Shown here in pieces: positions 1 through 64,000 of a stretch of DNA of 64,000 nt; positions within the stretch are counted from its first letter, which is position 1, and each line of letters begins with the position of its first letter. This DNA comes from a virus. The position numbers and the translations under genes are program-made. The notes below the pieces were generated by a model. That model saw only the letters and a program-made list of their open reading frames with translations, did not search any database and had not been told where the DNA came from. Where the stretch lies: IMG/VR virus record IMGVR_UViG_3300018429_000060, positions 1-64,000 of that record; one strand, 5' to 3'.

Positions 1-471
1 CTAACGGTTGTACCGCACCGGCCACGGCACCTCGTTGCGCATCGCATTGAGCAGGAATGGGTTCGGCGGCACACCCTTCACCTGCTTGGCGAACACCAGC
101 TGTCGTTTCCCCGGCGCCGGGTGCTTCTGCCCCTGCCGCAGCGGCCCCACCGACCGCGACGCCCGGAACACCAGGTACGAACCCTTCTTCGGCCGGATCG
201 GCCCCTTGCCCGCGTACACACCGGTGCCCTGGTGCTGCCACCACATGTGCCGGGGCATGAAGATGCGGCCGGTGACCGCGCGGGCAGTGATGACGACGTC
301 GGAGCGCATCCCCGCGCGGCCGACGCCGGTGTCGACCGGCGCGCCGGCGCGGGCCGCGACCAGGGTGCGGCCGGTGTAGCGGGTGACCAACCGCACGGCC
401 GGCCCGGCCGGGCTGTTCACGTACCAGGCGAGGTTGGCCTCGTTGATGGTGACGCGGAAGCGGGAGGGCAC
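1..471 (-). CDS. HK97 gp10-like neck/tail-completion protein
   Basis: 'APVDTG' and 'HQGTG...KGVPPNPFL' motifs typical of HK97 gp10-like proteins; stop codon at 1-3. Confidence 0.65.
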   Translation of the reverse strand: MPSRFRVTINEANLAWYVNSPAGPAVRLVTRYTGRTLVAARAGAPVDTGVGRAGMRSDVVITARAVTGRIFMPRHMWWQHQGTGVYAGKGPIRPKKGSYLVFRASRSVGPLRQGQKHPAPGKRQLVFAKQVKGVPPNPFLLNAMRNEVPWPVRYNR

Positions 472-486
472 GGCCGCCGTCGAGGG

Positions 487-789
487 CTAGTTGTGGACGG
501 CCGGGTCGGCGGACAGCGCCGCGCAGCAGGAGCCGTCGCGGCGCAGGGCTCGCATCACGACGCCGACGACCTCGCGGGGGGCGTTGACGATGACGCTCAC
601 CGTCATCGGCCGGCGGCGAAACACCGCGCGGAGCAGGTCCCACCGGTTGATGGTGATCGTGGTGTTGACGAAGGGGTCGGCGATCGGCTTCTCGAAGCCG
701 AGGGTGCGGTCCCCGAGGCGGGTGGTGACGTGGAACGGGCCGTCGTCGCCGACACGGCTGCTGCTGGGCGGGGTGAGTTGAGCTGTCAT
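487..789 (-). CDS. hypothetical protein
   Basis: ATG at 789 with GAGGT RBS; non-repetitive protein-like composition. Confidence 0.5.
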   Translation of the reverse strand: MTAQLTPPSSSRVGDDGPFHVTTRLGDRTLGFEKPIADPFVNTTITINRWDLLRAVFRRRPMTVSVIVNAPREVVGVVMRALRRDGSCCAALSADPAVHN

Positions 790-865
790 ACCTCGCATGA
801 TCGGTGCGCGGCCGCCGGTACGGCGGGCGGCGGGCGGGCGACCAGGCGGGATCCGGGGGCGAAGT

Positions 866-1207
866 TCACCCGGCCGGGCCGCCGTGGCGGGCGCCCCTGC
901 CGCTGCTGGTGGTGATGCAATGACGACCTCGGCGGCGGGCGGCGTAAGCCCCCCAGCGAGTGGTCCCCCAGCACGTCACGAGGTCCAAGTTCCCCCTTGG
1001 CCTCGTGGCCGGACCCGTCCACGCGGCCCGCTGCCGAGAACCCTCCCCCAGAGCCTCGCGGTAGGCGTGGGTGCGCCGGCAGTTGCAGCAGTCCACCAGC
1101 CGCGTCCCGCGCGTCGTGGTGGCCACGCCGCTGGGCCAGCGTCGGTGGCAGCGGCACGCGGGCAGCGTTCCCCGGCGGCCGACCCCGAGGTGGACCCGGC
1201 CGCTCAC
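866..1207 (-). CDS. small Cys-rich hypothetical protein
   Basis: GTG overlaps the stop of the upstream ORF (GTGA); CxC and CCxC motifs. Confidence 0.35.
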   Translation of the reverse strand: MSGRVHLGVGRRGTLPACRCHRRWPSGVATTTRGTRLVDCCNCRRTHAYREALGEGSRQRAAWTGPATRPRGNLDLVTCWGTTRWGAYAARRRGRHCITTSSGRGARHGGPAG

Positions 1208-1431
1208 CCCGGTGCCGACAGCCGCTGACCCTGGGGTGGATCGCACGGCGCGGCCGGCGGGTGGGGCTGATGCGGCCCCAGCTGCGAGTCGCCGGTCGGC
1301 CAGTGACAGCAGCCGCAGTACCGGTGGGCGATGTCGTGCGGGTTCGGCGAGCAGCAGTGGCACACCGGACACCGGAACACCGGCGCGTCGGCAGCGCCGG
1401 TCGACCCCACGATGATCCCGGCGGTGATCAC
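1204..1431 (-). CDS. small Zn-binding-like protein
   Basis: CPVC...NPHD...YCGCCH motif; GTGA coupling to both neighbours. Confidence 0.5.
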   Translation of the reverse strand: MITAGIIVGSTGAADAPVFRCPVCHCCSPNPHDIAHRYCGCCHWPTGDSQLGPHQPHPPAAPCDPPQGQRLSAPG

Positions 1432-1688
1432 GGCAGCCCGGCGGCGGCCCGCGACAGCCGGTCCTGCTGCTGACGGTAGGCCGGATCGAGCTGCCGGCGG
1501 GTGCATTCGGTCTCGTCGTGGATGCCGCCGAACAGGTCCGGCTGTTGCTGCTCGACGGCTGACCACCCGCAGGACGCGCAGCCCAGCAGGACGACCTGGT
1601 CGCAGCTGCGCGACCGACAGGCCATCAGCGTGCCGCGGCGCACCTGCGGCGGTAGCACCGCCGCCGGCGTGGTGGTCGGCCTGGTCAC
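1428..1688 (-). CDS. small Cys-rich hypothetical protein
   Basis: CxxxxC and CxxC motifs; coupled to the downstream ORF. Confidence 0.45.
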   Translation of the reverse strand: MTRPTTTPAAVLPPQVRRGTLMACRSRSCDQVVLLGCASCGWSAVEQQQPDLFGGIHDETECTRRQLDPAYRQQQDRLSRAAAGLP

Positions 1689-1755
1689 GCGCTCGACGGT
1701 ACGGCGCTGTCCGCAGCGGCGACCAGCGCGACGCCCCCGATCGGGGGCCTGGTGG

Positions 1756-2988
1756 TCAGAGCATCTGCAGGCCCGCGTGGACGCGCTGCAGCAGATCCAG
1801 CGTCACGTCCCCGAGGCCGGCGTCGGTGTGCAGCGACCAGCCCTGCGAGTGCCAGACCGTCTGTCCCGCGTGGGTGACCCGCAGCCCGAACTCGGTCGGC
1901 ACCGGATGCCCCAGCTCGCACCACAGCTGGTAGGCGGCCTCGACCACGGCCCACAGGTTGGTGGGGCCGGCATGGCGCACCAGGTGACCGGTGGCCGGGG
2001 TGGCGTCGTCGCCCAGGATCGCCTCGGCCCACGACCCGTCCGGGCCGATCACGGTAGCGATGGCACCGTCGGCGGTGGCGCTGTAGCCGCAGCGGCCGCC
2101 CTGCAGGTGCAGCTGGCAGAAGAACCCGAACGCCTGGTCGCGCAGCATCGCCGGCGACACCGCGGTGGTGAACTCGCCGTCCGCGGGCCGAGCACGCAAC
2201 CCGAGCTCGGCCGGGCGGCCCATGTTGCCGCCGCGGACCGCCAGCGCCGGGTAGCCCAGGAACACCCCGGACGCGTCACCGCGGTCGGTCACCGCCAGGC
2301 GGGCCAGGACACCGTGCGCCGCGGTGCCCAGATCGGCCACGATCAGCCCGCCGTGCACCACCTGCTGGACCCAGGCGTGAGGCAGCACCCCGGCGTGGTT
2401 GGTGGCGAGGACCCGGTCGAACGGAGCCTGCGCCGGCCAGCCCAGCTCCGGCTCGCCGCAGGCCAGCCGCGGCTGCCAGCCCAGGGCGGTCAGGCGGGCG
2501 TGCGCGGCCAGCAGCTGGGCCTCGTCGGTGTCGACGGAGAAGACGCCGGGGTCGCCGACGCGGTGGCACAGCAGCGCCGTGGTGTAGCCGGTGCCGGTGC
2601 CGACCTCCAGCACCCGAAGCCCGGTGCGCAGGTCGAGGTCCTGCAGCATCCGTGCCACCAGGCCCGGCCGCGGCGCGGTGCGGGTCACCGCCGGCGTCGA
2701 CGAGCCGCCGATGCCGGGGCCGAGCTGCACAGGCAGCTGCTCGTCGGCGTAGACCAGGTCCAGCCAGCGGCCGACGTGCTCCGGCCGGGAGCCGTCGAGG
2801 ACGCCCCAGTCGGCGCCGTTGACCCGCCGGAACACCTGCAGGGCGAAGAGGTGTCGCGGGACCAGCTGCAACGCCGTCCGCAGGTGCGGGTCGTCCATCA
2901 ACCCACGCTGGGCCAGGTGGTCGGCCAGGTCCGCGGCCCGTCGCCGCCACTGCGGCAACGGCACCTGCGGTGCGGCTCTGTCTCCCAT
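1756..2988 (-). CDS. protein-L-isoaspartate O-methyltransferase (PIMT) family, RiPP-associated type
   Basis: VPRHLF, VLEVGTGTGYTTALL SAM motif, APFDRVL, and long C-terminal 'PDGSWA...LW...W...G.P...FGLRV' extension. Confidence 0.85.
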   Translation of the reverse strand: MGDRAAPQVPLPQWRRRAADLADHLAQRGLMDDPHLRTALQLVPRHLFALQVFRRVNGADWGVLDGSRPEHVGRWLDLVYADEQLPVQLGPGIGGSSTPAVTRTAPRPGLVARMLQDLDLRTGLRVLEVGTGTGYTTALLCHRVGDPGVFSVDTDEAQLLAAHARLTALGWQPRLACGEPELGWPAQAPFDRVLATNHAGVLPHAWVQQVVHGGLIVADLGTAAHGVLARLAVTDRGDASGVFLGYPALAVRGGNMGRPAELGLRARPADGEFTTAVSPAMLRDQAFGFFCQLHLQGGRCGYSATADGAIATVIGPDGSWAEAILGDDATPATGHLVRHAGPTNLWAVVEAAYQLWCELGHPVPTEFGLRVTHAGQTVWHSQGWSLHTDAGLGDVTLDLLQRVHAGLQML

Positions 2989-3001
2989 ACGGGAACCCCC
3001 T

Positions 3002-3319
3002 TCACATCAGTGGGACGGTGGCGAGCGCCCGGCCGGCGACCAACAGGGCGGCGACGTCGACGGGGTGCGGCTCGGTTCGGCTCTGCGCCGGCAGCAGGTC
3101 CTGCGCGGGCAGCACGTAGGGCCGCACCTCCATCGCCGGGCACGGCGGCTCGCACAGCAGGCAGCCGCAGTACACCCGCAGCAGCTGCACCTGACGGCCG
3201 TCGCCGGCGGTGAACCACTCCAGCTCCGGCCGCGTCCACGGGTGCTGGTCGAACATGCACAGCGAACACAGCGCCCGGTGGTCGGTGGCCGCGGCGTCGT
3301 CGACGAGGAGCAGGGTCAT
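3002..3319 (-). CDS. hypothetical protein (Cys-rich)
   Basis: ATGA coupling to upstream ORF; CxxC and CxCxxC motifs. Confidence 0.55.
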   Translation of the reverse strand: MTLLLVDDAAATDHRALCSLCMFDQHPWTRPELEWFTAGDGRQVQLLRVYCGCLLCEPPCPAMEVRPYVLPAQDLLPAQSRTEPHPVDVAALLVAGRALATVPLM

Positions 3320-3681
3320 CGCCGGTCGACGGTGAACAGCGAGTCATGGAAGTCGGGGAGGTCGGCGGCGCCGGGCAGTTCGCGATGGTGGGCTCGCACC
3401 ACGGCGCAGGCGAAGTCCCAGCGCATCGTGTGCAGCGCGGGCGCCACGTGCGCCGGCCAGTCCAGCAGTTCGGCGTCGCGGTAGCTGCTCCGCGCGCAGG
3501 CGACCAGCCGCCGGGCGCGGAGGCCGTAGCCGGCGACCGGCGCGAGGGGGTTGCCGTGCCAGGCGAGCGCGCACGCCACCAGCAATGCCGCCGTGACGCC
3601 GTCGGGGAGGTCGTCGGGTTCATCGGATTCATCGGGCTCGACGGGCTCGGCTGGCTCGTCCGTCTCGGCCGCGGCGGTCAT
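3316..3681 (-). CDS. hypothetical protein with acidic N-terminus
   Basis: ATG at 3681 overlaps the stop of the small upstream ORF; AETDEPAEPVEPDESDEPDD segment. Confidence 0.55.
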   Translation of the reverse strand: MTAAAETDEPAEPVEPDESDEPDDLPDGVTAALLVACALAWHGNPLAPVAGYGLRARRLVACARSSYRDAELLDWPAHVAPALHTMRWDFACAVVRAHHRELPGAADLPDFHDSLFTVDRR

Positions 3682-3848
3682 CGCGGCACAGCCGCGGCGG
3701 CACCGATCCTGTGGGGCCACCGGACGAACCCGTGCTGGCACTCGTAGGTACCCGGCAGGTCGGGCAGCAGCGACCAGGTGCCGCAGCAGTGGCCAGTGGG
3801 GTGGGTCCATCTCAGCGGCTGGCACTGGGTCATCGCAGCGACGCGCAT
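3678..3848 (-). CDS. 56-aa Cys/His-containing peptide (not in ORF track)
   Basis: GAGGGA RBS then ATG at 3848; MRVAAMTQCQPLRWTHPTGHCCGTWSLLPDLPGTYECQHGFVRWPHRIGAAAAVPR; stop overlaps the next ATG. Confidence 0.5.
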   Translation of the reverse strand: MRVAAMTQCQPLRWTHPTGHCCGTWSLLPDLPGTYECQHGFVRWPHRIGAAAAVPR

Positions 3849-4111
3849 GGCGGTCGACTCCCTCGGACGGCGCCCCGCGTCGACAGACCGCTGATCCCCT
3901 GGAACGGGCTTCCCCGATCAGGGGGCGTCGACGAAGAAACCCGAACTCGCCACGGACCCGGCGGCACGCACTCCCTGTGTGCCGTCGACGCGGGGCACCC
4001 GGTGTCCGGGCCAGTTCTCGGCCCGAACGGTGCGAGCTGCGCGGGTGCGGCTCGCATGATCAGCTTCCGAGTCGGTGCCGCGCCAGGCCAGTCCCGCCGG
4101 TGCTCCTGCGA

Positions 4112-4135
4112 GGGGATACCCCGGTGGGATACCCC
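4112..4135. promoter_or_regulatory. tandem operator-like boxes GGGATACCCC x2
   Basis: direct repeat at 4113-4122 and 4126-4135, near-palindromic (GGGG-ATA-CCCC), between divergent genes. Confidence 0.5.
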
Positions 4136-4196
4136 GCTCGGATGAGCACAGTGCGGCCGTATGATCACCCTGGGTTAAGCCGAAAGGGGGCAGCTC

Positions 4197-5573
4197 ATGG
4201 GCGGACCGCAGGGCCCAGAGCATGTGCCGGCCGAGTTCTGGACTCGTTCTGACGTGCGGGAGGCGCTGCCCCGCCGCGACATCGGCACCCTGTTTCTGTT
4301 GCTGGGCCGTTACACTGGGGCAAGTCAGACGTGGATCGGCAACCGGACCGGCATCCCTCAGAACAAGGTGTCGGGGATCGTGGCCGGTACGCGCCGGGTC
4401 GCCGCGATCGACGTTCTGGAGCGCATCGCCGACGGCCTTCACATGCCAGACGACGCGCGCCACCGGCTGGGTCTGGCGTCGCAGCAGCGGCGGCAGGTTG
4501 GGGACGCGGCTCAGGAGGACACCACGAAGCGGCGCGATCTACTCGCCCTCGGCGCGACCGTGATGGCCGCCCCGACGACCGTCCTCGGCCTGCTCGGCGA
4601 CTACGCGGCCGAGGCCCTGGACTTCACCCGTGCCAGCCTCATGTCCGCTGTCGGCGCCGGCACCCTGAGCCACCTGTCCGCGGCGATCGCCACCCTGGAC
4701 CGGGCCTGGGAAACCCCGGCCGCCCCGGCCGCCGAGACGTTCGCCGTGGTGCGCGACTACCGCCGACGCGTCGCCGAGTTCATCGCCGGCCGGCACACCC
4801 TCGCCGAGGGCCGCGAGCTGTACGTGCACGCCGGCTGGTTGTCGGAGTACCTGGCCTGGACCGCGCTGCAGCTGGGACAGCCGCGCGCCGCCGAGGCGTA
4901 CGCGATCGACAGCTACCTGCACGCCACCGAGGTCGGCCACCCGGCGTTGGCCGCGTGGGCCTGTCAGGCGCTGTCCTGCACCCAGCTCTACAGCGGTCAG
5001 CACGACAAGGCCATCGAGGCCGCCCGCCGGGGTATCGCCGCCGCCCCGGCCGGACATCCGTTGGCCGCGCAGCTCAACGCGCACGCCGCCCGGCTGCACG
5101 CCGTCCGCGGCGACCGCGACTCCAGCCTGGCGCTGCTGGGCACGGCGCAGCGCCTCGGCGAGGGCATCACCGGGCAGACGTCGCGGCCGTCCGGGGTCTC
5201 CGGCCAGGACCTCAACTGGCTCAACATGAGCCGCTACGTCACCACCGCCTACGTGTGGCTCGGTGACCCACGCAAGGCCCGCTGGCACGCCGAGACGACA
5301 CTGGCCCTGCACCAGAGCGGGCCGGTGCAGACGGTCAACGAGCAGATCACCCGCATCGACCTGGCCCTGGCCATGGTCGGCCTCGGCGAACCGGAGCGGG
5401 CCGCCGCGTACGGCACCGAGGCGTTGACCGCGTCCCGGTCCGCGCACCCCGTCGTCAGCCGCGCCGGCGACCTGAACAGCGCGTTGATGACCAGCTATCC
5501 GCAGCACCCCGATACGCGGGCGTTCGGTGAGTTGTTCACCGACACCCGTCGGCGGGTCGCCGAGGTCGCTTAA
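4197..5573 (+). CDS. XRE-family HTH transcriptional regulator with helical C-terminal domain
   Basis: N-terminal HTH (SQTWIGNRTGIPQNKVSGIV...VLERIADGL), 'KRRDLL' linker and TPR-like helices typical of actinobacterial XRE proteins; AAAGGGGG RBS. Confidence 0.85.
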   Translation: MGGPQGPEHVPAEFWTRSDVREALPRRDIGTLFLLLGRYTGASQTWIGNRTGIPQNKVSGIVAGTRRVAAIDVLERIADGLHMPDDARHRLGLASQQRRQVGDAAQEDTTKRRDLLALGATVMAAPTTVLGLLGDYAAEALDFTRASLMSAVGAGTLSHLSAAIATLDRAWETPAAPAAETFAVVRDYRRRVAEFIAGRHTLAEGRELYVHAGWLSEYLAWTALQLGQPRAAEAYAIDSYLHATEVGHPALAAWACQALSCTQLYSGQHDKAIEAARRGIAAAPAGHPLAAQLNAHAARLHAVRGDRDSSLALLGTAQRLGEGITGQTSRPSGVSGQDLNWLNMSRYVTTAYVWLGDPRKARWHAETTLALHQSGPVQTVNEQITRIDLALAMVGLGEPERAAAYGTEALTASRSAHPVVSRAGDLNSALMTSYPQHPDTRAFGELFTDTRRRVAEVA

Positions 5574-5674
5574 CTACCTACCTGTGAACATCACAATCGC
5601 GGGCAGCGGCATACTTGCCGGCGTCACCGTCCTGGTCGACGCCGAGCCTGCTGCGAAAGGCCGAGTCCGCGCCC

Positions 5675-6223
5675 ATGTCAGACCCCGACGAGCGCCGTGA
5701 GTTCGCCGGCCTGGAGTCCAGGATCGTCGACACCGACGAGATCGGCAGGCTCTGCGAGGCGGCGCTCGGCGCCGAGCTGGCCCGCAAACCCGACGTCACC
5801 GTCGCCATCCTGGACGGGATCAGGCAGGACCACGGCACGGCCGGGTGCGCCGTCGCCGCCGGCCGGCTCGCCTCCCTGGCCATCACCGGGATGCAGCACT
5901 CCTGCCACCCCCAGAGCCGCGTCCTGGTCAGCCTGGACCAGGCCCGACCGGACCCGCAGCTGGAGCACTACACCGCGCTCGTGTCGGAGATCCTGTCCGG
6001 CGCCCTGAACGGCAACGGTGTCCAGCTGACCGTTGCCCTGAACAACCTGAGCGACCTCGACCCGATCCCCGCGCTGGTGCTGCTGGTCAAGTGGGCGGCG
6101 CAGCGGATCGAGCTCATCGCGGCGCTGCAGGGCGACGCGTTCGACCGGTACGACGCGTGGCAGCGCGAGCGCGCCGAGGCCGCCGCGGCCGACGACGCGG
6201 CGCTAAACCACCCAGACCGGTAG
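5675..6223 (+). CDS. hypothetical protein
   Basis: GC3-rich ORF with helical composition. Confidence 0.55.
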   Translation: MSDPDERREFAGLESRIVDTDEIGRLCEAALGAELARKPDVTVAILDGIRQDHGTAGCAVAAGRLASLAITGMQHSCHPQSRVLVSLDQARPDPQLEHYTALVSEILSGALNGNGVQLTVALNNLSDLDPIPALVLLVKWAAQRIELIAALQGDAFDRYDAWQRERAEAAAADDAALNHPDR

Positions 6224-6298
6224 TTATCACAGAAGGACCGCCAGCTCACAGCCCGGACGTGACAGAGCGCTACCCCGCTGCTGCGTAGGGTCGCGGCT

Positions 6299-6745
6299 AT
6301 GGACGTGATCGCCGCAGTCATCGTGATCACCGGAGCAGCGGCCCGGCTCACCCGCCTGACCACCCGCGACAAGATCACCACCGATGCGAGGTCATGGCTA
6401 CACAACCTCCTGCTGTTCAACCGGGCCCAGCGCCGGGCCCGCGCCGCCGCCGAACCCATGCCACCGGCCCGGTCACCGCGCAGCGCACGAGTGCGGGTGT
6501 GGCTGCACACGCTGGTCATCTGCGACTGGTGCGTCGGCTTCTGGTGGTCAGCGGTCGTCGGCGCACTCGGCAAGATGTGGGTGTGGCAGCACGTCGAATG
6601 GGCCTTGATCGCCATGATCGTCGGCACCGCGGCCTACCTGGTGGGTTGGCTCGCCGAGCGTGAGCAGCCAGGACCGTCGGTCGTCGTGTCCCCGCAGTGC
6701 GAACCCGCCGCCGCCCGCGGGCACGGCGCACCACCGTCCACCTAG
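6299..6745 (+). CDS. DUF1360-like membrane protein
   Basis: 'ARLTRLTTRDKIT' and 'LVICDWCVGFWW' motifs with hydrophobic helices. Confidence 0.7.
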   Translation: MDVIAAVIVITGAAARLTRLTTRDKITTDARSWLHNLLLFNRAQRRARAAAEPMPPARSPRSARVRVWLHTLVICDWCVGFWWSAVVGALGKMWVWQHVEWALIAMIVGTAAYLVGWLAEREQPGPSVVVSPQCEPAAARGHGAPPST

Positions 6746-6848
6746 GCCGACCGACCCCAACGTCCGCAGCCCCCGAGCCTGCCAACCCATCGACACCGCG
6801 CCGACATCCCTGTAGCCACCGACCACCGCCCGGACCCCGCGCGGTCGA

Positions 6849-7286
6849 TTGCCGAGGAAGCGCCAACCCGTGCCAGTCACCACCGATCAGCAGGCTGCCC
6901 ACGTACACCCACAACCACTCGCACCGTGGGTCGTGGCGTACGCCGAGATGGCCGTCCTGCACGTGCTCGACACCGTCGGCGGGCGCCTGCTGCGCCGCGC
7001 CGGCCGCTCTGTCCGCCACCACAGCAACCGACTCCGCGAGGTCGACCGACACCGCCGGCACACCGTGATCCCCGCCCAGGCCGACGCCCTCGATGAGCTG
7101 ATGCGCGACACCCTGCGGTTCTTCGACGCCACCGCACCGGCCATCACCGACGACACCACGGCGTCCTGCGTACGCCAGGCCATCACCACCTACCTCCGGG
7201 ACCTGATCACCGACGGCCGGGAGCACGACCGCAGCAACCTGCAGCGGATGATCGTCGGCGCCGGGTGCCTGCAGGCCGCCGCGTAA
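6849..7286 (+). CDS. hypothetical protein, resembles the C-terminal segment of actinophage portal proteins
   Basis: 'VLHVLDTVGGRL...HT' segment; lies between the DUF1360-like and MuF genes; start uncertain. Confidence 0.4.
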   Translation: MPRKRQPVPVTTDQQAAHVHPQPLAPWVVAYAEMAVLHVLDTVGGRLLRRAGRSVRHHSNRLREVDRHRRHTVIPAQADALDELMRDTLRFFDATAPAITDDTTASCVRQAITTYLRDLITDGREHDRSNLQRMIVGAGCLQAAA

Positions 7287-7459
7287 GGGTGGCGCTGCGG
7301 CGCGGAAATACCACGGCTGCCGCGGCTGGCGCGGCGGCGTCGATGATGAAGCCGGACGAGCACGAGACGAGGGGCACTTCGGGCGTTACCCTGCTCAGCA
7401 ACTGACCGTGTCGACTGGCGCCGCGTGGCCGGACACCCCCCGAGTCGTGGTGGTGCACC

Positions 7460-9988
7460 GTGCCAGAGGACGAGCCGTGGCTGCCTGCCACCGCGCCGGC
7501 CGCCCTGGTCGCCGCCGAGCAGCGCATGATCGCGGCGGTCCGGGTGGCGTTTCGCACCTACCTCGGCGCCGTCCGCGCCGCGGTCCTGGACCACGACACC
7601 GAGGCGGTCAGCCTCGCGGTCAGTGAGCTCGCCACTGGTGTGGTGACCGCTGATGCCGACCCGGCCGAGCTGGCGCCGAACTTCGACGCCTGGCCGCCGG
7701 TGGCCGTGTGGACCGCGGCCGCTGCCGTGATGGTGCCGGTGTCGGCGGCAACGTGGGAGCAGGCGTTCACCGACACCCTCACCCCGGCGCAGGCGCTGGT
7801 GTTGTCCGGCAGCGACTACCTGGCCGAGCACCTGGCCGACACGACCACCCGCCTGACCAGCGCCACCTGGCCCGACGAGGTCTACAACGCGGTCCGCACG
7901 GTCGTCACCGAAGCCATCGTGGCCAACCGGACGCTGGCCCAGATCCGCGCCGACGTGGCGACGACGCTGGGGCTGTCCCGGTGGTCCAACCGGGCCATGG
8001 TGATCGCCCGCACCGAGGTGATGGCCGCCCACAACGGCGGCACCTGGCGGGCCGGCCTGGCCCGGCAGCAGGTGCTCGGCGAGACGCTGTTCAAGCACTG
8101 GCAGGCCACCTCGGACACCCGCACCCGGCTGGCGCACCGCGTCATCAACGGCGCCGTCGTCGCCGCTGATGAGCCGTTCCTGGTCGACGGCGTGGCCCTG
8201 AGCCGCCCGCATGACCCGCTCGCGCCCGCCGATCAGACCGTGCAGTGCCGCTGCACCCTCAACTGGCTCGACGAGGACGAGGCCGACGAGGCCCGCCGCC
8301 TGTACGCGCTGTACCTGCCCAACGTCACCGACAACGAGGGGAACCCCGTCGTGACCACAGCCACCCCCACCGCGCCGGCCGCGCCGGCGCCCGCTGCCCT
8401 GGCGCTCGCGGCGCCCGGCGTCACAGCAGCACCCGCTGCGTCGGCGGCCGCGCCGGCGGCGGACCCGGTGACCGCGGCCGCCGGCGACGGCCAGGCGCAG
8501 ACGCCGCTGTCGGGCTGGTGGGCCGGGCCGCTGCTCGCGCTGAACCACCGCACCGGCGACAGCGGCCCGGTGCCGCGGATGTTCGGCATCCCCGAGGACG
8601 GCATCTCCTCCACCGTGCACCCGTGGCTGTCCTGGCAGGAGGCGTCCGGGTTCGGCCACGAGGGCAAGGTCAGCATCGGCCGGCCCGAGGTGCTGTGGGT
8701 CGCCCCGCACCAGCTCGACGGCGTCGACGTCGAGCACCTGTGGGGGGCGGGCAGCTTCGACATGAGCGACCCGGTGGCCGTCGACGTCGCCCGCAAGGTC
8801 GCCGACGGGTTCGCCGGCACCGTCAGCGTCGACCCGGACTCCGCGCAGGTGGAGCTGCGCTGGCTCGACGCCGACGGCAAGGAGGTCGACGAGCCCGACG
8901 AGGACGACATCTGGGCGTTCCTGGAAGGCGAGGACATCGGCTGCGCCCCGGTCGACTTCTTCCACACGTGGCGTTTCGCCGGCACCACCCTGGTCCAGGA
9001 CCCGGCGTTCCACACCGGCTGGGTCCAGGTCACCGACACCCCACCGGCCGAGCTCGCCGGCGACAACGCCGTGTGGACCCGCGACGTCGCCGGCGCTGTC
9101 ACCGCCTCGGCCGCCGTGGCGCCGCCCACCGGGCAGGTCGGGTCGCAGCACTGGTGCGAACAGGTCGCGGCCGCGGTGCCGTGGGAGCCGCCGGCGGCGT
9201 TCTTCACCAACCCGCAGCTGACCGGCCCGACCAAGGTCACGGTGACCGGCGACGGCCGCGTCCACGGCCACGTCGCCCGCTGGGACACCCTGCACGAGAC
9301 CGTGCGGATCCCGCCGCCGCGGTGCCCGCTCGGCGGCACCTACGCGAAGTTCCACCGCCACCCGGTCACCACCGCCGACGGCCACACGGTGCTCACCGGG
9401 CCGCTGGCCACCGGCGGCCACGCCGACACCGACCCCAGGGTCAGCCTCACCACGGCGCAGGCGCACTACGACAACCCGCTGTTCGTCCTGGCCGACGTCG
9501 TCGCCGGCGAGGACGACCACGGCATCTGGGTATCCGGGGCGCTGCGGCCGGGGGTGTCGCCGTTCCAGGTGATGCTCGCCTACCGGTACTCGTTCAGCGG
9601 CGACTGGCGCGACCAGGCGATGATCGCCGCCTGCTCCTGCTCGGTGCCGGCGTACGAGCTGCGCCACGACCAGACGGTGGTCGCGCTGGCCGCGGCGGCG
9701 GGCCCGAACCGGCCCACGCTCGCCTCGCCCCGGCAGCGGTCGCGCCGCTACCGCGACGGCAGCCTCGCCGTGCTGGTGGCCAGCGGCATCATCCGCCCCT
9801 CAGCCGGTCGTCTCACCCGCGGTGGTCGCCCGCCGTCGGCGGCCGGGCCGACCGGCTGGGACCTGTACCGGGGGTTCCAGGCAGCGGCCGCGACCGATGG
9901 CCAGGTCCGCGCCGCTCTGGGGCGGGTGGTCGGCCAGCCCGCCGCCGTCGCAGCGGCCGCGGCCCGAATGTCCCGAGAGGCCGGCTGA
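7460..9988 (+). CDS. MuF-like head morphogenesis protein fused to a putative capsid maturation domain
   Basis: 'RAMVIARTEVMAAHN', 'KHWQATSDTRTRLAH', 'QCRCT' MuF motifs; C-terminal 'GRVHGHVARW...GIWVSGALRP...SGDWR'. Confidence 0.8.
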   Translation: MPEDEPWLPATAPAALVAAEQRMIAAVRVAFRTYLGAVRAAVLDHDTEAVSLAVSELATGVVTADADPAELAPNFDAWPPVAVWTAAAAVMVPVSAATWEQAFTDTLTPAQALVLSGSDYLAEHLADTTTRLTSATWPDEVYNAVRTVVTEAIVANRTLAQIRADVATTLGLSRWSNRAMVIARTEVMAAHNGGTWRAGLARQQVLGETLFKHWQATSDTRTRLAHRVINGAVVAADEPFLVDGVALSRPHDPLAPADQTVQCRCTLNWLDEDEADEARRLYALYLPNVTDNEGNPVVTTATPTAPAAPAPAALALAAPGVTAAPAASAAAPAADPVTAAAGDGQAQTPLSGWWAGPLLALNHRTGDSGPVPRMFGIPEDGISSTVHPWLSWQEASGFGHEGKVSIGRPEVLWVAPHQLDGVDVEHLWGAGSFDMSDPVAVDVARKVADGFAGTVSVDPDSAQVELRWLDADGKEVDEPDEDDIWAFLEGEDIGCAPVDFFHTWRFAGTTLVQDPAFHTGWVQVTDTPPAELAGDNAVWTRDVAGAVTASAAVAPPTGQVGSQHWCEQVAAAVPWEPPAAFFTNPQLTGPTKVTVTGDGRVHGHVARWDTLHETVRIPPPRCPLGGTYAKFHRHPVTTADGHTVLTGPLATGGHADTDPRVSLTTAQAHYDNPLFVLADVVAGEDDHGIWVSGALRPGVSPFQVMLAYRYSFSGDWRDQAMIAACSCSVPAYELRHDQTVVALAAAAGPNRPTLASPRQRSRRYRDGSLAVLVASGIIRPSAGRLTRGGRPPSAAGPTGWDLYRGFQAAAATDGQVRAALGRVVGQPAAVAAAAARMSREAG

Positions 9989-9994
9989 ACCACC

Positions 9995-10243
9995 ATGTGT
10001 GGCTGTACCAGCACCACGACCATGCCCAGCTCCGACACCGCCGCCGGCTATCCGGCGGACCCCGCTCAGAAGTGGGAGGTCACCGCCCCCAACGGGGCAG
10101 TGACCGTCTACTACCACGAGTGGCAGGCCGCCCAGGCGATGTCGGTCACCGGCGGCACGATGCGGGAGATCGACGGCGCCGTTGCGGCCCCACCGGGTGA
10201 ACCCGACGCCGCGGATGCTGATCAAGGACCGGGCCGCCGCTAG
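9995..10243 (+). CDS. small head-operon protein
   Basis: MCGC start, positioned between the MuF fusion and capsid genes. Confidence 0.55.
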   Translation: MCGCTSTTTMPSSDTAAGYPADPAQKWEVTAPNGAVTVYYHEWQAAQAMSVTGGTMREIDGAVAAPPGEPDAADADQGPGRR

Positions 10244-10360
10244 CATCCGGCGAAGGCGTCCCTGCGGCTTGACAGCCCTCGCGGAGATGCTGCCCAGCAT
10301 CGACTGGCGATCACCGTGGCCGGATGCACACACCCTCGCGTTGTGTGCCCGGAGGCCACG

Positions 10361-12736
10361 GTGGACCAGCTCAACGCCCTACTCGCCCTCGTCGCCGGAA
10401 TCACCAGTCCGCCCGGTGACGCCCGAGCCCAGGCCCTCGCCCTGCAGATGCGGGACACCCTCGGACCCGAGGTGGACCTGCGTGCTCTCGAAGCGGCCGC
10501 GGTCGCCCAGTTCGAGACCACCTACGCCGGCGGGCAGTATCCGCCCGCCGAGGCCGCGACCCTGCTGGCGCTCGACGATGTCACCGCCGCGGTGCGGCTG
10601 CTCGCCGGCGAACGCGACCAGGCGCAGCAGCAGATGGACGCCGCCGCAGCGCGGATGCAGCCCGCACCCGCGGCCGCGGCCCCCGTCGCCCCGGCCGCGC
10701 CGGCCGCTGCGGTGGCGCCCGCCGCCGGTGTTCCCGCGGCCGCACCGCCCGCCGCGCCCGCCGGCGTGCCGGCGGCCGCGCCCCAGACCACAACCACACC
10801 TGCGGGGGCGCCCGAGGCAGGACCGGGCCCCGGCGACGACACCGCAGGTGGTAGTGGAGACGGCGGCCAGGCGCCGCCGTCAGCGGACCCCGATAACCGG
10901 CCTGTCGGGGGTCCGCCCGTGGTGCCGGCGGTACCGGCAGCGGCCGCAGCCGCTCCGGTCCGCCGGCCCAGTACCGTCGCGCTGCTCACCGGCGGCGCAA
11001 CGGCCGGACCGCCGGCGCCGGCGCTGGTGGCGCCGTTGCGGACGTTCTCGATCACCGCGTCGGCCGAGGTCCCCGAGTTCCCGTTCGGGATGCAGCTGAC
11101 GCCCGCGCAGCTCGGCGACGCCGCGGTGGCGCGGTTCTCGTCGCTGCCGGTCGGCCAGCCGGCCACCGGTCCGATCAAGGCCAACGTCGCTCGCGTGCAC
11201 CGCCTCGTCGACGCGTCGATCACCCTCACCGGCGACCAGGGCGACACAGCGATCCTGGACCGGGTCGCCGACGAGCGCCGGCTGCCCGGCGGGTCGCTGC
11301 TCGCCGCGCAGCAGCTGGTCCTCACCGCCGCCGCGCAGGCCCCGAGCACCTACAACGACGTGTGGTGCACCCCGTCGGAGACGGACTACACCCTGTGCCC
11401 GTCGCTGGCCACCACCGACGGGATCGTCGACCTGCCCAGCGCCGGAATGCCCACCCGCGGCGGCCTGCGCTACCCGAAGTGGACCCAGTACCCCGAGCAG
11501 GCCGCCGACGCCGCCCGCAACGGCTGGCACGGCACCGCGATCACCTACCCGGAGCCGCCGGCCAACCCCGGCACCGGCCTGGACAACCCGGTCTACTTCC
11601 ACCGCGGGCCGGCCGACGTGCCACCGGGCACCGGCCTGGGCAACACCAAGAAGTGCATCTCCGGGCCGTGCGTGGAGTGGGCCGAGGTCCGCGCCTCGCT
11701 GGCCTACCTGTGCGTCGAGTCCGACATCCTGCGTGACCGCACGTTCCCCGAGGGCATCGCCCGGTTCAGCGACGACGTGCTGATCCACCATCAGCACTAC
11801 CTCAACGAGCTGTTCCTGACCTACATCCAGGCGCACTCCGACCCGATCCCCGACTTCTCGGTGCGCGCCGAGGGGCAGATCGGGTCGGTGTCGCTGACCG
11901 CCGTCGACCGGCTCGCGCTGCTGATCACCTGGTTCCGCAACCGGTACAAGATGGCCAGGGGCGCCACCCTCGAGGTGATCGCGCCGGAGTGGTTCCGGGA
12001 GTACCTGAAGCGCGACATCGAGAAGAAGCAGAACCGGCCCTACGGTGCGGTCACCGACGCCGAGATCGCCACCCTGTTCGCCCAGTACACGTCGCGGGTG
12101 CAGTGGGTGCGGGACTGGCAGGAGATGGGCGACGGCGCCCCGGTCGGCCCGCCCGGCGCGACCCGGATCATGCCGCCGGCGGCGTGGCCGGCGTCGGTGA
12201 AGCTGATGGCCTACCCCGCCGGCTCCTGGGTGAAGTCGCTGAACAACATTCTCAACCTGGGTGTGCAGTACGACTACACGCTGCTCAAGGAGAACCGCTA
12301 CTCGGCGATGTTCACCGAGGACCAGTGGATGCTCCTCAACCGGTGCAACCGCACGTTCGTGATCACCCTGACCGAGCTGTGCGCCAACGGTGCGGTCGGC
12401 CCGCAGCGCGACTCCTGCCCGCCGCCCCCGCCGCCGGCGCTGCTGTCCGGCCCGGAGCCGACCGAACCGACCGAGCCGGTCGGGCCGACCGGGGTGACCA
12501 CCGTCGAGCTGCAGCGCCGGCAGGTGCCGCCGCTGCAGACGGAGCCGGTCGGCACCCCGGCGCTCACCCCGGCCGACAGCGGCCCACCCACCCCGGCCCC
12601 GACCGACCCGACGCCGACGCCGGCGTCCGGCGCTGATGCCCCGGCCGGGAGCACCGCCGGAACCGCCCCCGTCGACGCCGACGGCGGGGGCGGCGAGGAC
12701 CCGGCCGCGACCACCAAGCCGCGGCGCCGCCCGTGA
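10361..12736 (+). CDS. major capsid (hexamer-type) protein with N-terminal scaffold-like region
   Basis: GGAGG RBS + GTG at 10361; 'WCTPSETDY.LC', 'RGGLRY', 'YPAGSWV...YDYTLLKENRYSAMFTED' recalled from actinophage capsids; Pro/Ala-rich linkers. Confidence 0.75.
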   Translation: MDQLNALLALVAGITSPPGDARAQALALQMRDTLGPEVDLRALEAAAVAQFETTYAGGQYPPAEAATLLALDDVTAAVRLLAGERDQAQQQMDAAAARMQPAPAAAAPVAPAAPAAAVAPAAGVPAAAPPAAPAGVPAAAPQTTTTPAGAPEAGPGPGDDTAGGSGDGGQAPPSADPDNRPVGGPPVVPAVPAAAAAAPVRRPSTVALLTGGATAGPPAPALVAPLRTFSITASAEVPEFPFGMQLTPAQLGDAAVARFSSLPVGQPATGPIKANVARVHRLVDASITLTGDQGDTAILDRVADERRLPGGSLLAAQQLVLTAAAQAPSTYNDVWCTPSETDYTLCPSLATTDGIVDLPSAGMPTRGGLRYPKWTQYPEQAADAARNGWHGTAITYPEPPANPGTGLDNPVYFHRGPADVPPGTGLGNTKKCISGPCVEWAEVRASLAYLCVESDILRDRTFPEGIARFSDDVLIHHQHYLNELFLTYIQAHSDPIPDFSVRAEGQIGSVSLTAVDRLALLITWFRNRYKMARGATLEVIAPEWFREYLKRDIEKKQNRPYGAVTDAEIATLFAQYTSRVQWVRDWQEMGDGAPVGPPGATRIMPPAAWPASVKLMAYPAGSWVKSLNNILNLGVQYDYTLLKENRYSAMFTEDQWMLLNRCNRTFVITLTELCANGAVGPQRDSCPPPPPPALLSGPEPTEPTEPVGPTGVTTVELQRRQVPPLQTEPVGTPALTPADSGPPTPAPTDPTPTPASGADAPAGSTAGTAPVDADGGGGEDPAATTKPRRRP

Positions 12737-12747
12737 CCATCCGCAAC

Positions 12748-12783
12748 GCCCGCCGTCCCGGCCTCCCCGGCCGGGCGGCGGGC
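12748..12783 (+). terminator. GC-rich hairpin after capsid gene
   Basis: GCCCGCCG(T)CCCGGCC-loop-GGCCGGG-CGGCGGGC inverted repeat. Confidence 0.45.
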
Positions 12784-12816
12784 ATCGGCACCCCGACCGG
12801 CTGAGGCGGACCCACC

Positions 12817-14241
12817 ATGGCCAACGCGTGGGGCGGCGGCGACCCGGTCGAGTCCACCGACCTCGACCCGTACGAGCTCAGCTGCGACTTCGTCGTGCAC
12901 CAGCCGCTGTCCATCACCCACATCCGGGTGTGGACCAGCGACGGTGAGGAGCCGTCGGTCAACCGCCGCGCCCGCGTCTGGTCGCCCGCCGGCGCCCAGC
13001 TGGGCATCGCCACGCTGCCGGACGACCTCCCCTCCGGCTGGACCGTCCACGCCCTGGACGCCCCGGTGGCCCGTGCCGCCGGGCAGGGGTTCGTCGCCAG
13101 CTTCAGCACCGGCGGCCGCTACGGCGCACTGCCCAACGCCCTGACCGCCCCGGTGGATTCCGCCGACGGCGCCGTCACCGCCCGCGCGGCCGCGACCGCA
13201 CCCAACGGCAACGGCAGCTTCGGCGCCCCAGGGGTGTTCCCCACCACGCCGTCGACGACGAACGCGTTCTACGGCATCGACGTCGTCTACGTCCTGGCCT
13301 CGGTCACCCCGGTGGTCATCCCCCGGCTCAACGTCGACCCGCCGGCCGCGGCGACACCGCACCGGTTCGGCCTGTTCACCGCGGCGACCGTGCTGGAGAA
13401 CGTGTCGCCGCACGCGCTCACCGGCATCGAGTACGAGGCGGTGTGCTCGACCCGCGTCGACGGCTACCCGGCGCCGTGCCGCCCCGGTGACGTCCTGAGC
13501 CGCACCAAGACACCGCAGCGGACCACCAGCATCGTCAACGCCACCCCGTTCGCCCTCTACGCCGCCGACTCCTGCGTGCTGGGCCGCGATCAGGCCCTCG
13601 CTCAGCGGCAGCTGCGGCAGCGGCTGGCCAACGGTGAGGAAACCGCCGTCGAGCGGATCGTGTTCAGCGGCGAGCTGGACCAGCTGCCGAACCTGCGCCG
13701 GCAGGCGCAGATCCTGCCCGGAGCGGCCCGCGGCCTCGACGAGGCCGTCGGCGAGCTGGAGCAGTGGCTGGCCACCACCTACGGCGGCGTCGGAGTGATC
13801 CACGCCCCGATGGCCGTGGCGAACCAGGCCCAACACCACGCCCTGCTCAGCGTCGCCGGGCCGCGCGCCCTGACGGTTCTCGGATCGGCGTGGGCGTTCG
13901 GCGCCGGCTACCTCGGCACCCCACCCGAGGACGCCCCCGGCCCGGACACCGGCGCGCTGTGGCTGTACGCGACACCGCCGCTGACCCTGCGCCGCTCGGC
14001 GGTCATCGAGCCGGCCGACTGGTCCAGCGGCGGGTTCGAGGCGGCCACCAACACCGGGTTCCTGCTGGCCGAACGCATGTACGTCGTGGACTGGCCCTGC
14101 GGTGTGGCCGCGGTGCAGACCACCCTCACCCGCCCCGGCTGGGTCACCCCCGGCGGCGCCGCCGTGGAGCTGAGTACCGATCCCCCGCCCGTCGACGGCG
14201 ACCCCGCCGTCGACGGTGACACCCGAGGAGGCCCCGGATGA
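12817..14241 (+). CDS. second capsid (pentamer-type) protein with N-terminal DUF4082-like domain
   Basis: N-terminal 'ITHIRVW...VWSPAGAQLG...SGW...L..PV...FVASF' resembles DUF4082; remainder 'VDPP...FGLF...GVIHAP...FGAGY' follows the capsid gene. Confidence 0.55.
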   Translation: MANAWGGGDPVESTDLDPYELSCDFVVHQPLSITHIRVWTSDGEEPSVNRRARVWSPAGAQLGIATLPDDLPSGWTVHALDAPVARAAGQGFVASFSTGGRYGALPNALTAPVDSADGAVTARAAATAPNGNGSFGAPGVFPTTPSTTNAFYGIDVVYVLASVTPVVIPRLNVDPPAAATPHRFGLFTAATVLENVSPHALTGIEYEAVCSTRVDGYPAPCRPGDVLSRTKTPQRTTSIVNATPFALYAADSCVLGRDQALAQRQLRQRLANGEETAVERIVFSGELDQLPNLRRQAQILPGAARGLDEAVGELEQWLATTYGGVGVIHAPMAVANQAQHHALLSVAGPRALTVLGSAWAFGAGYLGTPPEDAPGPDTGALWLYATPPLTLRRSAVIEPADWSSGGFEAATNTGFLLAERMYVVDWPCGVAAVQTTLTRPGWVTPGGAAVELSTDPPPVDGDPAVDGDTRGGPG

Positions 14242-15287
14242 CCGCACCAGCCCCGCCGGCCGCGTTGTGCGCCTCGTTCATCGGCGCCCGCGTGCTGCGC
14301 GTGACCCTCGTCGACGCCTGCGGCCGCCCCATCTGGGGACCGCGGTCGCAGGTGACCACCGAGGGATTCGTGTCCATCGAGATCGCCCCGGAGGTCGAGG
14401 AGGGCGACGCGATGAAGGTCAAGACCGCCGGTGGGGTGCTGTGCGTCAACGAACGCGGCGCCGACCAGGTGTCCTGGTACAACCTGACGATCGACTTCTG
14501 CCAGGTCGACCCGGACCTGTTCCTGATGATGCAGCGGACCTGGAAGCGGGTCACCGACGCCTCCCGGCAGACCACCACCGGGTGGCGGCAGGGCGAGAAG
14601 ATGTCCGACTCCCTCGGGTACGCGCTGGAGGTGTGGCCCAAGGCGTCCGGCAAGGGCGCCGGGCAGGCGTGTCTGCTCGGCGGCGGCGTCTCGGACCCGA
14701 CGCTGGTCCCCGGCGGCTACTTCGCCCTGCCGTGGGTCCTCGGTCTCGCACCGGAAGCGTTGACGCTGGAGAACGCGCCGACGTCGTTCAAGCAGAAAGG
14801 CCGCACCAAGCCCGGCAGCCTGTGGGGCCGCGGCCCGTACAACGTCACCCGCGACCTGGACGGTGACCCGGCGCGGCTGCTGGACCCGATCGACCCCGGC
14901 TTCTCGGTGCCGATCTGGACCCCGCCGTACATGACCTCCGGCGACCCGGACCACCTGCACGCCGAGATCGTCACCCTGGCCCCGCCGGTGCCGACCTGCG
15001 GCGCAGCGCCGGTGTGGAACCCCGACGCCGTCGTCCCGCTGCTGGCGGTGGCGCCCGGCGCGAACACCCGCACGGCGCAGCTGACGGTGACCAACTTCGC
15101 CCTGATCGGCAGCTCCGGGACGGTCAACTGGGGCGACGGCTCGATGGAGCCGATGCCGGGGTCCTCGGCCGGGGTGCTGTCCCACGCCTACCTGCCGGCG
15201 CACGACGGCACCGCGCAGACCATCACGTTCTACGCCGGCAACGGCCACGCCCCGGTCACCATCGCGTTCACCCCCGTGGCTCCGTAG
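14238..15287 (+). CDS. major tail protein with C-terminal PKD-like domain
   Basis: 'LRVTLVDACGRP...EGFVSI...EVEEG...LC...FCQVDP' actinophage major tail pattern; C-terminal NWGDGS...SHAY. Confidence 0.75.
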   Translation: MTAPAPPAALCASFIGARVLRVTLVDACGRPIWGPRSQVTTEGFVSIEIAPEVEEGDAMKVKTAGGVLCVNERGADQVSWYNLTIDFCQVDPDLFLMMQRTWKRVTDASRQTTTGWRQGEKMSDSLGYALEVWPKASGKGAGQACLLGGGVSDPTLVPGGYFALPWVLGLAPEALTLENAPTSFKQKGRTKPGSLWGRGPYNVTRDLDGDPARLLDPIDPGFSVPIWTPPYMTSGDPDHLHAEIVTLAPPVPTCGAAPVWNPDAVVPLLAVAPGANTRTAQLTVTNFALIGSSGTVNWGDGSMEPMPGSSAGVLSHAYLPAHDGTAQTITFYAGNGHAPVTIAFTPVAP

Positions 15288-15295
15288 CTCGACGA

Positions 15296-16300
15296 GTGAG
15301 CGACCCCTACAGCCGGCACCCCGCGCACACCCCCGCCGCCGCCGCGGCGGGGGTGTCGGCGTCACCGACCGCGGTGCCGCCGACCGGCGCCGCGTTGGTG
15401 GTGATCGACCCGGACGGCACCTGGGCGCTGGACGTACCCGGTGGGCCGTGCCGCACCTGGCCGGTGGCCCCCGCCTGCAGCTGCCTGCCGAACAACCCGG
15501 CCGAGTGGACCGCCGACCACCAGATCGCCGTCGAGACGGCCACCGAGATCCTGTGGGAGCTGACCGCCGGCCGCTACGGGCTGTGCCGCGAGACGGTGCG
15601 GCCCTGCCAGGAGCCGGCGCCGCAACAGTGCCCGCCGCGCGGCTGGCGCGGGGTGGGCGGCATGTACCCGGTGCTGGACGGCGGCCGGTGGACCAACGTG
15701 TCCTGCGGCTGCTCGCCGTCGGGGTGCAGCTGCTCGTCGGCCGCCGAGCTGGAGCTGCCCGGCCCGGTGCACACCGACCCGCCGGGCACCCTGCTGCCCC
15801 AGTACCCGATCCAGGTGTGGATGAACGGCGCCCAGCTCACCACCGGGTGGCGCCTCTACGACGGCAACCGGCTGATCCGCACCGACGGCGCCCCGTGGCC
15901 GATGTGCCAGCAGATGTGGCGGCCGCTGGTCGCCCCGGCCGGTGAGCCGGCCGCGGCCGCGGGCACGTTCGGGATCGTCTACTGGCGCGGCACCCCGGTG
16001 CCGGCCGGTGGCCGCCGCGCGGTGGCCCAGCTGGCGTGCGAGTTCTGGAAGGCGTGCCACGACAAGGACGGTTGCCGGATCCCGTCGCGGGTCGAGCTGG
16101 TGGAACGCGAGGGCGTCACCTACCGCATGATCGACAAGCAAGAGTTCCTGAAGCAGGGCCGCGTCGGCATCACCGAGATCGACCTCTGGCTCGCCGCGGT
16201 CAACCCGCGCAGCCGCCACAGCCCCTCGACCGTCTACTCCGTCGACGGCCCGGTGTGGCGCGTCGAGCGCACCACCGGCCGGTACGGCGGCCCGCCGTGA
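15296..16300 (+). CDS. head-to-tail adaptor
   Basis: 'ATEILWELTAGRYGLCRETVRPC', 'LACEFWKAC', 'REGVT', 'GITEIDLWLAAVNP'; position after major tail. Confidence 0.7.
   Translation: MSDPYSRHPAHTPAAAAAGVSASPTAVPPTGAALVVIDPDGTWALDVPGGPCRTWPVAPACSCLPNNPAEWTADHQIAVETATEILWELTAGRYGLCRETVRPCQEPAPQQCPPRGWRGVGGMYPVLDGGRWTNVSCGCSPSGCSCSSAAELELPGPVHTDPPGTLLPQYPIQVWMNGAQLTTGWRLYDGNRLIRTDGAPWPMCQQMWRPLVAPAGEPAAAAGTFGIVYWRGTPVPAGGRRAVAQLACEFWKACHDKDGCRIPSRVELVEREGVTYRMIDKQEFLKQGRVGITEIDLWLAAVNPRSRHSPSTVYSVDGPVWRVERTTGRYGGPP
15327..15356 (+). terminator. 13-bp stem hairpin after major tail gene
   Basis: ACACCCCCGCCGC-cgcc-GCGGCGGGGGTGT perfect inverted repeat. Confidence 0.5.
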
Positions 16301-16307
16301 TGCGCGC

Positions 16308-19300
16308 ATGACGCTGCCGCTGGTCCAGGACCAGGTGTTGTGGCCGCTGCTCACGGCGCTGCGTACCTCGGCCGCGGGCCAGTTCGGCCTCGTCCACCGC
16401 CCGGTGTGCGCGTTCGACGTGTACTGGTCCGACCATCCGATCCCGGCCGACCAGTGCGACTGCACCTGCGAGGACGAGGTGCCGGGCGGTCAGGGCGCGG
16501 CGTGGGTGCGGCTGGTCACCGCCACCAGCATCCTGGCGGCCAACACCACCGCCCGGCCGGTGCGGCAGCCGTGCGCCGGCGCCGACCTGCTGCTGACGAT
16601 CGAGGTCGGCGTGCACCGCTGCGCCCCGCTGCTGGACGGGACGAAGCCGCCCCACCAGCTGGCCGTCGATACGTACTCCGCTGGCATGGTCCAGGACGTT
16701 CTCGCGGTGCACCGGGCGTTCCTGTGCGCGCCGGCGCTGCGGGACCTCGACTGGCAGTTGAGCAGCCTCGGCCCCTCGGGGCCGCAGGGTGGCTGCGCCG
16801 CGGTGATCGGCACCGCGCAGGTGATCGTGTCCAACTGCTGCCCGATCGTGCTGACCGTCGGCTGGGTACCGGACCCGGACGTGCTGCTCGGTGTCCACGT
16901 CACGGGCGGTGGCTACGGCCGCCACGGCGCCCTGCTCGACTGGGGCGACGGCACCCCACCCGTGCCGATCGGCCCCACGGTCGCGCCGCTGCAGCACACC
17001 TACGCCGTGCCCGGTACCTACCAGGTGATCGTGGTCGACCGGCAGGAACCCACCGCGCGCACCACGGTCGCGATCACGGTCAAGGACCACGAGCCGATCG
17101 CGCACGTGTTCCTCGACTCGGAGGACGACTGGGCGGTGCTGCTGTGGCTCGACGAGCCCGACGACGGCACCGTGTACCTGGTCGACTGGGGCGACGGGTC
17201 GTCGCTGCAGCCGATGGCCGGGCAGCAGCTGGACCGGGTGCCGCCCAAGCCGCGAGTACCGCACCCCTACACCAAGCTCGGCCGCTACCCGATCACCGTC
17301 ACCGACACCCGCAGCCGCCGCGTCACCCACACCGGCGCCGAGGTCGGCGACCTCGGTGTCCTGCCCTCCTTCGACACCCCGGCGCGGCCGCGGCTGGAAG
17401 TGCTGTGGATGGCCACCGGCGCCACCTACCGCGTCGACGGGTTCATCACCGAGACCGGAGTGGTGCCGGCGTCCGGGCGGATCGTCATCGACACCGACGA
17501 GGACCTGCCCCCCGGCCAGCACAGCGTGGTCATCCGCGAGGAGATCAACGGGATCGTGCGGCGCGCCACCCGACGCTCCTACCTGATCCCGTCGCCGTGG
17601 GACTGGCGCCTCGGGGTGTGGACCACCTGGGGGCCGACCCCTGGGCAGCCGGGGATGCAGACGGTCAACCTGACCCCGCGCACCGCCCGCACCCCGTGCG
17701 CCATCGACTGGGGCGACGGCTCCCCCATCGAGACCATCCCGGCCGCCGGCACCGCCTCGCACAACTACCGGGTGCCGATCACCGGCGCCGGGGTGCGGCT
17801 GACCGTCACCGAGACCGTCACCGACGAGATCACCGACCCGCGCACCACCAGCCGCACCCTGGGCAGCCCCCGCTACGTCGGCACGCCGATGCTCAACGCC
17901 CGCCAGACCCGCGCGGTCGACCTGGACGTGGCCGGTCTGGACCACGACATCGACGACGACCGGTACGTCGTCTACTGGGGCGACGGCACCAGCGACTCCT
18001 TCGGCGCGCAGGGCCGCTGGTACCCGGCCAACCACCGCTACGCCAACGACGGCGTCTACACGATCACCGTCGACAGCCCCGGCATGGCCGCCCCGGTGAT
18101 CCGCACCGCCACTGTCATCAGCTACCCGGCGCCGGTGGTCACCATCGTCGAGGCCCGCAACCAGCAGGGCGAGCACCTGGACCCGGACCGGCTGACCGCG
18201 CAAGTCGCGATCGACAACCGCGCCGTCGGCGGCGACTGCCGGGTCGAGTTCGGCGACGGCTCCCCCGCCCACATCAGCGGCGAGCAGGACACCGTCACCC
18301 ACGCCTACCCCCGAGCGGGCCGGTACTGGGTGGTCGTGACCGCGCTGGCCGACACGACCGCGAAAGGACGCGCCTCCGTGTCCGTGCCATTCGGCCAGGA
18401 ACGCACCTTGATCTTCACCGTGACCGGGCACGGCTACACCGCCAGGGTCACGATCACCGGCAGCACCCCCGGCAAGACCGTGCAGGTGGTGTGGACCAGC
18501 GGCACCTCACCGCAGCCGGTGCCGCCGTCCGGGTTCGTCGAGCACACCTACCCGCCGATCGACGACATCTACAACGTCACCGTCTCCTACGACGACGAGT
18601 CCGAGAGCGTCGACGTCGCGGTGATCATCCCCTTCCCCGACGACACCGACACCGCCGGCGACGGCTCCGGGGGCGTGGGGTCGGAGCTGGAGCTGCGGCC
18701 GGTCGGCGGGCTCACCGACCGGCAGGACCCCTACCTGTGGTGGAACGTCGGCGCGCACGACCGGCAGCTCAAGGCACGGTGGCTGTTCGGCACCCAGCAG
18801 GTGATCATCTACTGGGGCGACGGCGCCATGGAGGTCATCGGCGTCGGCCAGGCCGTCACCCACGACTACGACCACCTCGGCGGCTACCTGCTACGGCTGC
18901 GCGAGATCGGCCCCGGCGCCTGGATCACCGCCGCCCAGGTGATCATCCGCGGGCAGCGGCCGCCGGCGCAGCTCACCGCGCACCCCGACGACCCGCGGAC
19001 GCTGCGGCTGCAGTTCGGTGACCTCGACGCCTCCGAGCTGATGCCCCGCTGGCGCGTGTTCTGGGCCTGGCCCGACCAGCACCACGACGACGTGTGGGCC
19101 CCCGCCGGTGGCCACGTCGACCATCCCGTCCCGGCGGGCAAGTACCTGCTGCATGTGCTCGACCTCGGGTCCAAGTGGTTCACCGAGATCGACACCGAGG
19201 TGCCGCCGGTCGACCCGGCCGTCACCCTCACCGCCACCGGCCGCGAGGTGCAGCTGAGCGTCGACCCCACCTCGGCCGGCGCCGAGCTGCGCGTCGACTG

Positions 19301-19451
19301 GGGCGACGGCTCCCTGCCGGAGCCGATCACCGGCGACACCGCCAGCCACACCTACCCGCCCGCCGACACCACGACGTTCGTGGTGCAGGTGTGGCACGTC
19401 GACGAGTCCAGTTCCGCCAGCCACGCGATCACCCTTGGAGAGCAGCCGTGA
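16308..19451 (+). CDS. tail-terminator-like N-terminal domain fused to multiple PKD-like repeats
   Basis: N-terminal 'GAAWVRL...VGVHRCAP...GPQGGC'; six WGDG, one FGDG and degenerate repeats, most followed by H-x-Y. Confidence 0.7.
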   Translation: MTLPLVQDQVLWPLLTALRTSAAGQFGLVHRPVCAFDVYWSDHPIPADQCDCTCEDEVPGGQGAAWVRLVTATSILAANTTARPVRQPCAGADLLLTIEVGVHRCAPLLDGTKPPHQLAVDTYSAGMVQDVLAVHRAFLCAPALRDLDWQLSSLGPSGPQGGCAAVIGTAQVIVSNCCPIVLTVGWVPDPDVLLGVHVTGGGYGRHGALLDWGDGTPPVPIGPTVAPLQHTYAVPGTYQVIVVDRQEPTARTTVAITVKDHEPIAHVFLDSEDDWAVLLWLDEPDDGTVYLVDWGDGSSLQPMAGQQLDRVPPKPRVPHPYTKLGRYPITVTDTRSRRVTHTGAEVGDLGVLPSFDTPARPRLEVLWMATGATYRVDGFITETGVVPASGRIVIDTDEDLPPGQHSVVIREEINGIVRRATRRSYLIPSPWDWRLGVWTTWGPTPGQPGMQTVNLTPRTARTPCAIDWGDGSPIETIPAAGTASHNYRVPITGAGVRLTVTETVTDEITDPRTTSRTLGSPRYVGTPMLNARQTRAVDLDVAGLDHDIDDDRYVVYWGDGTSDSFGAQGRWYPANHRYANDGVYTITVDSPGMAAPVIRTATVISYPAPVVTIVEARNQQGEHLDPDRLTAQVAIDNRAVGGDCRVEFGDGSPAHISGEQDTVTHAYPRAGRYWVVVTALADTTAKGRASVSVPFGQERTLIFTVTGHGYTARVTITGSTPGKTVQVVWTSGTSPQPVPPSGFVEHTYPPIDDIYNVTVSYDDESESVDVAVIIPFPDDTDTAGDGSGGVGSELELRPVGGLTDRQDPYLWWNVGAHDRQLKARWLFGTQQVIIYWGDGAMEVIGVGQAVTHDYDHLGGYLLRLREIGPGAWITAAQVIIRGQRPPAQLTAHPDDPRTLRLQFGDLDASELMPRWRVFWAWPDQHHDDVWAPAGGHVDHPVPAGKYLLHVLDLGSKWFTEIDTEVPPVDPAVTLTATGREVQLSVDPTSAGAELRVDWGDGSLPEPITGDTASHTYPPADTTTFVVQVWHVDESSSASHAITLGEQP

Positions 19452-20305
19452 GCAGAACCGCCACCCGCCCCGCCACCGACACCGATGCCGAGCCCGTCGA
19501 CGGCGCCCCGGACCCGGCCATCCCGCCGGCCGAGGACGCGGCGGCGCTGCGCTGGGTGCCGAAGGCGATCGCCGAGCTCGGCGTCGTCGCCGTGCCGACC
19601 AACGTCGTCGGCGAGTTCACCATGGACTGGGGCGACAGCAAGCGGACCGACAGCTCGGCCGGGGCACCCCCGGTCAGCCACGCCTACGCCAGCGCCGGCG
19701 CGTACACGGTGACCCTGACGCAGGGCGACGCGATCGTCGCCAAGACGCAGGTGGTCATCCGCGCCGGCAAGGGCCCGGCGGTCACCGCGGCGCCGGCCGC
19801 CGACAACCCGAACATCATCGAGCTGACCTTCGCCGACGACCCGGCCGAGATCGCCTCCCAGTACGCGATCACCTGGAACGTCGGCGGTGTCGCCGAGGTC
19901 GTGTTCGCGCCGAAGGGGACGGTGCTGTCCCACGGCTACACCGCCGGCGACCACGTGATCGTGGTCCGCGACCTCTACACCCGCCGCGCCGTCCGCCTGG
20001 AGGTCACCGTGGTCGACGCCACCTTCGATCCCGACTTCTCGGCCACGCAGGGCGAGAACACCATGACGGCGCTGGTCACGCTCACTGCGGTGGCCACCGT
20101 CAAGGACGTGCTCGTCGACTGGGGCGACGGTCAGCAGAGCACCGTGGCGGCGGCCGAGGTGGGCGGCAAAGCGACCCACGCCTACGCGGCCAACGACACC
20201 TACATCATCCAGGTCGTCTACGCCGACGGCTCCACCGACGGCTCCGCGCGCACCGTGACGATCCCGTTCCCGGCCCGCGACGGCCGGGGCAGCAACCGGC
20301 CATGA
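19448..20305 (+). CDS. PKD-repeat protein
   Basis: GTGA coupled; MDWGDS...SHAYASAGAYTVTL and VDWGDG...THAY. Confidence 0.75.
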   Translation: MSRTATRPATDTDAEPVDGAPDPAIPPAEDAAALRWVPKAIAELGVVAVPTNVVGEFTMDWGDSKRTDSSAGAPPVSHAYASAGAYTVTLTQGDAIVAKTQVVIRAGKGPAVTAAPAADNPNIIELTFADDPAEIASQYAITWNVGGVAEVVFAPKGTVLSHGYTAGDHVIVVRDLYTRRAVRLEVTVVDATFDPDFSATQGENTMTALVTLTAVATVKDVLVDWGDGQQSTVAAAEVGGKATHAYAANDTYIIQVVYADGSTDGSARTVTIPFPARDGRGSNRP

Positions 20306-22728
20306 CCAAACCGGTCAGCCGGCTGGAGTGGTTCCCGGATCCGGTCACCACGCTCGCGGTCCGCGCGGGCTGGTTCGGCGCGGGCTGGCACTACACGCTG
20401 TTCTGGGGTGACGGCAGCAGCCAGCGGGTGCTGCACACCCAGCCGCCGGTCCGCCACCGCTACCCGGCCGCCGACACCTACACCCTGACCGCGGTCAGCG
20501 AGATCACCCAGGTGCAGGTGTCCACCCGGATCACCGTGCGGCCGCAGCGGACACCGCAGGTGAGCGCCGACCACCTCGGCGGCGGCCGGGTGCGGCTGAC
20601 CATCGTGGGCGGCTGGCGCGGTGACGTGCTGCACCGCGTCGACTGGGGCGACGGCATCCCGGCGCAGGAGTACTCCGGCACCCAGCTCACCCCCGAACAC
20701 CAGTACCCGGCCGGGATCGAGAACCCCACGGTGCTGGTGCAGGACGTGCCGGCGCGGCGCGCGGTCACCCTGGTGGTGCCGATCGACCCGTCCGAGCCGC
20801 CGCCGACCGACGCCCGGTTCGGCTGGCACGTCACCCGCCTCTGGGACGACCGGCCGGGGTCGCCCGGCAACATCGAACGCGCCGACGGGGTCGTCCTCGG
20901 CGCCGGCGTGCCGGCCGGCGCCGTCGTCGGCCTGTCCTACATCGGCGGTAGTGACGTCTACGCCACCGCCGACCGGCACGGCCACGTCACCTTCCCCCAG
21001 ATCACCTGGATCGCCGGCTCCCGCCAGTTCATGCCGCCGTTTCGCAGCGCCCGGATCTGGTACCCCGACCGGCTGCACTGGCCCACGGTGCAGCTGCCCT
21101 GCCTGGTCCGCCGCGACGAGGTCCAGGACGTCGTCCCGGTCTACACCATCGACCCCGGCGGCGACCCCATGGTGCTCACGATCGGGGTGGCCAACCCCCA
21201 GGCCGGCACCTACCGGGTGCTGTGGGGCGACGGCACCGCGCAGCAGGACGTCGTCTGCGACGGCCGCGCGTTGCGGGCCAGCCACCGCTACCGCAGCGGC
21301 GCGCGGGTGATCATCACCGTCACCGACCCGGACGGCAACAGCGGCGAGCGGGTCGTCGCCGCCCCGGAGATCGGCGGCCCGTGGTGGGGGCCGGACGCGC
21401 TGGGCAAGCCCCGGCTCAAGGTCGGCGTCCGCGACCTCGCCGGCGGCGACTGGTTCACCCCGCTGTCGGTCGACTGGGGCTGGGACGGCCAGTCGGCCCG
21501 CTTCTGGGGCCACCCCACCGCCCCCGACGGCAAGCAGAACGCGCTCGAGGAGTGGTACCCGAACGACCTGCGCGGCCAGGACGTGACCGTGTGCGTGTCG
21601 GCGCCGCTGCGCCCGGCGCTGATCGTCACCCGCCGCATCCCGCCGGCCGGATCCCGAAACCACGTCCAGCCCGATCCGCCGGGCTCGACCGGAAAGTCGA
21701 TCAACAAAGGAGAATCCGTGTCACAGACCCATCCGCCCACCCTGGCCGCCGAGGGCTACGTCACCCCCGGCGGCAGCGCCGGCATCCAGCTGCAGCACCT
21801 GTGGACCTGGGTGCAGGACGTCCGGTTCAAGTCCGCGGCGTTCGTCGGCGGCCTCAGCTCGACCTACACCGCGACCCTCACCGACCACGACATCCTCGGC
21901 CGGGTCGCCCGCGCCGAGGTGCAGCTGGCCGAGGTCGACCCCGGCGAGTACGAGGTCGTCGCCGTGGCCAACGACGGCGCGTTCGAGATGAAGCACCGGC
22001 TGATCGTCGAGGCCGTCCACGCCGGCACGATCATCGCCACGCTCACCCCGCTCGACGACCAGGGCAAGGTCGACCTGCGCGTCGAGCCGATCAGCCGCAA
22101 CGCCGCGTGGGCCGACGCCAGCACCCCGGCCAACCAGGGCGACGGCGAGGACTGGTTCGGGCTGGTCTTCCAGCGGCCCTCCGACACCGCCCACGCCACC
22201 CTGATCATCGCGGGGGTGAAGCCCGGCACCTACCCGATCGCGGTGCGTCAGCGGTTCCACGGCGGCAAGACCATCGTCGTCAACGGCACGGTGACCGTGC
22301 CCGCGGACCCGACCAAGCCGGCCAAGGGCGAGCTGCCGCTGGTCTACACGCACCCCGTCGACACCAACAAGCTCGGCAACGGCTCCTCGGTCGAGCACGT
22401 CATCGACTTCGGCGACGAGCACGACCAGGCCAACGCCCGCTACGGCGTCGCCGTCGAGCTGGTCGTCACCGGCCCCAACGGGCAGAAGCCCGACCTGCCG
22501 GCGGATGTCCGGGCGGCGCTGCGCGACCTGCGGCCGCTGACCGTGGCCCGCGCCACCGACCACGTCACCCTCTACGGAGGGAACCCCGATGTGTTGCGGG
22601 GCAACAAGAACTTCAAGATCAAGTTGGTGGTGACCATCACCCCGGTGCCCACCCCGGCCGGCTACTCCGAGGACGACGACCCGACCGCCCCGGACCACGC
22701 CGCCGAGCTGGCCACGAGCACCGCATGA
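20302..22728 (+). CDS. PKD-repeat/Ig-like protein
   Basis: ATGA coupled; LFWGDG, VDWGDG, VLWGDG motifs; beta-rich C-terminal half. Confidence 0.7.
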   Translation: MTKPVSRLEWFPDPVTTLAVRAGWFGAGWHYTLFWGDGSSQRVLHTQPPVRHRYPAADTYTLTAVSEITQVQVSTRITVRPQRTPQVSADHLGGGRVRLTIVGGWRGDVLHRVDWGDGIPAQEYSGTQLTPEHQYPAGIENPTVLVQDVPARRAVTLVVPIDPSEPPPTDARFGWHVTRLWDDRPGSPGNIERADGVVLGAGVPAGAVVGLSYIGGSDVYATADRHGHVTFPQITWIAGSRQFMPPFRSARIWYPDRLHWPTVQLPCLVRRDEVQDVVPVYTIDPGGDPMVLTIGVANPQAGTYRVLWGDGTAQQDVVCDGRALRASHRYRSGARVIITVTDPDGNSGERVVAAPEIGGPWWGPDALGKPRLKVGVRDLAGGDWFTPLSVDWGWDGQSARFWGHPTAPDGKQNALEEWYPNDLRGQDVTVCVSAPLRPALIVTRRIPPAGSRNHVQPDPPGSTGKSINKGESVSQTHPPTLAAEGYVTPGGSAGIQLQHLWTWVQDVRFKSAAFVGGLSSTYTATLTDHDILGRVARAEVQLAEVDPGEYEVVAVANDGAFEMKHRLIVEAVHAGTIIATLTPLDDQGKVDLRVEPISRNAAWADASTPANQGDGEDWFGLVFQRPSDTAHATLIIAGVKPGTYPIAVRQRFHGGKTIVVNGTVTVPADPTKPAKGELPLVYTHPVDTNKLGNGSSVEHVIDFGDEHDQANARYGVAVELVVTGPNGQKPDLPADVRAALRDLRPLTVARATDHVTLYGGNPDVLRGNKNFKIKLVVTITPVPTPAGYSEDDDPTAPDHAAELATSTA

Positions 22729-23498
22729 GCACACCGTCCGCATCCGCGGCGCTGCGCCGCGCCACCGCCGGCCCCGGCCGCTACATCCTGGAGGTGGCGC
22801 TGGCCAACACCGGCCAGGTCGAGCTCACCACCTGGCAGGCCACCCTCACCCTCCCCGACGGCGCCGGCATGGTCGCCAAGGCCAACGCCGCCGTCGACAA
22901 CACCAGCGCACCGCACGCCTACACGGTCACCCCGACCGGCCTCGGCCCCCTCGCTCCGGGGCAGCGGCAGGTCGTCGCGGTCGAGGTGTACGGCACGGGC
23001 CGGGCGCCGGTGGCGGCCCAGTTCACTGCCCAGGCCGACAAGGTGAAGGTCAAGGCCGCGGTGGCGGTGATGGCGGTGCTCATCGACGGCCAGTCGTGCA
23101 AGGCCGACGAGTGCACCTGGCCCGGCTCCACCACCATCGACAAGGGTGTCTCCGGTATCGAGATCGAGATCGGCACCGGCAGCGGCGCCGGCGGCGGCCT
23201 CGGCCTCGGCGGCGGCGGCGGTGGCGGCGCCCAGACCAACTTCAAGGTCCTCATGGAGTGGACCAACGACGCCGGCGGCGGTGGTGGCGCCGGCGGCGGC
23301 GGCGGGGTGTCCATCGGCGGCGCGGAGGCCCCGGTGCAGCAGTGGGTCGACGCCGGCGAGCAGGCCCAGAAGCAGCACCAGGGCAACCAGGGCGGGCAGG
23401 ACGGGTCGCAGTACAACAAGGACCCGTTCGCCGAGCTCGGCGCGAAGATCGACCAGCTGGGCGACCGCGTGGTGGCGCTGGAATCGAAGGCCGCCTGA
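22725..23498 (+). CDS. CBM2-like domain protein with Gly-rich linker and coiled-coil tail
   Basis: 'EVALANTG...TTWQATLTLPDG...YTVTP...LAPGQ' resembles CBM2; poly-Gly tracts. Confidence 0.55.
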   Translation: MSTPSASAALRRATAGPGRYILEVALANTGQVELTTWQATLTLPDGAGMVAKANAAVDNTSAPHAYTVTPTGLGPLAPGQRQVVAVEVYGTGRAPVAAQFTAQADKVKVKAAVAVMAVLIDGQSCKADECTWPGSTTIDKGVSGIEIEIGTGSGAGGGLGLGGGGGGGAQTNFKVLMEWTNDAGGGGGAGGGGGVSIGGAEAPVQQWVDAGEQAQKQHQGNQGGQDGSQYNKDPFAELGAKIDQLGDRVVALESKAA

Positions 23499-24046
23499 TG
23501 GGGCCGCAGAGGACCACCGCGTTCGCCGACTGGGTCACCGACCCCACCGCCGCCCCGGCGGCCGCGGCCGCGCCGACCCCCGGCGGCGGGATGGGCGGCG
23601 GCCAGACCGGCAGCACGCCACCCTGGCAGGACTGGGCCGGCGGCGGCATCGGCGGCGACTCCGGGTCACCACTGCCGGTCGTGGTGCGCTGCCCGATCTC
23701 CTACGACGCCGCGGCCGCGCAGGTCACCCTCCCGTCGGCGCAGAAGCCCGGCTACAGCGTCACGGCGTTCGTGGGCATCGACGGTGGCTTCACCGGCGCC
23801 GACCTGCCCACCGCGGTCAACGCCCGACTGCTCGACGACACCACCGTGCTCGTCAAGCTCACCGGCGCCGGCGCCACCTCCCACGGGCCCGAATACACCC
23901 CGGCGCCCACACCGGGGCAGAAGCGCACGGCGGTGCCGGTGCCGCCCGGCAAGCCCTACGTCGCCGTGGTGGTGTTCCCGGCGGCCGGCGGCATGGGCGG
24001 CGGCCAGCCCATCACCAAGCCGGGCATGGAAGGCGGTCAGCCGTGA
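23498..24046 (+). CDS. hypothetical Gly/Pro-rich protein
   Basis: TGATG coupling; repeated GGMGGGQ. Confidence 0.55.
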   Translation: MGPQRTTAFADWVTDPTAAPAAAAAPTPGGGMGGGQTGSTPPWQDWAGGGIGGDSGSPLPVVVRCPISYDAAAAQVTLPSAQKPGYSVTAFVGIDGGFTGADLPTAVNARLLDDTTVLVKLTGAGATSHGPEYTPAPTPGQKRTAVPVPPGKPYVAVVVFPAAGGMGGGQPITKPGMEGGQP

Positions 24047-25356
24047 CCGACCCCGACACCGACCAGCACCGGGGCGGCTGTAGCCGCGGCTACACCGTGG
24101 TCACCGCCGCGGTGGACGACCTGCACGCCACGGTCCGGCGGATCGAGGACCTGCTGCGGCAGGGCCCGCCGACCCGGCGGACACTGCGGCCACCCGTGGA
24201 CGGCATCTACGCCCACAACAAGGGCGGCGGCTGGTGGTTCCTCACCTGGCACCAGGTGCCCGGCGCCACCGGCTACGAGCAGGACCATCCCGACACCGGC
24301 GTCGGCCCGACCCACGGCCCGTCGACCACCATCTTCGCCGTCGCCAGCGGCGACCAGCGGGTGATCCGCGTGCGGACGGTCAGCGACGGCCACAACTCCC
24401 CGTGGGTGAAGTACACCCTGTGGTGGGACGGCCGGCTGACCTACGAGATCGAGGGTGGAGATCCGCCGCCGCCGGCCGACCCGGCCGTGCCGGTGCTCGA
24501 CCGGGTGACCGCCGGGCACACCTCGATCGCCGCCTGGTGGACCTCGTTCGACGTCACGCAGTGGGAGACCAGGCTGGTCGACGCCGACGGCGAGCAGCTG
24601 CAGGGGCACAACGTCACCCAGACCAACGCGGTGTTCAACGAGCTGCGGCCGTCCACCACCTACGGCCTGGCGGTCCGCGCGGTCGACGTCGACACCGGCC
24701 GCCGATCCGACTGGACCGACACCAGGTGGAAGACCACCCTCGCGGAAGGGGAGGTGCCGCGCCCCGACCGGCCGACCGGGTTGTTCGCTCACTGCATCGC
24801 CGACACCACGGCGAAGGTCGAGTGGGACCAGCACACCCAGGTGGACGCGTGGGAGGTGTGGATCGGCGACGACCGCGACGCCGGCGCGATCGCGACGTCC
24901 ACCCCGCTGGTGAAGCTGCTCGGCCTGCAGCCCGACACCGAGTACACGGTCCACGTGGTCGCCGTCGTCGGCGGCGAACCCGGCGACGCCGACTACGCCG
25001 AGTCGGAACCGGCCAGTCACACGTTCCGCACGCGGGCGACGATGCTGCCGCCCGACGAGGACCCACCGGGTGACATCGGCGCCGATCTGCCGGCACCGCA
25101 GGAGCTGATGGTGCGGGCGTCGTCGTCGACGACGGTGGAGGCGGTATGGCGCGACGCCCGCCCCGACACCGGGCAGGGCAACTTCTACGTGGCCACCTGC
25201 AACGGGCGTGACCTGGTGCGGGTCGACGGCAGCGGCATCACCTTCACCGACCTGCCACCGGACGAGCCGGTGACGGTGTCGGTGTACGGGGTGATGGGGA
25301 AGAAGCTGACCGGCGTCGCCACCAAGGGCACGACCATGAAGGGAGCCGGCTGGTGA
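24043..25356 (+). CDS. fibronectin type III repeat protein
   Basis: 'LRPSTTYGLAVRAVD', 'GLQPDTEYTVHVVAV', 'FTDLPPDEPVTVSVYGV' FN3 signatures. Confidence 0.8.
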   Translation: MTDPDTDQHRGGCSRGYTVVTAAVDDLHATVRRIEDLLRQGPPTRRTLRPPVDGIYAHNKGGGWWFLTWHQVPGATGYEQDHPDTGVGPTHGPSTTIFAVASGDQRVIRVRTVSDGHNSPWVKYTLWWDGRLTYEIEGGDPPPPADPAVPVLDRVTAGHTSIAAWWTSFDVTQWETRLVDADGEQLQGHNVTQTNAVFNELRPSTTYGLAVRAVDVDTGRRSDWTDTRWKTTLAEGEVPRPDRPTGLFAHCIADTTAKVEWDQHTQVDAWEVWIGDDRDAGAIATSTPLVKLLGLQPDTEYTVHVVAVVGGEPGDADYAESEPASHTFRTRATMLPPDEDPPGDIGADLPAPQELMVRASSSTTVEAVWRDARPDTGQGNFYVATCNGRDLVRVDGSGITFTDLPPDEPVTVSVYGVMGKKLTGVATKGTTMKGAGW

Positions 25357-25973
25357 CCACGACCGAGAAGCCCCGCGTCGAGCGGATCATCATGCCGGGC
25401 TGGATCCGGCACGGCTACGGCACCAACCCGAACTCGCGGGCCTACTGGTGCGCGGAGAACCACGCCGGCTGCGGCCCCATCGAGTCCGAGCCGCAGAGCG
25501 TGGAAGCCCCCAAGGGGTTCCCCCGGTCGGGACCACCGGACGGGCAGCTCGCCTCCGGTGGCCACGTCCGGTTCGGCAGCCTGGACAAGGTCACCGCCCC
25601 GGACGGATCACCCTGGCCGGCGACCACCCTCACCGTCGGCGCACGAGTGCGGATGCGGTGGTGGCTCACCGCGGTGCACAAGACCGAGTCGTGGGAGTAC
25701 TGGATCACCCGCGACGGGTGGGACCGCACCCAACCGCTGACACGGGCCCAGCTGGAACCGGCGCCGTTCAGCCGCATCACCTGGCCGTGCCCCGACGGCG
25801 GCTGGACCTGCCGACTGCCGGCCGAGGACGTGCACCACTGGATCTGGCTGCCTCCGGGCAAGGAAGGCGAGCACGTCATCTACGGCATCTGGAACGTCGG
25901 CGACACCGGCAACGCCTTCTACACCACCATGGACGTCCGCATCGTCCACCCCGCGGCGGCTCCCGCCCGGTAA
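25353..25973 (+). CDS. AA10 (CBM33) lytic polysaccharide monooxygenase-like protein
   Basis: 'HGY...SRAYWC...EPQSVEAPKGFP..GPPDGQLASGG', 'WWLTAVHKT..WEYWIT', 'HVIYGIWNVGDTGNAFY..MDV' match CBP21/GbpA-type AA10. Confidence 0.9.
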   Translation: MTTTEKPRVERIIMPGWIRHGYGTNPNSRAYWCAENHAGCGPIESEPQSVEAPKGFPRSGPPDGQLASGGHVRFGSLDKVTAPDGSPWPATTLTVGARVRMRWWLTAVHKTESWEYWITRDGWDRTQPLTRAQLEPAPFSRITWPCPDGGWTCRLPAEDVHHWIWLPPGKEGEHVIYGIWNVGDTGNAFYTTMDVRIVHPAAAPAR

Positions 25974-26032
25974 ACCCGCGAACACCGGCCCGGTGACCAC
26001 TGCGTGGCACCGGGCCGGGTTGGGAGAGCGAC

Positions 26033-27376
26033 ATGCGTACCGTGGATCCGCAGTCGGTCGCGTTCCGCGAGGCCACCCCGGCCGACCTCGAACCCGGCAC
26101 CTGGGAAGACCTGGTCCACCGCGGCCTGGTCCTGCCAGCCCCCACCGGCGAGCCGCTACGCCTGCCCGACGACTGGGAACCCGATCGGTGGGACGCCGCA
26201 CGCACCGTCGCCAAGACCCGCGAGCAGGCCGCGGCGGCCGCCGCGGCGCGCGGCGACGACCCCACCGCCTACGGCGCACTCGCCCAGCAGCTGGATCAGC
26301 TGGCCGCGGCCGCCGCCGGCGGACTGTGGGTGCCGTGGCTTGTCGACGCCGCGCGCCTCACCGGCTACCCGGTGTTCGTCGAGCCAGGGTGGAACGGCCG
26401 CGGCAACGGCGGCCTGCGGCTGCTCGAGGTCGTGGTCGGCCACCACACCGCCACCCCGGACAGCGTCGCCGGCGACTACCCCTCGCTGCGAGTGGTGCGC
26501 GACGGCCGGGCGGGCCTGCGCGGGCTGCTGTCCCAGCTCGGCATCGGCCGCTCCGGCGCGATCTACGTCCTGGGCAACGGTCTCGCCTACCACGCCGGCG
26601 TGTCCGCCTACGCCGGCTACTACGACCTCAACGACGAGGCCCTGGGCATCGAGGCCGAGGACTCCGGCGACGGCACCTGGACGGCGGCGCAGCTGGACTG
26701 CTACCCGCGCCTGGTGGCGTCGCTGCTGTTCTACATGCGCCGCGGCGCCGAGCGGTACTGCTCGCACCGCACCTGCGCCCTGCCCGCCGGGCGCAAACCC
26801 GACCCCGCCGGCATCGCCGACGCGTGGATGCACACCCGTGTGCGGCACCTGCTCGGCGACCCCACCCACCGCATCCCGAGAGGCAACAGCATGACCAGTG
26901 CCGAGCAGATCGCCGACGCCGTCTTGAACCGTACGTTCGTCCGGCACGGTCCCAACATCCCGCACGCCGGGCAGCCCACCAACCTCGGGGCGATCGTCGC
27001 GTGGCTGGACGCCATGGTGGTCAATGGGCCGTGGGCTTACCCCGGCGCGCAGCAGCTGCTCGTCGACGTTGCCGCCACCCGTGTCCTGGTGACCACCCTG
27101 GCCGGTCGCGACCCGCAGCTGCCGCTGGACGCCGAGCAACTGGCGGCGCTGCTCAACACCAACATCGACCAGGAAGCGGCCGCCCTCGGTGACCGGCTGA
27201 CCGCCCAGATGGTCGCAGCCCAGGCCGCGCTGGCCGCTCAACTGACCCAATACCTGGACTCGATCCAGGATCGGTTCCTGCAGATCGTGCAGGCCGACAA
27301 CCAGGACCAGGCCCGCGCGTTCTTCGACCAGCTTCGGGCGATGATCCCGCCGCCCGCGCACCAGCTCACCGCGTAA
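26033..27376 (+). CDS. endolysin, N-acetylmuramoyl-L-alanine amidase (Amidase_2)
   Basis: 'GHHTA', 'AYHAG', 'LGIEAE', 'SHR...RKPDP' Zn-amidase motifs. Confidence 0.85.
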   Translation: MRTVDPQSVAFREATPADLEPGTWEDLVHRGLVLPAPTGEPLRLPDDWEPDRWDAARTVAKTREQAAAAAAARGDDPTAYGALAQQLDQLAAAAAGGLWVPWLVDAARLTGYPVFVEPGWNGRGNGGLRLLEVVVGHHTATPDSVAGDYPSLRVVRDGRAGLRGLLSQLGIGRSGAIYVLGNGLAYHAGVSAYAGYYDLNDEALGIEAEDSGDGTWTAAQLDCYPRLVASLLFYMRRGAERYCSHRTCALPAGRKPDPAGIADAWMHTRVRHLLGDPTHRIPRGNSMTSAEQIADAVLNRTFVRHGPNIPHAGQPTNLGAIVAWLDAMVVNGPWAYPGAQQLLVDVAATRVLVTTLAGRDPQLPLDAEQLAALLNTNIDQEAAALGDRLTAQMVAAQAALAAQLTQYLDSIQDRFLQIVQADNQDQARAFFDQLRAMIPPPAHQLTA

Positions 27377-27677
27377 CCCGGATGGCTGGTTGCTGTCATC
27401 GGGCCGGTGACAGCAACCAACCCGTCCTCCCGTGAACCTCCAGCAGCTGGCCCCCCTCTCGTCGTCGTGGCCCGGCGCCGCCGGGTACCGCTGGCGGCCC
27501 GACGCCTGAACGACGATGTCCGGCTGTGGCATACTGCTGATCGCCGAGGCGGTGGCCAAGGAAGTGAACCCGACTCTTCTCCGGACGGTGATGGGTCGGG
27601 TTTCGCGCCTTCAGTTGTGTTGCAGTGCAGTTTGTGCTTGGGCTCGGCGGTGCGGGGCCGGGCAGGGAGACCCCCTT

Positions 27678-27911
27678 CTAGCGGCCTCGCACCGCGTCCG
27701 CGCCGTCCGGCGCGAGAAGCACCTCCTGGGCCAGCAGCCGCGCCCCCAGCTCGCACAGCCGCCGATCCGGCTCCACCAGCACCGCCCGGCGACCCTGCAG
27801 CTTCGCCACCAGCCCGGTGGCGCACAGCCCGGCCAGCACCTCCCCCGGCTCCCCCAGATACAGCGTCACCAGGTCGTCGGCGTAGAACGGCCGCGGCCGC
27901 CGGCTGCTCAC
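27678..27911 (-). pseudogene. internally deleted N4/N6 DNA methyltransferase remnant (77 aa)
   Basis: N-terminal 'PFYADDLVTLYLG' joined directly to C-terminal 'TGLVAKLQGRRAVLVEPDRRLCELGARLLAQ'; no DPPY or FxGxG. Confidence 0.6.
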
Positions 27912-28414
27912 GTGGCCACGACGGCGGCGTCCGGTCGCACCGCGAGCGCGTGCCCGTCCGGCCACCAGCCGCACAGCCCGGTGCCGCAGAACACGCCGCC
28001 ATGCTCCGGGCACCCGGCCCGATACCGGTGCACCGCGGCCACCAGCGAGGGATGCGCCGGCCGGGCCAGGCTGAACGACGCGTGCACCGCGCCCTCGCCG
28101 CCGTTCCACAAGCGCCTCACCAGCACGCCCAGGCTCTCGATCGCGGCCGCGATCTCGGCCATCTCGTCCCGTCCTTCCAGCGGGTTCTCGCACCGGTAGG
28201 TCCGGCCCGTGCCGATCCAGCGCTGCCCCACGACCTCGACGGAGATGACCGGCAGGTCAGCCCACCCGGCCGGCGCCGCCCGGTAGCGCCGGGCCGCCAC
28301 CACCGGCTGCAACCCGGCGCCGTGGTGCTGCAGGATCGCTCCGACGGGCTGCTCCACCTCGTACAACCACCGCAGACCCGCCGCCAGCACCGCCAGTCGA
28401 CCCTGATCAGCCAT
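27908..28414 (-). CDS. hypothetical protein
   Basis: ATG at 28414; C-terminal CxxH...C..C; GTGA coupling to the MTase remnant. Confidence 0.6.
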   Translation of the reverse strand: MADQGRLAVLAAGLRWLYEVEQPVGAILQHHGAGLQPVVAARRYRAAPAGWADLPVISVEVVGQRWIGTGRTYRCENPLEGRDEMAEIAAAIESLGVLVRRLWNGGEGAVHASFSLARPAHPSLVAAVHRYRAGCPEHGGVFCGTGLCGWWPDGHALAVRPDAAVVAT

Positions 28415-28535
28415 GTCACGCATCGTCGTGCTCTGGTGGCTCCTCGTGCCGGATCAACATGCCACCCCGGAAGATCCACACCGCGAAGTGTGATAATCAC
28501 AAGTAGACAGGGTTCGTTGACGGGGAAGAGACGCC

Positions 28536-29078
28536 ATGCCCAGCAGCACGGGCGACAGCACAACCGACACCGATGACGAGAACGACGACCACGACGCGCG
28601 GCCGCCCAGCCCAGGGCGTCTCTACGTTCTCGCGCACCCCCACCATGTGCACGCCGTCCAGCTCACCGCCGACGCCGACTGGTCAGCGGCGGCCCAGTGG
28701 TGCAACGGGCACCTCATCGAACGCGGCGACGCGCGGATGGTGGTCTTCCGGGACCACCGCTGCCAGGAGGTGTCGGCCCTGCTGGGCGACTGGATCGTCG
28801 AGAGCGACACGGGGTACTTCGTCCTGCCCGATCAGACCTTCACCATCCACTACGGCACCGGCGGTCTCGAGCTGGACGCCCGGCGCCTGACCGAACTGGG
28901 GCAGGTGGTGCACAAGCTGATGGACGCCCACAGTCGCGCCGAGGAGCCGCTGCGGCCGGTGCGGACCTGGGTTCAGCTCACCGACAGCGAGCGAGCCCTG
29001 GCCATCGTCGTCGCCGAGACGCTGTACCGGCTCGGCGCGGTCACCACCCGCATCCAGAACGCCGGCGGCGCCGCATGA
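28536..29078 (+). CDS. hypothetical phage protein
   Basis: 'HAVQLT...AAQWC...LGDWIV...YFV...F...Y' pattern common in phage hypotheticals; RBS present. Confidence 0.6.
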   Translation: MPSSTGDSTTDTDDENDDHDARPPSPGRLYVLAHPHHVHAVQLTADADWSAAAQWCNGHLIERGDARMVVFRDHRCQEVSALLGDWIVESDTGYFVLPDQTFTIHYGTGGLELDARRLTELGQVVHKLMDAHSRAEEPLRPVRTWVQLTDSERALAIVVAETLYRLGAVTTRIQNAGGAA

Positions 29079-29524
29079 CCGCGTCCCCGCGCCGACTCAC
29101 CTGGTCGGTCATCGCCGTGTTCGTCATGGCCACCCTCGGCGTCGGCCTCGGTGCCCTGCTCCCCGCCGAGCCACCACCGCCACGCGGACCGTCGGCGTTC
29201 GACCCCGGCGCCGTGCGACCCTCGCCGTCGACGCTGTTCGTCGTCGACCCCGAGCTCGTCGACCCCCAGGCCGACACGTGGGTCGTGGTGATCCGCGACC
29301 ACCGCGGCGTCGAGGTGTTCCGCGACGGCACCCACTACCCCGCGGCGGACGGCCTCATCGTCACCTGGCTGTCCAACGCCGACCAGCTGTGGGTGCTGTC
29401 CGGGCGCAGCACGGTGGAACGCATCACCCGCGGGCCCACCGGCTGGGCCAAGGTGCTCGTCCCCCCGGTCGAGCGGCACACCGTGCCACGCGAGATAGCC
29501 CGGCACCTGCCCGTGTTCGGCTAA
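29075..29524 (+). CDS. membrane-anchored hypothetical protein
   Basis: ATGA coupled; N-terminal hydrophobic helix. Confidence 0.55.
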   Translation: MTASPRRLTWSVIAVFVMATLGVGLGALLPAEPPPPRGPSAFDPGAVRPSPSTLFVVDPELVDPQADTWVVVIRDHRGVEVFRDGTHYPAADGLIVTWLSNADQLWVLSGRSTVERITRGPTGWAKVLVPPVERHTVPREIARHLPVFG

Positions 29525-30132
29525 CCGTCGACGGGAGCGACGTCGGGCACGGCCCCCGGCGGCCGCGGCGGCCGACACTCCCCCAGCATGGCCACCAAGG
29601 TCAGCGCCGCCGACGTGTCCATCCCGACCACCGTCACCAGGTGCCGCCGGTAGCCCTCGTCCAGGGCGACGGTCGTCGCCGAGTGCAGCACGTCCATCGC
29701 GTGCTTCTCGGCCTCGGCCGGCGTCCAGCGCCACCACTCGGCCTGGCCCCGCACCTGGCAGTGCAGGTACGGGGCGCCGGTGAACTCGCAGATCCCCGGC
29801 CGCAGCTGCAGCAGGCCCAGCGCGTCGACGTCCAGCGGCGCCCGGTCCGATCGCAGCGACCGCACCTGCTCCCCCACCTGCGGCACCGTCGAGCCGCCGG
29901 CGTCGACCAGCTGCAGCGCCACCGCAACGTCGAACTCGGCACGAGCCACGGCGTCGACCACCGCCACGGCGTACGCGATCGCTTGCGCGCGAGTGAACGC
30001 GGCCAGCAGGTCGTCGGTGTAGGCGATCGACACGTGGAACACCCCGTCGATCGACCGGTCGGAGCGCACCACGATGGCCGCCAGCTCGCCGTCCGCGCTG
30101 CCGGAGCTGGTGCGGTCAGCAGTTAACGCCAT
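29521..30132 (-). CDS. hypothetical protein
   Basis: ATG at 30132; GC3-rich codons. Confidence 0.55.
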   Translation of the reverse strand: MALTADRTSSGSADGELAAIVVRSDRSIDGVFHVSIAYTDDLLAAFTRAQAIAYAVAVVDAVARAEFDVAVALQLVDAGGSTVPQVGEQVRSLRSDRAPLDVDALGLLQLRPGICEFTGAPYLHCQVRGQAEWWRWTPAEAEKHAMDVLHSATTVALDEGYRRHLVTVVGMDTSAALTLVAMLGECRPPRPPGAVPDVAPVDG

Positions 30133-30279
30133 GTCGGGCAGTGTCGCAGCCGTCGATGGTTGCACGGTCGGGTGACCGGCCGTGCTGTCCGTACCGCGCG
30201 GCCGTCGTCCGGCGATAGAGATCATCACCTACCGTGTCACACCGGTCAGGGGGCTGACCCGTGAAAGGACAATCCCAGC

Positions 30280-30813
30280 GTGAGTGACCGGCCCTTCGTG
30301 CCTGGCCCCTGGTTCGCACAACCGGTGTCGACCGCGTCGACGTCGGTGCAGTCGCCACCGGCGGCCGCGCCACCGGGCCCGCCGGCGGATGCCCTGGTGG
30401 CCGCGCTGGTGGCCACGGCGCCCGTCGCGCCGACGGCCGCCGCTGTATGGGAACCACCCGCAGTCATCGTCCCGGCCCCGGCCGCGGTGATCTGGAGGCG
30501 CCCGGCGCCGGTCCCAGTGAGACGGATCCAACGCCGGCCGCGGGCAGGAAAGGAAGCTCGCTGGATGGTGCTGTACCGAGAACTGCAGACCGTTGCGACC
30601 GGCGACGTGTTCACCTGGGATCGAATGATCGAGTTACTGAAACTCACCGAGCGGATCTTGCTGTGGCAGGCGTTTGACCGCGCCAAGCGGGAACTCGCGA
30701 TGGTGCAGGGGCGAGGGTGCATCTTGGTCTATGGCGTCGGCTACCGGGTCGTCTCCACCGTCCAACAGGCAGCTCCGGCACAGCCGTACCAGCAGCCTCC
30801 CGCGCCCCTGTAA
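30280..30813 (+). CDS. hypothetical protein, possible winged-helix C-terminus
   Basis: Pro/Ala-rich N-terminus; C-terminal helices and 'VYGVGYRVV'. Confidence 0.5.
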   Translation: MSDRPFVPGPWFAQPVSTASTSVQSPPAAAPPGPPADALVAALVATAPVAPTAAAVWEPPAVIVPAPAAVIWRRPAPVPVRRIQRRPRAGKEARWMVLYRELQTVATGDVFTWDRMIELLKLTERILLWQAFDRAKRELAMVQGRGCILVYGVGYRVVSTVQQAAPAQPYQQPPAPL

Positions 30814-30893
30814 GGGACCGTCAGGGAGCCATGGCGGCGCGAGGGGTCGGGCGGACAACCTCGCCGAGAAGGTGCCTGCCCCCAGTCCGCCAG

Positions 30894-31370
30894 CTACGTG
30901 GCCGCTGCCGAGTCCGGTTCGGGCCGCCGCGGCACCGGGATCCCCCGCGCCGCCAGATAGGCGATCAACGCATCCTCGACGACATCCTGGATGTCGACGT
31001 CATGTTCAGCGGCGTAGAGCCGTACCGCCTGGCGCGCGACCCGCGTCATGTTGCAGTTGAACGCCACCATGTCCATGTCGGTGACTGTCGCCGCCGCGGT
31101 CCCTCCCCGGCGCCGGCGGCTCCTCGTCACCGGCGGCGCCAACGTCCCCGCGGTCCCCGTCGCTGTGCCCGAGGGACGAACACCCGCCGTGCGGGCGGTG
31201 CGCGGCCTGGTGGCCGGCTGAGCCGCCGGTACGGGCGGCTCGGCGGTGGCCGGCTCAGCCGGAGCCAGAGCCGGTGCGGGCGCGGGAGCTACCGCGGCCA
31301 CCGCCGCGGGGGCTGTCGGGTCCGCCGGGTGGGTCGACGCGAGTGGGCTGACCCGACGCGGTGCGCTCAT
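30894..31370 (-). CDS. ribbon-helix-helix partition adaptor (ParG-like)
   Basis: ATGA overlap with the parA stop; disordered N-terminus then 'VAFNCNMTRVARQAVRLYAAEHDVDIQDVVEDALIAYL' (strand-helix-helix). Confidence 0.7.
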   Translation of the reverse strand: MSAPRRVSPLASTHPADPTAPAAVAAVAPAPAPALAPAEPATAEPPVPAAQPATRPRTARTAGVRPSGTATGTAGTLAPPVTRSRRRRGGTAAATVTDMDMVAFNCNMTRVARQAVRLYAAEHDVDIQDVVEDALIAYLAARGIPVPRRPEPDSAAAT

Positions 31371-32203
31371 CCTGCCCGTACCTCCTCGTGCTGGTCCGCC
31401 AGCAGGCGGCCGACGAACCGGCCGTACACCTCGGCCAAGATCCGCAGCTTCGAGTCCGGCGACTGGTCCAGCGCCACCTGCGTGTTGACCGCCGTCTTGA
31501 TCCCATTCCACAGCGGGATGACGTCGGTGTGGTCGTCGGCCGACGCCCACACCGACGCCTCCGGGAAGTGCTGCTGAATCTCACCCAGGTTCAGCTTCTC
31601 CTCCTTGGTGCCTCTCCACCGCGAGATCACCACGCCGGCCCACCGCAGGCTGGGGTTGCTGTACCTCTGCACCTTCGTGATGGTCTCGCGGAGCAGGACC
31701 AGTCCGGCCGCACTCCACCGGTCTGCCTCCATGACGACCAGGACCGAGGTGTTGTCCGTGGCCGCCAGGGCATTGACCAGCAGCTGGCCCAACGCCGGGG
31801 CGTTGTCGACCAGCACCAGGTCGTACTGGTCGATCACCGGTTGCAGCGCCTCCCGCAGCCGGAACTCACGGCCCGACATGGACGCACTGATCATCTGCTC
31901 GACGTGCGCCAGGGCGCCGCTGTTGGTGACCGGGGCGAGATCCACGCCGGGCCAAATCGACTCCACGATGACCTCACGTAACGGGATCGCTCCGTTCGGG
32001 TTCAGCGCGTCAGCGACCGAGATCGTCCCCGGAGCAAGTGGCTCCGTCGCCAGCGCGTCGGTGGTGTTGCCCTGCGGGTCGAGGTCGATGACCAGCACCC
32101 TCAGCTTCTTCACCACCGCCGCACGTGCCAGGTGGACGACAGTCGTCGACTTGCCCACGCCGCCCTTCTGCATGGCGACCACCACAACACGAGCGTGTCT
32201 CAT
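31367..32203 (-). CDS. parA: ParA/Soj partition ATPase
   Basis: deviant Walker A QKGGVGKSTT, 'VIDLDPQGN', 'YDLVLVDNAP'; AGGAAAGG RBS before ATG at 32203. Confidence 0.92.
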   Translation of the reverse strand: MRHARVVVVAMQKGGVGKSTTVVHLARAAVVKKLRVLVIDLDPQGNTTDALATEPLAPGTISVADALNPNGAIPLREVIVESIWPGVDLAPVTNSGALAHVEQMISASMSGREFRLREALQPVIDQYDLVLVDNAPALGQLLVNALAATDNTSVLVVMEADRWSAAGLVLLRETITKVQRYSNPSLRWAGVVISRWRGTKEEKLNLGEIQQHFPEASVWASADDHTDVIPLWNGIKTAVNTQVALDQSPDSKLRILAEVYGRFVGRLLADQHEEVRAG

Positions 32204-32259
32204 CGGAGTCCGCTCCCCTTTCCTGCTCCAGCTCAAACCCCAGCACGCGCAATCCTGCA

Positions 32260-32500
32260 TCAGCGCGTCAGCTCCAACGCGTCGACACGCGGAACCACGA
32301 CCACGCACACACGCCAACACCTGGACACGCAGTAGCGCGTCACCGCAGAAGCGCCTCAAGGCACCAGCGCGTCAGCAACAACACGCTGAACGGCCGACAC
32401 GCATCTACCCTGTCCCGCTACCGCACTGTCACGCGTGCACGCTTGAGCAGTGTAGCGGCTTACTTCTGACCCGCTGTCAGGCGTCAACACTGACGCGTAA
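32260..32500. repeat. candidate centromere (parS-like) short repeats
   Basis: GCGCGTCA at 32263, 32335, 32367; related ACGCGT/GCGTCA variants at 32277, 32431, 32481 and 32491 upstream of parA. Confidence 0.45.
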
Positions 32501-32900
32501 ATCTGGCTAATGCAGGTCAGAGGCCAATTTGTGCCACCCAGGGGAGAGGCTGCCACCGAGCAACCACCCACCCAGCTCGGCCTCGGCAACAGCGCAGCTG
32601 CCCCTTGACGTCCTACCTGACCGCCACCGGGGACCAGAGCCACGATAGGGTGGCACCACCGGTGCAGCGGCCGCCCCCCGATGCCTTCCGAGCCGGCCCG
32701 GTCGTAGAGCACCCCCCGTACATACGCTATTTACGGACGTGCCAGGCTGACCCCGTGCCCCCTTCGTCCAGGCGCTTTTCAGGACCTCGACCCGGCCCTG
32801 CCCAGGCTCGCCGGCGCAGCCGCCACGCGGCCCGGCTCAGCTATACGTAGACATTGAGCATGTGAAGCTAGACTAGCCGTGACCTGGGAGGCTACGGCTG

Positions 32901-34058
32901 ATGAGCGACGACGACACGAACAACCGCCCAGACGCCGGGGGGCTGCCCGGTGAGGTGATCGACGCGGTGGTGGCGCGGGCGGGTTCTGCCCGGACACGGC
33001 GGCTTGTGGACGGTGTGGAGGCGGATTCGACGCGGGCCGGGCGGGTTCGGTACTGGGGCCTGTTCGAGCGGTTCTGTGGCGACTACGGCGGCCGTGGACC
33101 GGACGGCGAGCGGTTGCGCGGGTTGACGGCGTTGCCGGCCGCGCCGGACACGGTGACGGAGTTCGTCGGGTACCTGGCGCACCGTGGGTATGCGCCGGCG
33201 ACGATTCAGGCGTGCCTGTCGATCGTGCGGGCGAAGCATCGGATAGCGGGGGAGCCGGTGCCGGACGGCGTGCAGGCGGCGGCCGCGGTCCGCGGTTACG
33301 AGGCCGAGCTGCGTGCCGCCGGGTGGCGACCGAAGCGGTCCGCGCCGGCGCGGACGCGACAGCTGCAGCAGCTGGTGGAGGTCTGCGACCCCATGACGGC
33401 CCAGGGTTTGCGGGATCGGGCGATGGTGCTGCTGGGGTACTCGATCGCGGGCACCAGAACGGCGTTGGCCGCGATGGATATGACCGACCTGACCCCGCTC
33501 GACGCCCGGCAGCACGAGGTGCGGGTCTTTCGTGGCGAGCGACGTGAGCGACGGTTGGTGCCGGTTCCGCACTGGGGGACGCCGGCGCGTGGTCGCTGCG
33601 GTGATCCGCTGTGCCCGCTGTGCGCGACCTTCGCCTGGATCGGGCGCCTGAACGAGGGTGGCGTGCGGCGGGGCGCGTTGTTCCGGCCGGTGGACCGGTC
33701 GGGCAACATCGCCGGGATCCGCGCGGTGGCCGGCGGACATGACGAGCGGCTGAGTGTGACCGCAGTGAACCTGATCCTGCGACGGTTGCGGCGGCGGGCC
33801 GAGCTGCCGGAGAACGTCACCCCGCACTCGCTGCGGGCCGGGTTCGCGGTCGAGTCGATCGAGCGCGGCGTCGACGAGCGGGACGTGCGTCGCCACGGTG
33901 GGTGGGTGGCGCACTCGACGGCGTTCACGGTTTACACGCGGGGGCTGCTCGACCAGGAGGCCGCGGGGCCGGGCCGGCGTGCCGCTGCGGTGGCCCGGCC
34001 GAACCCGCTGTTGACGATCGCCCGCGACTTGAGGTCGAGCGGGCCGCAGGACGGGTGA
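32901..34058 (+). CDS. Cre-like tyrosine recombinase/resolvase
   Basis: 'GLRDRAMVLLGY...R', 'HSLRAGF', 'HGGW', terminal Tyr; N-terminal SAM-like domain. Confidence 0.88.
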   Translation: MSDDDTNNRPDAGGLPGEVIDAVVARAGSARTRRLVDGVEADSTRAGRVRYWGLFERFCGDYGGRGPDGERLRGLTALPAAPDTVTEFVGYLAHRGYAPATIQACLSIVRAKHRIAGEPVPDGVQAAAAVRGYEAELRAAGWRPKRSAPARTRQLQQLVEVCDPMTAQGLRDRAMVLLGYSIAGTRTALAAMDMTDLTPLDARQHEVRVFRGERRERRLVPVPHWGTPARGRCGDPLCPLCATFAWIGRLNEGGVRRGALFRPVDRSGNIAGIRAVAGGHDERLSVTAVNLILRRLRRRAELPENVTPHSLRAGFAVESIERGVDERDVRRHGGWVAHSTAFTVYTRGLLDQEAAGPGRRAAAVARPNPLLTIARDLRSSGPQDG

Positions 34059-34447
34059 CGCGATTCGCGGTACGCGGTACCGCCGACCGGCGGCACTTTC
34101 GGCCCTGAGACGGCCTGTGCGGAGTTCGGCGGTGGCATCACCCTCGGCGACCGGTGTTGGTGCGGCAGCGGCTGACTGAGGGACCGGGGGGAGTGGTTCC
34201 GCCAATGATCGTCCAGCGGTGTCGGCCGGGGGCGGTGGCTGGTGGACAGCCCGCTCGCGCGCACGCGCGTACGGGACGTAACCCGTAGCACTCAGGTTGA
34301 GCCGATCACTTCAGCACGTACGGATCCCAGCGCCAGGTTTCGGTCCGCCGGGGGGCGGGGGGCGGCGGTTCGCCCCCCGCTTTGTTGATCTTCGGCTGTG
34401 GATGTTCGTAGTTGGTGTTTTGCCGTTGGTCTTCTTCTTACTACCCG

Positions 34448-34601
34448 CTCCGTACGTCTGTACTCCAGACGTCTGTACTCCAGACGTCTGTACTCCAGAC
34501 GTCTGGAGTACAGACGTACGGAGATCAGTCCTGACCTGCGGTTATCATCGGTCTTCGACTGCACTCCGTACGTGCGGAGACCAGTGCTGACCTGCGGTTA
34601 T
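34448..34601. repeat. iteron/palindrome cluster, candidate replication origin
   Basis: GTCTGTACTCCAGAC x3 (34456-34500) plus an inverted copy (34501-34515) within 23-bp perfect inverted arms; 25-bp direct repeat at 34521 and 34577 (23/25 identical). Confidence 0.75.
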
Positions 34602-34828
34602 AGGGCGTGGGTTGTGCTTCGAAGTGTAGCTATCCGGCGGCACCGGGCAGGCTCGCCGGCGGGGGAGGAAGATGCGTGCCGCGAATGCATCGAGGTCGGC
34701 ATCGGCGCCGGGCGCGGTCCCCGGTCACGGCGAGCGGGCGCGCCAGGAGGCCGGATCCGTCGAGGTCAGCGCCCCCCTGTCCTGACTGTGGCAGGGAGCC
34801 AGGTCAGCTCAGCGGATCGGCACGACGA

Positions 34829-35374
34829 TCAGTGCGTGTCGTGCTCGTCGAGCGGCAGCATGTCCGCCGGGTCTTCCTGCCTGCCAGCAGCCCGACGTCG
34901 ACGAGCAGGGCGGTCAGTGGCAGCGCCGGTCTGTGCGGTGACCGATTTGGGCGGTGCGAAGGTGGCGGTCGGGGTTTTCCGGGGCGACCGGGGCTGCCGT
35001 GGCCGATAGGTGCGTTTGTCCTCGGGGACTGGGAGCGGTTGGAGTTTGAAGTCCATGCCGGTGACCTGTCCCCGACGGTTGCGGGTGTACTCGCGGCAGA
35101 GGTATCCGGCCCGCTCGAGCTCGTACAGCAGGTCCTCGGCGGCGTGCACGCCGCAGCCGCCGGCGTCGGCGATGTCCTGCGCCGAGGTCATCCAGCCGTC
35201 GTCGTTGCTGTTCATCCAGGACCAGGCCCACCGGGCCGCGGGGGACAGGCTGGTGTCACGGATCAGTGCGTTCGGTGATGCGGTCCAGCCGTCGGCTTTG
35301 AACGCCTCGACGTCCTTGGTGATGCGTGCGCGTCGACGGGTCACTGCTGAACCAGCAAGGTGACTGTGTGACAC
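34829..35374 (-). CDS. HTH replication-initiator-like protein
   Basis: 'PNALIRDTSLSPAAR...L.ELERAGYL' winged-HTH typical of phage/plasmid initiators; adjacent to the iterons. Confidence 0.65.
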   Translation of the reverse strand: MSHSHLAGSAVTRRRARITKDVEAFKADGWTASPNALIRDTSLSPAARWAWSWMNSNDDGWMTSAQDIADAGGCGVHAAEDLLYELERAGYLCREYTRNRRGQVTGMDFKLQPLPVPEDKRTYRPRQPRSPRKTPTATFAPPKSVTAQTGAATDRPARRRRAAGRQEDPADMLPLDEHDTH

Positions 35375-35878
35375 AGGATGATCACGTTGTGACGTCCTCC
35401 GAGTGGGGCGTCATACGTGATCGAAGTCCTGGGGTGTCCCCGTTTCCATACAGAGGGGGCACCCGTTAGACTGGGAGACGGTACGACGCAAGGCTTCTTC
35501 GTGGTTGCCGGGCTCGTATTCAGTTGGTTCCGTCGTTCGTCCCGGCCGGGGAGAACGACGGTTGAGCTAGAAGGGACCGGGTCCGGTCCCACGCGACGAG
35601 CCCTCGGCGGTCCCCGATGGGCTCGTTTCGCGTTTCTGGCTCTGTTGTGCGTGTGATCCTAAACCTGTCGGCGGTCACCCTTACGGACCTACCCCACTGT
35701 CGGGGGGTCGCGGCTGGTCCGGCACAGGTTGGCCGGATGGCTGCTCCAGCAAGGGCACACCGGGCCTTCGCCGCTGGTGAGGCGTCGCTGGCCGCCCGTG
35801 ACGGTGCGTAGACCGGCTTGTCTCATGAGGGGGACAGGGGCTGTCACCCCGTCGGCGACCGGTGGTCGCGGCGTGGAT

Positions 35879-36751
35879 CTAGCCTCGGGTGCCGCTGGTG
35901 TCGGTCAGCGTGTTGAACCCGGCGCGCAGTCGGGTGCCGATCGCCACGGCCTCTCGGACGATCGGGTCCGGCGATGACGCCGCCGGGCCGTCCTCCCGGA
36001 GCAGGAACATCGCGTAGGCCACCGTGCCCGCCGACGTGCGGGTCGGCCGCGACGTCATCGCTTCGCCGGCGCCGTCGATGGCCTCAATCAGGAGCCGCCG
36101 CTGCTGCTCGTCGTCGACCAGGGCGGCCAGGTGCTCGCGGTGGTCAACCAGGACCTCGGCCACCCGCAGCAGCTGCGGATGGTGCTCGACAAGCCAGCGG
36201 TCAACCCGGCCGGCGTGCTCGGTCTCGGCGGCGGTGGGCGGGTGTTCGCCGCCGCGGCGCCACCGGGTGGTCAGCAGCTTCCGCCGGTTCCACACCGCCT
36301 GGCGGGACCAGAGGCCGAGCCAGCGGCCGAACAGGCTCGGCAGGGCGTGCACCTCGTGGCCGGTGTCCAGCACAGCCAGCTCGTGGCGCTGCAGGGCCTG
36401 GTCGGCCTGCTGGCGTAGGTACCGGACCAGCAGGGCCCGGTCGGGCAGCTCGGCGCGGCGGACCTCGTCGGGTACCCGACGGTGCTGGTGCAGGTAGTGC
36501 ACCACCGTGGTGACGTCGTCCTCGTCGACGACCGTGCGGGGGTAGTAGTCCAGGTCCGGGTCGTGTGCGGTGCTGCGGAGCCGGCGGATGCGGTCGGCCG
36601 CGCACTGGGCGTCGCTGTCGGACACCGCCGGCACGAGCTCGGTGAGGCGCCGGCGGACCCGGCCGCGGCCGCGGTCCGGTGTGCGGGGCTGCCTCAGCGA
36701 GGTCATGTCAGTCAGCATCCCACTCACCATCGTGTGGTGTGGGTGGCCCAC
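35879..36751 (-). CDS. hypothetical protein
   Basis: long helical ORF; start may be ATG at 36706. Confidence 0.6.
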   Translation of the reverse strand: MGHPHHTMVSGMLTDMTSLRQPRTPDRGRGRVRRRLTELVPAVSDSDAQCAADRIRRLRSTAHDPDLDYYPRTVVDEDDVTTVVHYLHQHRRVPDEVRRAELPDRALLVRYLRQQADQALQRHELAVLDTGHEVHALPSLFGRWLGLWSRQAVWNRRKLLTTRWRRGGEHPPTAAETEHAGRVDRWLVEHHPQLLRVAEVLVDHREHLAALVDDEQQRRLLIEAIDGAGEAMTSRPTRTSAGTVAYAMFLLREDGPAASSPDPIVREAVAIGTRLRAGFNTLTDTSGTRG

Positions 36752-37125
36752 TCCTACCCCAAGGCGGTGACGGGTCGCGGCAGTCCGTGTCCGTCGACGG
36801 TGCTGTGGTTAGCGTGATCGACGGGGATGGAGGATCCCGCCTCCACCTAGAACCCGACCGTTGCACGGAGCGCCCAGCGAGCCGCGCAACACCCTCACCG
36901 GCCGCCGTTGGCCGGAACGGTGAGGCGGTTCCCTCCATCCCCGTCCTTCCAGATGGTTCGCGTCACCCTGGCCGGGCACCGACTCCTCAATCCCTCAGCC
37001 GGCCAGGGTGACGTGGCCGCTGGACCCCCGCGGCCGTTGATCACCGCGGCTATGCTCTGGCCAGGCACAGCACAGCCGACTGGCGCACCGGGGCCGGGCA
37101 CACCCAGCAGAGGTGTGACCCCCGG

Positions 37126-40100
37126 ATGGCAGTCGAAGGCGGCCCGATCGCGCAAGCCGCGGCCGAGCTCGTCATGGACGTCTCCTCGTTCGGGCCCGAC
37201 GTCAAGCGCAAGGTCACCGCCGCGGCGGCGGCCGCGGGCAAGGACTTCGACCGTGAGCTGATCAAGGCCACCCAGCGCACCGGCGGTGTGGTCGGCAACG
37301 GCATCTGGACCAAGGTCGAGGACGGCGCCGGCCGCGGCGGTGTCCGCGCCGGGCAGGAGTTCGACCGGGGGGTGCGGGCGGCGACCCGCCGCACCGGCAC
37401 CCAGCTGGGCCGGTCCGGCACCCAGGCCGGGTTCTCCTGGGGCAACGCGTTCAAGACAGCGCTGGCGCTGGTGCTCACCGGTGCGCTGCTGCGTGGGGTG
37501 TTCGCGCCGCTGGAGGCGGTCGGCAAGGGCCTCGGGCTGGCCACCGTCGGCGCCGGCGCCGCGGCCGCCGCGGCGGGGCTGCTGCAGATCGTCGCGGCCG
37601 CCGCGCCGGCCACCGGGGTGCTGCTGCTGATCCCGGCGCTGGCGGTGGCGGCCGGCGCCGGGCTGCTCACCCTGCGGGTGGCCCTGTCCGGGATGGGGGA
37701 GGCGTTCTCGGCTGCCCTGTCCGGTGACCCCCGCAAGTTCGCCGAGGCGATCGAGTCGCTGTCGCCGGCGGCGCGGTTGGTGGCGCAGGAGTTCCAGCGG
37801 CTGGTGCCGGAGCTGCACGACATCCGTGACGCGACCCAGGAGGCGTTCTTCGGGCCGTTGCAGGGGCGGCTGACGGCGATCGCCGCCACCCTGCTGGGTC
37901 CGGTCCGGTCCGGCATGGTCGGCGTCTCGGCGGCCAGCGCCCAGGTGGCGCTCGGCCTCGGTGACATCGCGGCCCAGGCGCCCACCACGGCGCTGGTCGC
38001 CGGCGGCTTCGACCTGGCCCGCCTGGCGGTGGCGGCGCTGCTGCCCGGTGTGCTGGCGATCGTGCTCGGGGTCCGTGACCTCGGGGTGGTGGCGCTGCCG
38101 CTGCTGTCGCAGATGTCGGCGGCCACCGGTGGTGTCGCCGTCCAGTTCGGGCAGTGGCTGTCCGCGATCGCCGCGTCCGGTCAGGCGGTCACCTGGATCC
38201 AGCAGGCGCTGGCCACGCTGGCCCAGTTCGGGCAGCTGCTGCTGCAGGTCGGCGGCATCATCGGGGCCGTCCTGGGCGCCGCCCAGACCTCCGGCGCCGG
38301 TGCCCTGGTGACGCTGACGGAGCTGCTGCACAGCGTCAACGCGTTCCTGTCCGGCACCGCCGGGCAGACCGCGCTGGTCAGCATCTTCACCTCGTTGAGC
38401 CAGGTCGGTGCCGCCCTGTCGCCGGTGCTGACCGCGCTGCTGGTGCAGCTCGGCCTGATCGCCCCGTTCGCCGCCCAGATCGCCGTCGCGCTCGGCCCCG
38501 GACTGGCCTCCGCGGTCGGCTCTCTCGGGCAGGCCCTGGTTGGTCTGGGGCCCGGTTTCGTGGCCATCGCGGCCGGGCTGAGCCAAGGGTTGATCGCCGC
38601 CGGCCCCGGCATCATCGCTCTCGCCGGGGCGCTCGGGATGCTGCTCGGGTCGGTGGGTCCGCTGCTGCCCCAGCTCGGGCTGCTGGTCGGGTTGGTCGCC
38701 GGCGTGCTCGGTCAGGCGCTGGTCAGCGTCACCCCCGCGCTGATCGCCGTCGCCGGGGTGGTGCTGCGGCTGCTCACCGCGGTGGCGCCGCTGATTCCCG
38801 TGCTGGGCCAGCTGGTCGCCGTGGTGGCGGTCGCGCTCGTGCAGGCCCTCGATGCGCTGCTCCCGGCGATCGAGCCGATCGTCGCCGGACTCGTCTCCGG
38901 GCTCGCCCCCGTCCTTCCCGAACTCGCCCGCGCCTTCGCCGGCCTGGTGGCCGCCGTGGCGCCGCTGCTACCGCCGCTCGGTGCGCTGATCGGGTTCGTG
39001 CTACGCCTGGCCGGCATCGCCCTGGCCTTCCAGTTCAAGGGCCTGGCCGACGCGTTCGAGCTGATCGCGGCCGTGATCGGCCCCGTCGTCGCCGGCATCT
39101 CCCGGTTCGTGTCCTACCTGGGGTCGCTGGACTTCGGGGCGATCGCCGCCGGCATCGGCGGTGCGTTCGCCGGCGCCGGCGCCGCGATCCTCGGCTTCTT
39201 CCGCGGCCTGCCCGGCCAGGTCGGGCGGGCGCTGCTCGGCCTCGGCCGCGCCACCGGCAGCGCCTTCACCAGCGCCGGTCAGGCCATCCAGGACTTCCTC
39301 ACCAGCCTGCCGGGGATGCTCCTGCGCGGGCTCGCCGGCCTGGGGCGGCTCTGGTTCACCCTGTTCACCAGCGCGCTGCAGCTGGGGCTGCAGGCCATCG
39401 GCATCGGCATCGCGTTGATCATCCAGGCGTTCATCGTGCTGCCGGGGCTGATCGGCCGCGGCCTGGTGGCGCTGCCCGGCGTCATCGCCGGCGCCTTCGC
39501 CGCCGCGTGGCGGCTCGCCGTCGACGCCACCACCGCGGCGGTCGCCGCGATCGTGGCGTGGCTGGCCGGGCTGGGCCGTGACGTCGGGTCGATCCTGTCC
39601 GCGCTGCCCGGCCAGGTCGGCGGGTTCTTCCGCGACGCGTTCGCCTCCGGCAAGGCGTGGGTGCTGGACGGGGTGACCGTCATCGTCGGCTACGTCTCGA
39701 CCCTGCCGGGGCGCATCGGCGGGTTCCTGTCCGGGCTGCCCGGCCAGATCGGCGCGATCTTCCGCAACGCGTTCGCCTCCGGCAAGCAGTGGGCGCTGGA
39801 CGGGGTCAACACCATCGTCGGCTACATCGCCGGCCTCCCCGGCCGCATCGGCGCCTTCGCCGGGCAGATGTTCGACGCCGGCGCCCGGCTGGGGAGCCGC
39901 CTGCTCGACGGGCTGCGTCAGCTCGGGTCGTTCGTGTCCGGGCTGGGGCGGGCGTTGCTGAACTACGTCATCGACGGCATCAACCGCGGCATCAGCTCGG
40001 CCTGGAAGCTGCCCGGTGCGCCGCCGCAGATCCCCCGCATGGCCAAGGGCGCCATCGTCGACAAGGCCACCCTCGCCCTGCTCGGTGAGGCCGGCCGCGA

Positions 40101-40326
40101 GGTGGTCATCCCGCTGACCAAGCCGGCGCGGGCGGTGCAGCTGGCCGCCGACTCGGGCCTGCTCGACCTGCTCATCCGCCAGGGCGCGCTGCGGCCCCGC
40201 GGCGGCGACGGCGCCGTGCAGCAGGTCGTGATCAACGCCCCGATCACGGTGCAGGCGCCGTACTCCGACCCCGAGCTGGTCGCCCTGGCCACCGTCGACC
40301 GGCTGCTGCGTGAGGCGGAACTGTGA
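37126..40326 (+). CDS. tape measure protein
   Basis: 1066 aa, Ala/Gly/Leu-rich helical repeats (LPG..G.FF), C-terminal 'MAKGAIV...LLGEAGREVVIPL'. Confidence 0.88.
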   Translation: MAVEGGPIAQAAAELVMDVSSFGPDVKRKVTAAAAAAGKDFDRELIKATQRTGGVVGNGIWTKVEDGAGRGGVRAGQEFDRGVRAATRRTGTQLGRSGTQAGFSWGNAFKTALALVLTGALLRGVFAPLEAVGKGLGLATVGAGAAAAAAGLLQIVAAAAPATGVLLLIPALAVAAGAGLLTLRVALSGMGEAFSAALSGDPRKFAEAIESLSPAARLVAQEFQRLVPELHDIRDATQEAFFGPLQGRLTAIAATLLGPVRSGMVGVSAASAQVALGLGDIAAQAPTTALVAGGFDLARLAVAALLPGVLAIVLGVRDLGVVALPLLSQMSAATGGVAVQFGQWLSAIAASGQAVTWIQQALATLAQFGQLLLQVGGIIGAVLGAAQTSGAGALVTLTELLHSVNAFLSGTAGQTALVSIFTSLSQVGAALSPVLTALLVQLGLIAPFAAQIAVALGPGLASAVGSLGQALVGLGPGFVAIAAGLSQGLIAAGPGIIALAGALGMLLGSVGPLLPQLGLLVGLVAGVLGQALVSVTPALIAVAGVVLRLLTAVAPLIPVLGQLVAVVAVALVQALDALLPAIEPIVAGLVSGLAPVLPELARAFAGLVAAVAPLLPPLGALIGFVLRLAGIALAFQFKGLADAFELIAAVIGPVVAGISRFVSYLGSLDFGAIAAGIGGAFAGAGAAILGFFRGLPGQVGRALLGLGRATGSAFTSAGQAIQDFLTSLPGMLLRGLAGLGRLWFTLFTSALQLGLQAIGIGIALIIQAFIVLPGLIGRGLVALPGVIAGAFAAAWRLAVDATTAAVAAIVAWLAGLGRDVGSILSALPGQVGGFFRDAFASGKAWVLDGVTVIVGYVSTLPGRIGGFLSGLPGQIGAIFRNAFASGKQWALDGVNTIVGYIAGLPGRIGAFAGQMFDAGARLGSRLLDGLRQLGSFVSGLGRALLNYVIDGINRGISSAWKLPGAPPQIPRMAKGAIVDKATLALLGEAGREVVIPLTKPARAVQLAADSGLLDLLIRQGALRPRGGDGAVQQVVINAPITVQAPYSDPELVALATVDRLLREAEL

Positions 40327-40350
40327 CCCCGCGCAGTGTGAGGAGCGGTC

Positions 40351-41628
40351 ATGTATGACCACTGGCTGACCCTCGGCGGTGTCGAGCTCGTCAACTCCAC
40401 CCGCGCCGCCCAGTACGCCGGCGCCCTCGGGATCACCGTGGTGCGGTGCGCCGGCTGCCGCGACATCACCCGCGCCCTGCGCGACGCCCCGTATACGCTG
40501 CCCGGCGACCCGGACAACCCCGCACCCTGGTACGACCCGTCGCTGCCCGAGTCGGCCGGGTTCGCCGGCCTGGTCGGGGTGGAGTTCGAGGGCCTGTCCC
40601 GCGGCACCGGCGGCCGCCAGACGGTGCCGCTGCTCGGCGCCGGCTCCGCGATCGGCGGGCTGCGCCGCGGCGCTCGGGAGGTGCTGGTCAAGGCGCTCAT
40701 GCTGGCCACCACCGACGCCGCCATGTCCTACGGCACCGCCTGGCTGGCGTCGGCGCTGCGCGGGTCGATCTGCCAGACGTCCTGCGTCGCCGACGAGCTG
40801 TGCGTGTTCGCCTACTGCCCCAGCTGCGCCTCCCCGCCGCCGGACCCGCCGGCCTACGACTCGTGCGGGGACGCGGCGCTGCGCACCGTGCTGGACACCG
40901 GGCTGCTCGCCGGCCCGACACCCACCCGCACCCTCACCGTCGGCGGGGGCGTCCTCACCGAGGTCGAGTTCTCGCTGGTGTGCGGGCAGCCGTTCCTGTG
41001 GCGGCAGCCGCGGTACGTGACCGGAACCGGCCAACCCGGTGTGTCGCCGGCGCCGCCGATCGGCCCCGGTGAGGGCTGCGTGGAGAGCATCGACTGCGCC
41101 CACGACCCGCTGTGTCTGCCGCTGCCGCCGCCGATCCGGCCGCCGGCGCCGCCCAACCCGTGTTTCCCCGGACCGCCGCCGGTGGGCGACACCCGCCGCA
41201 CCATCGTGACCGTGCCGCCGGGGCTGCTGCCGCAGTGGTTCGAGAACGTGCCGATCCTGGAGATCCGCACCGGGTCGCTGGCCCTGCGGCGGGTCACGAT
41301 CCGCTTCTACTCCAACCCGGCGCTCTATGAGTGCGCCGAGTACGTCGACCCGTGCACCGCCTGCGCCGAGATCAACATCCCGTACCTGCCGCGCGGGGTG
41401 GTGTTCCGCCTGGACGGGCGGCTGGAGCGGGCGACGGTCGACTGCCCCGGCGGCCCCGGCCTCGACGTCGCCGACGTCGAGGTGTTCGGCCCCGGCGGCG
41501 GCCTGTTCGAGTGGCCCATCTTCGAGTGCAACACGTCGCTGTGCATCGAGGTCGTCGTGCAGCAGTCCACCGCGGCGCCGGACTCGCGCATCGACCTGTG
41601 GATGGCCGCCCGAGAGGACGCCGCCTGA
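40351..41628 (+). CDS. minor tail protein (distal-tail position)
   Basis: directly after tape measure; 'LGGVELVNSTR', 'APWYDP..PES..FAG'; Cys-rich. Confidence 0.7.
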   Translation: MYDHWLTLGGVELVNSTRAAQYAGALGITVVRCAGCRDITRALRDAPYTLPGDPDNPAPWYDPSLPESAGFAGLVGVEFEGLSRGTGGRQTVPLLGAGSAIGGLRRGAREVLVKALMLATTDAAMSYGTAWLASALRGSICQTSCVADELCVFAYCPSCASPPPDPPAYDSCGDAALRTVLDTGLLAGPTPTRTLTVGGGVLTEVEFSLVCGQPFLWRQPRYVTGTGQPGVSPAPPIGPGEGCVESIDCAHDPLCLPLPPPIRPPAPPNPCFPGPPPVGDTRRTIVTVPPGLLPQWFENVPILEIRTGSLALRRVTIRFYSNPALYECAEYVDPCTACAEINIPYLPRGVVFRLDGRLERATVDCPGGPGLDVADVEVFGPGGGLFEWPIFECNTSLCIEVVVQQSTAAPDSRIDLWMAAREDAA

Positions 41629-42758
41629 TGCTCGGCTGCGCCCAGAACTACGCCGCGGCGATCCACGAACGCGGCGGCCGCCGCCGCGTGGTGACCCTGT
41701 CCGGGATCACCCGCATCGGGTGGGAACGCAAACTCGACGACTTCTCCGACGCCACCGTGGTGCTGGCCAAAGCGAAGGCCAGTCGCGCCTGTCTGCGCAG
41801 CCTGGGGCCGATCGAGCCGTGGCAGCACGAGGTGTCGCTCTACCGCGACGGGCAGCGGGTGTGGGAGGGGCCGCTGTTCGACTTCGAGGAGAGCCGGGCC
41901 TCCATCACCCTCACCGCCCGCGATCCGCTGGCCTGGCTCACCCGCCGCGCCCTGCACACCGTGGCGCCGGCCGGGCCGGTCAACGCCGCCGCCTACGCCG
42001 ACACCGTCATCCGCGACGCGTTGGGCTACGCCGGGCAGGACCCGAACCTGATCCCGTTCTTGCAGATCACCACGACCAACTCGCCCACCACCCAGCGGGA
42101 GACGCAGCCGTTGACCGTCACCGCCGGCGCCGAGCTGGCCGAGATCGCCAAGGCCGGCCTGGACTACTTCGCCATCGGCCGCAGCATCCACGTGCTGCCC
42201 GACCGGGTCGACTACACGGTGCGGCCCTACCGGCTGCGCGAGGAGCACTTCCTGGCCGACCTCACCGTGCGCAAGGTCGGCTCCGAGGCCGCCACCAAGG
42301 CGTACGTGGTGGGCACCGGGGAGACCGGCGCCGCCCCGGTCGGTGAGTTCGGGGGCCCAGCGGCCGGCTACGGCCTGATCGAGAACGTGTCCACCAGCCA
42401 GAACACCTCCGACCTGGGGGTGCTCGCCGGGATCGGCGCCAAGGTCGTCGGCTACGGCAACCCGGTGCCCTACACGGTGCTCGTGCCCACCGGCAGCCAA
42501 CTGTCGCCGCGCGCCCCGATCGGCATCCCGGACCTCGTCCCCGGCCGGTACATCCAGGTGGCCATCGCCAACTACGCGGTTCCGGTGCTCGCGCTGATGA
42601 AGCTCAACCAGGTCGGTTGTTCCTGGACCCCGGACACTCCCGAGCAGGTCAGCGTGGCGTTGATCCCCAAGGACGTGTTCGACCTGCCGCCGGCCGAGCT
42701 CGCCGAGCTCGTCGCCGCCGACCACGCCCGCGGCGGTGTGCTGGCCGGTGCGCGGTGA
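41628..42758 (+). CDS. minor tail protein (hub-like)
   Basis: TGATG coupling; 'WERKLDDFS', 'YRDGQRVWEGP', 'ARDPLAWL'. Confidence 0.7.
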   Translation: MLGCAQNYAAAIHERGGRRRVVTLSGITRIGWERKLDDFSDATVVLAKAKASRACLRSLGPIEPWQHEVSLYRDGQRVWEGPLFDFEESRASITLTARDPLAWLTRRALHTVAPAGPVNAAAYADTVIRDALGYAGQDPNLIPFLQITTTNSPTTQRETQPLTVTAGAELAEIAKAGLDYFAIGRSIHVLPDRVDYTVRPYRLREEHFLADLTVRKVGSEAATKAYVVGTGETGAAPVGEFGGPAAGYGLIENVSTSQNTSDLGVLAGIGAKVVGYGNPVPYTVLVPTGSQLSPRAPIGIPDLVPGRYIQVAIANYAVPVLALMKLNQVGCSWTPDTPEQVSVALIPKDVFDLPPAELAELVAADHARGGVLAGAR

Positions 42759-43009
42759 TCAAGAGCAGTCCCAACGCGAGCCTGGGCCAGTACGCGGTGC
42801 GTGACCGGCTGCGGGCCCACGCCCGCGCCGCCCAGCCCGCCGGCGCCCGCGCCCCGGCCGCCCCATACGGCGCGGCGCCGCCGGCGGTGGTGGTGATCGG
42901 CGACTACCGGCTCGACGTCGACCCCGACACCGGCGCGCTGATCGCCGTGCACCAACCCACCGGCCACACCCAGACCCTGTTCGCACCACCGTGGGGAGAC
43001 CCGACATGA
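42755..43009 (+). CDS. small tail protein
   Basis: GTGA coupling; 'VIGDYRL..DPDTGALIA'. Confidence 0.55.
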   Translation: MIKSSPNASLGQYAVRDRLRAHARAAQPAGARAPAAPYGAAPPAVVVIGDYRLDVDPDTGALIAVHQPTGHTQTLFAPPWGDPT

Positions 43010-43049
43010 CGACCCTCGCTCCAGCGCCGACCGCGGGAGGGCGGCGGTA

Positions 43050-44951
43050 ATGGGCCGCTGCGGATGCGCCTCCGGCTGCGGCTGCCGCCACCAGGGCCGC
43101 AACGGCGTCATCACCTCGGGCACCGGCTCGGTCGACTCGCCGATCATCGTCGAGCTGGCCAACCCGATGGACACCATCGGCTGCAACGTCATCATGGACT
43201 GCGTCGGGTCACACCTCGGTGCCGGAATGCGCTACGACCCGGTCACCCACCGCGTCGCGGCGCGGCTGTCCACCGACGGCGGCAACACCCTGGAGTTCGG
43301 CACCGACAACGGCCTGTTCACCGGCGGCGCCGGCGGCGCCGGCGGCTTCGCCACCGTCCAGTCGCTCGTCGACGCCACCGAACCGGTCGTCGGCAGCGTC
43401 TACGGCGCCGGCTACACGCAGTACCCCGAGGGGCGGCTGGAGAGCTACGAGCAGGCCATGGCCATCGAGCTGCCGCTGATCCAGGTGCCGGTGCGCCGCT
43501 CCGCGGACCGGCGGCTGTGGGCGGTGCACTACCGCAACCTGGGGTTCTACAACTGGCGCTACGCCGGCCTCATCACCGACGGGTTCGACCAGAAGATGGG
43601 CCGCCACGTGTGGCTCACCCCCGGCGGTGAACCGACCATCAACCCGGCCACCAGCGAGAAGGGCTTCACCGCCCTGGCCGGGTACATGGGCTACGGCACC
43701 CAGGACTCCTACGGGCTGGCCACCGTCGCCGACGTCGCCCGCGTCGTGCAGCGCCGCGCGGTGCTGCTGCTGGACGTCCTCGACATCGGCCTCGGTCCCG
43801 CCGACACCCCCGCGCCGAGCCTCACCTACAGCGCGCTGCGGACGCTGATCCGCCGCATGGGACTGACCGCGTCGGCGATCGTGTGCTCGGAGTGGCCGCT
43901 GTCGGCCACCCCGGCCGAACGCGCGGAGATCCGCGCCGGGCTGCTCGCGCTGCTGTCCGACGGGGTGGCCATCGGCCTGCGGATCATGACCGCGGCGACG
44001 GCCGCGGCGATGACCCCGGCGGCCATGGTCGCCGACGGCTACACCTGGGTGATCGTGCACTACGCGCTGGCCGACACGAACCCGGCGACGGTGAAGGCGT
44101 ACAAGGACGCCGGGCTGCACGTGCTGCTCACCCCAGGGCACCGGCAGTGGCAGTACGAGCTGATGCGCGACGCCACCACGTTCGGCCCCGGCGGGCTGAA
44201 GGGCATCCTCTGCTCCGACCCGCTGTACTGCGCCGGCGAGCAGTTCGCCCACGTGGTGCGGCGGCCGTTCGTCGACTGGTTCTGGGGCACCCCGGACTAC
44301 GGCCGCCACGCGGCCTGGTCCGACGACATCCCCGGCGCGCACGCCCGGTACCGCGGCTACACCAACAGCGGCGAGGGCGGCACCCTCTCGCTGGACGGCA
44401 ACATCCTGCTGCCGGGCGATGATCCCTCGTACCGCACCACCGGCTACTACCTGCTCGCCGGAGAGCTCAACCCGATCGCCTGGCCCCAGTACGACCTGGA
44501 GGTCGGGTTCGTCTGGCAGGCGCTGACCACCGACCGGACCCGGTGGATCGCGGTCTGGTTCGGCTCCCCGAACGACCGCGACCTGCGCGAGTGGACGTTG
44601 GCGACCACTCACACCAAGGGCTACAACCTGCAGCTGACCCAGACCGGCCAATTCGTGCTGGAACGCTACGACGGCGTGGTGGGCGCCGACCCGCCCTACC
44701 AGTCGGTGCTGGTGTGGGAGTCCGGGTGGGGCACCGTCACCCCCGGCGTGCAGTACCGGATCAAGATCCGGGTCCGCGGCGACCGCATCATCGTCGGCCC
44801 CGCGTCGGAGACGAGCTCCGGGCCGGGCACCCGCGCCCTGATGGACACCACGTGGCGCGGTCCCTACCTCTACTTCGGCCGGCATTTCTTCCACAACGCG
44901 GACTCGGTCCGTATCCGCTGGGTGCAACCGGTCATCACCGAGGTCCCGTGA
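43050..44951 (+). CDS. tail protein with degenerate GDPD-like domain and C-terminal beta-sandwich
   Basis: 'YPEGRLESYEQAM...IQVPVRRSADRRLWAVH', 'GLHV', 'KGILCSDP' echo the GDPD TIM barrel; N-terminal CGC and 'RLSTDGGNTLEFGTDNGL'. Confidence 0.6.
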   Translation: MGRCGCASGCGCRHQGRNGVITSGTGSVDSPIIVELANPMDTIGCNVIMDCVGSHLGAGMRYDPVTHRVAARLSTDGGNTLEFGTDNGLFTGGAGGAGGFATVQSLVDATEPVVGSVYGAGYTQYPEGRLESYEQAMAIELPLIQVPVRRSADRRLWAVHYRNLGFYNWRYAGLITDGFDQKMGRHVWLTPGGEPTINPATSEKGFTALAGYMGYGTQDSYGLATVADVARVVQRRAVLLLDVLDIGLGPADTPAPSLTYSALRTLIRRMGLTASAIVCSEWPLSATPAERAEIRAGLLALLSDGVAIGLRIMTAATAAAMTPAAMVADGYTWVIVHYALADTNPATVKAYKDAGLHVLLTPGHRQWQYELMRDATTFGPGGLKGILCSDPLYCAGEQFAHVVRRPFVDWFWGTPDYGRHAAWSDDIPGAHARYRGYTNSGEGGTLSLDGNILLPGDDPSYRTTGYYLLAGELNPIAWPQYDLEVGFVWQALTTDRTRWIAVWFGSPNDRDLREWTLATTHTKGYNLQLTQTGQFVLERYDGVVGADPPYQSVLVWESGWGTVTPGVQYRIKIRVRGDRIIVGPASETSSGPGTRALMDTTWRGPYLYFGRHFFHNADSVRIRWVQPVITEVP

Positions 44952-45790
44952 TCCCCGTTCGGAAGGTGACTACCCCCGTGACCCCTCCTGCAACGCGCCG
45001 CCGCGCCAAGACCACCCCGGCGGCGCCGCCGCCGGCCGCGCCGGCGCCGGGTGCCGCCTTGCTGGCCACCATCGCCGGCACCTGGAACCCCGGCGGCGTG
45101 CCGGCGCTCACCGCGCTGACCTATCCCGGCGCCCAGCGCGACGCCACCACCGCGGTGCAGGGCGTGCTAGGCGTCGCCGACTCCCTCATCGACTTCTACC
45201 TGGTGGCCACCCGCCACCCCGGCGGGCCGGTCTACCGCACGCTGTGGCGGCTGCTCGCCAGCTCGTCCGGCCCGACGCTGCGGATCGGCCCGGCCCAGAC
45301 GCACCCCTCGCAGCTGTTCCTGTGGTTGACCCTGCGGCCGCTGGGCGAACAGCTGCAGATGGTCGGCGACCTGGCTATGCCGGACATGCCCTACCGCGGT
45401 GTCCTCGCCGAGCTGGTGCCGGCGCTGCTGCTGCGCCACTACTGGGGTCCGGCCGCCCGGCAGATCACCGTCGGCGGTCTCGGCACCGGCACCTTCACCC
45501 CGCAGACGCTCGGCTGGCGCGACCGGTTCAGCCCCGACGTCGACGTCACCGTTCCCTACGAGCAGCCCGACCTCGCCATGTACTGGTTCGCCCAGCCGCC
45601 GGCGAGCCCACCGCCGGCGTTGTGGCTGGTCACCACCGACGCCGAGCCGGTCGGGTGGAAGGTGTCCTACTGCGTCGAACGGCCCGAGCAGCCGGCCGCC
45701 GAGCGGTGGGACGACCCGGCGCAGCCGGTGCCGCAATTCGACCCGTTGGTGTGGCCCGCAGGGCCGGATCCGAGCCACCCCGGCCCCTAA
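44948..45790 (+). CDS. hypothetical protein
   Basis: GTGA coupled; GC3-rich. Confidence 0.55.
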   Translation: MIPVRKVTTPVTPPATRRRAKTTPAAPPPAAPAPGAALLATIAGTWNPGGVPALTALTYPGAQRDATTAVQGVLGVADSLIDFYLVATRHPGGPVYRTLWRLLASSSGPTLRIGPAQTHPSQLFLWLTLRPLGEQLQMVGDLAMPDMPYRGVLAELVPALLLRHYWGPAARQITVGGLGTGTFTPQTLGWRDRFSPDVDVTVPYEQPDLAMYWFAQPPASPPPALWLVTTDAEPVGWKVSYCVERPEQPAAERWDDPAQPVPQFDPLVWPAGPDPSHPGP

Positions 45791-45801
45791 CATCGGCAGG
45801 C

Positions 45802-46245
45802 GTGTGCGACGACCCGCGCTGCTCCGCGCACCTGCAGACACCGGCGCAGCGCCTGGCGCAGCTGGCCATGCAGATCGGCCGGTCCGGCTGGGCACTGGTG
45901 GGCAACCTGCCCAGTCCCGAGCACCCGGCCGGGTACGCCTACACCGTCGGGATGACCCCGCGTGGCCTGCCGGAGCTGCTGATGGACGGCGACCCCGAGC
46001 ACGTGCGGACGCCGCTGGGCGACCTGGTCGACGCCCTGCTGCTCACCCCGGACGCGTTCGTCGACGGCAACCACGTCCGGGTCATCACCCCTGGCGGTGA
46101 TCCGTTCACCGTGCGGCTGGCCGGCCCCACCGAGGCCCTGACCCGCCGGGCCTGCCTGGCGGTCGAGCTCTACGCCTCGCGGCACACGCTCCGGGTGATG
46201 GAGGTCGCGACGGCGATGGTGGCCCTCCCCAACACCGCCGGTTGA
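45802..46245 (+). CDS. DUF4262-like protein
   Basis: 'GWALV...YAYTVGM..RGLPELLM.G' motif. Confidence 0.65.
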   Translation: MCDDPRCSAHLQTPAQRLAQLAMQIGRSGWALVGNLPSPEHPAGYAYTVGMTPRGLPELLMDGDPEHVRTPLGDLVDALLLTPDAFVDGNHVRVITPGGDPFTVRLAGPTEALTRRACLAVELYASRHTLRVMEVATAMVALPNTAG

Positions 46246-46293
46246 TCACCGACTATCGTCGGGAACCGGTCAGGGGGCTGACCGGAGGACTTC

Positions 46294-46749
46294 GTGAGTT
46301 CGCCCTGCCCGCCGGCGCCCGCTGCAGCGGGCCCGCCGGTGGTGGTGCTGTCTGGTTGCACCCGCGAGGCCGCGCTGGTGGCTCGCATCGCCGCCGCCGT
46401 CGACCACGCCGGAGCCCGGCTGCGACTGCCTGACAGCCCCGACCTACCCGAGGACCCGACCTCGGAGGACCTCATCGCCGCCCGCCGGGTCCGCAGCCGT
46501 CGGCAGATGGACGCCATCGCCGACCCGGCGACGATCGCCGTGGTGGTGGCCAACACCGCTCAGGACGGCCGGCCGAACCACGTCGAGCCGAGCGCGCTGG
46601 CCGAGATCGCCGTCGCGTTCGCCCACCGCGTGCCGGTGTTCCTGCTGCACGGGCTGCCGCTGCCCTACCTCGACGAGCTCACCGCCTGGGACGTCGTCTG
46701 CTTGCACGCCGACCTCGACCGGCTGGGCGCCTTGCTCACCGCCGCGTAA
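46294..46749 (+). CDS. nucleoside 2-deoxyribosyltransferase-like fold protein
   Basis: 'VVVAN...SALAEIAVAFAHRVPVFLL' pattern. Confidence 0.45.
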   Translation: MSSPCPPAPAAAGPPVVVLSGCTREAALVARIAAAVDHAGARLRLPDSPDLPEDPTSEDLIAARRVRSRRQMDAIADPATIAVVVANTAQDGRPNHVEPSALAEIAVAFAHRVPVFLLHGLPLPYLDELTAWDVVCLHADLDRLGALLTAA

Positions 46750-46769
46750 CCAGCCGAAAGGAACCCATC

Positions 46770-47006
46770 GTGGACGCCATCAAGAAGGGCCAACGGGTCA
46801 CCGGCACGGCTCGCGACAAGCTGGCCGCCGACCTCAAGAAGAAGTACGAGAAGGGCGCATCCGTGCGGGCGCTGGCCGACAGCCTCGGCCGCTCCTACGG
46901 CTTCGTGCACCGGATTCTGGCCGAGACCGACGTGACGATGCGGGGCCGCGGTGGCGCCACCCGCACGCGGAAGCCGGCCCGCCCCCACCAGCAGGTGTCC
47001 GCGTGA
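46770..47006 (+). CDS. small conserved actinobacterial HTH DNA-binding protein
   Basis: 'KKGQRVTGTARDKLAADLKKKYEKGASVRALADSLGRSYGFVHRIL...RGRGGA'; AAGGAA RBS. Confidence 0.85.
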   Translation: MDAIKKGQRVTGTARDKLAADLKKKYEKGASVRALADSLGRSYGFVHRILAETDVTMRGRGGATRTRKPARPHQQVSA

Positions 47007-48037
47007 CCGAACTGCCCGTGGCGTTGCTCAACATCCGCGACGGCTGCCGGGTGTCGTTCGGCGCCTACGACTTCAGTCCGCTGCGGCGGGTGTTCGCCGA
47101 CGTGGCCACCCCACCGGCCATCCTGGCGGTCAACGAGGCCAAGGACTGGGGCCTGCACGGCAAACGCGGGTTGCGGCTGGCCGTCGCGGAGCTGCGCCGC
47201 ATCTTCGACGTGCCCTATGTGGGGGAGGTGGGGGTCTCACCGCGCGGTCCGGCCGCCCCGGCGCTGGTCTACGACCCGTGCCAGGTGCACGTCGACTTCT
47301 GGGGCGACCCGAGCCGCACCCTCGACCAGGACGGCTGCCCGCGGTGCGACCCGCCGCGGCCGGCGCTGGTCTATGACCCGCGGCGGGTGCACCTCGACGT
47401 CTGGGGCGAGCGGGGCCTGACCGTCGCCCACGACAAGCACAACCTGGCGCTGTGCCACACCGTCGACGGGCAGCCGTTCGCGGTCCTCGTCGACCACTGG
47501 AGCCCGTTCGACGGCAACGATCGGCTGGCGCGGGCCAAGATCATCACCACCTACGGCCTGTGGGACCAGCCGCTGCTGTTGGCCGGTGACCTGAACGGCA
47601 CAGCGTCCGGGCCGCACTGGCCGACCCGCGACTGGCTGGCGTGTCCGTACCAGCTGCGCCACGCCAAGGGTGTGCAGGCCGCCGACAGCAGCTGGTCGGC
47701 CGACACCAGGGCGGTGGATCAGCTCATCGGCCGGTGGAACCCCGGCATCCGGCGCCGCGACGAGGGCGCCGGGTTCCATGCGGTGCCGGAGCTCGCGCTG
47801 GCCCAGGGCATGGCGGACGCCGAGGCGATGTGCCCCACCAGCGACGTCGGCGAGTACCGGGGCGGCGAGCTGGTCATCGACCTGATGCTGCTGAACCAGG
47901 CGTGGGTCGACGGCGGCGGACTGGTGCCGGGCACCTTCCGGGTGCACCGGCCGCCGCCGGGGTGCGTGTTCCCGGACAGCTGGTTCTTCGACCACTGGCT
48001 GACCACCGCCACGCTGTTGCTGCGCCGTCGCCGGTAG
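47003..48037 (+). CDS. endonuclease/exonuclease/phosphatase (EEP) family protein
   Basis: 'LLN', 'AVNE', 'DHW', 'LAGDLN', 'IDLML', terminal 'DH' motifs. Confidence 0.75.
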   Translation: MTELPVALLNIRDGCRVSFGAYDFSPLRRVFADVATPPAILAVNEAKDWGLHGKRGLRLAVAELRRIFDVPYVGEVGVSPRGPAAPALVYDPCQVHVDFWGDPSRTLDQDGCPRCDPPRPALVYDPRRVHLDVWGERGLTVAHDKHNLALCHTVDGQPFAVLVDHWSPFDGNDRLARAKIITTYGLWDQPLLLAGDLNGTASGPHWPTRDWLACPYQLRHAKGVQAADSSWSADTRAVDQLIGRWNPGIRRRDEGAGFHAVPELALAQGMADAEAMCPTSDVGEYRGGELVIDLMLLNQAWVDGGGLVPGTFRVHRPPPGCVFPDSWFFDHWLTTATLLLRRRR

Positions 48038-48044
48038 GTAGGTC

Positions 48045-48653
48045 TCAGCCGCCGCGGCCGCGGCGGCCGAGGGCGGCCATGGCGGCCAGGAACGAGGACT
48101 CCTCCAGCTCGTCGGTCCACGTCGGTGGCACGGCGTCGCGGCGGTTGCCGCTGACCGTGAGGTGCGGCGCCGGCTGCCACAGCTCGGCGTCGAGGCGGGC
48201 GAAGTCGCCCTTCTCCACGCACATCGACCGCCGCCACGCGTACACCGCGGCGAGCAGCCGCCCGATCGGCAGCCCGAGCGGGTCCAGGCCCGACGTGGTG
48301 GCGCACCAGCCGTCGAACACCATCCAGTTGCTGTAGGCGCCGCCGGCCAGCCGCGCCGCGGTGTGGAAGTCGACCCCGCAGGCATGGGTCAGGACCTGCT
48401 CGGCGACCGCTTCGAGGTCGTCGAGGTCGAACGCGTCGTCCGGGTCACCCAGGCGCCGGGTCAGCCGGCGGGAGCCGTCGCCGGCGAGCAGCTGCGGCAC
48501 GATCCGCAGCCACGACCACGGCCGCTCGTACACCAGCGCCTCCAGCCAGACCCGACTGTCCAGCAGCGGCAGCGTGAACTCGTCGTCGTCGAGCGTGAAA
48601 CACAGCGGGAACGTCGCCGGTGGACCGTGGTGGGCCAGCGCCAGGTTAGGCAC
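48045..48653 (-). CDS. tail assembly chaperone-like protein 2
   Basis: 'W..FDGWC...GLDPL.LP..RLL..VYAW...LDAEL' recalled from pre-tape-measure actinophage genes. Confidence 0.55.
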   Translation of the reverse strand: MPNLALAHHGPPATFPLCFTLDDDEFTLPLLDSRVWLEALVYERPWSWLRIVPQLLAGDGSRRLTRRLGDPDDAFDLDDLEAVAEQVLTHACGVDFHTAARLAGGAYSNWMVFDGWCATTSGLDPLGLPIGRLLAAVYAWRRSMCVEKGDFARLDAELWQPAPHLTVSGNRRDAVPPTWTDELEESSFLAAMAALGRRGRGG

Positions 48654-49353
48654 GGCCGCCGGTGCGGGCCGCCGCGCGCCGCTCGGCCCGGTTGGCCGGC
48701 CCCGGCAGCCAGGTCTGGGCGAGCTGGGTGACGAACTCCGCGACGTGCTCCAGATCCAGCTCGTCGTGCTGGGACCGCATCCGGTGCGAGATGACCAGCG
48801 CGTCGGCCGGCTCCAACGCCGAGTCCAGGAACAGACCGATCGCGGCCGCCTGCTGGCCCAGGTTCGCGCCGACGGCGAGGCTGGCCGCGGCGAACAGCAA
48901 CACGATGTCCTTCGGTGGGTGCGCCACGAACCGCACCTCGAGGTCGTCGTGCACCACGGTGATCGACTCGCCGGCCGGCGGCCGCCCCTGGACGGGTTCG
49001 ACGATCACCGGCTCCGGCTGGCCGTCGTCGGGCCAGTTGGTCCACCGGTCGGCCAGGCCGCCGATCAGCAGCAGCGTCTCGTCCAGGGCGACCGGGTCGG
49101 CCCGGTCGATGATCCGCTCGAAGTAGCGGTGGCGCTGCACCGGATCCAGCACGCTGTTGACGAACTGCATGATCGCCTCGGCGCGGTCGGCGTCGCCGAC
49201 CCCACCGGCCGCGACCACCTGCGCGAAGTACAGAGTGGCGTCCTTGGGCCGCTGCAGCGTCCACTCGTCGCCGCAGAACACCACCGGCACCGGATGGTGC
49301 ACGCGGGTCCGCGCGGGCGTGGTGAAGGTCAGGGTGGTGGTGGCGTTGCTCAC
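48646..49353 (-). CDS. tail assembly chaperone-like protein 1 (two internal domain copies)
   Basis: GTG at 49353; repeated 'PKD...F..S.L.P...R...D...L' units. Confidence 0.55.
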   Translation of the reverse strand: MSNATTTLTFTTPARTRVHHPVPVVFCGDEWTLQRPKDATLYFAQVVAAGGVGDADRAEAIMQFVNSVLDPVQRHRYFERIIDRADPVALDETLLLIGGLADRWTNWPDDGQPEPVIVEPVQGRPPAGESITVVHDDLEVRFVAHPPKDIVLLFAAASLAVGANLGQQAAAIGLFLDSALEPADALVISHRMRSQHDELDLEHVAEFVTQLAQTWLPGPANRAERRAAARTGGRA

Positions 49354-49537
49354 CGGCGGGGCCCTTCTCGGGTGCCGCGCCACCACGATCACGGGGCAGG
49401 CGCAGGCGCGAACACGGGGGTTGCGCCGGCGGCCACTGCGCGCCAGTCCCGGACCTCGCCGAATGCTAGCCGCCAGCGGCCCGCCGCAGCGGGCCCCGAC
49501 GCGGTGGCCACCTGCCCCAATACCCCACCGAGCGGTC

Positions 49538-49558
49538 AGTAATCATGATATGATTACT
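49538..49558 (+). promoter_or_regulatory. palindromic operator overlapping an extended -10 (TGnTATGAT)
   Basis: AGTAATCAT-gat-ATGATTACT perfect inverted repeat. Confidence 0.65.
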
Positions 49559-49694
49559 AAGTAATACCGCTTTGTGTCAGAGAAAAAGACCAGCCCGCCT
49601 ACCGCCGAGGCGGCCTGCGGGCTGATCACCAGTTGAGAAGTCTCCCCGCCCATCCCGGCCCGCAGGGCCAGTCCAAGTGAAAGGAACCTCTCGG

Positions 49695-50204
49695 ATGCGA
49701 CTCTACTCCCCGGCCCGCCTGGTCGTCGACGCCACCAGCTGCCCCGGCGGCGGCCACCCCGGCGCCCGCGACCCCGTCCAGTCCATCACCGGCGCCGGGC
49801 GACTGTTCGGCCGCTGCCGGCACTGCCGCGAGCTGCACCGCATCGTCTTCAAGGGCGGCGCCGCCGGACCGATCGTGCAGCACTTCGAGCCGTACCGGCT
49901 GATCCTGCACCCGGCCGACGGCGACCGGTCGGCGACCCTGGACCCGGTCCACCCGACCGGCCTGGACCCCCTCGGGGTCGGCCTGGTCGCCGCGATCGCC
50001 TGGCACGACCCCGAGGCGGACCGCATCCGCGCCACCTGGCACGGCGGCCCGCGGCACCGGTCCACCACCCACGCCCTGGCGCCGCGGCTGCTCGATCAGG
50101 CGCGCCCGCACCTCACCTTCACCCAGCAGCACACCCGCGACGGCGACGTGGTCGAGCTGGTCCTGGCCGGCGCCGCCTGGGAGCTGCCGCAGTGGACGCC
50201 GTGA
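49695..50204 (+). CDS. hypothetical protein
   Basis: AAGGAA RBS; CxxC motif. Confidence 0.55.
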   Translation: MRLYSPARLVVDATSCPGGGHPGARDPVQSITGAGRLFGRCRHCRELHRIVFKGGAAGPIVQHFEPYRLILHPADGDRSATLDPVHPTGLDPLGVGLVAAIAWHDPEADRIRATWHGGPRHRSTTHALAPRLLDQARPHLTFTQQHTRDGDVVELVLAGAAWELPQWTP

Positions 50205-50452
50205 CGCGCCGGCCCGCGCGGTGTCCTCGGCCATGACCGGCCCGGCACCGGCGGCCGCGTTCGTCATCGAGCCGTTGACCGCCGGTAGGCCGATCACCTG
50301 GATCACCCCCGACCACCGCCGCGGCGCGGTGTACGTGCGGTGGATCAAGCCCGCCCGCAAGCCGCTGCGGACGGGCCCGCACCAGACCGACGACGACCTC
50401 ACCCGAAGCCGCCACCGCACCCCACGCTGAGTGCGTTTCCGCAGGTCAACAC

Positions 50453-50481
50453 TTGTATTTGCGAGCGCAAACGCATAAGAT
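50453..50481 (+). promoter_or_regulatory. sigma70-type promoter
   Basis: TTGTAT-17 bp-TAAGAT with overlapping TTTGCG-ag-CGCAAA palindrome. Confidence 0.7.
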
Positions 50482-50567
50482 TGATCATGAAGAAATAGCA
50501 CAGCCCCACCCGGCGCGCCTGGAAGCAAAACCGGATGGAGCTGCCCGAACACCCGAAGGAGTCCTGT

Positions 50568-51794
50568 ATGTCAGCCTACGCCGGCACGCCCCAGTTGACG
50601 CGCCCGCTGCAGCCCTACCCCCTGGTCACCGACACCCCCACCGGCGACGTGGAGCCCCCGTTCATCCTCGTCGAGGGCGCCGAGAAGTCGGGCAAGTCGT
50701 GGGAGGTCGCCAAGTTCACCGGCGACCCGCGCATCCTCTACACCTGGTGGATCGAGTGGGGCGAGAAGCCCTGCGCCAAGGAGTACGGCGCCATCCCCGG
50801 TGCCCGCTACGAGGTCGTGCGCCACGACGGCTCGTTCTGGTCGGTGCTGTCGCTGGTCGAGCAGATCACCGAGCTGGCCCGCGCCATGATCACCACCGAG
50901 GCCGCGCCGATGATCGTCATCGACACCATGTCCGGCGAGTGGCGCTCCCTGAAGGACCTCGCGCACCGGCGCACCATGGCCTCGCCCAGTGTGCTGCGCA
51001 AGATCGAGCGCAACCCGGCCGCCGTGGCTGATGCCCACACGATCCACAGCAACACGTGGAACGACGTCATCGACCTGCACTACGAGCTGGTCCGGTTGCT
51101 GCAGGGGTTCCCCGGCGTGGCCGTGATGATCTCCCGCGGTAAGGAGGTCACCGCGTTCGACGACGCCGGCCGCCCGGTCCCCGGCGAGAAGACCTACCGG
51201 GTCGAGGGCCAGAAGGATCTCGCCTTCGACGCGTCGGCCTGGGTGCGGATGTCGCGCGACGGCAACCACAGCGTCGTCGCCGCCCGCTCGGCGCGGGCGC
51301 CACGTCGTCCCAACGCCACCCAGCCCGGCGAGTACCGCGGCCTGGGGTGGCTGGTGTTCGACAAGCTGCAGTACCAGCCGCGGCCTTGGACGCCGCCGCC
51401 CGCTGCTCCCGTGCAGCCCACCGGCCCGGCCCGGCCCCCGGCGGCGTCGCCGCAGGAGCCGCGCACCGTCGGCGGTCGCCAGATGGTCGTGCACGACTGG
51501 GCCGCCGAGCTGGAGCGGGTCAACGGCACCGAGAACCTGCGCGAGCGCTACGACCGCCTCACCGAGCTGTGGTCGGCCGCCAGCCTGGCCAACGCCGGCC
51601 AGCCCATCCGCGACGAGATCGCCGCCGCCGGCCGCGTCGCCGCGGCCGAGCTGGGCATTCCACCCAAGGAGCCCGGCGCCGCCGCACCGGCTGACACCCC
51701 GGACCCCACCCCGGACACCACCGAGGCCACCGCACCGGCCACCGCACCGGCCGCCGCGGCGACCACCGAGCCGCCGAGCGAGGTGTCGTCATGA
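50568..51794 (+). CDS. AAA-family ATPase (phage recombination-type)
   Basis: Walker A 'EGAEKSGKS', Walker B 'IVIDT'; AAGGAG RBS. Confidence 0.75.
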   Translation: MSAYAGTPQLTRPLQPYPLVTDTPTGDVEPPFILVEGAEKSGKSWEVAKFTGDPRILYTWWIEWGEKPCAKEYGAIPGARYEVVRHDGSFWSVLSLVEQITELARAMITTEAAPMIVIDTMSGEWRSLKDLAHRRTMASPSVLRKIERNPAAVADAHTIHSNTWNDVIDLHYELVRLLQGFPGVAVMISRGKEVTAFDDAGRPVPGEKTYRVEGQKDLAFDASAWVRMSRDGNHSVVAARSARAPRRPNATQPGEYRGLGWLVFDKLQYQPRPWTPPPAAPVQPTGPARPPAASPQEPRTVGGRQMVVHDWAAELERVNGTENLRERYDRLTELWSAASLANAGQPIRDEIAAAGRVAAAELGIPPKEPGAAAPADTPDPTPDTTEATAPATAPAAAATTEPPSEVSS

Positions 51795-52600
51795 CCGCCG
51801 CCACCACCCGGCGGCCGCGTCGCAGCCGCTACAGCGAGGCCGAGCAGGCCGAACGGGCCGCCCACGACGCCCACGTCAGCGCCGTGGCCGACCAGGTGCT
51901 GACCGACCCGGCGGCGGTGGCCCAGCTCATCCGCCAGCTCGGCGGCTCCTGCACCTCGCCGCGTGTGCTGCGCTACAGCCTGCGCAACCAGATCCTGGTG
52001 CACACCCAGGCCCGCGACCGCGGCATCGCGCTGGTCGACGTCGACTCGGTGCGCGGTTGGCGCCAACGCGGCCGCGGTGTGCGCCGCGGCGAGCGGGGCC
52101 TGCGCATCGTCGCGCCCATGGGCACCGACGCCGCCGCCGACACCCCCGAGGGTGCCGAGGCCCAGCCCGCCGACCCCGTTGCCGAGAGCACCGGTCGGCC
52201 GCTATTCCGCATGGTCAGCGTGTTCGACATCTCCCAGACCGACGGCGCCGACAACGCCGCCGACAACGCCGCCGGCAACGCCGGCGGCCCCGAGGAGCTG
52301 ACCGGGCACGCGGCCACCACCGCCGACGTCGGCGCGGCCGCGCAGCTGCCCGGCGACATCCACCACACCGCGCTGACCGAGGAGATCACCCGCCGCGAGT
52401 ACCGCATCGTCTGGTCCGTCCGCGACCCCGCCGACCCGGTCACCCCGCTCGACGTCCGGGTGGACCACACCGCGCGGATCGTCGACCTGCCGCACGAGCT
52501 GCTGCTCGGCCCCGACACCGACCGCGCCGCCGGGCTGAGCGTCGGCATGGCGCAGATCCTCACCCACCGCCCCACCGCCACCGGGGCAGGTGCGCGATGA
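51791..52600 (+). CDS. ArdC-like ssDNA-binding/antirestriction N-terminal domain protein
   Basis: 'YSLRNQILV', 'W...GR.VRRGERG..I.AP', 'FRMVSVFDISQT'. Confidence 0.8.
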   Translation: MTAATTRRPRRSRYSEAEQAERAAHDAHVSAVADQVLTDPAAVAQLIRQLGGSCTSPRVLRYSLRNQILVHTQARDRGIALVDVDSVRGWRQRGRGVRRGERGLRIVAPMGTDAAADTPEGAEAQPADPVAESTGRPLFRMVSVFDISQTDGADNAADNAAGNAGGPEELTGHAATTADVGAAAQLPGDIHHTALTEEITRREYRIVWSVRDPADPVTPLDVRVDHTARIVDLPHELLLGPDTDRAAGLSVGMAQILTHRPTATGAGAR

Positions 52601-53589
52601 CGATCACCATCACCCACACCTACGCCGAGGGCACCCTGCTCGACGGCACCACCAAGCCCGACTTCGCCAAGGGCACCGGCCCGCGGCAGGTGCTCGACAC
52701 CTACGCGTGGCGGTGGGGCCACAGCATCGGCTGCTGGTACCAGCGCAACAGCCGCGACCGGCCGGCGTACACGTACCGCATCGAGCGGACCGCCGAGCAG
52801 CTGCGCGAGCTGGGGTTCACCGTCGAGGTGAGCATCGACAACGAGCCGCGGCCGATGTCCGACCAGGAGGCGGCCCGCGCCGACCGCATGGACGGCCGCG
52901 CGGCGGCCCTGCACGACAAGGCCGACCGCCGGGCCAGCGCCGCCGCCGGGCGGCAGGCCGCGGCCGATCAGATCGCCAACAGCATCCCGTTCGGGCAGCC
53001 GATCCTCGTCGGACACCACTCCGAGCGGCGCCACCGCCGCGACCTGGACCGGATGCACACCAACCAGGGCAAGGCGCTGCAGCTCGGCCGCGAGGCCGAC
53101 CAGGCCGCCGCCGGCGCGGCCTCGGCCGAACGGCACATGCAGCACCGCTACAACCCGGTCACCGTGGCCAACCGCATCCACGAGCTGCAGGCCGAGCTGC
53201 GGCGCTACGAGCGGGAGATGGGACCGGAGGCCAGCGAGGCGACGGTGGCGCACTACGAGCCGCTGCGCGCCGACGCCGCTACCCGGCTGCAGCACTGGCA
53301 GCAGGTCCGCGCCGAGCAGATCGCCTCCGGTGAGGTCGTCGAGTACGGACCGGACAACGTCCACGTCGGCGACTGGGTCGGTGGCTGGGGTTCCGGCTGG
53401 TACGAGGTGGCCAAGGTCAACCGCGCCACCGTCACCTGCAACACCCAACGCTCGGCCATGCCGCCCTACCAGTGGCTGACCAACAAGGTGCCCTACCGCC
53501 GGATCACCGGGCTGCGCACCGCGCAGGACATGGCCACCCGCCGCGCCGCCACGACCGACCCCGCCGAGGCGGGGGGTGAGCGGTCGTGA
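52597..53589 (+). CDS. DUF3560 domain protein
   Basis: 'IPFGQPILVGHHSERRHRRDLDR' signature. Confidence 0.85.
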   Translation: MTITITHTYAEGTLLDGTTKPDFAKGTGPRQVLDTYAWRWGHSIGCWYQRNSRDRPAYTYRIERTAEQLRELGFTVEVSIDNEPRPMSDQEAARADRMDGRAAALHDKADRRASAAAGRQAAADQIANSIPFGQPILVGHHSERRHRRDLDRMHTNQGKALQLGREADQAAAGAASAERHMQHRYNPVTVANRIHELQAELRRYEREMGPEASEATVAHYEPLRADAATRLQHWQQVRAEQIASGEVVEYGPDNVHVGDWVGGWGSGWYEVAKVNRATVTCNTQRSAMPPYQWLTNKVPYRRITGLRTAQDMATRRAATTDPAEAGGERS

Positions 53590-53882
53590 GCTGGGACGAC
53601 CTGTGGCCCGAGCGCGACGGCCTGGCCTGGGACGGGTCGTGGTCGCCCGGCCTGCTGCCCCGCGGTGAGTCGCCGCCGACGGTCGACCTGGTGTGGCACG
53701 AGCACCAGTGCCCGGACGGCACGCGGGTGGTGTGCGCGTCGCAGTGGATCGCGATGACCCAAACCACCCTCGACCGGTGGTACGTCGGCGAGTACCACAT
53801 CGCGACGTCCTCGCGGGTGCAGGAGAACACCGTGCCGCCCGACTTCGGCTGGGTCGACCAGCAGGCCAGCGTCGCCTCATGA
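53586..53882 (+). CDS. hypothetical Trp/acidic-rich small protein
   Basis: GTGA coupled. Confidence 0.5.
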   Translation: MSWDDLWPERDGLAWDGSWSPGLLPRGESPPTVDLVWHEHQCPDGTRVVCASQWIAMTQTTLDRWYVGEYHIATSSRVQENTVPPDFGWVDQQASVAS

Positions 53883-53978
53883 GCGGTCAGGGGTGGCGCC
53901 GGCCGGGTCGCCGACGGCGGCGCCACCCCTTCACGATCCCCCGCCGGCGAGAGCCGCGAACCAGAGGAGGTTCCCGCA

Positions 53979-54656
53979 ATGACCACCGCCCCGGACACCT
54001 GTCAGGTCGGAGACCCTGACCCGACCCCGGACATCGCCCCACTGCACGGGATGTGCGGCGCCGAGGACCAGGACTGGACCTGCACCCGGTACGCCGGCCA
54101 CGCCGGCAGCCAGCACGTCGCCGGCTGCCTCGGCGTGGTGCGCCACGTCTGGCCCTGGGCGCCCGGTTGGCACCGCGGCCGCGCCCGGATCAGCGCCCGC
54201 AGCGACGGTGGCGTCACCGTCCTGTGCCCCCTCGGCCACCTCGTCACCGCCGCCGCCCCCGGCCACTGGGCCGGCAGCGACCTGGCCGCGCGCATTGGTT
54301 TCGGCTGGGACGTCGAGTGCACCGGAGCCACCAGCCCACCCCCAACCCCTGTGAGCATCACCCGAGAGGAGAACCCCATGTCCACCGGCATCAGGTGGTC
54401 CGACTTCAGCGACGCCCAGCGCGCCGAGCTGACCACCTACCTCGAGACCGACCCCCGCGGCAAGGCCGTCGCCGACTACGCCGGCGACGACCCCGAGTTC
54501 CGGCTGTGGCTGCTGCGCGTCGACGCGGCCTGCGGCAAGCGCCTTCAGCTGTCGATGTTCGACCTGGCCGACTTCTGCTGGCGCGACGAGTACGACGCCG
54601 ACGCGGCGCCCCGTGAGGCGCTGTCCGCCGCGATCGCCGCGGAAGGACTCGGCTGA
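53979..54656 (+). CDS. hypothetical protein (probable two-gene fusion)
   Basis: GAGGAGG RBS; second in-frame RBS + ATG at 54378. Confidence 0.55.
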   Translation: MTTAPDTCQVGDPDPTPDIAPLHGMCGAEDQDWTCTRYAGHAGSQHVAGCLGVVRHVWPWAPGWHRGRARISARSDGGVTVLCPLGHLVTAAAPGHWAGSDLAARIGFGWDVECTGATSPPPTPVSITREENPMSTGIRWSDFSDAQRAELTTYLETDPRGKAVADYAGDDPEFRLWLLRVDAACGKRLQLSMFDLADFCWRDEYDADAAPREALSAAIAAEGLG

Positions 54657-54726
54657 TGACCACCCACCTCCACGGGTTCGCGGACACCCGACCGAGGGTG
54701 ACTTCAACCCCAAACCGAGACGTGCG

Positions 54727-54740
54727 CATGATATGATTAC
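54727..54740 (+). promoter_or_regulatory. extended -10 motif CATGATATGATTAC
   Basis: identical 14-mer to 49544-49557. Confidence 0.6.
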
Positions 54741-54779
54741 CTCAATATACCTTTACGCTGTGCTCGGAAAGGACCTCCG

Positions 54780-55217
54780 TTGACCTTCGCCACCTGCACA
54801 TACACCGAATACGATCCGGCCACCATGGGTGGCCTGCCTGTGAGGACCACGGTCGGCAACGTCCGATTCAAGCTGCGGTACCCGCTGGAGCACAAGATGC
54901 CGGCGATCTACCCCGCCCGCACGATCCTGAAGCTCCCGCAGCCGGACTTCACCATCGCCTACCTGGCCGCGCTGACCACCTACGGCGTCGACGGCATCCG
55001 CCGCGACGCCGCGGCCATCAGGGCCGCCGCCGGCGTCGACGAGTCCACCCGCCTGGTGGCCCTGTGCTTCGACAGGTTGGGTGTTCCGGGGAAGCCGGCG
55101 TGGTGTCACCGGACCCTGTTCGCCCGCTGGTGGACCGAGCAGACCGGTGAGGAGGTCCCCGAGTACGGCGCCGTGCTCACCCCCGAGATCCGCGCCGATC
55201 AGCACGACCTGTTCTGA
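54780..55217 (+). CDS. DUF488-like protein
   Basis: 'LVALCF...WCHR..FA.W' motif; AAAGGA RBS. Confidence 0.55.
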   Translation: MTFATCTYTEYDPATMGGLPVRTTVGNVRFKLRYPLEHKMPAIYPARTILKLPQPDFTIAYLAALTTYGVDGIRRDAAAIRAAAGVDESTRLVALCFDRLGVPGKPAWCHRTLFARWWTEQTGEEVPEYGAVLTPEIRADQHDLF

Positions 55218-55307
55218 CCTCCGTCGGCCAGGCCGGCGGTTCGCCGCCGGCGCCGCCGACAAAGCGCGACCCATCACGGCCAATCAATGCCCCCAATTCT
55301 TTGGTGA

Positions 55308-55349
55308 AACTGGCATTCAGAAGTGCGGCGGATTAGGATATTGGTATCA
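55308..55349 (+). promoter_or_regulatory. repeated promoter copy 1
   Basis: AAC-TGGCAT-17 bp-TAGGAT-ATTGGTATCA. Confidence 0.7.
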
Positions 55350-55420
55350 CCATCCAGTATCAACCAAAACCAGTTGAGAACCCTATTCCACCCCGGCAAT
55401 CCTCGAGAGAATGTGTGCCA

Positions 55421-55909
55421 ATGCCTGCCACTGCACTACACGCCCGACTCGACGCGCTGTTGCGCACCGAATCGCAGATGAGCGCGAGACTCCACCAGAT
55501 GGACGCCGGCGAGGACGCGGCCGCGCAGGCCAAGGCCGCCGCGCTGGCGGACCGCGCGGAGTTGCACGCCGAGATCGTCACCATCGTGCACCAGCTCGAC
55601 GCGCTGCTGCGCACCGCCTGCGTGGCCCCGCCGGCGGCGTGGGTACCTCAGTTCCCGTCGCCGACGAGTGAGGTCGTCGTCCTGCACGTCCCGCTGGTCG
55701 GGTACGACGCCAAGCTGTTCCTCGCCGGCGTGCGGGCCAGCCAGATCGACCTGACGGTCGTCGACCTGACGAGCCGCTGGACCCACGCCGAGTGGACCGA
55801 GCAGCGCGCCAGGGCTCTGGTCGACAGGTCACCAGCGGCGGCCGCGGCGATCGAGGATTGGTTCGCTCTGGCGGGCGGGCACCTGCACCCCGACCCCGCT
55901 GAATCCTGA
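55421..55909 (+). CDS. hypothetical protein
   Basis: follows promoter copy 1. Confidence 0.55.
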   Translation: MPATALHARLDALLRTESQMSARLHQMDAGEDAAAQAKAAALADRAELHAEIVTIVHQLDALLRTACVAPPAAWVPQFPSPTSEVVVLHVPLVGYDAKLFLAGVRASQIDLTVVDLTSRWTHAEWTEQRARALVDRSPAAAAAIEDWFALAGGHLHPDPAES

Positions 55910-55932
55910 CCCAACGCAATTGCAATTGCCCT

Positions 55933-55990
55933 GAATAGGGCCGGATAAGCCACTCATTAACTGGCTAATCCGGCCCTATTCCATTAGGAT
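55933..55990 (+). promoter_or_regulatory. repeated promoter copy 2 inside a long hairpin
   Basis: AAC-TGGCTA-17 bp-TAGGAT; 14+5 bp stem spanning 55933-55981. Confidence 0.7.
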
Positions 55991-56047
55991 TAGGACATAG
56001 CCCGAATTGATCCCCCTATTCATTGTGCGCGAATTGAGGTATGCGTC

Positions 56048-56365
56048 ATGGACGTTCTGATCGGCCTGTTCTTCATCTTTGTGGTGCCGGCCATCACTTA
56101 CTGGCGTGGGCGGCGCAGCGGCTACCGCCGCCACGCCGCGCAAACCGCCGCGGCGCCGGCCCCCGACGGCACGCTGTGGTGCCAGTGCGGCGGCACCCTC
56201 GCCCACCACAGCCCGGCCACCGGCCGCTGTGCCCACGTCGTGTACGTCGCCGGGCCCGCCGGCCCCGAACAGCGGGCGTGCACCTGCCAGTGGTTCGTCG
56301 ACCGCGCCGACCCGTACTCGCCGCCGCCGCCGGCCTACTCCCCGCCCTTCCCGCCCGCCGCCTGA
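56048..56365 (+). CDS. small membrane-anchored Cys/His-rich protein
   Basis: N-terminal TM helix; CxC...HH...C...CxC. Confidence 0.55.
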   Translation: MDVLIGLFFIFVVPAITYWRGRRSGYRRHAAQTAAAPAPDGTLWCQCGGTLAHHSPATGRCAHVVYVAGPAGPEQRACTCQWFVDRADPYSPPPPAYSPPFPPAA

Positions 56366-56408
56366 CCCCCGAACGACCCCGACAGACCCGACGAGGAGAC
56401 CCACCGCC

Positions 56409-56918
56409 ATGACCCGGATCTACGCCCGGCTGCGCATTCTCAGCGGCCCCGACCTCGACGGCGTGCTGGTCGGCCACAGCGGCCGCGCCGCGTTCGAGAC
56501 CGTTGTCCGCGCCCGGCGCGGCCTCACCACGTCCATGATCACGCCGGTGCTCACGCGGTTCTCCCGCGTGTACGTGGCGCAGGTGGGCGGCAACAAGGCC
56601 GACAACACCGTCGACCTCGCCCTGGAGGCCGGCGGCTACCGCCGGCTCACCCTGCAGGACCTGACCCTCGGCTACCAGCCGCGGGTGCCCCTGTCGCGCC
56701 TGGACAAGACGCTCGCCGCGATCGCCGAGGACTACCCGGTCGGCAGCCCCACCCGGCAGCTCGCCGACGCGCTCGGCGAGGTGCTGGACCTGTGGGCGCT
56801 GCACCGCCGCGAGGGCACCGCCGCGGTTCCGCTGCAGCAGATCGACCAGGTCATCGGCGACCGGCTGCGGCCGCTGTTCCCCGCCTGGTCGCCCGACGAC
56901 GAGCCGGGGGGACCGTGA
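56409..56918 (+). CDS. hypothetical protein
   Basis: GAGGAG RBS. Confidence 0.55.
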   Translation: MTRIYARLRILSGPDLDGVLVGHSGRAAFETVVRARRGLTTSMITPVLTRFSRVYVAQVGGNKADNTVDLALEAGGYRRLTLQDLTLGYQPRVPLSRLDKTLAAIAEDYPVGSPTRQLADALGEVLDLWALHRREGTAAVPLQQIDQVIGDRLRPLFPAWSPDDEPGGP

Positions 56919-57700
56919 TGGAGGTCGACGAGATGACGTGCGCCCACTGCGGCCGCGTCGGCACCCGCGCGTTCGTGCCGCTGCTGCCCGGCAGCAGCTC
57001 CACCTACGGACCCTGGCGGTGTCGCTGGGAGCCGGCCTGTATGCGGCGGTGGCAGGCCACGACCGCAGCCCTGGCGCCGGCACCGGCCCCCGTGGATCTG
57101 GACGCGCCCGCCCCACCCGCTGATCCCACCTGGGCGCCTGCGCCTGGCATTCCGTTGGAGGTTCCCGTGACCGATCGCGTACCCGACGCGCTCCCCCCGC
57201 ACATCATGACGGCCGCGCAGCGCTGCCACAGCCGGCTCCTGGACCACGGCTGCGACTTCGGCCTGCTGCTGACCGGCATCGCCACCTGGCAGGTGCGCTA
57301 CCTGCTGCCGGCCGCCACGGCCATCAGCATCAACTGGGACGAGCAGGTGCAGCTGCTGGCCGTGCACGCCGGCGACCGCACCCTGTGGCACGTCGACACC
57401 GATCCCGAGGAGCCCCCCGAGGGCGTGCCCGACAGCACGTGGACGGCGGCGCTCGACCGCATCGAGTGGATCCTGCACGACGCGCTGGACAGTGCAGGGC
57501 CCCACGACCTCGGCTGGCGCCCCCACACCCACGCCGACGGGTGGGAGCTGGAGCTGGCCGTGCACCCCGCCGGCGTGGACGTCCGCGCCGCGGATCTCGC
57601 CGCGCTCGACGAGCTCGCCGCCGCCACCGGCGGCTGGCACCGCCCCCCCGGCCCTGCGCCTGAACCGGCCGCGCCGGGCAGCACCAACACCACCAGTTGA
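56918..57700 (+). CDS. hypothetical protein (probable fusion)
   Basis: TGATG coupling; N-terminal CxxC; in-frame RBS + GTG at 57167. Confidence 0.5.
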   Translation: MEVDEMTCAHCGRVGTRAFVPLLPGSSSTYGPWRCRWEPACMRRWQATTAALAPAPAPVDLDAPAPPADPTWAPAPGIPLEVPVTDRVPDALPPHIMTAAQRCHSRLLDHGCDFGLLLTGIATWQVRYLLPAATAISINWDEQVQLLAVHAGDRTLWHVDTDPEEPPEGVPDSTWTAALDRIEWILHDALDSAGPHDLGWRPHTHADGWELELAVHPAGVDVRAADLAALDELAAATGGWHRPPGPAPEPAAPGSTNTTS

Positions 57701-57709
57701 GGAGCCCTC

Positions 57710-58588
57710 ATGTCCACCACGACCGTCCGCCGTGGTCGCCGCGCTGCGGTGACCGACGACCGCGTCCGCGAGATCCTGCGCACCGTCCAGATCACCGGCC
57801 TGCACCTCGCCCTGCCGGACCAGCTCGACCCGCGCGAGTACACCGCCGTCAACACGATCCTCACCGCTCTGGGCGGCCGCTGGCATTCCCGGCAGCGCGT
57901 CCACGTGTTCACCGTCGACCCGGCGCCGGCGCTGGCCGCCTACCTCGCCGGCAGCGCCGCGCCACGGCCACCGCAGCCGCCGCGCACCACCGAGGGCTAC
58001 GTGCCGACCCCACCCGCGCTGGCCGCCGAGATCCTGCGCCTGCACACCGACATCGGCGACCTCGACCCGGCCACCGGGGACCAGCTGCGGGTGCTGGAGC
58101 CGTCGGCCGGCGACGGCGTCTTCGTCCACGCCATCCTCGGCGTCGCACCGCGGCCGGTCGCGATCGAGGTGTTGGCGATCGAGCCCAACCCGGAGCGCGC
58201 CCGCCTGATCTGCCGCGACCGGCCGGACCCGAGGGTGACCGTCCTGATCGGCACCCTGGAGCAGTTCTGCCAGGCCCGCCGGACGCGTCTGGCCCACGAC
58301 GGCCCGCAGGGCAGCGAGCTGCGCCAGTTCGACCTGGTGGTGATGAACCCGCCGTTCGCCGTCCCCGGCCGGTCCAGTCTGTGGATCGACCACCTCACCC
58401 TCGCCTGGGACCTGCTCGCGCCGGGCGGGACGATGGTGGCGATCGTGCCCGAGTCGCTGGACTATCGCCGCGACCGCCGCCACGACGAGATCCGCGACCT
58501 CATCGAGAGCCACGGCGCGCACCGGCCGCTGGCCCCCGGCGCGTTCACCTCGGTCCACGCCAGGGTGGCGTGGGCCGAGAAGCCCTGA
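57710..58588 (+). CDS. N6-adenine DNA methyltransferase (orphan)
   Basis: 'YVPTP', 'VLEPSAGDG' (motif I), 'VVMNPPF' (motif IV). Confidence 0.85.
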   Translation: MSTTTVRRGRRAAVTDDRVREILRTVQITGLHLALPDQLDPREYTAVNTILTALGGRWHSRQRVHVFTVDPAPALAAYLAGSAAPRPPQPPRTTEGYVPTPPALAAEILRLHTDIGDLDPATGDQLRVLEPSAGDGVFVHAILGVAPRPVAIEVLAIEPNPERARLICRDRPDPRVTVLIGTLEQFCQARRTRLAHDGPQGSELRQFDLVVMNPPFAVPGRSSLWIDHLTLAWDLLAPGGTMVAIVPESLDYRRDRRHDEIRDLIESHGAHRPLAPGAFTSVHARVAWAEKP

Positions 58589-58660
58589 CCCTCTCCCCCG
58601 CGCACCGCCGGAATAGCGCGCAAAACAATTGCGAAAATTGACCCCATAAATGGGTTCATT

Positions 58661-58703
58661 AACTGGCTATTGGCGCGCCATTGGATTATGATATTGGTAT
58701 CAG
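58661..58703 (+). promoter_or_regulatory. repeated promoter copy 3
   Basis: AAC-TGGCTA-17 bp-TATGAT-ATTGGTATCAG; spacer contains the palindrome TGGCGCGCCA. Confidence 0.7.
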
Positions 58704-58737
58704 ATAACGAGCAATAAGACATAGAACGGGAGATGTC

Positions 58738-58923
58738 ATGTACGAGGTTGAGGAGCCCGAGCACTGCGAGGTCTGCGGCCACTTTCACCGTGAGCCGGTC
58801 TGTTCCCCGGAGGCTCCTCTGTTCGCTCCCGGCGAGTCGTGCGGCTCGTACCTCTGCTGCCAGCCCGGCGGGTTCGGCGAGGGTCACCGGCCCGGCCGGT
58901 CGTACCTGCGCTACCAGCCCTGA
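58738..58923 (+). CDS. small Cys-rich protein
   Basis: GGGAG RBS; first gene after promoter copy 3. Confidence 0.5.
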   Translation: MYEVEEPEHCEVCGHFHREPVCSPEAPLFAPGESCGSYLCCQPGGFGEGHRPGRSYLRYQP

Positions 58924-58941
58924 CCCCCACGAAAGGACGTC

Positions 58942-59112
58942 ATGCACTCCTCCTGCGACCGGGCGCCCATGGCGGGGCGGGAGCCCCGCACCCCGATCTG
59001 CTGCCTCACCCACGACCGCGCCAACTACCGGCGGCGCTCCCGGCGCCGCCAGGGCCGTGAGACCCGTCGCCTGGGCGACGCGGCGATCGCCGCCCGCTCC
59101 GCCGCCCGCTGA
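58942..59112 (+). CDS. small Arg-rich protein (56 aa, not in ORF track)
   Basis: AAAGGA RBS + ATG at 58942. Confidence 0.45.
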   Translation: MHSSCDRAPMAGREPRTPICCLTHDRANYRRRSRRRQGRETRRLGDAAIAARSAAR

Positions 59113-59148
59113 CCCCCCCGTCGACCAACCCCGGAAGGAGCCCCCGAC

Positions 59149-59337
59149 ATGCGCAACGCCCGCGGCCGCGGTGGTTGGCACCCCGACGCCCCGATGATCA
59201 CCAGCAAGCGGACGCTCGACCCCAACCCCAGCGCCGTGAAGCGCATCTCGTCCGCGCTCACCCGCAAGCGGCGCGCGGCCGACAGCCGCGCGGCCCGCCG
59301 TGCCCGCGTCCACCTCACCCGCGCCCACCAGGGCTGA
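59149..59337 (+). CDS. small Arg-rich protein
   Basis: AAGGAG RBS. Confidence 0.5.
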   Translation: MRNARGRGGWHPDAPMITSKRTLDPNPSAVKRISSALTRKRRAADSRAARRARVHLTRAHQG

Positions 59338-59363
59338 CCGCTCCAGCGAAAGGAGTCCCCATC

Positions 59364-59696
59364 ATGTCCACCCCGATCACCCCGGCGGCCGCGCCGGCGG
59401 CCGCGAGGCTGCTGAGCGGCCCCGAGGTGATGGCCCTCGCCGCGATCATCGCCGCGGCCCAGACCGGCGAGACGGTGGCGCGAGTGGACGCTGCGGAGCC
59501 CCGCGCGGGCGTGACCCGCGGCACCGCCCGCAGCGTCGGCGACCTCAACGGCGTGTTCCTCGCCGCCCACGCCGACGTGCGCGACTCCTACCTACGGGTC
59601 ACCACCGACCACGGCTGGGACGTGTTCTGGCCCGTCGCCGAGCTGGCCGCCGAGTACGTGACCGGCGAGTTCGTGATCCGCCCGGCCGCGGTCTGA
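59364..59696 (+). CDS. hypothetical protein
   Basis: AAAGGAG RBS. Confidence 0.55.
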   Translation: MSTPITPAAAPAAARLLSGPEVMALAAIIAAAQTGETVARVDAAEPRAGVTRGTARSVGDLNGVFLAAHADVRDSYLRVTTDHGWDVFWPVAELAAEYVTGEFVIRPAAV

Positions 59697-59714
59697 ACCA
59701 CCCCCGCGAAGCGC

Positions 59715-59820
59715 GAATGGGGCGCCATCAATTGTGAGTGGTACCACACACAATTAATGGCGCCCAATTCCCTTTATAACTGGCATTCACAAGGGCGGTC
59801 AATTAGGATAATGGTGTTAG
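59715..59820 (+). promoter_or_regulatory. 56-bp palindrome plus repeated promoter copy 4
   Basis: 28-bp arms with 3 mismatches (59715-59770); AAC-TGGCAT-17 bp-TAGGAT at 59778-59809. Confidence 0.7.
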
Positions 59821-59854
59821 CAAAAACCACCAAAGAATTGTGAGGAATAGGGCC

Positions 59855-60256
59855 ATGGGCGTAGCACTGTCGGTCGAGGACATCACCGTGCAGGACCTGG
59901 ACCGCGCCGACATCGCCGAGGAGTACGCCATGCTCGACGAGTGCGGCGACCTGCCGACCGACGAGGCCAGGACCTACTTCACCCACTACGGGCACCGGGT
60001 CTCCATCAACCTGGTCGACGCGGCCGGCGAGCACGTCACGCTGGACGCCGACGCGGCCGGGTTGGCCGCGGTGGCCACCGTCGAGGCCGAGGTCAACGCC
60101 GCGCTCGTCGCCGCCGGCGCCGCCAGCGCCGAGCTGGGCTGGGGGTTCTCGGCCTACGCCTTCTGCTCGTGCCCGTGCTCGCCCGGCTTCATCGTCCAGG
60201 GCACCGGCACGCAGAAGACCGCGACCGTGCGGCTGCGGGTCACGCAGTCCGCCTGA
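59855..60256 (+). CDS. hypothetical protein
   Basis: GAGGA RBS; 'CSCPCSPGF' motif. Confidence 0.6.
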   Translation: MGVALSVEDITVQDLDRADIAEEYAMLDECGDLPTDEARTYFTHYGHRVSINLVDAAGEHVTLDADAAGLAAVATVEAEVNAALVAAGAASAELGWGFSAYAFCSCPCSPGFIVQGTGTQKTATVRLRVTQSA

Positions 60257-60260
60257 ACCG

Positions 60261-60297
60261 ATGCCAGGGGGTGAGGCGCCGCCTCACCCCCTGGCAT
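60261..60297. terminator. perfect 18-bp-arm inverted repeat
   Basis: ATGCCAGGGGGTGAGGCG-c-CGCCTCACCCCCTGGCAT. Confidence 0.55.
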
Positions 60298-60332
60298 TCC
60301 GCCGCCCCCAACCCCAGCAGAGGAGCACCCCC

Positions 60333-60644
60333 ATGCCCACCCTGACCGACCCCGCCGCGGGCGCCGAACTCGTCGACTTCGCCGACCCCGACACCTGCCC
60401 CGTCGACCCCACCGACACCGACCCCGCCTACCTCGCCTTCCTCGCCGAGCTGGTCGCCGACGACCAGCGCGCCGCCGCCCGCCGCGGCACCCCCGCCCCG
60501 CGTTCCTGGGGCGACCGGCTCAGCGCCACCGACTACTTCTGCCCCACCTGCTGGTACGCCGGCCTCGGCGACGGCAGCCACAGCGACACCCACCCGCCCT
60601 GCGACCCGCCCGGCACCGTCCGCGGCCCCTACGACCCCCGGTGA
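60333..60644 (+). CDS. hypothetical protein
   Basis: GAGGAG RBS; CxxC. Confidence 0.5.
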   Translation: MPTLTDPAAGAELVDFADPDTCPVDPTDTDPAYLAFLAELVADDQRAAARRGTPAPRSWGDRLSATDYFCPTCWYAGLGDGSHSDTHPPCDPPGTVRGPYDPR

Positions 60645-60952
60645 CCGCCATGACCACCCCGCCCACCCCGCCCACCGAGGTGACCTACGACGTGACCGTC
60701 GTCATCAGCGTCGACTGCGCGAACGGTCCGCTCGCCGCGGCGTTCCGCGGCTGGGACCAGATCACGGCCCTCCAGGCGCCCGTCGTCACCGTCGTGCACC
60801 GCCACCCAGCCGGCGGCGAGCCCACCGAGGTCGACTTCGAGCACTACGACCGCACCTCCGACCCCAGCTGGAGCCACTACGAGGCCACCGGCGAATTCCT
60901 TACGCGACCCGACGACGATGACGAACCCGCAGAGGCTGGAGACCACCCATGA
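60641..60952 (+). CDS. acidic hypothetical protein
   Basis: GTGA coupled. Confidence 0.5.
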   Translation: MTAMTTPPTPPTEVTYDVTVVISVDCANGPLAAAFRGWDQITALQAPVVTVVHRHPAGGEPTEVDFEHYDRTSDPSWSHYEATGEFLTRPDDDDEPAEAGDHP

Positions 60953-61443
60953 CCACCCCGACCATCCCGGCCGTCGACCCGGCCGCCCCGACGGCCGCTC
61001 AGGCCCTGCTCCCGGCGTCCGTGGCGCTGCCGACCCACGCCGCCGTCCGCGTCGCCGAGCTGCGCACCCTGCTCCAGCACATCCGCCTGGCCCAGCTCAC
61101 CACCGCCGGCGCCGTCGAGCGCTACGTGATCCAGCTGGCCGCGGACCTGGAGTCGACCATCGTCGTGCCGCTGCCCGTGGTGGTGCGCGTCGACGCCGAG
61201 AACGGCCAGGCCACCCTCATCTGCCCCCACCCGCGCTGCGGCGCCGTCGGCTCCATCCACGAGGAGGACCGCGCCGGCCGCTGGAACACCGCCCACGAGG
61301 CCGAGGCAACCCCGGACGGCCGGCTGCGCTGGATCCAGTGGGGCCTGGGCGACAGCAACGGTTTCGAGCACGAGCGCCACTTCTGCGACAGGTGTCTGCG
61401 CCCGGTCACCATCGACGAGACCGTCGAGCACGGCTACCTCTGA
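60949..61443 (+). CDS. Zn-finger hypothetical protein
   Basis: ATGA coupled; CPHPRC and CDRC. Confidence 0.55.
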   Translation: MTTPTIPAVDPAAPTAAQALLPASVALPTHAAVRVAELRTLLQHIRLAQLTTAGAVERYVIQLAADLESTIVVPLPVVVRVDAENGQATLICPHPRCGAVGSIHEEDRAGRWNTAHEAEATPDGRLRWIQWGLGDSNGFEHERHFCDRCLRPVTIDETVEHGYL

Positions 61444-61659
61444 CAGCGCGAAGCCCGGAGTCCCACGACAACGCGGGCGCATCCGGGCCTCTTCGGCCGA
61501 CTCCGCGGAACGGCCTACTGGCGAGAACGCTAGCACCGAGCCACCGACGTCACCAACCCATAACCGTGCGTTACCGTGGCCGCGCGGTGGCGGCGTTTCG
61601 ACAGGAGCCTGCCAGCTCCGCACCACAACCCGACCAGCGCGAAAGGGGCTCCCACCGGC

Positions 61660-63528
61660 ATGGCTGTCGTCGTCCACGTCTACGGGGTTCCGCCGGTCCT
61701 GCACGGCGAGCGGGTCCGGCTGCCCGCCGAGGTCGACGAGCAGCTGTCCTTGGCGCACTGCCTGCGCGAAGACCTCGTCACGCTGGAGCACCAGCGGCAG
61801 GACGCGGTCACCGCCGTCTGGTCCAGCTACCCGCAGATCGCCGCGATCGAAACCCAGCTCACGGCCGCCGAGACCGAGCTCACCGACCGTTCCGCGGCCG
61901 CGGCCGCGGAACGGTCCGCGGCCCGCAAGAAGGGTCCGACCGAGTCCTCCGAGGCGGTGCGTCAGCTCAAAGCCCGCATCAAGGACCTGCGCAGCCAGCG
62001 CCGCACCGCCATCGCCGACGCCCACCCGACCGCCACACCGCGGCTCACCGCGATCGCCGACGCCCACCGCGCGGCCATCAAGGCCCTCTACGCCGACTAC
62101 AGCCAGGGCCGCGGCCTGTACTGGGCCACCTACAACGACGTCGTTGCCCATCACCAGGTCGCCACCAAGAGGGTCGCGGCCGAACGCAAAGCCGGCCGCC
62201 CCGCCAACATTCGGCATCACCGCTACGACGGCTCCGGCAGCATCACCGTGCAGCTCCAACGCCAGACCGGCGCACCGCCCCGGCTGCCGGCCACCATCGC
62301 CGACGAGCAGAACGGCCCCTGGCGCAACGTCCTGTACCTGACACCCTGGGTCGACCCCGACACCTGGGCCACCCTGGCGCGGGCCGAGCAGCGCCGCCGC
62401 CGCCTCGGCGTCGTTCGCCTCGACCTCGGCAACAAGCGCCACCTCAGCATCCCGGTGCTGGTCCACCGCATGTTGCCGGCGGACGCCGACATCACCAGCG
62501 CCCGGCTCGTCGTCCGCCGCGTCGCCGGCCACCGCAAGATCGAGCTGCACGTCACCGCCAGGATCAAGGATCCGGTGACCCGCTCCGGCGGGCCGGCCGT
62601 CGCCTTGCACCTCGGCTGGCGCCGCGAGGACGGCGGCGCCGTGCGCGTCGCCACCTGGCGCAGCACCGCCCCTGTCCACGTGCCGGACGACCTCAACGAC
62701 CTGGTGCACGCCGACACCGACCACACCGGCACCATCTCCCTGCCCGCGCGCTGGTGGCACCGGGTGTCCACCCAGCCCGAGATGGCGGCCCGACGCGCCA
62801 CCTCGCTCAACGACATCCGAGACCAGCTCGTCGCAGCCCTGACCGACAACCCACTCACGATCACCGCAGACGACGAGGACGCTCAGCCGGTCCCGACCGC
62901 CGCGGCGGTCGCGACGTGGCGTTCACCGGCCCGGTTCGCCCACCTCGCACGCACCTGGGCCACCGACTGCCCCGCAGGCCACCAGGCCACCGCCGCCGCC
63001 CTGGAAAACTGGCGACGCAGCGACCGCCGGCTCTGGGAACAGCAGGCGCACGGCACAGCCAATACCCTCGCGGCCCGCGCCGATGCCTACCGACGGACGA
63101 TGTCCTGGCTACTGACCGGCGCCAGCCGACTGGTCCTGGACAACACGGCCATCGCCGACCTGGCCCGCCGCGCCGATCCCGCGACAGAGCCCACCCTGCC
63201 CACCGCGGTCACCGACCGGGTGGCCCACCAACGCATCGGCGCCTCACCCGGCCAACTCCGCAGCATCGCCACCACCACAGCGAACTCCTACGGCGTGGCC
63301 GTCGCCGTCATGCCCCACACGGGCATCACCCGCACCCACTACCGATGCGGACACCTCAATCCAGCCGACGACCGCTACTCGGCCGCCCGGATCGTCACCT
63401 GCGACGGCTGCGGTCAGCACTACGACCAGGAATCATCCGCAACCCTCATGCTGCTCGCCGCGAGCGGCGACGTGGCAGCACCCGGCAGCGCCACCGCTCG
63501 CAACCCCGACACCAGCGCACACGCGTAG
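61660..63528 (+). CDS. cas12m: type V-M CRISPR effector Cas12m (622 aa)
   Basis: Colinear resemblance to MmCas12m as I recall it: 'LAHCLREDLV', 'WSSYP', 'LYWATYN.V..HH', 'RHHRYDGSGSITVQLQRQ.GAPPR', RuvC-I 'VALHLGWR', RuvC-II 'LVLDNT', Zn finger 'HYRCGH...CDGC'; GAAAGGGG RBS; CRISPR array starts 106 bp downstream. Confidence 0.9.
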   Translation: MAVVVHVYGVPPVLHGERVRLPAEVDEQLSLAHCLREDLVTLEHQRQDAVTAVWSSYPQIAAIETQLTAAETELTDRSAAAAAERSAARKKGPTESSEAVRQLKARIKDLRSQRRTAIADAHPTATPRLTAIADAHRAAIKALYADYSQGRGLYWATYNDVVAHHQVATKRVAAERKAGRPANIRHHRYDGSGSITVQLQRQTGAPPRLPATIADEQNGPWRNVLYLTPWVDPDTWATLARAEQRRRRLGVVRLDLGNKRHLSIPVLVHRMLPADADITSARLVVRRVAGHRKIELHVTARIKDPVTRSGGPAVALHLGWRREDGGAVRVATWRSTAPVHVPDDLNDLVHADTDHTGTISLPARWWHRVSTQPEMAARRATSLNDIRDQLVAALTDNPLTITADDEDAQPVPTAAAVATWRSPARFAHLARTWATDCPAGHQATAAALENWRRSDRRLWEQQAHGTANTLAARADAYRRTMSWLLTGASRLVLDNTAIADLARRADPATEPTLPTAVTDRVAHQRIGASPGQLRSIATTTANSYGVAVAVMPHTGITRTHYRCGHLNPADDRYSAARIVTCDGCGQHYDQESSATLMLLAASGDVAAPGSATARNPDTSAHA

Positions 63529-63634
63529 GCTCTCCCCCCAGCCAGCACCGACGCACCTTGAAACCTGAACCTCTAGACCAGCGCTCGCGATGATCTCCAT
63601 GTGGCCTGGTCAATCGCGTCTCGTACAGCGAGCT

Positions 63635-64000
63635 GTCGCAACGCCTGCGTCGGGGCCTCGTGCCGACGACGAGTCGATCTGGCGGGAGGCTTGTCGACTC
63701 CCGGAGCTGTCGCAACGCCTGCGTCGGGGCCTCGTGCCGACGACCTCTGCACAAGCGCCGGGACGTGCTCGACACGACCTGGTCGCAACGCCTGCGTCGG
63801 GGCCTCGTGCCGACGACCTCTGCACAAGCGCCGGGACGTGCTCGACACGACCTGGTCGCAACGCCTGCGTCGGGGCGTCGTGCCGACGACGATGCGCCCA
63901 CAGCCTGGTCGCACCGCCTGTGTCGGGGCGTCGTGCCGACGACTATGCCCCTTCGTGTGGCGGTGCTGTGGTGGCCGAGTGGTCGCACCGCCTGCGTGGG
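63635..64000 (+). CRISPR. CRISPR array, 36-bp repeat GTCGCAACGCCTGCGTCGGGGCCTCGTGCCGACGAC, truncated by the window end
   Basis: repeats at 63635, 63709, 63782, 63855, 63908 and 63982 (partial); spacers of 38, 37, 37, 17 and 38 bp; CGTCGG/CCGACG stem near the repeat 3' end. Confidence 0.95.

What the first reader, a model, noticed from the sequence alone, without database searches (positions are those of the whole stretch)
16308..25973. About 10 kb carbohydrate-adhesion cassette (PKD repeats, CBM2-like, FN3, LPMO) inside the tail operon
Seen: seven genes linked by overlapping stop/start codons, with about a dozen W/FGDG PKD-like motifs, a CBM2-like domain, at least three FN3 repeats and the AA10 domain, none with an evident signal peptide. 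Known: single Ig-like domains decorate many phages, and PKD/FN3/CBM2/AA10 are also the modules of actinomycete chitinolytic systems. Inference: a heavily decorated particle that binds chitin/cellulose, fungal hyphae or host surface glycans; a candidate undescribed virion appendage system.
Basis: partly seen in the sequence, partly recalled or inferred. Interest (0 to 1): 0.8.

Follow-up and report, generated by a model that had tools for sequence, protein, structure and literature searches.

The report
Phage neck fibres plus masked LPMO
A prophage of a high-GC actinomycete carries seven back-to-back late genes: a tail-terminator protein drawn out into a long chain of Ig-like (PKD) domains, more PKD, CBM2-fold and FN3 proteins, and a copper oxidase (AA10 LPMO) that has no export signal and whose catalytic first histidine is masked by a short conserved leader, so this is probably a virus-displayed adhesion apparatus with a latent wall-cutting enzyme.

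Summary
There are seven + strand genes (16308-25973) and all six junctions overlap stop and start codons. I count 13 [WF]GD[GSE] PKD-like repeats, one CBM2-fold domain, 3-4 FN3 modules and a complete AA10 domain. None of the seven has a signal peptide.

- Gene 1 is the phage's tail terminator (lambda gpU fold) fused to about 860 aa of PKD repeats, so at least that array should sit at the virion neck.
- Related terminators are fused to PKD, CBM2-like or FN3-like modules. In the one related provirus the PKD genes lie beside a PKD-tailed major tail protein.
- Binding to chitin or cellulose is not shown. The CBM2-fold domain lacks the usual tryptophan platform.

The LPMO belongs to a single clade of 27 signal-peptide-less AA10 clusters. 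The copper site is intact and the residue before His1 is always K or R. Here and on one other phage-like contig it is coupled to an FN3 gene; here it also lies just upstream of an amidase endolysin.

My best reading is neck and tail Ig-like adhesion fibres plus a pro-LPMO, unmasked by proteolysis, that attacks host wall glycan. PKD decoration of phages is known. The terminator fusion and the masked LPMO are new variants.

The parts
14238..15287 (+). Major tail protein (phrog_792) with one C-terminal PKD-like domain (residues 276-348). It lies upstream of the cassette and shows that the tail tube is decorated too.
   Evidence: L096 homologue is fused to several PKD repeats
15296..16300 (+). Head-to-tail adaptor (phrog_783, E 3e-67), directly upstream of the cassette.
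16308..16850 (+). g1 N-terminal domain: tail terminator (lambda gpU-like fold, phrog_810 family).
16875..19451 (+). g1 C-terminal array: 8 PKD-like domains detected (7 with the [WF]GDG motif), with room for 2-3 degenerate ones.
   Evidence: 42-43% identical over about 540-610 aa to the free-standing PKD protein L096:7522-9171
19448..20305 (+). g2: protein of three PKD-like domains (two with the motif); 53% identical to L096:9935-10735.
20302..22728 (+). g3: 808 aa with three N-terminal PKD-like repeats, a fourth at residues 681-752, and the rest unassigned (probably more beta-sandwich domains). No match in PDB sequences or in 50,697 phage records.
22725..23498 (+). g4: CBM2-fold domain (residues 1-115), a Gly-rich disordered tether (116-233) and a C-terminal helix (236-254).
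23498..24046 (+). g5: Gly/Pro-rich 182-aa protein of unknown fold. It is the conserved partner of g4 (41% identical copy next to the g4 homologue in L161).
24043..25356 (+). g6: short N-terminal helix plus 3-4 FN3 modules. It is the conserved, translationally coupled upstream partner of the LPMO.
25353..25973 (+). g7: AA10 LPMO with no signal peptide. A 19-aa hydrophilic leader ends ...PGWIR, then His20-Gly-Tyr. His109 and Phe189 complete the copper site.
26033..27376 (+). g8: endolysin (Amidase_2, phrog_880), 60 bp downstream of the LPMO. No glycosidase domain is recognised.

Best explanation
This is a late-gene block of a temperate actinomycete siphovirus distantly related to the Wizardvirus / cluster-B-like actinophages. 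It has two parts.

Part 1 (g1-g5) is a virion display system. g1 is the tail terminator, the ring that caps the tail tube under the head. Its C-terminus is extended by at least 8 PKD/Ig-like domains, so several flexible fibres tens of nanometres long should project from the neck. The ring of six and the fibre length come from what is known of terminators and PKD domains, not from this work. The tail tube protein also carries a PKD domain. g2 and g3 (PKD chains) and g4/g5 (CBM2-fold head on a glycine-rich tether with a terminal helix, plus a partner) are probably further decoration or fibre subunits made in fixed ratio through coupled translation. Their likely job is weak, multivalent sticking to glycans on or around host hyphae before the tail tip engages.

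Part 2 (g6-g7) is an FN3 protein coupled to a pro-LPMO. The enzyme is made in the cytoplasm with its catalytic His blocked by a conserved leader that always ends in K/R. It becomes active only after cleavage at K/R|His, by a phage or host protease that I could not identify. It then oxidatively nicks a beta-1,4 wall glycan, either peptidoglycan strands or the hyphal surface glycan, at entry or alongside the amidase endolysin at lysis.

Shown here: gene structure, domain folds, the terminator identity, the signal-less clade with an intact copper site, and the conserved g6-g7 pair. Inferred: virion attachment of g2-g7, the cleavage, the substrate and the timing.
For: - Phage context: MuF/portal, capsid, major tail, adaptor, tape measure and minor tail families; the layout resembles Gordonia phage Halo3; the record is an IMG/VR provirus.
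- g1 N-domain: phrog_810; BLASTP to Halo3 gp25 E 1e-8; 154 representatives, mostly stand-alone proteins of 160-195 aa; AlphaFold pLDDT 90.7; Foldseek top hits are lambda gpU and other terminator or neck chains.
- Fusions of this terminator recur: P0130-P0135 carry WGDG repeats, P0139 a CBM2-like module, P0154 an FN3-like module.
- Relative L096 carries the PKD genes between a PKD-fused major tail protein and the adaptor, and one of its PKD proteins has a weak CBM_2 hit.
- No signal peptide on any of the seven proteins. No terminator-like site on the + strand between 10 and 29 kb.
- LPMO: the 27 nearest clusters all lack signal peptides and have K/R at position -1, while the 90 cellular homologues carry Sec signals. 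H20, H109 and F189 are invariant. The clade is one branch, SH-aLRT 99.
- The best solved relative is SliLPMO10E (5ftz, E 8e-40). This is LpmP, which binds peptidoglycan and speeds its hydrolysis by lysozyme (PMC5094447 Table 1; PMC9040799 section 9).
- The g6-g7 pair, with the same ATGA/GTGA overlap and the same AAGGGAG ribosome site, recurs next to a MuF gene on metagenome contig L113.
- The adjacent endolysin has only an amidase domain.
- Precedent for a latent viral LPMO that helps infection: entomopoxvirus fusolin (PMC5094447 section 18).
Against: - There is no direct evidence that g2-g7 are in particles; none has a recognisable virion anchor.
- The g4-g5 pair also sits among non-phage genes in a Streptomycetaceae genome, so it need not be a virion part.
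- The CBM2-fold domain lacks the binding tryptophans.
- A neck-mounted fibre is far from the tail tip.
- No protease or cleavage is shown. An uncleaved LPMO would be only a binding protein.
- Copper loading and a reductant at the site of action are unexplained.
- The provirus may be rearranged or defective: tail chaperone genes lie on the other strand at 48-49 kb, a gene that follows the terminator in L096 lies at 7-459(-), and a ParA/integrase block splits the structural genes.
Confidence: 0.55

Rival explanations
1. Lysis accessory. g6-g7 belong to the lysis module, not the virion. After holin action the pro-LPMO reaches the wall, is trimmed by host extracellular trypsin-like proteases, and cuts glycan strands oxidatively. 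That supplies the glycan-cleaving activity that the amidase-only endolysin lacks. Only the PKD genes are structural.
For: g7 lies 60 bp upstream of the endolysin, which has only Amidase_2. LpmP-type LPMOs speed peptidoglycan hydrolysis (PMC9040799). K/R at -1 fits trypsin-like cleavage. No fused, virion-anchored forms of the clade were found among longer proteins.
Against: On L113 the pair lies next to a MuF head gene, and no lysin was seen in that 3.7 kb fragment. g7 is translationally coupled to the upstream structural-type genes, not to the lysin. LPMO turnover is slow compared with lysis. This overlaps the best explanation, which leaves the timing open.
Confidence: 0.2
2. Auxiliary metabolic or 'moron' cassette. 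These would be chitin- or cellulose-degrading helper genes captured from an actinomycete chitinolytic system, benefiting the lysogen or its kin after lysis, as proposed for prophage AA10 genes in soils.
For: CBM2 + FN3 + AA10 are the modules of actinomycete chitinases and LPMOs; the best structural match of g4 includes the Chi18aC chitin-binding domain. Prophage AA10 genes are reported as carbon-cycling AMGs (PMC13507307). The leaderless clade is sister to actinobacterial secreted AA10s.
Against: None of the seven proteins can be secreted by a living lysogen. The cassette begins inside the tail terminator gene and is coupled throughout, so it should be expressed late. Loss of the signal peptide is ancient and conserved in 27 clusters with a conserved leader. 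The aromatic chitin-binding positions are not kept in g4 or g7.
Confidence: 0.12
3. Decaying or rearranged prophage. The cassette would be an evolutionary leftover of repeated Ig-like domain duplication with no current function, and the LPMO only a glycan-binding module because its His can never be freed.
For: Structural genes are scattered on both strands and split by a plasmid-like module. CheckV completeness is 75%. The cassette is very rare: one partial relative in IMG/VR, none in 50,697 phage records, and none in the roughly 800 actinomycete genomes searched with g3 (401 Pseudonocardiaceae) or g4 (401 Streptomycetaceae, where only the g4-g5 pair turned up once).
Against: All seven frames are open, with GC3 of 0.9-1.0 typical of expressed genes. 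The overlaps are intact. The copper-site residues and the leader are conserved across the clade. g6-g7 is conserved at 42-49% identity on another contig.
Confidence: 0.1

Closest known systems
Ig-like/PKD decoration and modular adhesins of phages (T4 Hoc; gut-phage BACON/PKD/Ig adhesins, PMC13370021)
   Same: PKD/Ig-like domains strung on virion proteins with no role in assembly, thought to give weak glycan adhesion; modular and shuffled between genes.
   Different: Here the carrier is the tail terminator, so the display site is the neck. The array is unusually long (at least 8 domains, about 860 aa). It comes with separate PKD, CBM2-fold and FN3 proteins in one coupled block. The host is a filamentous-type high-GC actinomycete, not a mucosal bacterium. 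Binding has not been tested.
Lambda gpU and other siphophage/myophage tail terminators (PDB 3fz2, 8iyd, 9oab, 8fwm, 9khy)
   Same: The fold of g1 residues 1-180 and its gene position right after the head-to-tail adaptor.
   Different: Known terminators are 130-175 aa with no appended domains. No sequence similarity to any PDB chain. g1 has a Cys-rich core (conserved C34, C89, C105, C140).
SliLPMO10E / LpmP of Streptomyces (PDB 5ftz; PMC9040799) and CBP21 (2bem)
   Same: Small single-domain AA10 at about 40-50% identity, with the His brace, axial Phe and EPQSVE motif. LpmP gives a precedent for action on peptidoglycan together with a hydrolase.
   Different: Those enzymes have Sec signal peptides whose removal frees His1. 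g7 instead has a 19-aa hydrophilic leader ending in R, lacks the aromatic residue before EPQSVE, has an extra two-Cys loop, and is phage-encoded.
Viral AA10s: entomopoxvirus fusolin (PMC5094447; baculovirus GP37 from my own knowledge) and prophage AA10 'AMGs' (PMC13507307)
   Same: A virus-borne AA10. Fusolin is stored inactive and released to breach a chitin barrier and aid infection.
   Different: Fusolin is secreted and processed in eukaryotic cells and masked by crystal packing, not by an N-terminal leader. The one prophage AA10 that PMC13507307 cloned carries a signal peptide, and the paper frames these genes as carbon-cycling genes.
Modular actinomycete chitinases such as Chi18aC/ChiC (CBM2 + FN3 + catalytic domain)
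   Same: The same three kinds of module (CBM2 fold, FN3, chitin-type catalytic unit).
   Different: Here the modules are split over separate, unsecreted polypeptides, and the CBM2 binding tryptophans are not conserved. The architecture of ChiC is from my own knowledge.

Membership tests
AA10 LPMO (Pfam LPMO_10, PF03067) | Full-length match to the family profile | tested here: met
   E 1.9e-40, 140 bits against a cut-off of 23; profile 1-183 on residues 20-195; confirmed in the genome search.
AA10 LPMO (Pfam LPMO_10, PF03067) | Histidine-brace residues and the axial Phe are present | tested here: met
   H20 aligns with residue 1 of mature 5ftz and CBP21. H109 and F189 are invariant in the 27-member clade.
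AA10 LPMO (Pfam LPMO_10, PF03067) | The first His is the free N-terminus of the mature protein (normally via signal-peptide cleavage) | tested here: not met
   As encoded, 19 residues precede His20 with no hydrophobic core or AxA site. Homologous leaders confirm the GTG start. Whether another protease frees His20 cannot be tested here.
AA10 LPMO (Pfam LPMO_10, PF03067) | Copper-dependent oxidative cleavage of a polysaccharide | not testable with these tools
   Needs enzyme assays.
PKD domain (PF00801 / PF18911) | Profile match above the curated cut-off | tested here: met
   g1 68 and 58.5 bits, g2 33.2 and 25.3 bits. g3 scores only 17.2 bits against 23.5, so it is below cut-off. The repeats are mutually alignable with an in-house HMM.
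CBM2 (PF00553) | Sequence profile match | tested here: inconclusive
   No Pfam hit for g4 at E 0.01. The L096 counterpart scores 21.3 bits against a cut-off of 24. The family profile hits the CBM2 chain 2rtt at E 4.9e-4. UniRef names homologue P0127 'CBM2 domain-containing'.
CBM2 (PF00553) | Beta-sandwich fold of CBM2 | tested here: met
   Foldseek top hits are 3ndy_E, 6qfs, 2rtt and 1exg, TM 0.75-0.79, rmsd 2.4-2.8, on a model with pLDDT 73-93 over residues 1-115.
CBM2 (PF00553) | Exposed tryptophan platform that binds the polysaccharide | tested here: not met
   In the profile alignment to 2rtt, the three tryptophans of Chi18aC within the aligned stretch fall opposite non-aromatic columns of the g4-family profile; g4 has one Trp in the whole domain (W37, opposite a Trp of 2rtt in the conserved strand). 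Sequence alignment only; which residues form the platform is from my own knowledge.
FN3 (PF00041) | Profile match above cut-off, repeated | tested here: met
   g6 whole protein 55.8 bits, two stretches. Module by module: 24.9, 25.5 and 16.4 bits, and none for a possible fourth.
Siphophage tail terminator (lambda gpU-like) | Terminator fold | tested here: met
   AlphaFold pLDDT 90.7, pTM 0.84. Foldseek gives 3fz2 E 1e-6 with target-normalised TM 0.63, and many neck or terminator chains follow.
Siphophage tail terminator (lambda gpU-like) | Gene sits between the head-tail connector genes and the tail genes | tested here: met
   It directly follows the adaptor here, in L096 and in Halo3.
Siphophage tail terminator (lambda gpU-like) | Forms a hexameric ring on the tail tube | not testable with these tools
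   Needs cryo-EM or a multimer model.
Virion-associated peptidoglycan-degrading enzyme / endolysin partner | Presence in particles, or an effect on lysis | not testable with these tools
   Only adjacency to the endolysin (60 bp) and the LpmP precedent are available.

The most novel reading that the evidence does not exclude
The leaderless AA10 clade is a phage-specific family of pro-LPMOs. The conserved 10-26 aa leader ending in K/R acts as a masking and/or targeting peptide. It keeps the copper site unformed in the cytoplasm and is cut off by a phage maturation protease or a host trypsin-like protease. The enzyme, working with its FN3 partner on or beside the virion, then oxidatively opens peptidoglycan or the hyphal surface glycan. 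That would be the first LPMO used by a bacteriophage for entry or lysis, and the first zymogen-type control of an LPMO.
Probability: 0.3. Interest if true: 0.85.

Novelty: new variant of a known kind. Interest (0 to 1): 0.66.

Why it matters
Phage decoration. It would show that the tail terminator can serve as a display platform, giving neck fibres built from Ig-like domains. It would also show that soil actinophages, and not only mucosal phages, invest about 10 kb in modular adhesion domains.

LPMOs. A free N-terminal histidine is taken as obligatory and is normally produced by signal-peptide cleavage. A conserved clade that lacks the signal but keeps every catalytic residue and an invariant K/R before the His makes two questions directly testable: can LPMOs be held as zymogens, and do viruses of bacteria use oxidative glycan cleavage against peptidoglycan? 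An LPMO that boosts an amidase endolysin would also be of practical interest for enzyme-based lysis of hard-to-lyse actinomycetes.

Tried and rejected
- IMG/VR scans with g7, the adaptor and a g6 alignment found no relatives.
- The clade alignment A1 found only signal-peptide LPMOs at provirus edges, plus one lambdoid case.
- The genome-contig scan returned 80 loci, all with Sec signals.
- A degenerate DNA motif for [KR]HGYxxxPxSRAxxC in metagenome contigs gave 50 stretches: 6 were LPMOs and only one of those (L113) was leaderless.
- In 401 Pseudonocardiaceae genomes g3 gave one marginal match (E 9e-4, two in-frame stops) and the ten best g7 matches fetched all have Sec signals. The g4 search of 401 Streptomycetaceae genomes found one genome with only the g4-g5 pair.
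- tblastn of the g1 PKD array and of g3 against 50,697 phage records found nothing. g7 hit only eight unannotated Listeria or Enterococcus 'phage' contigs, which look like host LPMO genes.
- PDB sequence searches for g3, g4 and the terminator profile found nothing useful.
- ESM Atlas scores for the middle of g3 and for g5 stayed below 0.9, so they are leads only.
- Rejected: a Tat signal in g4 ('ALRRATAG'), because these residues are strands of the folded domain.
- Rejected: a g6-g7 frameshift fusion. There is no slippery heptamer, and a good AAGGGAG ribosome site precedes the GTG.
- The longer-protein search found no fused form of the leaderless clade.
- The careful tree search did not finish. 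The quick IQ-TREE result is what I report.

Full report
**Context.** The window is the first 64 kb of a 91.3 kb IMG/VR provirus record with 70-75% G+C, so the host is a high-GC actinomycete; I did not determine the genus. PHROG and Pfam scans give the following order:
- a MuF/portal-like protein (7406-9988)
- a large capsid protein (10244-12736, phrog_777)
- a DUF4082-bearing second capsid gene (12805-14241)
- the major tail protein (14238-15287, phrog_792)
- the head-to-tail adaptor (15296-16300, phrog_783)
- the seven-gene block
- an Amidase_2 endolysin (26033-27376)
- a block with ParA (31367-32185, minus strand) and a tyrosine recombinase (33114-34058)
- only then the tape measure (37174-40326) and minor tail genes

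The capsid's nearest deposited relatives are Gordonia, Mycobacterium and Microbacterium phages at under 30% identity. Gordonia phage Halo3 shows the same capsid, major tail, adaptor order.

**The observation.** A third-position GC frame plot and the junction sequences define seven + strand genes whose stops and starts overlap at all six junctions. I count 13 [WF]GD[GSE] motifs in g1-g3. Pfam PKD passes its cut-off in g1 and g2. g6 has FN3 modules: two at about the Pfam cut-off, a third weak, and a possible fourth that gets no hit. g7 is a full-length LPMO_10 domain (E 1.9e-40). None of the seven has an N-terminal hydrophobic core. No + strand terminator-like site lies between 10 and 29 kb; this is weak evidence for one transcript. 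The description is therefore correct. The one qualification is that the cassette starts with a core tail gene and does not sit among tail genes in the usual sense.

**Gene 1 is the tail terminator with a PKD chain.**
- Residues 41-172 match phrog_810 and align with Halo3 gp25, the gene after the adaptor (E 1e-8).
- An exhaustive search found 154 representatives, mostly stand-alone proteins of 160-195 aa.
- With that alignment AlphaFold gives pLDDT 90.7. Foldseek ranks lambda gpU first (E 1e-6), followed by neck or terminator chains of P74-26, Milano, Mu, R4C and pyocin R2.
- No PDB sequence matches the family profile.

So about 860 aa of PKD repeats hang from a protein that, in known phages, forms the ring at the head-proximal end of the tail tube. 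The fusion is not unique. Six other representatives of 288-815 aa carry WGDG repeats after the same domain, one carries a CBM2-like module and one an FN3-like module. This is the strongest argument that these three module types are displayed on particles in this lineage.

**The one related provirus.** IMG/VR holds one partial relative (L096, 61 kb record). There the major tail protein is itself fused to PKD repeats. After it come a free PKD protein 42-43% identical to the g1 array, two more PKD proteins (one 53% identical to g2), a g3-like protein whose C-terminus has a weak CBM_2 hit, a coiled-coil protein and an FN3 protein. Only then come the adaptor, an unfused terminator and the tape measure. 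That record has no LPMO. The PKD block therefore moves within the structural module, and the LPMO is an add-on.

**g4 and g5.**
- g4 has only two homologues among 5.8 billion clustered proteins, from Sphaerisporangium (which UniRef calls 'CBM2 domain-containing') and Streptomyces humidus.
- AlphaFold models residues 1-115 as a confident beta-sandwich, followed by a disordered glycine-rich stretch and a terminal helix. The best structural matches are CBM2 domains, including the Chi18aC chitin-binding domain. The family profile finds that chain by sequence at E 4.9e-4.
- In that alignment the three tryptophans of Chi18aC within the aligned stretch fall opposite non-aromatic columns of the g4-family profile, so the fold does not prove sugar binding.
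- In a Streptomycetaceae genome the g4-g5 pair lies among ABM, APH and IMPDH genes with no phage gene in the 7.6 kb contig. The pair is therefore not phage-exclusive, and its role is the least certain part of the cassette.

**The LPMO.**
- His20 aligns with residue 1 of the mature chains of 5ftz and CBP21. 5ftz is SliLPMO10E/SLI_3182 (PMC5094447, Table 1), which is LpmP. LpmP binds peptidoglycan strongly and speeds its hydrolysis by lysozyme and CslZ in a copper-dependent way (PMC9040799).
- The 26 nearest clusters (48-64% identity) all lack a signal peptide. Each has a 10-26 aa hydrophilic leader whose last residue is K or R. The next 90 homologues all have classical Sec signals.
- The same holds for 80 genome loci, nearly all 13 IMG/VR loci and 10 Pseudonocardiaceae loci, which all have Sec signals.
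- H20, H109 and F189 are invariant, and the leader is conserved within each of two subclades.
- In a quick maximum-likelihood tree the 27 form one branch (SH-aLRT 99) next to the secreted actinobacterial enzymes. This fits a preprint's remark that AA10 entered phages once (bioRxiv 10.64898/2026.08.04.742344).
- Only one of the 26 other leaderless clusters comes from a named NCBI genome. The rest are metagenome contigs of at most 100 kb, several of 35-67 kb. This suggests mobile DNA but does not prove it.
- The one leaderless homologue whose DNA I could read (L113) has the same arrangement: a g6 homologue (42% identity over its full length) overlapping the LPMO start by ATGA behind the same AAGGGAG site, then a chaplin-like small ORF and a MuF gene related to the window's.
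- No fused form of the clade was found among longer proteins.
- g7's subclade has lost the aromatic residue before EPQSVE, which CBP21 and SliLPMO10E carry. That the residue matters for chitin binding is from my own knowledge.

**Mechanism.** A protein that keeps every copper ligand, yet is made without the processing that frees His1, either works as a binding module only or is activated by another cut. Strict K/R at position -1 and a conserved leader favour a cut. The protease is unknown; it could be a phage maturation protease or a host trypsin-like enzyme. Masking would also protect the cytoplasm from a redox-active copper site. The substrate is inferred from the LpmP precedent and from the amidase-only endolysin next door. 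Entomopoxvirus fusolin is a precedent for a viral AA10 that is stored inactive and then released to help infection (PMC5094447).

**What is known.** PKD and Ig-like modular adhesins on phages are published, including Hoc and gut-phage adhesins (PMC13370021). Prophage AA10 genes were reported in 2026 as carbon-cycling genes, and the one cloned there carries a signal peptide (PMC13507307). In the searchable literature I found no tail terminator carrying an Ig-like array, no signal-less LPMO clade and no LPMO tied to phage entry or lysis. No deposited phage among 50,697 records matches the g1 array, g3 or (credibly) g7.

**Caveats.** The provirus may not be a tidy, functional phage. A Phage_TAC_16 chaperone gene lies on the minus strand at 48646-49392. 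A homologue of the gene that follows the terminator in L096 lies at 7-459 on the minus strand. A plasmid-like module also splits the structural genes. Virion presence of g2-g7, the cleavage, the substrate and the binding targets are all inferences.

**Verdict.** I class this as a new variant of known phage decoration, joined to an unusual masked LPMO that deserves experiments.

Noticed in passing
L011:9920-10594 (IMGVR_UViG_2836662228_000003): A lambdoid enterobacterial prophage (tail fibre J, Lom-like, side tail fibre genes) carries an AA10-like ORF right after the tail fibre genes. It has only a 7-aa leader (MSNITPF) before an HGH motif. This may be a second, independent case of a phage LPMO without a signal peptide.
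   Followed up: partly
L113:2653-2859: A 68-aa chaplin-like ORF (Pfam ChpA-C, E 4e-5) lies between the leaderless LPMO and the MuF gene on the phage-like metagenome contig. Chaplins are hyphal surface proteins of streptomycetes.
   Followed up: no
window 7-459 (-), 48045-49392 (-), 37174-40326 (+): Tail genes are scattered. A Phage_TAC_16 chaperone and a second chaperone-like gene lie on the minus strand about 8 kb beyond the tape measure gene. A homologue of the gene that follows the terminator in L096 lies at the very start of the window on the minus strand.
   Followed up: partly
window 31367-34058: A ParA ATPase (minus strand) and a tyrosine recombinase sit between the endolysin and the tape measure gene.
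   Followed up: no
window 12805-14241: The second capsid gene (phrog_779 region) has an N-terminal DUF4082 domain (E 9e-17), so the capsid may carry an added domain too.
   Followed up: no
L161:1824-3238 (Streptomycetaceae genome G421, contig C314): The g4-g5 pair (51% and 41% identity) occurs among ABM monooxygenase, APH and IMP dehydrogenase genes, with no phage gene on the 7.6 kb contig.
   Followed up: partly
proteins P0139 and P0154: Tail terminators of the same family are fused to a CBM2-like module (P0139, 283 aa) and to an FN3-like module (P0154, 319 aa).
   Followed up: partly
proteins P0020 and P0121: For two LPMO genes, one of the leaderless clade and one divergent at 34% identity, the listed longest contig has the same length (40,685 bases), so they probably lie on one contig.
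   Followed up: no
L096:14194-16125: The g6-like protein of the related provirus is 643 aa. After two FN3 modules it has about 350 aa with no family match, at the place where the window has the LPMO.
   Followed up: no

Follow-up and report, generated by a model that had tools for sequence, protein, structure and literature searches.

The window analyzed here comprises the first 64 kb (64,000 nucleotides) of a 91-kb IMG/VR provirus record, which comes from a phage of filamentous actinomycetes (an actinophage); the LPMO, fn3, PKD, endolysin, and prohead protease features described below are on its plus strand. The genes around the locus of interest are phage genes that encode a MuF-protease, a major capsid protein, a tail tube protein, a tape measure protein, and minor tail proteins, with the tape measure and minor tail genes located 11 kb away, beyond a parA module. 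A co-oriented cassette rich in PKD domains (16308–24046; PHROG 810 and PKD matches) begins with a gene whose product combines an N-terminal PHROG 810 domain, of unknown function, with a PKD extension of approximately 870 residues; this domain sits where the Gordonia phage KimmyK has head-tail genes. The cassette is followed by a gene for a 437-residue fn3-repeat protein (24043–25356; Pfam fn3) and, directly downstream, by the gene studied here, which encodes a 206-residue LPMO of the AA10 family made up of a leader and a catalytic domain (25353–25973).

The next gene (26033–27376) encodes an endolysin with an Amidase_2 (N-acetylmuramoyl-L-alanine amidase) core (PF01510, E = 1.1e-11; PHROG 880, E = 4e-27), which according to Pfam is solely an amidase. 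It starts 59 nt downstream of the LPMO gene, and the spacer holds a strong RNA hairpin (25960–26026; minimum free energy −44.2 kcal/mol, z = −3.3 relative to shuffled sequences), the outer stem of which pairs with the endolysin Shine-Dalgarno sequence. No holin gene was found beside the endolysin gene, and the sole small protein with three transmembrane segments is encoded at 6299–6745. A preliminary description of this DNA had placed the LPMO in a virion/lysis operon. This label is an oversimplification: the endolysin gene adjoins it and virion-type genes lie upstream, but the hairpin separates the endolysin gene from it, and the related locus L072, described below, has no endolysin gene downstream.

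The LPMO gene starts with a GTG codon, which is preceded at a distance of 7 nt by the Shine-Dalgarno sequence AAGGGAG and shares the tetranucleotide GTGA with the TGA stop codon of the fn3 gene (25338–25356, as read from the sequence). This overlap agrees with the translational coupling to the structural operon that had been noted earlier; the virion-type genes are co-oriented with it. A shorter open reading frame from the ATG at 25392 was ruled out, as the residues before this codon are conserved in homologs and the GTG has a good Shine-Dalgarno sequence. A programmed −1 fusion to the fn3 protein was also rejected: the last 140 nt contain no slippery heptamer, and L072 does not preserve the arrangement. 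The Pfam model LPMO_10 matched the product with 140 bits (cut-off 23; E = 1.9e-40), residues 20–195 covering positions 1–183 of the 183 in the model, and a six-frame search of the record led to the identical place. The domain is thus complete, as first described, with its first His, the second His in TAVH, and the Phe in NAFY present as His20, His109, and Phe189.

The His20 codon (25410–25412) opens the stretch HGYGTNPNSR and corresponds to His1 of mature AA10 enzymes; it aligns with residue 1 of all the solved AA10 chains, including 5FTZ, CBP21, 6T5Z, 5WSZ, and 5L2V. Like His20, the second His of the histidine brace, His109 (25677–25679, in LTAVH), and the axial Phe of the AA10 copper site, Phe189 (25917–25919, in GNAFY), are invariant in the alignment of the clade to which the protein belongs (see below), as are the second-shell residues Glu51, Trp180, Asp184, and Thr185 across its 27 members, in an alignment with a mean column identity of 52%. 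An AlphaFold2 model (AF2; pLDDT 86) predicts an immunoglobulin-like beta-sandwich with a flat copper face, in which the leader (pLDDT approximately 55) is not confidently docked. The best solved structure retrieved with Foldseek was 5FTZ from Streptomyces lividans (TMt 0.94, rmsd 1.8 Å, 42% identity). At the surface, Ser45 occupies the position of Tyr54 in CBP21, so that the chitin-stacking aromatic residue is lost in the subgroup that includes this LPMO, and the same subgroup has gained a Cys-pair loop of its own (C146/C153).

The preliminary description had also remarked that the 19 residues before His20 have neither a hydrophobic core nor an AxA site, and this observation was borne out. The leader, MTTTEKPRVERIIMPGWIR (25353–25409), is hydrophilic and ends in Arg19; its maximum Kyte-Doolittle value is 0.5 in a 9-residue window, as against 1.6–3.4 in the signal peptides of at least 87 secreted homologs, and both the AxA site and the twin-Arg motif are absent, which leaves neither a Sec nor a Tat signal. 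Within the subgroup, the leader follows the conserved motif KPxVExIIxPGWx[KR]H. It was conceivable that a frameshift or an earlier start concealed a signal peptide, an outcome that had been named in advance as one that would overturn the description. This possibility was rejected: upstream of the GTG, the frame contains no in-frame ATG, GTG, or TTG and is only the Arg/Gly-rich read-through of the fn3 gene 3′ end, so that there is no hidden signal peptide, and 26 homologs have the same signal-less design, none with a signal peptide. To our knowledge, in every LPMO studied so far the catalytic N-terminal His results from the removal of a signal peptide during secretion. A protein that keeps the copper site and has exchanged the signal peptide for a short conserved leader ending in Lys/Arg must therefore mature by another route or have an undescribed mode of action.

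In a tree built from mature domains only, the protein falls in a clade of 27 signal-less AA10s (SH-aLRT 99), the sister group of which consists of 66 secreted actinobacterial enzymes of the LpmP/SliLPMO10E type; the signal-less state thus has a single origin in this tree. This small clade has not been described previously. Its members all carry a hydrophilic leader of 10–29 residues, none has a signal peptide, and the copper-site residues are kept in 27 of 27. In addition, a Lys or Arg directly precedes His1 in all 27, though the remaining leader varies between subgroups, a pattern that fits the earlier suggestion of non-Sec proteolysis after Arg and makes Arg19/His20 the putative cleavage site. 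In P0142, a signal-less AA10 at a greater distance, the residue before the His is Phe instead of Lys/Arg, which counts against cleavage of this kind. In subgroup B, every conserved disulfide is lost, consistent with folding in a reducing cytoplasm. The phage LPMO itself has kept four Cys, and because their pairing requires an oxidizing environment, this counts against a pro-form made in the cytoplasm. Finally, P0115, a catalytically dead paralog found in a related element elsewhere in the clade, retains neither of the two His nor the DTxNAF motif, which indicates that copper-site residues decay when they are not needed.

In IMG/VR there was no close relative of the clade, the search giving 13 loci with 34–42% identity that match from residue 19–20 on. 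No clade member was retrieved by motif search of the GTDB species genomes, nor from 401 genomes of one actinomycete order, which yielded only one classical secreted copy; no close relative was found on plasmids, and no long form fused to a tail protein among 5.8 billion clusters. Isolated phages likewise gave no close relative: eight tblastn matches fell in unannotated Listeria and Enterococcus “phage” contigs and were set aside as most likely host DNA, since they match the 478-residue chitin-binding LPMO of these hosts. Our literature search found nothing on actinophage LPMOs or on signal-less LPMOs.

The sole locus to come from a clade-specific motif search of JGI metagenomes was L072, a distant syntenic phage contig, so that gene contexts could be compared for two loci. 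Both have the gene for the fn3 protein followed by that for the LPMO, although the fn3 proteins are only 33% identical; in L072 the two genes, likewise read as translationally coupled, are separated by a 3-nt gap, with a stop 25 codons upstream. Other clade members are carried by Logan/ENA contigs of 35–100 kb (P0004, P0005, P0007, P0014–P0016, and P0024) and by a 200-kb replicon of Saccharothrix sp. HUAS TT1 (P0009). The homologs of the PKD cassette are syntenic in L072, where a CBM_2 domain is also present. The fn3 protein is the only neighbor conserved in both loci: in L072, the place of the endolysin gene is taken by a flavin amine oxidase gene that overlaps the 3′ end of the LPMO gene. 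This oxidase is a possible source of H2O2, the LPMO co-substrate, whereas no amine oxidase is encoded in the record of the LPMO itself. Isolated phages provided no useful relatives of either the fn3 protein or the L072 oxidase.

On this basis, we tentatively propose, with somewhat less than even confidence, that the protein is a phage-adapted pro-form of an LpmP/SliLPMO10E-like AA10, which is released at lysis and acts on glycans of the host wall. It would be synthesized late in the cytoplasm, from the gene that closes the PKD/fn3 virion-type operon, without export, and would reach the envelope only when the membrane is breached during lysis, alongside the Amidase_2 endolysin. A cut by an endopeptidase behind Arg19 would then turn His20 into the free N-terminal residue of the histidine brace and make the enzyme catalytic; with copper bound, it could oxidatively nick a beta-1,4 glycan in the envelope of the host, either peptidoglycan strands or an associated surface glycan. 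In this way, it may add a glycan-cutting activity that the amidase lacks and ease the escape of progeny from hyphae. The invariant copper site in 27 members, set against its decay in P0115, argues for a catalytic pro-LPMO, and the flavin amine oxidase of L072, which belongs to an H2O2-making class, argues for an active one; the absence of tail-fused forms favors release at lysis. As regards the substrate, the product of lpmP in S. lividans is reported to be a strong binder of peptidoglycan and, when copper is available, to accelerate the action of lysozyme on it more than 2-fold (PMC9040799), which supports a wall glycan. The environmental chitin put forward in the preliminary description is less likely, because the chitin-stacking aromatic residue is replaced by Ser in this subgroup. 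Counting against release at lysis are the lack of a trypsin-like protease in the record and of a holin next to the endolysin, and the hairpin before the endolysin gene.

The conserved neighbor is the virion-type fn3 protein and not the endolysin, so that a role in the virion fits equally well with this part of the evidence. Under such a reading, which we consider somewhat unlikely overall, the LPMO would be an oxidative depolymerase carried on the particle through the fn3 protein, or else enclosed in the head, with the MuF-fused prohead protease doing the trimming. It would breach the surface glycan or peptidoglycan of the host as infection begins, much as tail-spike depolymerases or virion-associated lysins do. 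This reading would account for the GTGA coupling to the fn3 gene, for the gene order that has outlasted the divergence of the fn3 proteins in L072, and for the hairpin that sets the LPMO gene apart from the endolysin gene; the upstream cassette, composed wholly of carbohydrate-binding-type domains and starting with PHROG 810 at the KimmyK head-tail position, and the conservation of the leader sequence, as expected of a targeting or docking peptide, point in the same direction. However, the protein has no attachment domain and no fused tail-LPMO forms exist in the clusters searched, the tape measure and minor tail genes lie far off behind the parA module, docking by the leader would keep His20 blocked, and the flavin amine oxidase adjacent to the LPMO in L072 is hardly to be expected in a virion.

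Evidence on proteolysis also speaks for a virion role. The MuF protein (7460–9988) carries a fused prohead (capsid maturation) protease domain at approximately residues 580–780 (9203–9685; PHROG 18402/595). This domain, 42% identical to the capsid maturation protease gp18 of Gordonia phage KimmyK, is the sole protease detected in the record, and no trypsin-family or trypsin-like protease is encoded in its 91 kb; speculatively, this domain is a candidate for the enzyme that removes the leader. The scaffold/mature junction of the capsid protein carries a near-invariant Arg (PLR|TFSITASAE) and resembles the P-x-x-R|H junctions in which the LPMO leaders end. In the most far-reaching version of the virion reading, which we hold to be improbable, the 27-member clade would consist of phage-specific “pro-LPMOs” from which the MuF-fused prohead protease removes a conserved targeting and latency leader by a cut behind Lys/Arg, yielding an active enzyme on the particle that breaches Pseudonocardiaceae peptidoglycan or surface glycan at entry. 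If true, it would be without precedent both as an oxidative virion-associated lysin and as an LPMO whose maturation does not depend on signal peptidase.

A non-catalytic role appears quite improbable. In this case, the leader would be retained and the protein would serve as one more glycan-binding adhesion domain for wall or environmental polysaccharide on an already heavily decorated phage, in line with the older view of a “CBM33 chitin-binding protein.” No means of exposing an N-terminal His is encoded, the neighboring PKD and fn3 domains, and CBM_2 in L072, are of the adhesion type, and P0115 indicates that binding-only derivatives do arise. Yet the copper-site and second-shell residues are invariant in 27 diverged sequences and lost in that dead paralog, a pure binder has no need of an invariant Lys/Arg at −1, the main chitin-binding aromatic residue is gone in the subgroup, and an enzyme of an H2O2-producing type adjoins the L072 copy. 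It is very unlikely that the gene is host-derived auxiliary metabolic cargo, a chitin or cellulose LPMO that improves the use of polysaccharides by the lysogen or by survivors in its community and has no part in the infection cycle, even though soil-prophage AA10s have been read as carbon-cycling genes (PMC13507307) and the element looks temperate or plasmid-like (ParA). Lacking a signal peptide, the protein could not be exported by a lysogen. The gene is part of a late structural operon, co-oriented and with stop and start codons that overlap, and does not occupy a moron position; the clade is monophyletic, linked to phages, and missing from the 401 actinomycete genomes sampled; and Ser occupies the chitin-stacking position.

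Should the enzyme prove active, the scope of LPMO biology would come to include the infection of Gram-positive mycelial bacteria by bacteriophages, and the enzyme, along with LpmP, would lend more weight to peptidoglycan or wall-associated glycans as natural LPMO substrates. It would also be a naturally latent LPMO, with an activation step that could be used in enzyme engineering and in the design of phage lysins, and the flavin amine oxidase pairing in L072 hints at a self-contained H2O2-plus-LPMO module.

The closest known systems are LpmP and SliLPMO10E (SCO2833 and its S. lividans ortholog, 5FTZ), which are likewise single-domain AA10s of approximately 170 residues (42% identity) and have in common with the phage LPMO the His/His/Phe site and the EPQSVE surface motif. 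LpmP also binds peptidoglycan and promotes muramidase action (PMC9040799), the activity proposed for the phage LPMO. It is made, however, with a Sec signal peptide in which a small residue stands at −1, whereas the leader of the phage protein is hydrophilic and ends in Arg; the second disulfide of the actinobacterial enzymes (positions 67/192) is absent and the clade-specific C146/C153 loop inserted, the Trp/Tyr before EPQS is Ser, and the gene lies in a phage, whereas that of LpmP is near cslA-glxA-cslZ. CBP21 (SmAA10A) and the chitin-active C1-oxidizing AA10s share the fold and active site (42% identity, E = 7e-39), but CBP21 is secreted and has Tyr54, a residue important for chitin binding, in contrast to the signal-less phage protein with its Ser45. 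Another structure in the comparison, 2BEN, is the Y54A mutant of CBP21.

The fusolin/GP37 proteins of entomopoxviruses and baculoviruses, to which the preliminary description had looked for a parallel, are also virus-encoded AA10-type LPMOs directed against a host glycan barrier. Their likeness to the phage protein is at the fold level only (TM 0.4–0.58, 15–17% identity), and fusolin possesses a signal peptide as well as an extension at its C-terminus that serves the spindle crystals. The true relatives are LpmP/SliLPMO10E-like and the tree places the phage protein beside actinobacterial enzymes; the two viral groups are independent acquisitions from different sources. Lysin B, an esterase that acts on mycolyl-arabinogalactan, offers a functional parallel, being encoded next to lysin A in actinophages as an extra signal-less envelope enzyme that is released at lysis. 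The phage LPMO differs from it in the proposed copper-dependent oxidation and proteolytic unmasking, and its adjacency to the endolysin gene is not kept in L072.

The earlier impression that this arrangement was unknown in bacteriophages has to be qualified, as 21 AA10 genes have been reported in 12 soil prophages, where they were read as cellulose-degrading cargo (PMC13507307, 2026). The soil isolates of that study were Bacillus velezensis, Klebsiella ornithinolytica, and Paenibacillus amylolyticus, and the AA10 tested, from one of them, has a signal peptide (PMC13507307). No signal-less clade, leader, or position in a structural operon was described for these prophage enzymes. What is new here is the signal-less clade, the leader with Lys/Arg at −1, the Ser and Cys-loop features of the subgroup, and the pairing with a flavin amine oxidase in L072.

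The gene at 25353-25973 (plus strand, GTG start) encodes a protein of 206 residues in which Pfam LPMO_10 matches residues 20-195 over model positions 1-183 of 183 (140 bits, E 1.9e-40; curated cut-off, 23 bits), and a six-frame search of the whole record for this family returned that one place only. In AA10 enzymes, copper is held by the histidine at residue 1, through its free amino group and its imidazole, together with a second histidine. By alignment, His20 corresponds to residue 1 in all of the solved AA10 chains recovered (5FTZ, CBP21, 6T5Z, 5WSZ, and 5L2V); the second brace histidine is His109, in 'LTAVH', and the axial phenylalanine is Phe189, in 'GNAFY'. The complete AA10 domain with its His/His/Phe set, as read in the preliminary description, is thus borne out. 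An AlphaFold2 model with 27 homologues as input (mean pLDDT 86) aligns to 5FTZ, an AA10 structure from Streptomyces lividans that we take to be that of the lpmP product, with a TM-score of 0.94 (target-normalised) and an rmsd of 1.8 A. Sequence, predicted fold, and site residues together place the protein in AA10. An identical protein is also on record for a 122-kb contig.

The AA10 hallmark that fails in this LPMO is the signal peptide whose loss exposes His1. In the 19-residue leader that precedes His20, Kyte-Doolittle means over nine residues peak at 0.5, compared with 1.6-3.4 for the signal peptides of secreted homologues, and an AxA site and a twin-arginine motif are both absent, in agreement with the earlier reading that hydrophobic core and AxA site are both missing. 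The GTG start is well supported: a Shine-Dalgarno sequence (AAGGGAG) lies 7 nt upstream, the codon overlaps the TGA of the preceding gene (GTGA), homologues conserve the residues that separate it from an internal ATG (25392), and there is no earlier in-frame start. The frame upstream of the GTG holds only Arg/Gly-rich read-through of the 3' end of the fn3 gene, so a frameshift concealing a signal peptide, a possibility raised in the preliminary description, was ruled out.

Among 5.8 billion protein clusters, 147 homologues were found. The best 27 of these 147 all lack a signal peptide; their leaders are hydrophilic, 10-29 residues long, and carry Lys or Arg immediately before His1 in 27/27 cases. 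Nearly all the other homologues have a classical hydrophobic signal peptide, with Ala, Ser, or Gly at -1. In a maximum-likelihood tree (quick search) built from mature domains only, so that the leader cannot drive the topology, a single branch (SH-aLRT 99) sets the 27 signal-less AA10s apart, and their sister group comprises 66 secreted small AA10s from Streptomyces, Amycolatopsis, Embleya, and relatives. His20, His109, Phe189, Glu51, Trp180, Asp184, and Thr185 are invariant across this clade (mean column identity 52%). Subgroup A, which includes this protein, shares the leader motif K-P-x-[VL]-E-x-[IV]-[IV]-x-P-G-W-x-[KR]-H and, in 12/13 members, an inserted loop of 8-12 residues with its own Cys pair (here C146/C153); several members also end in an acidic tail. 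Subgroup B proteins are 183-196 residues long, with the leader M-x-x-I-x-x-P-x-P-K-G-T-R-H.

The ancestral C33-C40 pair is kept in subgroup A and in the secreted groups and lost in subgroup B (0/14), and the second ancestral pair, of either secreted type, is present in the secreted groups and absent in A and B. Subgroup B is therefore predicted to be free of disulfides, as expected of cytoplasmic folding. The aromatic residue before EPQS, at the position of CBP21 Tyr54, is kept in the secreted enzymes and in 14/14 subgroup B members, and is found in 1/13 of subgroup A. This position is important for chitin binding, and PDB 2BEN is the Y54A mutant of CBP21. Since this protein has Ser45 there, the evidence points away from crystalline chitin as its substrate.

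Among 1.84 billion proteins at the 50%-identity level, only three stand for the clade, and the next bacterial-type homologue scores far lower. The single high scorer in between, P0135, is eukaryote-like: 506 aa, low in GC, with a signal peptide, two tandem AA10-like LPMO domains, and a Cys-rich C-terminal module. The His of its second domain is internal, and the protein scores nearer to the phage clade than secreted bacterial AA10s do. In P0142, a signal-less AA10 that is further removed, the residue before the His is Phe. In the paralogue P0115, both brace histidines and the DTxNAF motif are gone, a decay that illustrates relaxed selection in this family at the sequence level. P0115 (on a Logan contig) and the intact signal-less LPMO P0014 are each on a 40,685-bp contig, probably one and the same phage-like contig.

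The record is a 91,306-bp IMG/VR provirus of 72.6% G+C, and the window is its first 64 kb; gene coordinates come from GC3-based gene calls and the ORF list. On the plus strand, a single 842-aa ORF (7460-9988) combines a Phage_Mu_F domain (MuF protein) with a prohead protease domain (9203-9685; 42% identical to gp18 of Gordonia phage KimmyK). The 797-aa major capsid protein (10343-12736), the tail tube protein (14265-15287), a PHROG 783 protein annotated as head-tail adaptor (15296-16300), and a 1047-aa protein with an N-terminal PHROG 810 domain of unknown function and PKD domain(s) (16308-19451) are followed by four more overlapping genes (19448-24046), the first with a PKD domain and the other three with no family match. 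The fn3 gene (24043-25356, plus strand) lies directly upstream of the LPMO, and an Amidase_2 endolysin (26033-27376, plus strand) starts 59 nt downstream of it. A ParA-containing module spans about 28-36 kb, with the ParA-like gene (31367-32185) in a reverse-strand region; the tape measure gene (37126-40326) and the minor tail genes (about 40-45 kb) are again on the plus strand. The reverse-strand ParA region thus splits these tail genes from the head/tail-tube/cassette/endolysin block (28000-46000), an unusual arrangement that is compatible with a phage-plasmid. A portal homologue is encoded beyond the end of the window, at record positions of about 70.7-72.0 kb.

Siphoviruses of Gordonia, Mycobacterium, and Microbacterium have capsid proteins about 29% identical to the one encoded here. 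Nearer capsid relatives bear Amycolatopsis, Saccharothrix, and Kutzneria names, which makes a host in the Pseudonocardiaceae probable. N-terminally, the major capsid protein has a scaffold-like domain and an Ala/Pro low-complexity linker (about 230 aa), and conservation across 16 relatives begins at 'PLR-TFSITASAE' (residues about 225-245), whose near-invariant Arg is a candidate capsid maturation cleavage site.

The stretch between the LPMO and endolysin genes forms a strong hairpin (25960-26026; -44.2 kcal/mol, z -3.3), which in its outer stem pairs the endolysin Shine-Dalgarno sequence (GGGAG) with CUCCC in the last codons of the LPMO, and which may serve translational control of the endolysin or form an mRNA-end structure. 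No holin was found beside the endolysin; the sole holin-like candidate seen is a distant 148-aa protein upstream of the head genes (6299-6745; PHROG 781, function unknown), with three predicted transmembrane segments.

Gene context was read at two loci, the window and a 9.6-kb JGI metagenome contig from a distant syntenic relative (L072, Ga0079224_100019663). On the latter, the window's PKD and fn3 genes have homologues in matching order (32-44% identity), one PKD protein having an additional CBM_2 domain, and 3 nt downstream of the fn3 gene comes a subgroup B LPMO that is 52% identical to this protein. The gene that follows, overlapping the LPMO end, is not an endolysin; it encodes the N-terminus of a flavin amine oxidase (9126-9566; Pfam Amino_oxidase, E 1.2e-14), within which the contig ends. 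The pair could be a phage-borne H2O2 generator and LPMO; no flavin amine oxidase gene was found in the window's own 91,306-bp record. In addition, the LPMO P0009 of Saccharothrix sp. HUAS TT1 and a capsid protein of this lineage, P0287, are each on a 200,350-bp contig, likely a third co-occurrence of LPMO and phage lineage. Most clade members come from Logan/ENA assemblies (contigs of 2-100 kb). Close members were absent from 50,697 isolated-phage records, IMG/VR (13 loci, all distant copies with 34-42% identity), PLSDB plasmids, GTDB species genomes (motif scan), and 401 genomes from a single actinomycete order, in which the sole match has a signal peptide. Eight isolated-phage matches were rejected as unannotated Listeria or Enterococcus contigs that fit the hosts' 478-aa LPMO; INPHARED OR848133, OR846781, OR846591, and other records named 'Listeria phage' or 'Enterococcus phage' hold this chromosomal multi-domain gene, probably as host DNA in phage assemblies.

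LPMOs need O2 or H2O2 plus a reductant. The S. lividans lpmP product, the enzyme studied by Chaplin et al. (2016), binds peptidoglycan strongly, degrades it in a copper-dependent manner, and more than doubles the lysozyme rate (PMC9040799). The phage LPMO belongs, in diverged form, to the lineage that is sister to this enzyme. We tentatively propose a role in lysis, to which we give somewhat less than an even chance. The LPMO would be made in the cytoplasm late in infection, in an inactive pro-form, stay confined until the membrane is breached, be unmasked by a cut after Arg19, and then nick wall glycan strands or an attached surface glycan, complementing the neighbouring amidase, which would act on the peptide-to-glycan link only, and easing exit from hyphae. 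At the L072 locus, the amine oxidase might supply H2O2 on the spot when amines are released from the cytoplasm. The first two steps are shown as far as sequence allows, by the missing export signal and the late-operon position; the cleavage and the protease behind it, like the substrate and the gain for the phage, are our inference.

That the enzyme instead travels in the virion is somewhat less likely still, with several observations in its favour: the virion-type fn3 protein is the only neighbour conserved at both loci, the LPMO is tightly coupled to it and parted from the endolysin by the hairpin, and the leader is conserved as a targeting peptide would be. The prohead protease domain is also the record's only protease, no trypsin-family domain being found there, and the capsid stretch with its near-invariant Arg (16 proteins) resembles the P-x-x-R|H junctions of the leaders. 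To our knowledge, no cleavage site has been mapped for this protease family, and the likeness therefore stays a resemblance. However, an attachment domain is absent, no fused forms were found, and an amine oxidase neighbour is unlikely as a virion part. A non-catalytic glycan binder is improbable, since the copper site never varies in the clade, every member has K/R at -1, and the decayed paralogue looks quite different. Carbon-cycling cargo, as prophage AA10s have been read (PMC13507307), is the least credible account and very improbable here, where the export signal is absent, the gene sits in this operon, and the chitin-stacking residue is lost.

Regarding known systems, structural comparison rejected kinship with fusolin/GP37. 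The 21 AA10 genes of 12 soil prophages were termed the first viral LPMOs (PMC13507307, 2026); the enzyme tested from them has a signal peptide, unlike this protein. According to a 2026 preprint (10.64898/2026.08.04.742344), viral AA10s derive from a single ancestral acquisition. Our literature search found nothing on actinophage LPMOs or signal-peptide-free LPMOs. The enzyme family is thus already known; what is new is the signal-less, leader-bearing, phage-linked clade and the alternative maturation that it implies.

Follow-up and report, generated by a model that had tools for sequence, protein, structure and literature searches.

Cas12m effectors have so far been treated as parts of plasmid- or chromosome-borne bacterial defence. 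A 622-codon open reading frame and a run of 36-bp repeats at the end of the window, the stretch of 64,000 nucleotides analysed here (positions 1 to 64,000 of IMG/VR virus record IMGVR_UViG_3300018429_000060), raise the questions of whether the two form a Cas12m CRISPR locus, what kind of element carries it, and against what it might be directed. The reading that we favour, with a probability of about three in four, is that of an apparently intact type V-M unit without adaptation genes, in which an array of nine repeats accompanies a Cas12m2-clade effector whose RuvC triad is H-D-D. In this reading the unit is accessory cargo of a temperate, siphovirus-like phage of roughly 120 kb that infects a high-GC actinobacterium and has a Kutzneria prophage among its relatives. 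Table 1 collects the coordinates.

Table 1. Features of the cas12m locus and its surroundings
Feature	Position	Strand	Description
ParA	31367-32260	-	PF13614, E 1.4e-35; phrog_164
Co-oriented cargo genes g57-g68	55460..61443	+	mostly without family matches (Pfam, PHROG, PADLOC)
Orphan DNA methyltransferase	57710-58588	+	within the g57-g68 cargo
Promoter-like box (AACTGGC ... ATTAGGAT)	59778..59830	+	four-fold repeated; nearest upstream copy; AT-rich island
cas12m	61660..63528	+	622 aa; Cas12m2-like clade; H317-D494-D589 RuvC triad; intact C563/C581/C584 zinc-ribbon (TNB) motif
Leader	63529..63634	+	106 nt, cas12m stop codon to first repeat
CRISPR array	63635..64000 in window, to 64219 of record	+	R1-R5 and start of R6 in window

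Identity of the effector

At the sequence level, full-length matches to solved structures confirm the 622-residue protein as Cas12m: phmmer against the PDB returned 8PM4 (GoCas12m) with E 7.1e-131 over residues 20-601 and 8HIO/8HHL (MmCas12m2) with E 1.2e-129, and the PADLOC Cas12u1 profile aligned to residues 1-601 with E 4.4e-149, covering profile positions 1-529 of 533. Together with the array and the absence of adaptation genes described below, these matches bear out the initial annotation, which had proposed a stand-alone Cas12m (V-M) locus. The ATG lies some 12 nt 3' of a Shine-Dalgarno-like AAAGGGG box, the frame is backed by a GC3 of 0.90, and the N-terminus can be aligned with homologues from M1 onwards. 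An overlapping ORF of 891 aa (60918-63593; 73% GC) was rejected as an Arg/Pro-rich artefact.

Might the gene instead encode the TnpB of an IS200/IS605-type element that happens to adjoin unrelated repeats? The protein does give partial zinc-ribbon matches to Cas12f1-like_TNB (14.8 bits) and to guided_TnpB (11.3 bits), but these C-terminal matches are weak, as expected from shared ancestry, and the NCBIfam cut-off for guided_TnpB stands at 100 bits. TnpB structures were matched at the noise level (E 0.61, against about 1e-130 for Cas12m), the gene is followed by a true array whose repeats carry a co-varying handle of the Cas12m type, and none of the 19 neighbouring genes scanned with Pfam has a transposase match above the gathering score. 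The sole recombinase-type match among these neighbours is a weak, sub-threshold one to Phage_integrase, and the gene concerned, integrase-like by PHROG, lies some 8.6 kb downstream. The comparison with TnpB for which the initial annotation had called is thus decided for Cas12m, and we regard the TnpB reading as refuted.

The RuvC motifs, already noted as non-canonical at first inspection, are those of the "HDD" type, with D494 aligned to D485 of MmCas12m2; the same triad occurs in 30 of 39 aligned homologues, and H-D-D is the altered RuvC triad of Cas12m clade 2 (PMC10442227). All three zinc-ribbon cysteines and all invariant family columns are kept. Residues with roles assigned in PMC10442227 are likewise retained, with the PAM readers Y141/W152/N156/Q197 of MmCas12m2 present as Y144/W155/N159/Q200 and the crRNA-contacting pair as H269/R270. 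The RuvC-II Asp is followed by N495, at a position where 29 of the 39 homologues have Asp. In a tree of the 39 sequences the protein falls in the HDD clade, within a separate metagenomic subclade of nine members and sister to P0009; one protein of this subclade comes from a contig of 115 kb. HDD Cas12m proteins bind DNA and silence without cleaving it (PMC10442227, PMC11013384), and by analogy with these characterised proteins the present one would bind dsDNA in a PAM-dependent manner without cleavage, silence transcription and process its own pre-crRNA.

The CRISPR array and its expression

As the initial annotation had stated, a 36-bp-repeat array directly follows the ORF, and it continues past the end of the window. 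In the 91.3-kb record it totals nine repeats of 36 nt and eight spacers, with R1-R6 starting at 63635, 63709, 63782, 63855, 63908 and 63982, R7 and R8 at 64052 and 64123, and a degenerate ninth repeat at 64183-64219. Mismatches to R1 rise from 0, 0, 0 and 1 in R1-R4 to 3, 4, 4 and 5 in R5-R8, and R9 carries an insertion; because the repeats are perfect next to the cas12m stop codon and decay with distance from it, we take the 106-nt interval there as the leader-proximal end. Spacers S1-S8 measure 38, 37, 37, 17, 38, 34, 35 and 24 nt; S2 (63745-63781) recurs unchanged as S3 (63818-63854), and S4 (63891-63907) has been cut short. Taken together, the identical pair, the truncated spacer and the distal decay point to recombination and drift rather than ongoing spacer uptake.

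The repeat ends in a 3' hairpin in which columns 14-19 pair with columns 29-34. Across nine Cas12m-associated repeats from six loci, 96% of these positions are paired, against 24-51% in slid controls, and compensatory changes occur in four of the six pairs (15 compensatory cells). Under a covariance model R1-R8 reach 33-43 bits, and the degenerate R9 reaches 22.9. R6 and R7 have a stem mismatch in the hairpin, and part of the array may be non-functional in view of this mismatch and of the duplicated and truncated spacers. Run unfiltered over the record, the model revealed no dispersed single repeats, matching the array only; one repeat-like match of 19.5 bits (E 0.055), within a coding region, was rejected as chance. 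A search of GTDB genomes with a degenerate repeat pattern gave no match and thus no host array with this repeat.

Read at their worst, the irregularities of the array would mark a passenger in decay, that is, a captured V-M unit drifting towards loss and serving no current function. The duplicated spacer and the 17-nt one, the progressive repeat decay (up to five mismatches in R8 and the insertion in R9) and the stem mismatch of R6 and R7 all fit such a course, as do the absence of cas12m from three of three relatives and the failure to find any spacer target (see below). Against it stand the intact ORF of 622 aa with its invariant family columns and coding-like GC3, and the four leader-proximal repeats, which are perfect or nearly so; decay of the distal repeats is, moreover, common in functional CRISPR arrays. 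We therefore hold loss of function to be improbable and keep to the reading of an intact unit.

A scan for consensus promoters recognised none for cas12m, the leader or the array. The four-fold repeated promoter-like box nearest upstream (Table 1) lies in an AT-rich island, with no further such island between 59871 and the array, and one transcript started there may cover g65-g68, cas12m and the array.

Adaptation genes had been reported missing upstream of the locus. This holds downstream as well: no Pfam match to Cas1, Cas2 or Cas4 at E <= 1 was obtained on either side of the locus in the 91,306-bp record, itself part of a 122,036-bp source contig, so that the search for cas1/2 beyond 64 kb that the initial annotation had advised ends empty at the record end. 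The absence of adaptation genes is the rule for type V-M (PMC10691335).

The carrier phage and its cargo slot

The carrier is clearly a phage. Upstream of the locus lie genes for a minor head/MuF-like protein, a major head protein, a major tail protein, an adaptor, a tape measure protein and an endolysin, and downstream those for TerS, TerL and the portal; a minor tail gene is present too. With phage genes on both sides, the locus is, as had been supposed, part of the mobile element and not outlying chromosome. "Phage-plasmid", the term used in the initial annotation, stands in its first half, given the virion, packaging and lysis genes; for the second half the signs are mixed. Against it are the IMG/VR classification of the record as a provirus and the closest cultured relative, which lies inside an 815-kb contig of Kutzneria viridogrisea. 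In that relative the head and terminase genes are 82 kb apart and a close ParA is absent. The record does encode a ParA (Table 1), which two IMG/VR relatives keep at 58% identity, along with a UvrD-like helicase and two tyrosine recombinases; the small gene downstream of ParA has no ParB match, and no plasmid-type Rep was identified in the record. In favour of an element that is not integrated, CheckV's figure of 75% for 91.3 kb implies about 122 kb in all, equal to the source contig, so that the element may extend over the trimmed part as well.

The locus closes a co-oriented block that holds, besides the orphan methyltransferase, an anti-restriction-like protein, in agreement with its earlier description as the end of an establishment/anti-defence-type block. 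Synteny analysis by tblastn showed that in three related phages (L015, L016 and L021) homologues of g56 and g70 flank a different, shorter insert, and cas12m is absent from all three. Since these relatives keep the flanking synteny without it, the cas12m locus is accessory cargo, and g57-g68, cas12m and the array together fill a variable slot absent from related phages.

Spacer targets and proposed function

What the array is directed against was approached through its spacers, and no protospacer was recovered in the element, in phage and plasmid databases or in genomes of the Kutzneria order. In 50,697 phage records and 72,556 plasmids, blastn with the whole array as query turned up no match with E below 0.2; among the matches, those to a Rathayibacter coupling-protein gene and to mycobacteriophage minor-tail genes are GC-rich and were judged chance. 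Exact 21-23-nt PAM-proximal parts of S1, S2, S5, S6 and S7 had no match in IMG/VR, nor had that of S2 in GTDB species genomes. Among 401 genomes from the order to which the Kutzneria relative belongs (two of them, G347 and G179, are unpublished, and on neither is any claim built), the best match reached a per-genome E of 7.5e-6; gapped and within a histidine-kinase gene, it was dismissed as chance level. Searches of the records of the three related phages, of the record with a second phage-borne cas12m (L037, see below) and of the Kutzneria genome produced repeat-to-repeat matches only. There are no self-targets in the 91-kb record, and the initial suggestion that Cas12m might control the element's own genes finds no backing there. 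Targeting of competitors or of host defence genes is a plausible guess.

By analogy with MmCas12m2 and GoCas12m, the array would be transcribed from the cas12m side, and Cas12m, bound to the hairpin handle at the 3' end of every repeat, would mature the crRNAs without a tracrRNA. The complex would then bind dsDNA beside a probably T-rich 5' PAM, stay bound without cutting, and prevent the target from being transcribed or replicated. Within a lysogen, rival mobile elements such as superinfecting phages and plasmids could in this way be silenced without DNA breaks, with a spacer set that stays fixed for want of Cas1/Cas2 in the element. Tentatively, we picture a temperate actinophage with a heritable "silencer cassette", whose fixed guides might shut down specific rival prophages, plasmids or host defence genes in the lysogen without DNA breaks, and so avoid SOS induction of the prophage, such cassettes being exchanged at a hotspot for cargo next to the packaging genes.

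On another reading the locus is no weapon against rival elements but regulates host genes through its guides, for instance by repressing defence genes or other genes of the host chromosome while the phage is a prophage. Chromosomal targets are tolerable where silencing is non-cutting (discussed in PMC11013384), the locus ends a block with an anti-restriction-like gene and an orphan methyltransferase, and a small fixed spacer set fits a hard-wired regulator. The spacers, however, match the 401 genomes of the Kutzneria relative's order at chance level only, and the Kutzneria genome itself not at all, although such matches tell little either way when the genomes are not those of the true host; we consider this role unlikely.

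Comparison with known systems and significance

MmCas12m2 of Mycolicibacterium mucogenicum (8HHL/8HHM/8HIO) and GoCas12m of Gordonia otitidis (8PM4) are type V-M (formerly V-U1) effectors and full-length homologues of the present protein, which is 43% identical to GoCas12m (BLASTP) and, at 622 aa, compares with 596-614 aa for the two. In common are the H-D-D triad, the TNB zinc ribbon, the PAM-reading Tyr/Trp/Asn/Gln and the crRNA-contacting His-Arg, and, at the level of the locus, a 36-nt repeat with a 3' hairpin handle and the lack of cas1/2/4. Unlike theirs, the present locus resides on a phage and not on a bacterial plasmid or chromosome, and its effector has N495 for the usual Asp.

Another phage V-M effector, MvCas12m of myxophage MV-1, also lies beside an eight-spacer array and is described in its preprint as the first phage Cas12m (bioRxiv 10.64898/2026.09.14.751636). 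Both loci are without adaptation genes, tracrRNA or identified protospacers, but MvCas12m has a canonical D-E-D triad and belongs to a phage of Myxococcota, whereas the present Cas12m is of the non-cutting H-D-D type and belongs to an actinobacterial phage. The cas12m of L037 (IMGVR_UViG_3300021363_000011), an IMG/VR viral contig, is 49% identical and shares the repeat handle. It too borders the packaging module, gene and mini-arrays directly preceding the terminase gene, yet the two phages are unrelated (portal 26% identical; 66% GC in L037) and their Cas12m proteins belong to different subclades. In L037, tiny arrays with spacers of about 16-20 nt flank the gene on either side, and extra single repeats occur; the present phage carries one array, and no dispersed repeat in it was convincing. 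Cas12j (CasPhi) of huge phages is likewise a compact single effector with a short array on a phage, adaptation-free and presumed to act against competitors, but it is of a different protein family and cuts DNA, whereas HDD Cas12m only binds it.

The biology is accordingly not new in kind, being that of a known V-M system in surroundings for which there are few reports. As a diverged orthologue of the Cas12m2 clade with a known repeat, the protein could serve as a compact scaffold for CRISPRi or base editing in high-GC hosts. With this locus a member of the binding-only (HDD) clade is seen in a phage, where it occupies a slot given over to other cargo in related phages. This supports the view that phages recruit CRISPR effectors that do not cut for use in conflicts among mobile elements, in which interference free of cleavage would suit a prophage that needs to avoid the SOS response.

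Effector and active site

The initial annotation had described a 622-aa open reading frame with noncanonical RuvC motifs, followed directly by a 36-bp-repeat array, and both elements bear up. The record measures 91,306 bp, with the window as its bases 1–64000, and its GC is about 73%. The frame at 61576–63528 (+) has coding-type GC fractions of 0.71, 0.56 and 0.90 at the three codon positions; an overlapping 891-aa frame was rejected, its translation being Arg/Pro-rich nonsense, an artefact of high GC. The start was placed at ATG 61660, giving the 622-aa product, because an AAAGGGG box precedes it and the alignment with the closest homologues begins at Met1.

In a phmmer search of PDB chains, the protein matched GoCas12m (8PM4, E 7e-131) and MmCas12m2 (8HIO and 8HHL, E 1e-129) over residues 19–602 and the more distant Cas12m 23VW at E 4e-30, whereas TnpB reached only E 0.6, and identity as TnpB was rejected. 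The PADLOC profile Cas12u1 matches end to end (E 4e-149), V-U1 being the former name of V-M, and Pfam and NCBIfam return only sub-threshold TNB/TnpB echoes, lying in the zinc ribbon at the C-terminus. Among 5.8 billion protein clusters, at least 125 homologues were found, metagenomic in nearly all cases, the nearest among the matches listed being 57% identical (GoCas12m, 43%).

In a 39-sequence alignment, H317, D494 and D589 occupy the RuvC positions, and D494 aligns with MmCas12m2 D485, the RuvC residue that was changed to make the dRuvC control in the literature (PMC10442227). Cas12m clade 2 has an H-D-D triad and does not cut dsDNA (PMC10442227, PMC11013384); by alignment, H317/D494/D589 is the triad of this non-cutting clade. 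The MmCas12m2 PAM readers Y141/W152/N156/Q197 are kept as Y144/W155/N159/Q200, the crRNA-contacting His-Arg pair as H269/R270, and the zinc-ribbon cysteines are kept as well. N495 is a local oddity, 29 of the 39 homologues having Asp there. A quick maximum-likelihood tree places the protein inside the large HDD clade, in a nine-member metagenomic subclade set apart from the Gordonia/Mycobacterium-plasmid subclade.

Array, guide RNA and expression

The first 36-nt repeat lies 106 nt 3′ of the cas12m stop codon, and the array, taken to the end of its ninth repeat, extends 219 nt past the window. Mismatches relative to the first repeat (0, 0, 0, 1, 3, 4, 4 and 5, in order from the gene) grow with distance, which marks the end next to cas12m as the leader end. 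Spacers S1–S8 measure 38, 37, 37, 17, 38, 34, 35 and 24 nt, S2 and S3 being identical in sequence and S4 truncated; a covariance model found no dispersed single repeats in the record.

Folding of the repeat gives a 3′ hairpin with two unpaired bases after it, in itself unremarkable for GC-rich RNA. It was compared with repeats adjoining cas12m homologues on three metagenome contigs, the viral contig L037 (IMGVR_UViG_3300021363_000011) and the Mycobacterium intracellulare plasmid pFLAC0070_1 (L013). All follow one pattern: GCC-N-GCG, stem, nine-base loop, stem, CGAC. The six-pair stem is 96% paired over nine repeats, with changes on both sides in four pairs (15 compensatory cells); no shuffle attained as high a covariation score, and slid controls paired at 24–51%. 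This pairing and covariation across Cas12m loci argue that the array encodes crRNAs of the Cas12m type, which run in the + direction and have the handle 5′ of the spacer. The plasmid mini-array (L013:7822-7926) is unannotated, has two repeats with the same stem-loop-GAC handle, and follows a cas12m homologue annotated "transposase".

Neither the sequence before cas12m nor the leader showed a sigma-70-like promoter. A box resembling a promoter (AACTGGC, about 17 nt, ATTAGGAT/ATTATGAT) occurs at 55308, 55959, 58661 and 59778, each time in an AT-rich island within the otherwise 73% GC DNA. Each box heads a cassette of small unknown genes. The box at 59778 heads genes g65–g68, and no AT-rich island lies between it and the array; that cas12m and the array are co-transcribed from this box is a reasonable guess, and only a guess.

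Phage carrier and cargo slot

Head, tail and lysis genes upstream and terminase and portal genes downstream, among 105 genes called from codon-position GC, place the locus inside a phage genome and not in host DNA, as first proposed.

Features of the record around the cas12m locus (L008, downstream piece of the record)
Feature	Position	Strand	Remarks
Minor head/MuF-like protein	7460-9988		upstream of locus
Major head protein	11027-12736		upstream of locus
Major tail protein, head-tail adaptor	14238-16300		upstream of locus
Large genes (1047, 808, 437 aa among them)	16308-25973		~10 kb; almost no PHROG matches
Endolysin	26033-27376		upstream of locus
ParA	31367-32260	-	upstream of locus
Tyrosine recombinase	32901-34058	+	upstream of locus
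Tape measure, minor tail proteins	37174-42758		upstream of locus
Anti-restriction-like protein	51791-52600	+	block upstream of locus
Orphan DNA methyltransferase	57710-58588	+	same block
Eight clean repeats	63635-64158		spacing 70-74 nt, but 53 nt across S4
Degenerate ninth repeat	64183-64219
Divergent operon, phage DAM-like/GNAT protein	66462-67874 (DAM-like/GNAT gene)		downstream of array
tRNA-like gene	67930-68002 (L008:7930-8002)	-	heads divergent operon
TerS, ATPase-only TerL, portal, second integrase-like protein, DUF932, DUF2786, UvrD-like helicase	68799-70447 (TerL; L008:8799-10447)		after divergent operon
The second integrase-like protein: tyrosine-recombinase-like, 507 aa	72157-73680	+	directly after portal

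Relatives were sought with the DAM-like/GNAT protein and a TerL alignment, giving two IMG/VR fragments (L015 and L016) and a prophage (L021) in Kutzneria viridogrisea DSM 43850. All three keep the gene order g56 ... g70-g72-g74 and TerS-TerL-g77-portal-g79 but lack cas12m and g57–g68, their g56–g70 slot being filled by just 0.7 to 5.1 kb of different genes, among them an N6 methylase. Kept flanks around absent genes mark the Cas12m unit as cargo specific to its lineage, lodged in a variable slot close to the packaging module.

Several neighboring features deserve mention. The divergent operon encodes PF22555 (phage DAM-like) and PF22559 (phage GNAT-like) and may be a DNA-modification module; the tRNA-like gene just upstream of its DAM-like/GNAT gene is an ARAGORN call whose loop is abnormal and whose anticodon ("tc") is undetermined. 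TerL appears as an ATPase-only 274-aa frame and, after it, a separate 275-aa frame without family match, kept as adjacent matches in all three relatives, as is the position of the 507-aa recombinase-like gene; a single phage genome holds ParA and two tyrosine-recombinase-like genes.

Of the proposed "phage-plasmid", the phage half stands on the head, tail and terminase genes, and temperate phage is a safe description; a plasmid state is no more than possible. ParA is present and conserved in two relatives, and remote homologues of the major head protein occur on plasmids of ~100 kb from Streptomyces and Micromonospora. CheckV completeness (75% of 91.3 kb) implies a full size of ~122 kb, as do those two relatives (53% of 64.9 kb, 26% of 32.2 kb), and an identical Cas12m protein is recorded on a contig of 122,036 bp, the implied size, so that the part trimmed by IMG/VR may belong to the element too. 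Against this, IMG/VR classes the record as a provirus, and the relative from Kutzneria is embedded in a contig of 815 kb, with 82 kb between its head genes and its terminase genes, in a genome whose best ParA matches are 40% identical and outside the prophage region.

Adaptation genes and spacer targets

Cas1, Cas2 and Cas4 profiles gave no match at E ≤ 1 in the 91-kb record, sequence past 64 kb included, while control genomes gave signal; the label "stand-alone" is correct, though not unusual. Neither full-length spacers nor an 18-nt seed found self-targets in the record, leaving the suggested control of the element's own genes unsupported. The array matched phage and plasmid collections only at E ≥ 0.2 (blastn), 401 genomes of the Kutzneria relative's order only at chance level (the best match was inspected and rejected), and the related phage records and Kutzneria genome only repeat to repeat. 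Exact PAM-proximal 21–23-mers were absent from IMG/VR for five spacers and from GTDB species genomes for S2. The repeat was found in no GTDB species genome, and there is thus no sign of a host array supplying spacers in trans. Targeting of rivals or host genes is possible.

Relation to known type V-M systems

The effector, triad, repeat and absence of adaptation genes are all in keeping with V-M systems already published; the carrier is the less usual feature. In a preprint of September 2026, a myxophage Cas12m is presented as the first in a bacteriophage (10.64898/2026.09.14.751636); that protein has a canonical D-E-D triad, in contrast to H-D-D here, and its array likewise has eight spacers without targets. 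Bigelyte et al. had earlier mined IMG/VR for Cas12m, phage carriage not being discussed (PMC11013384). The unrelated IMG/VR phage L037 carries a 49% identical cas12m directly before its terminase gene. Its repeat features, at about 9555-9909, 12001-12092 and about 13811, comprise degenerate repeats on both sides of cas12m, with spacers of only about 16–20 nt, and extra single repeat copies, one after the terminase gene. The present locus is not a new system; it is a sound further case of the known V-M type, and its setting is becoming a familiar one.
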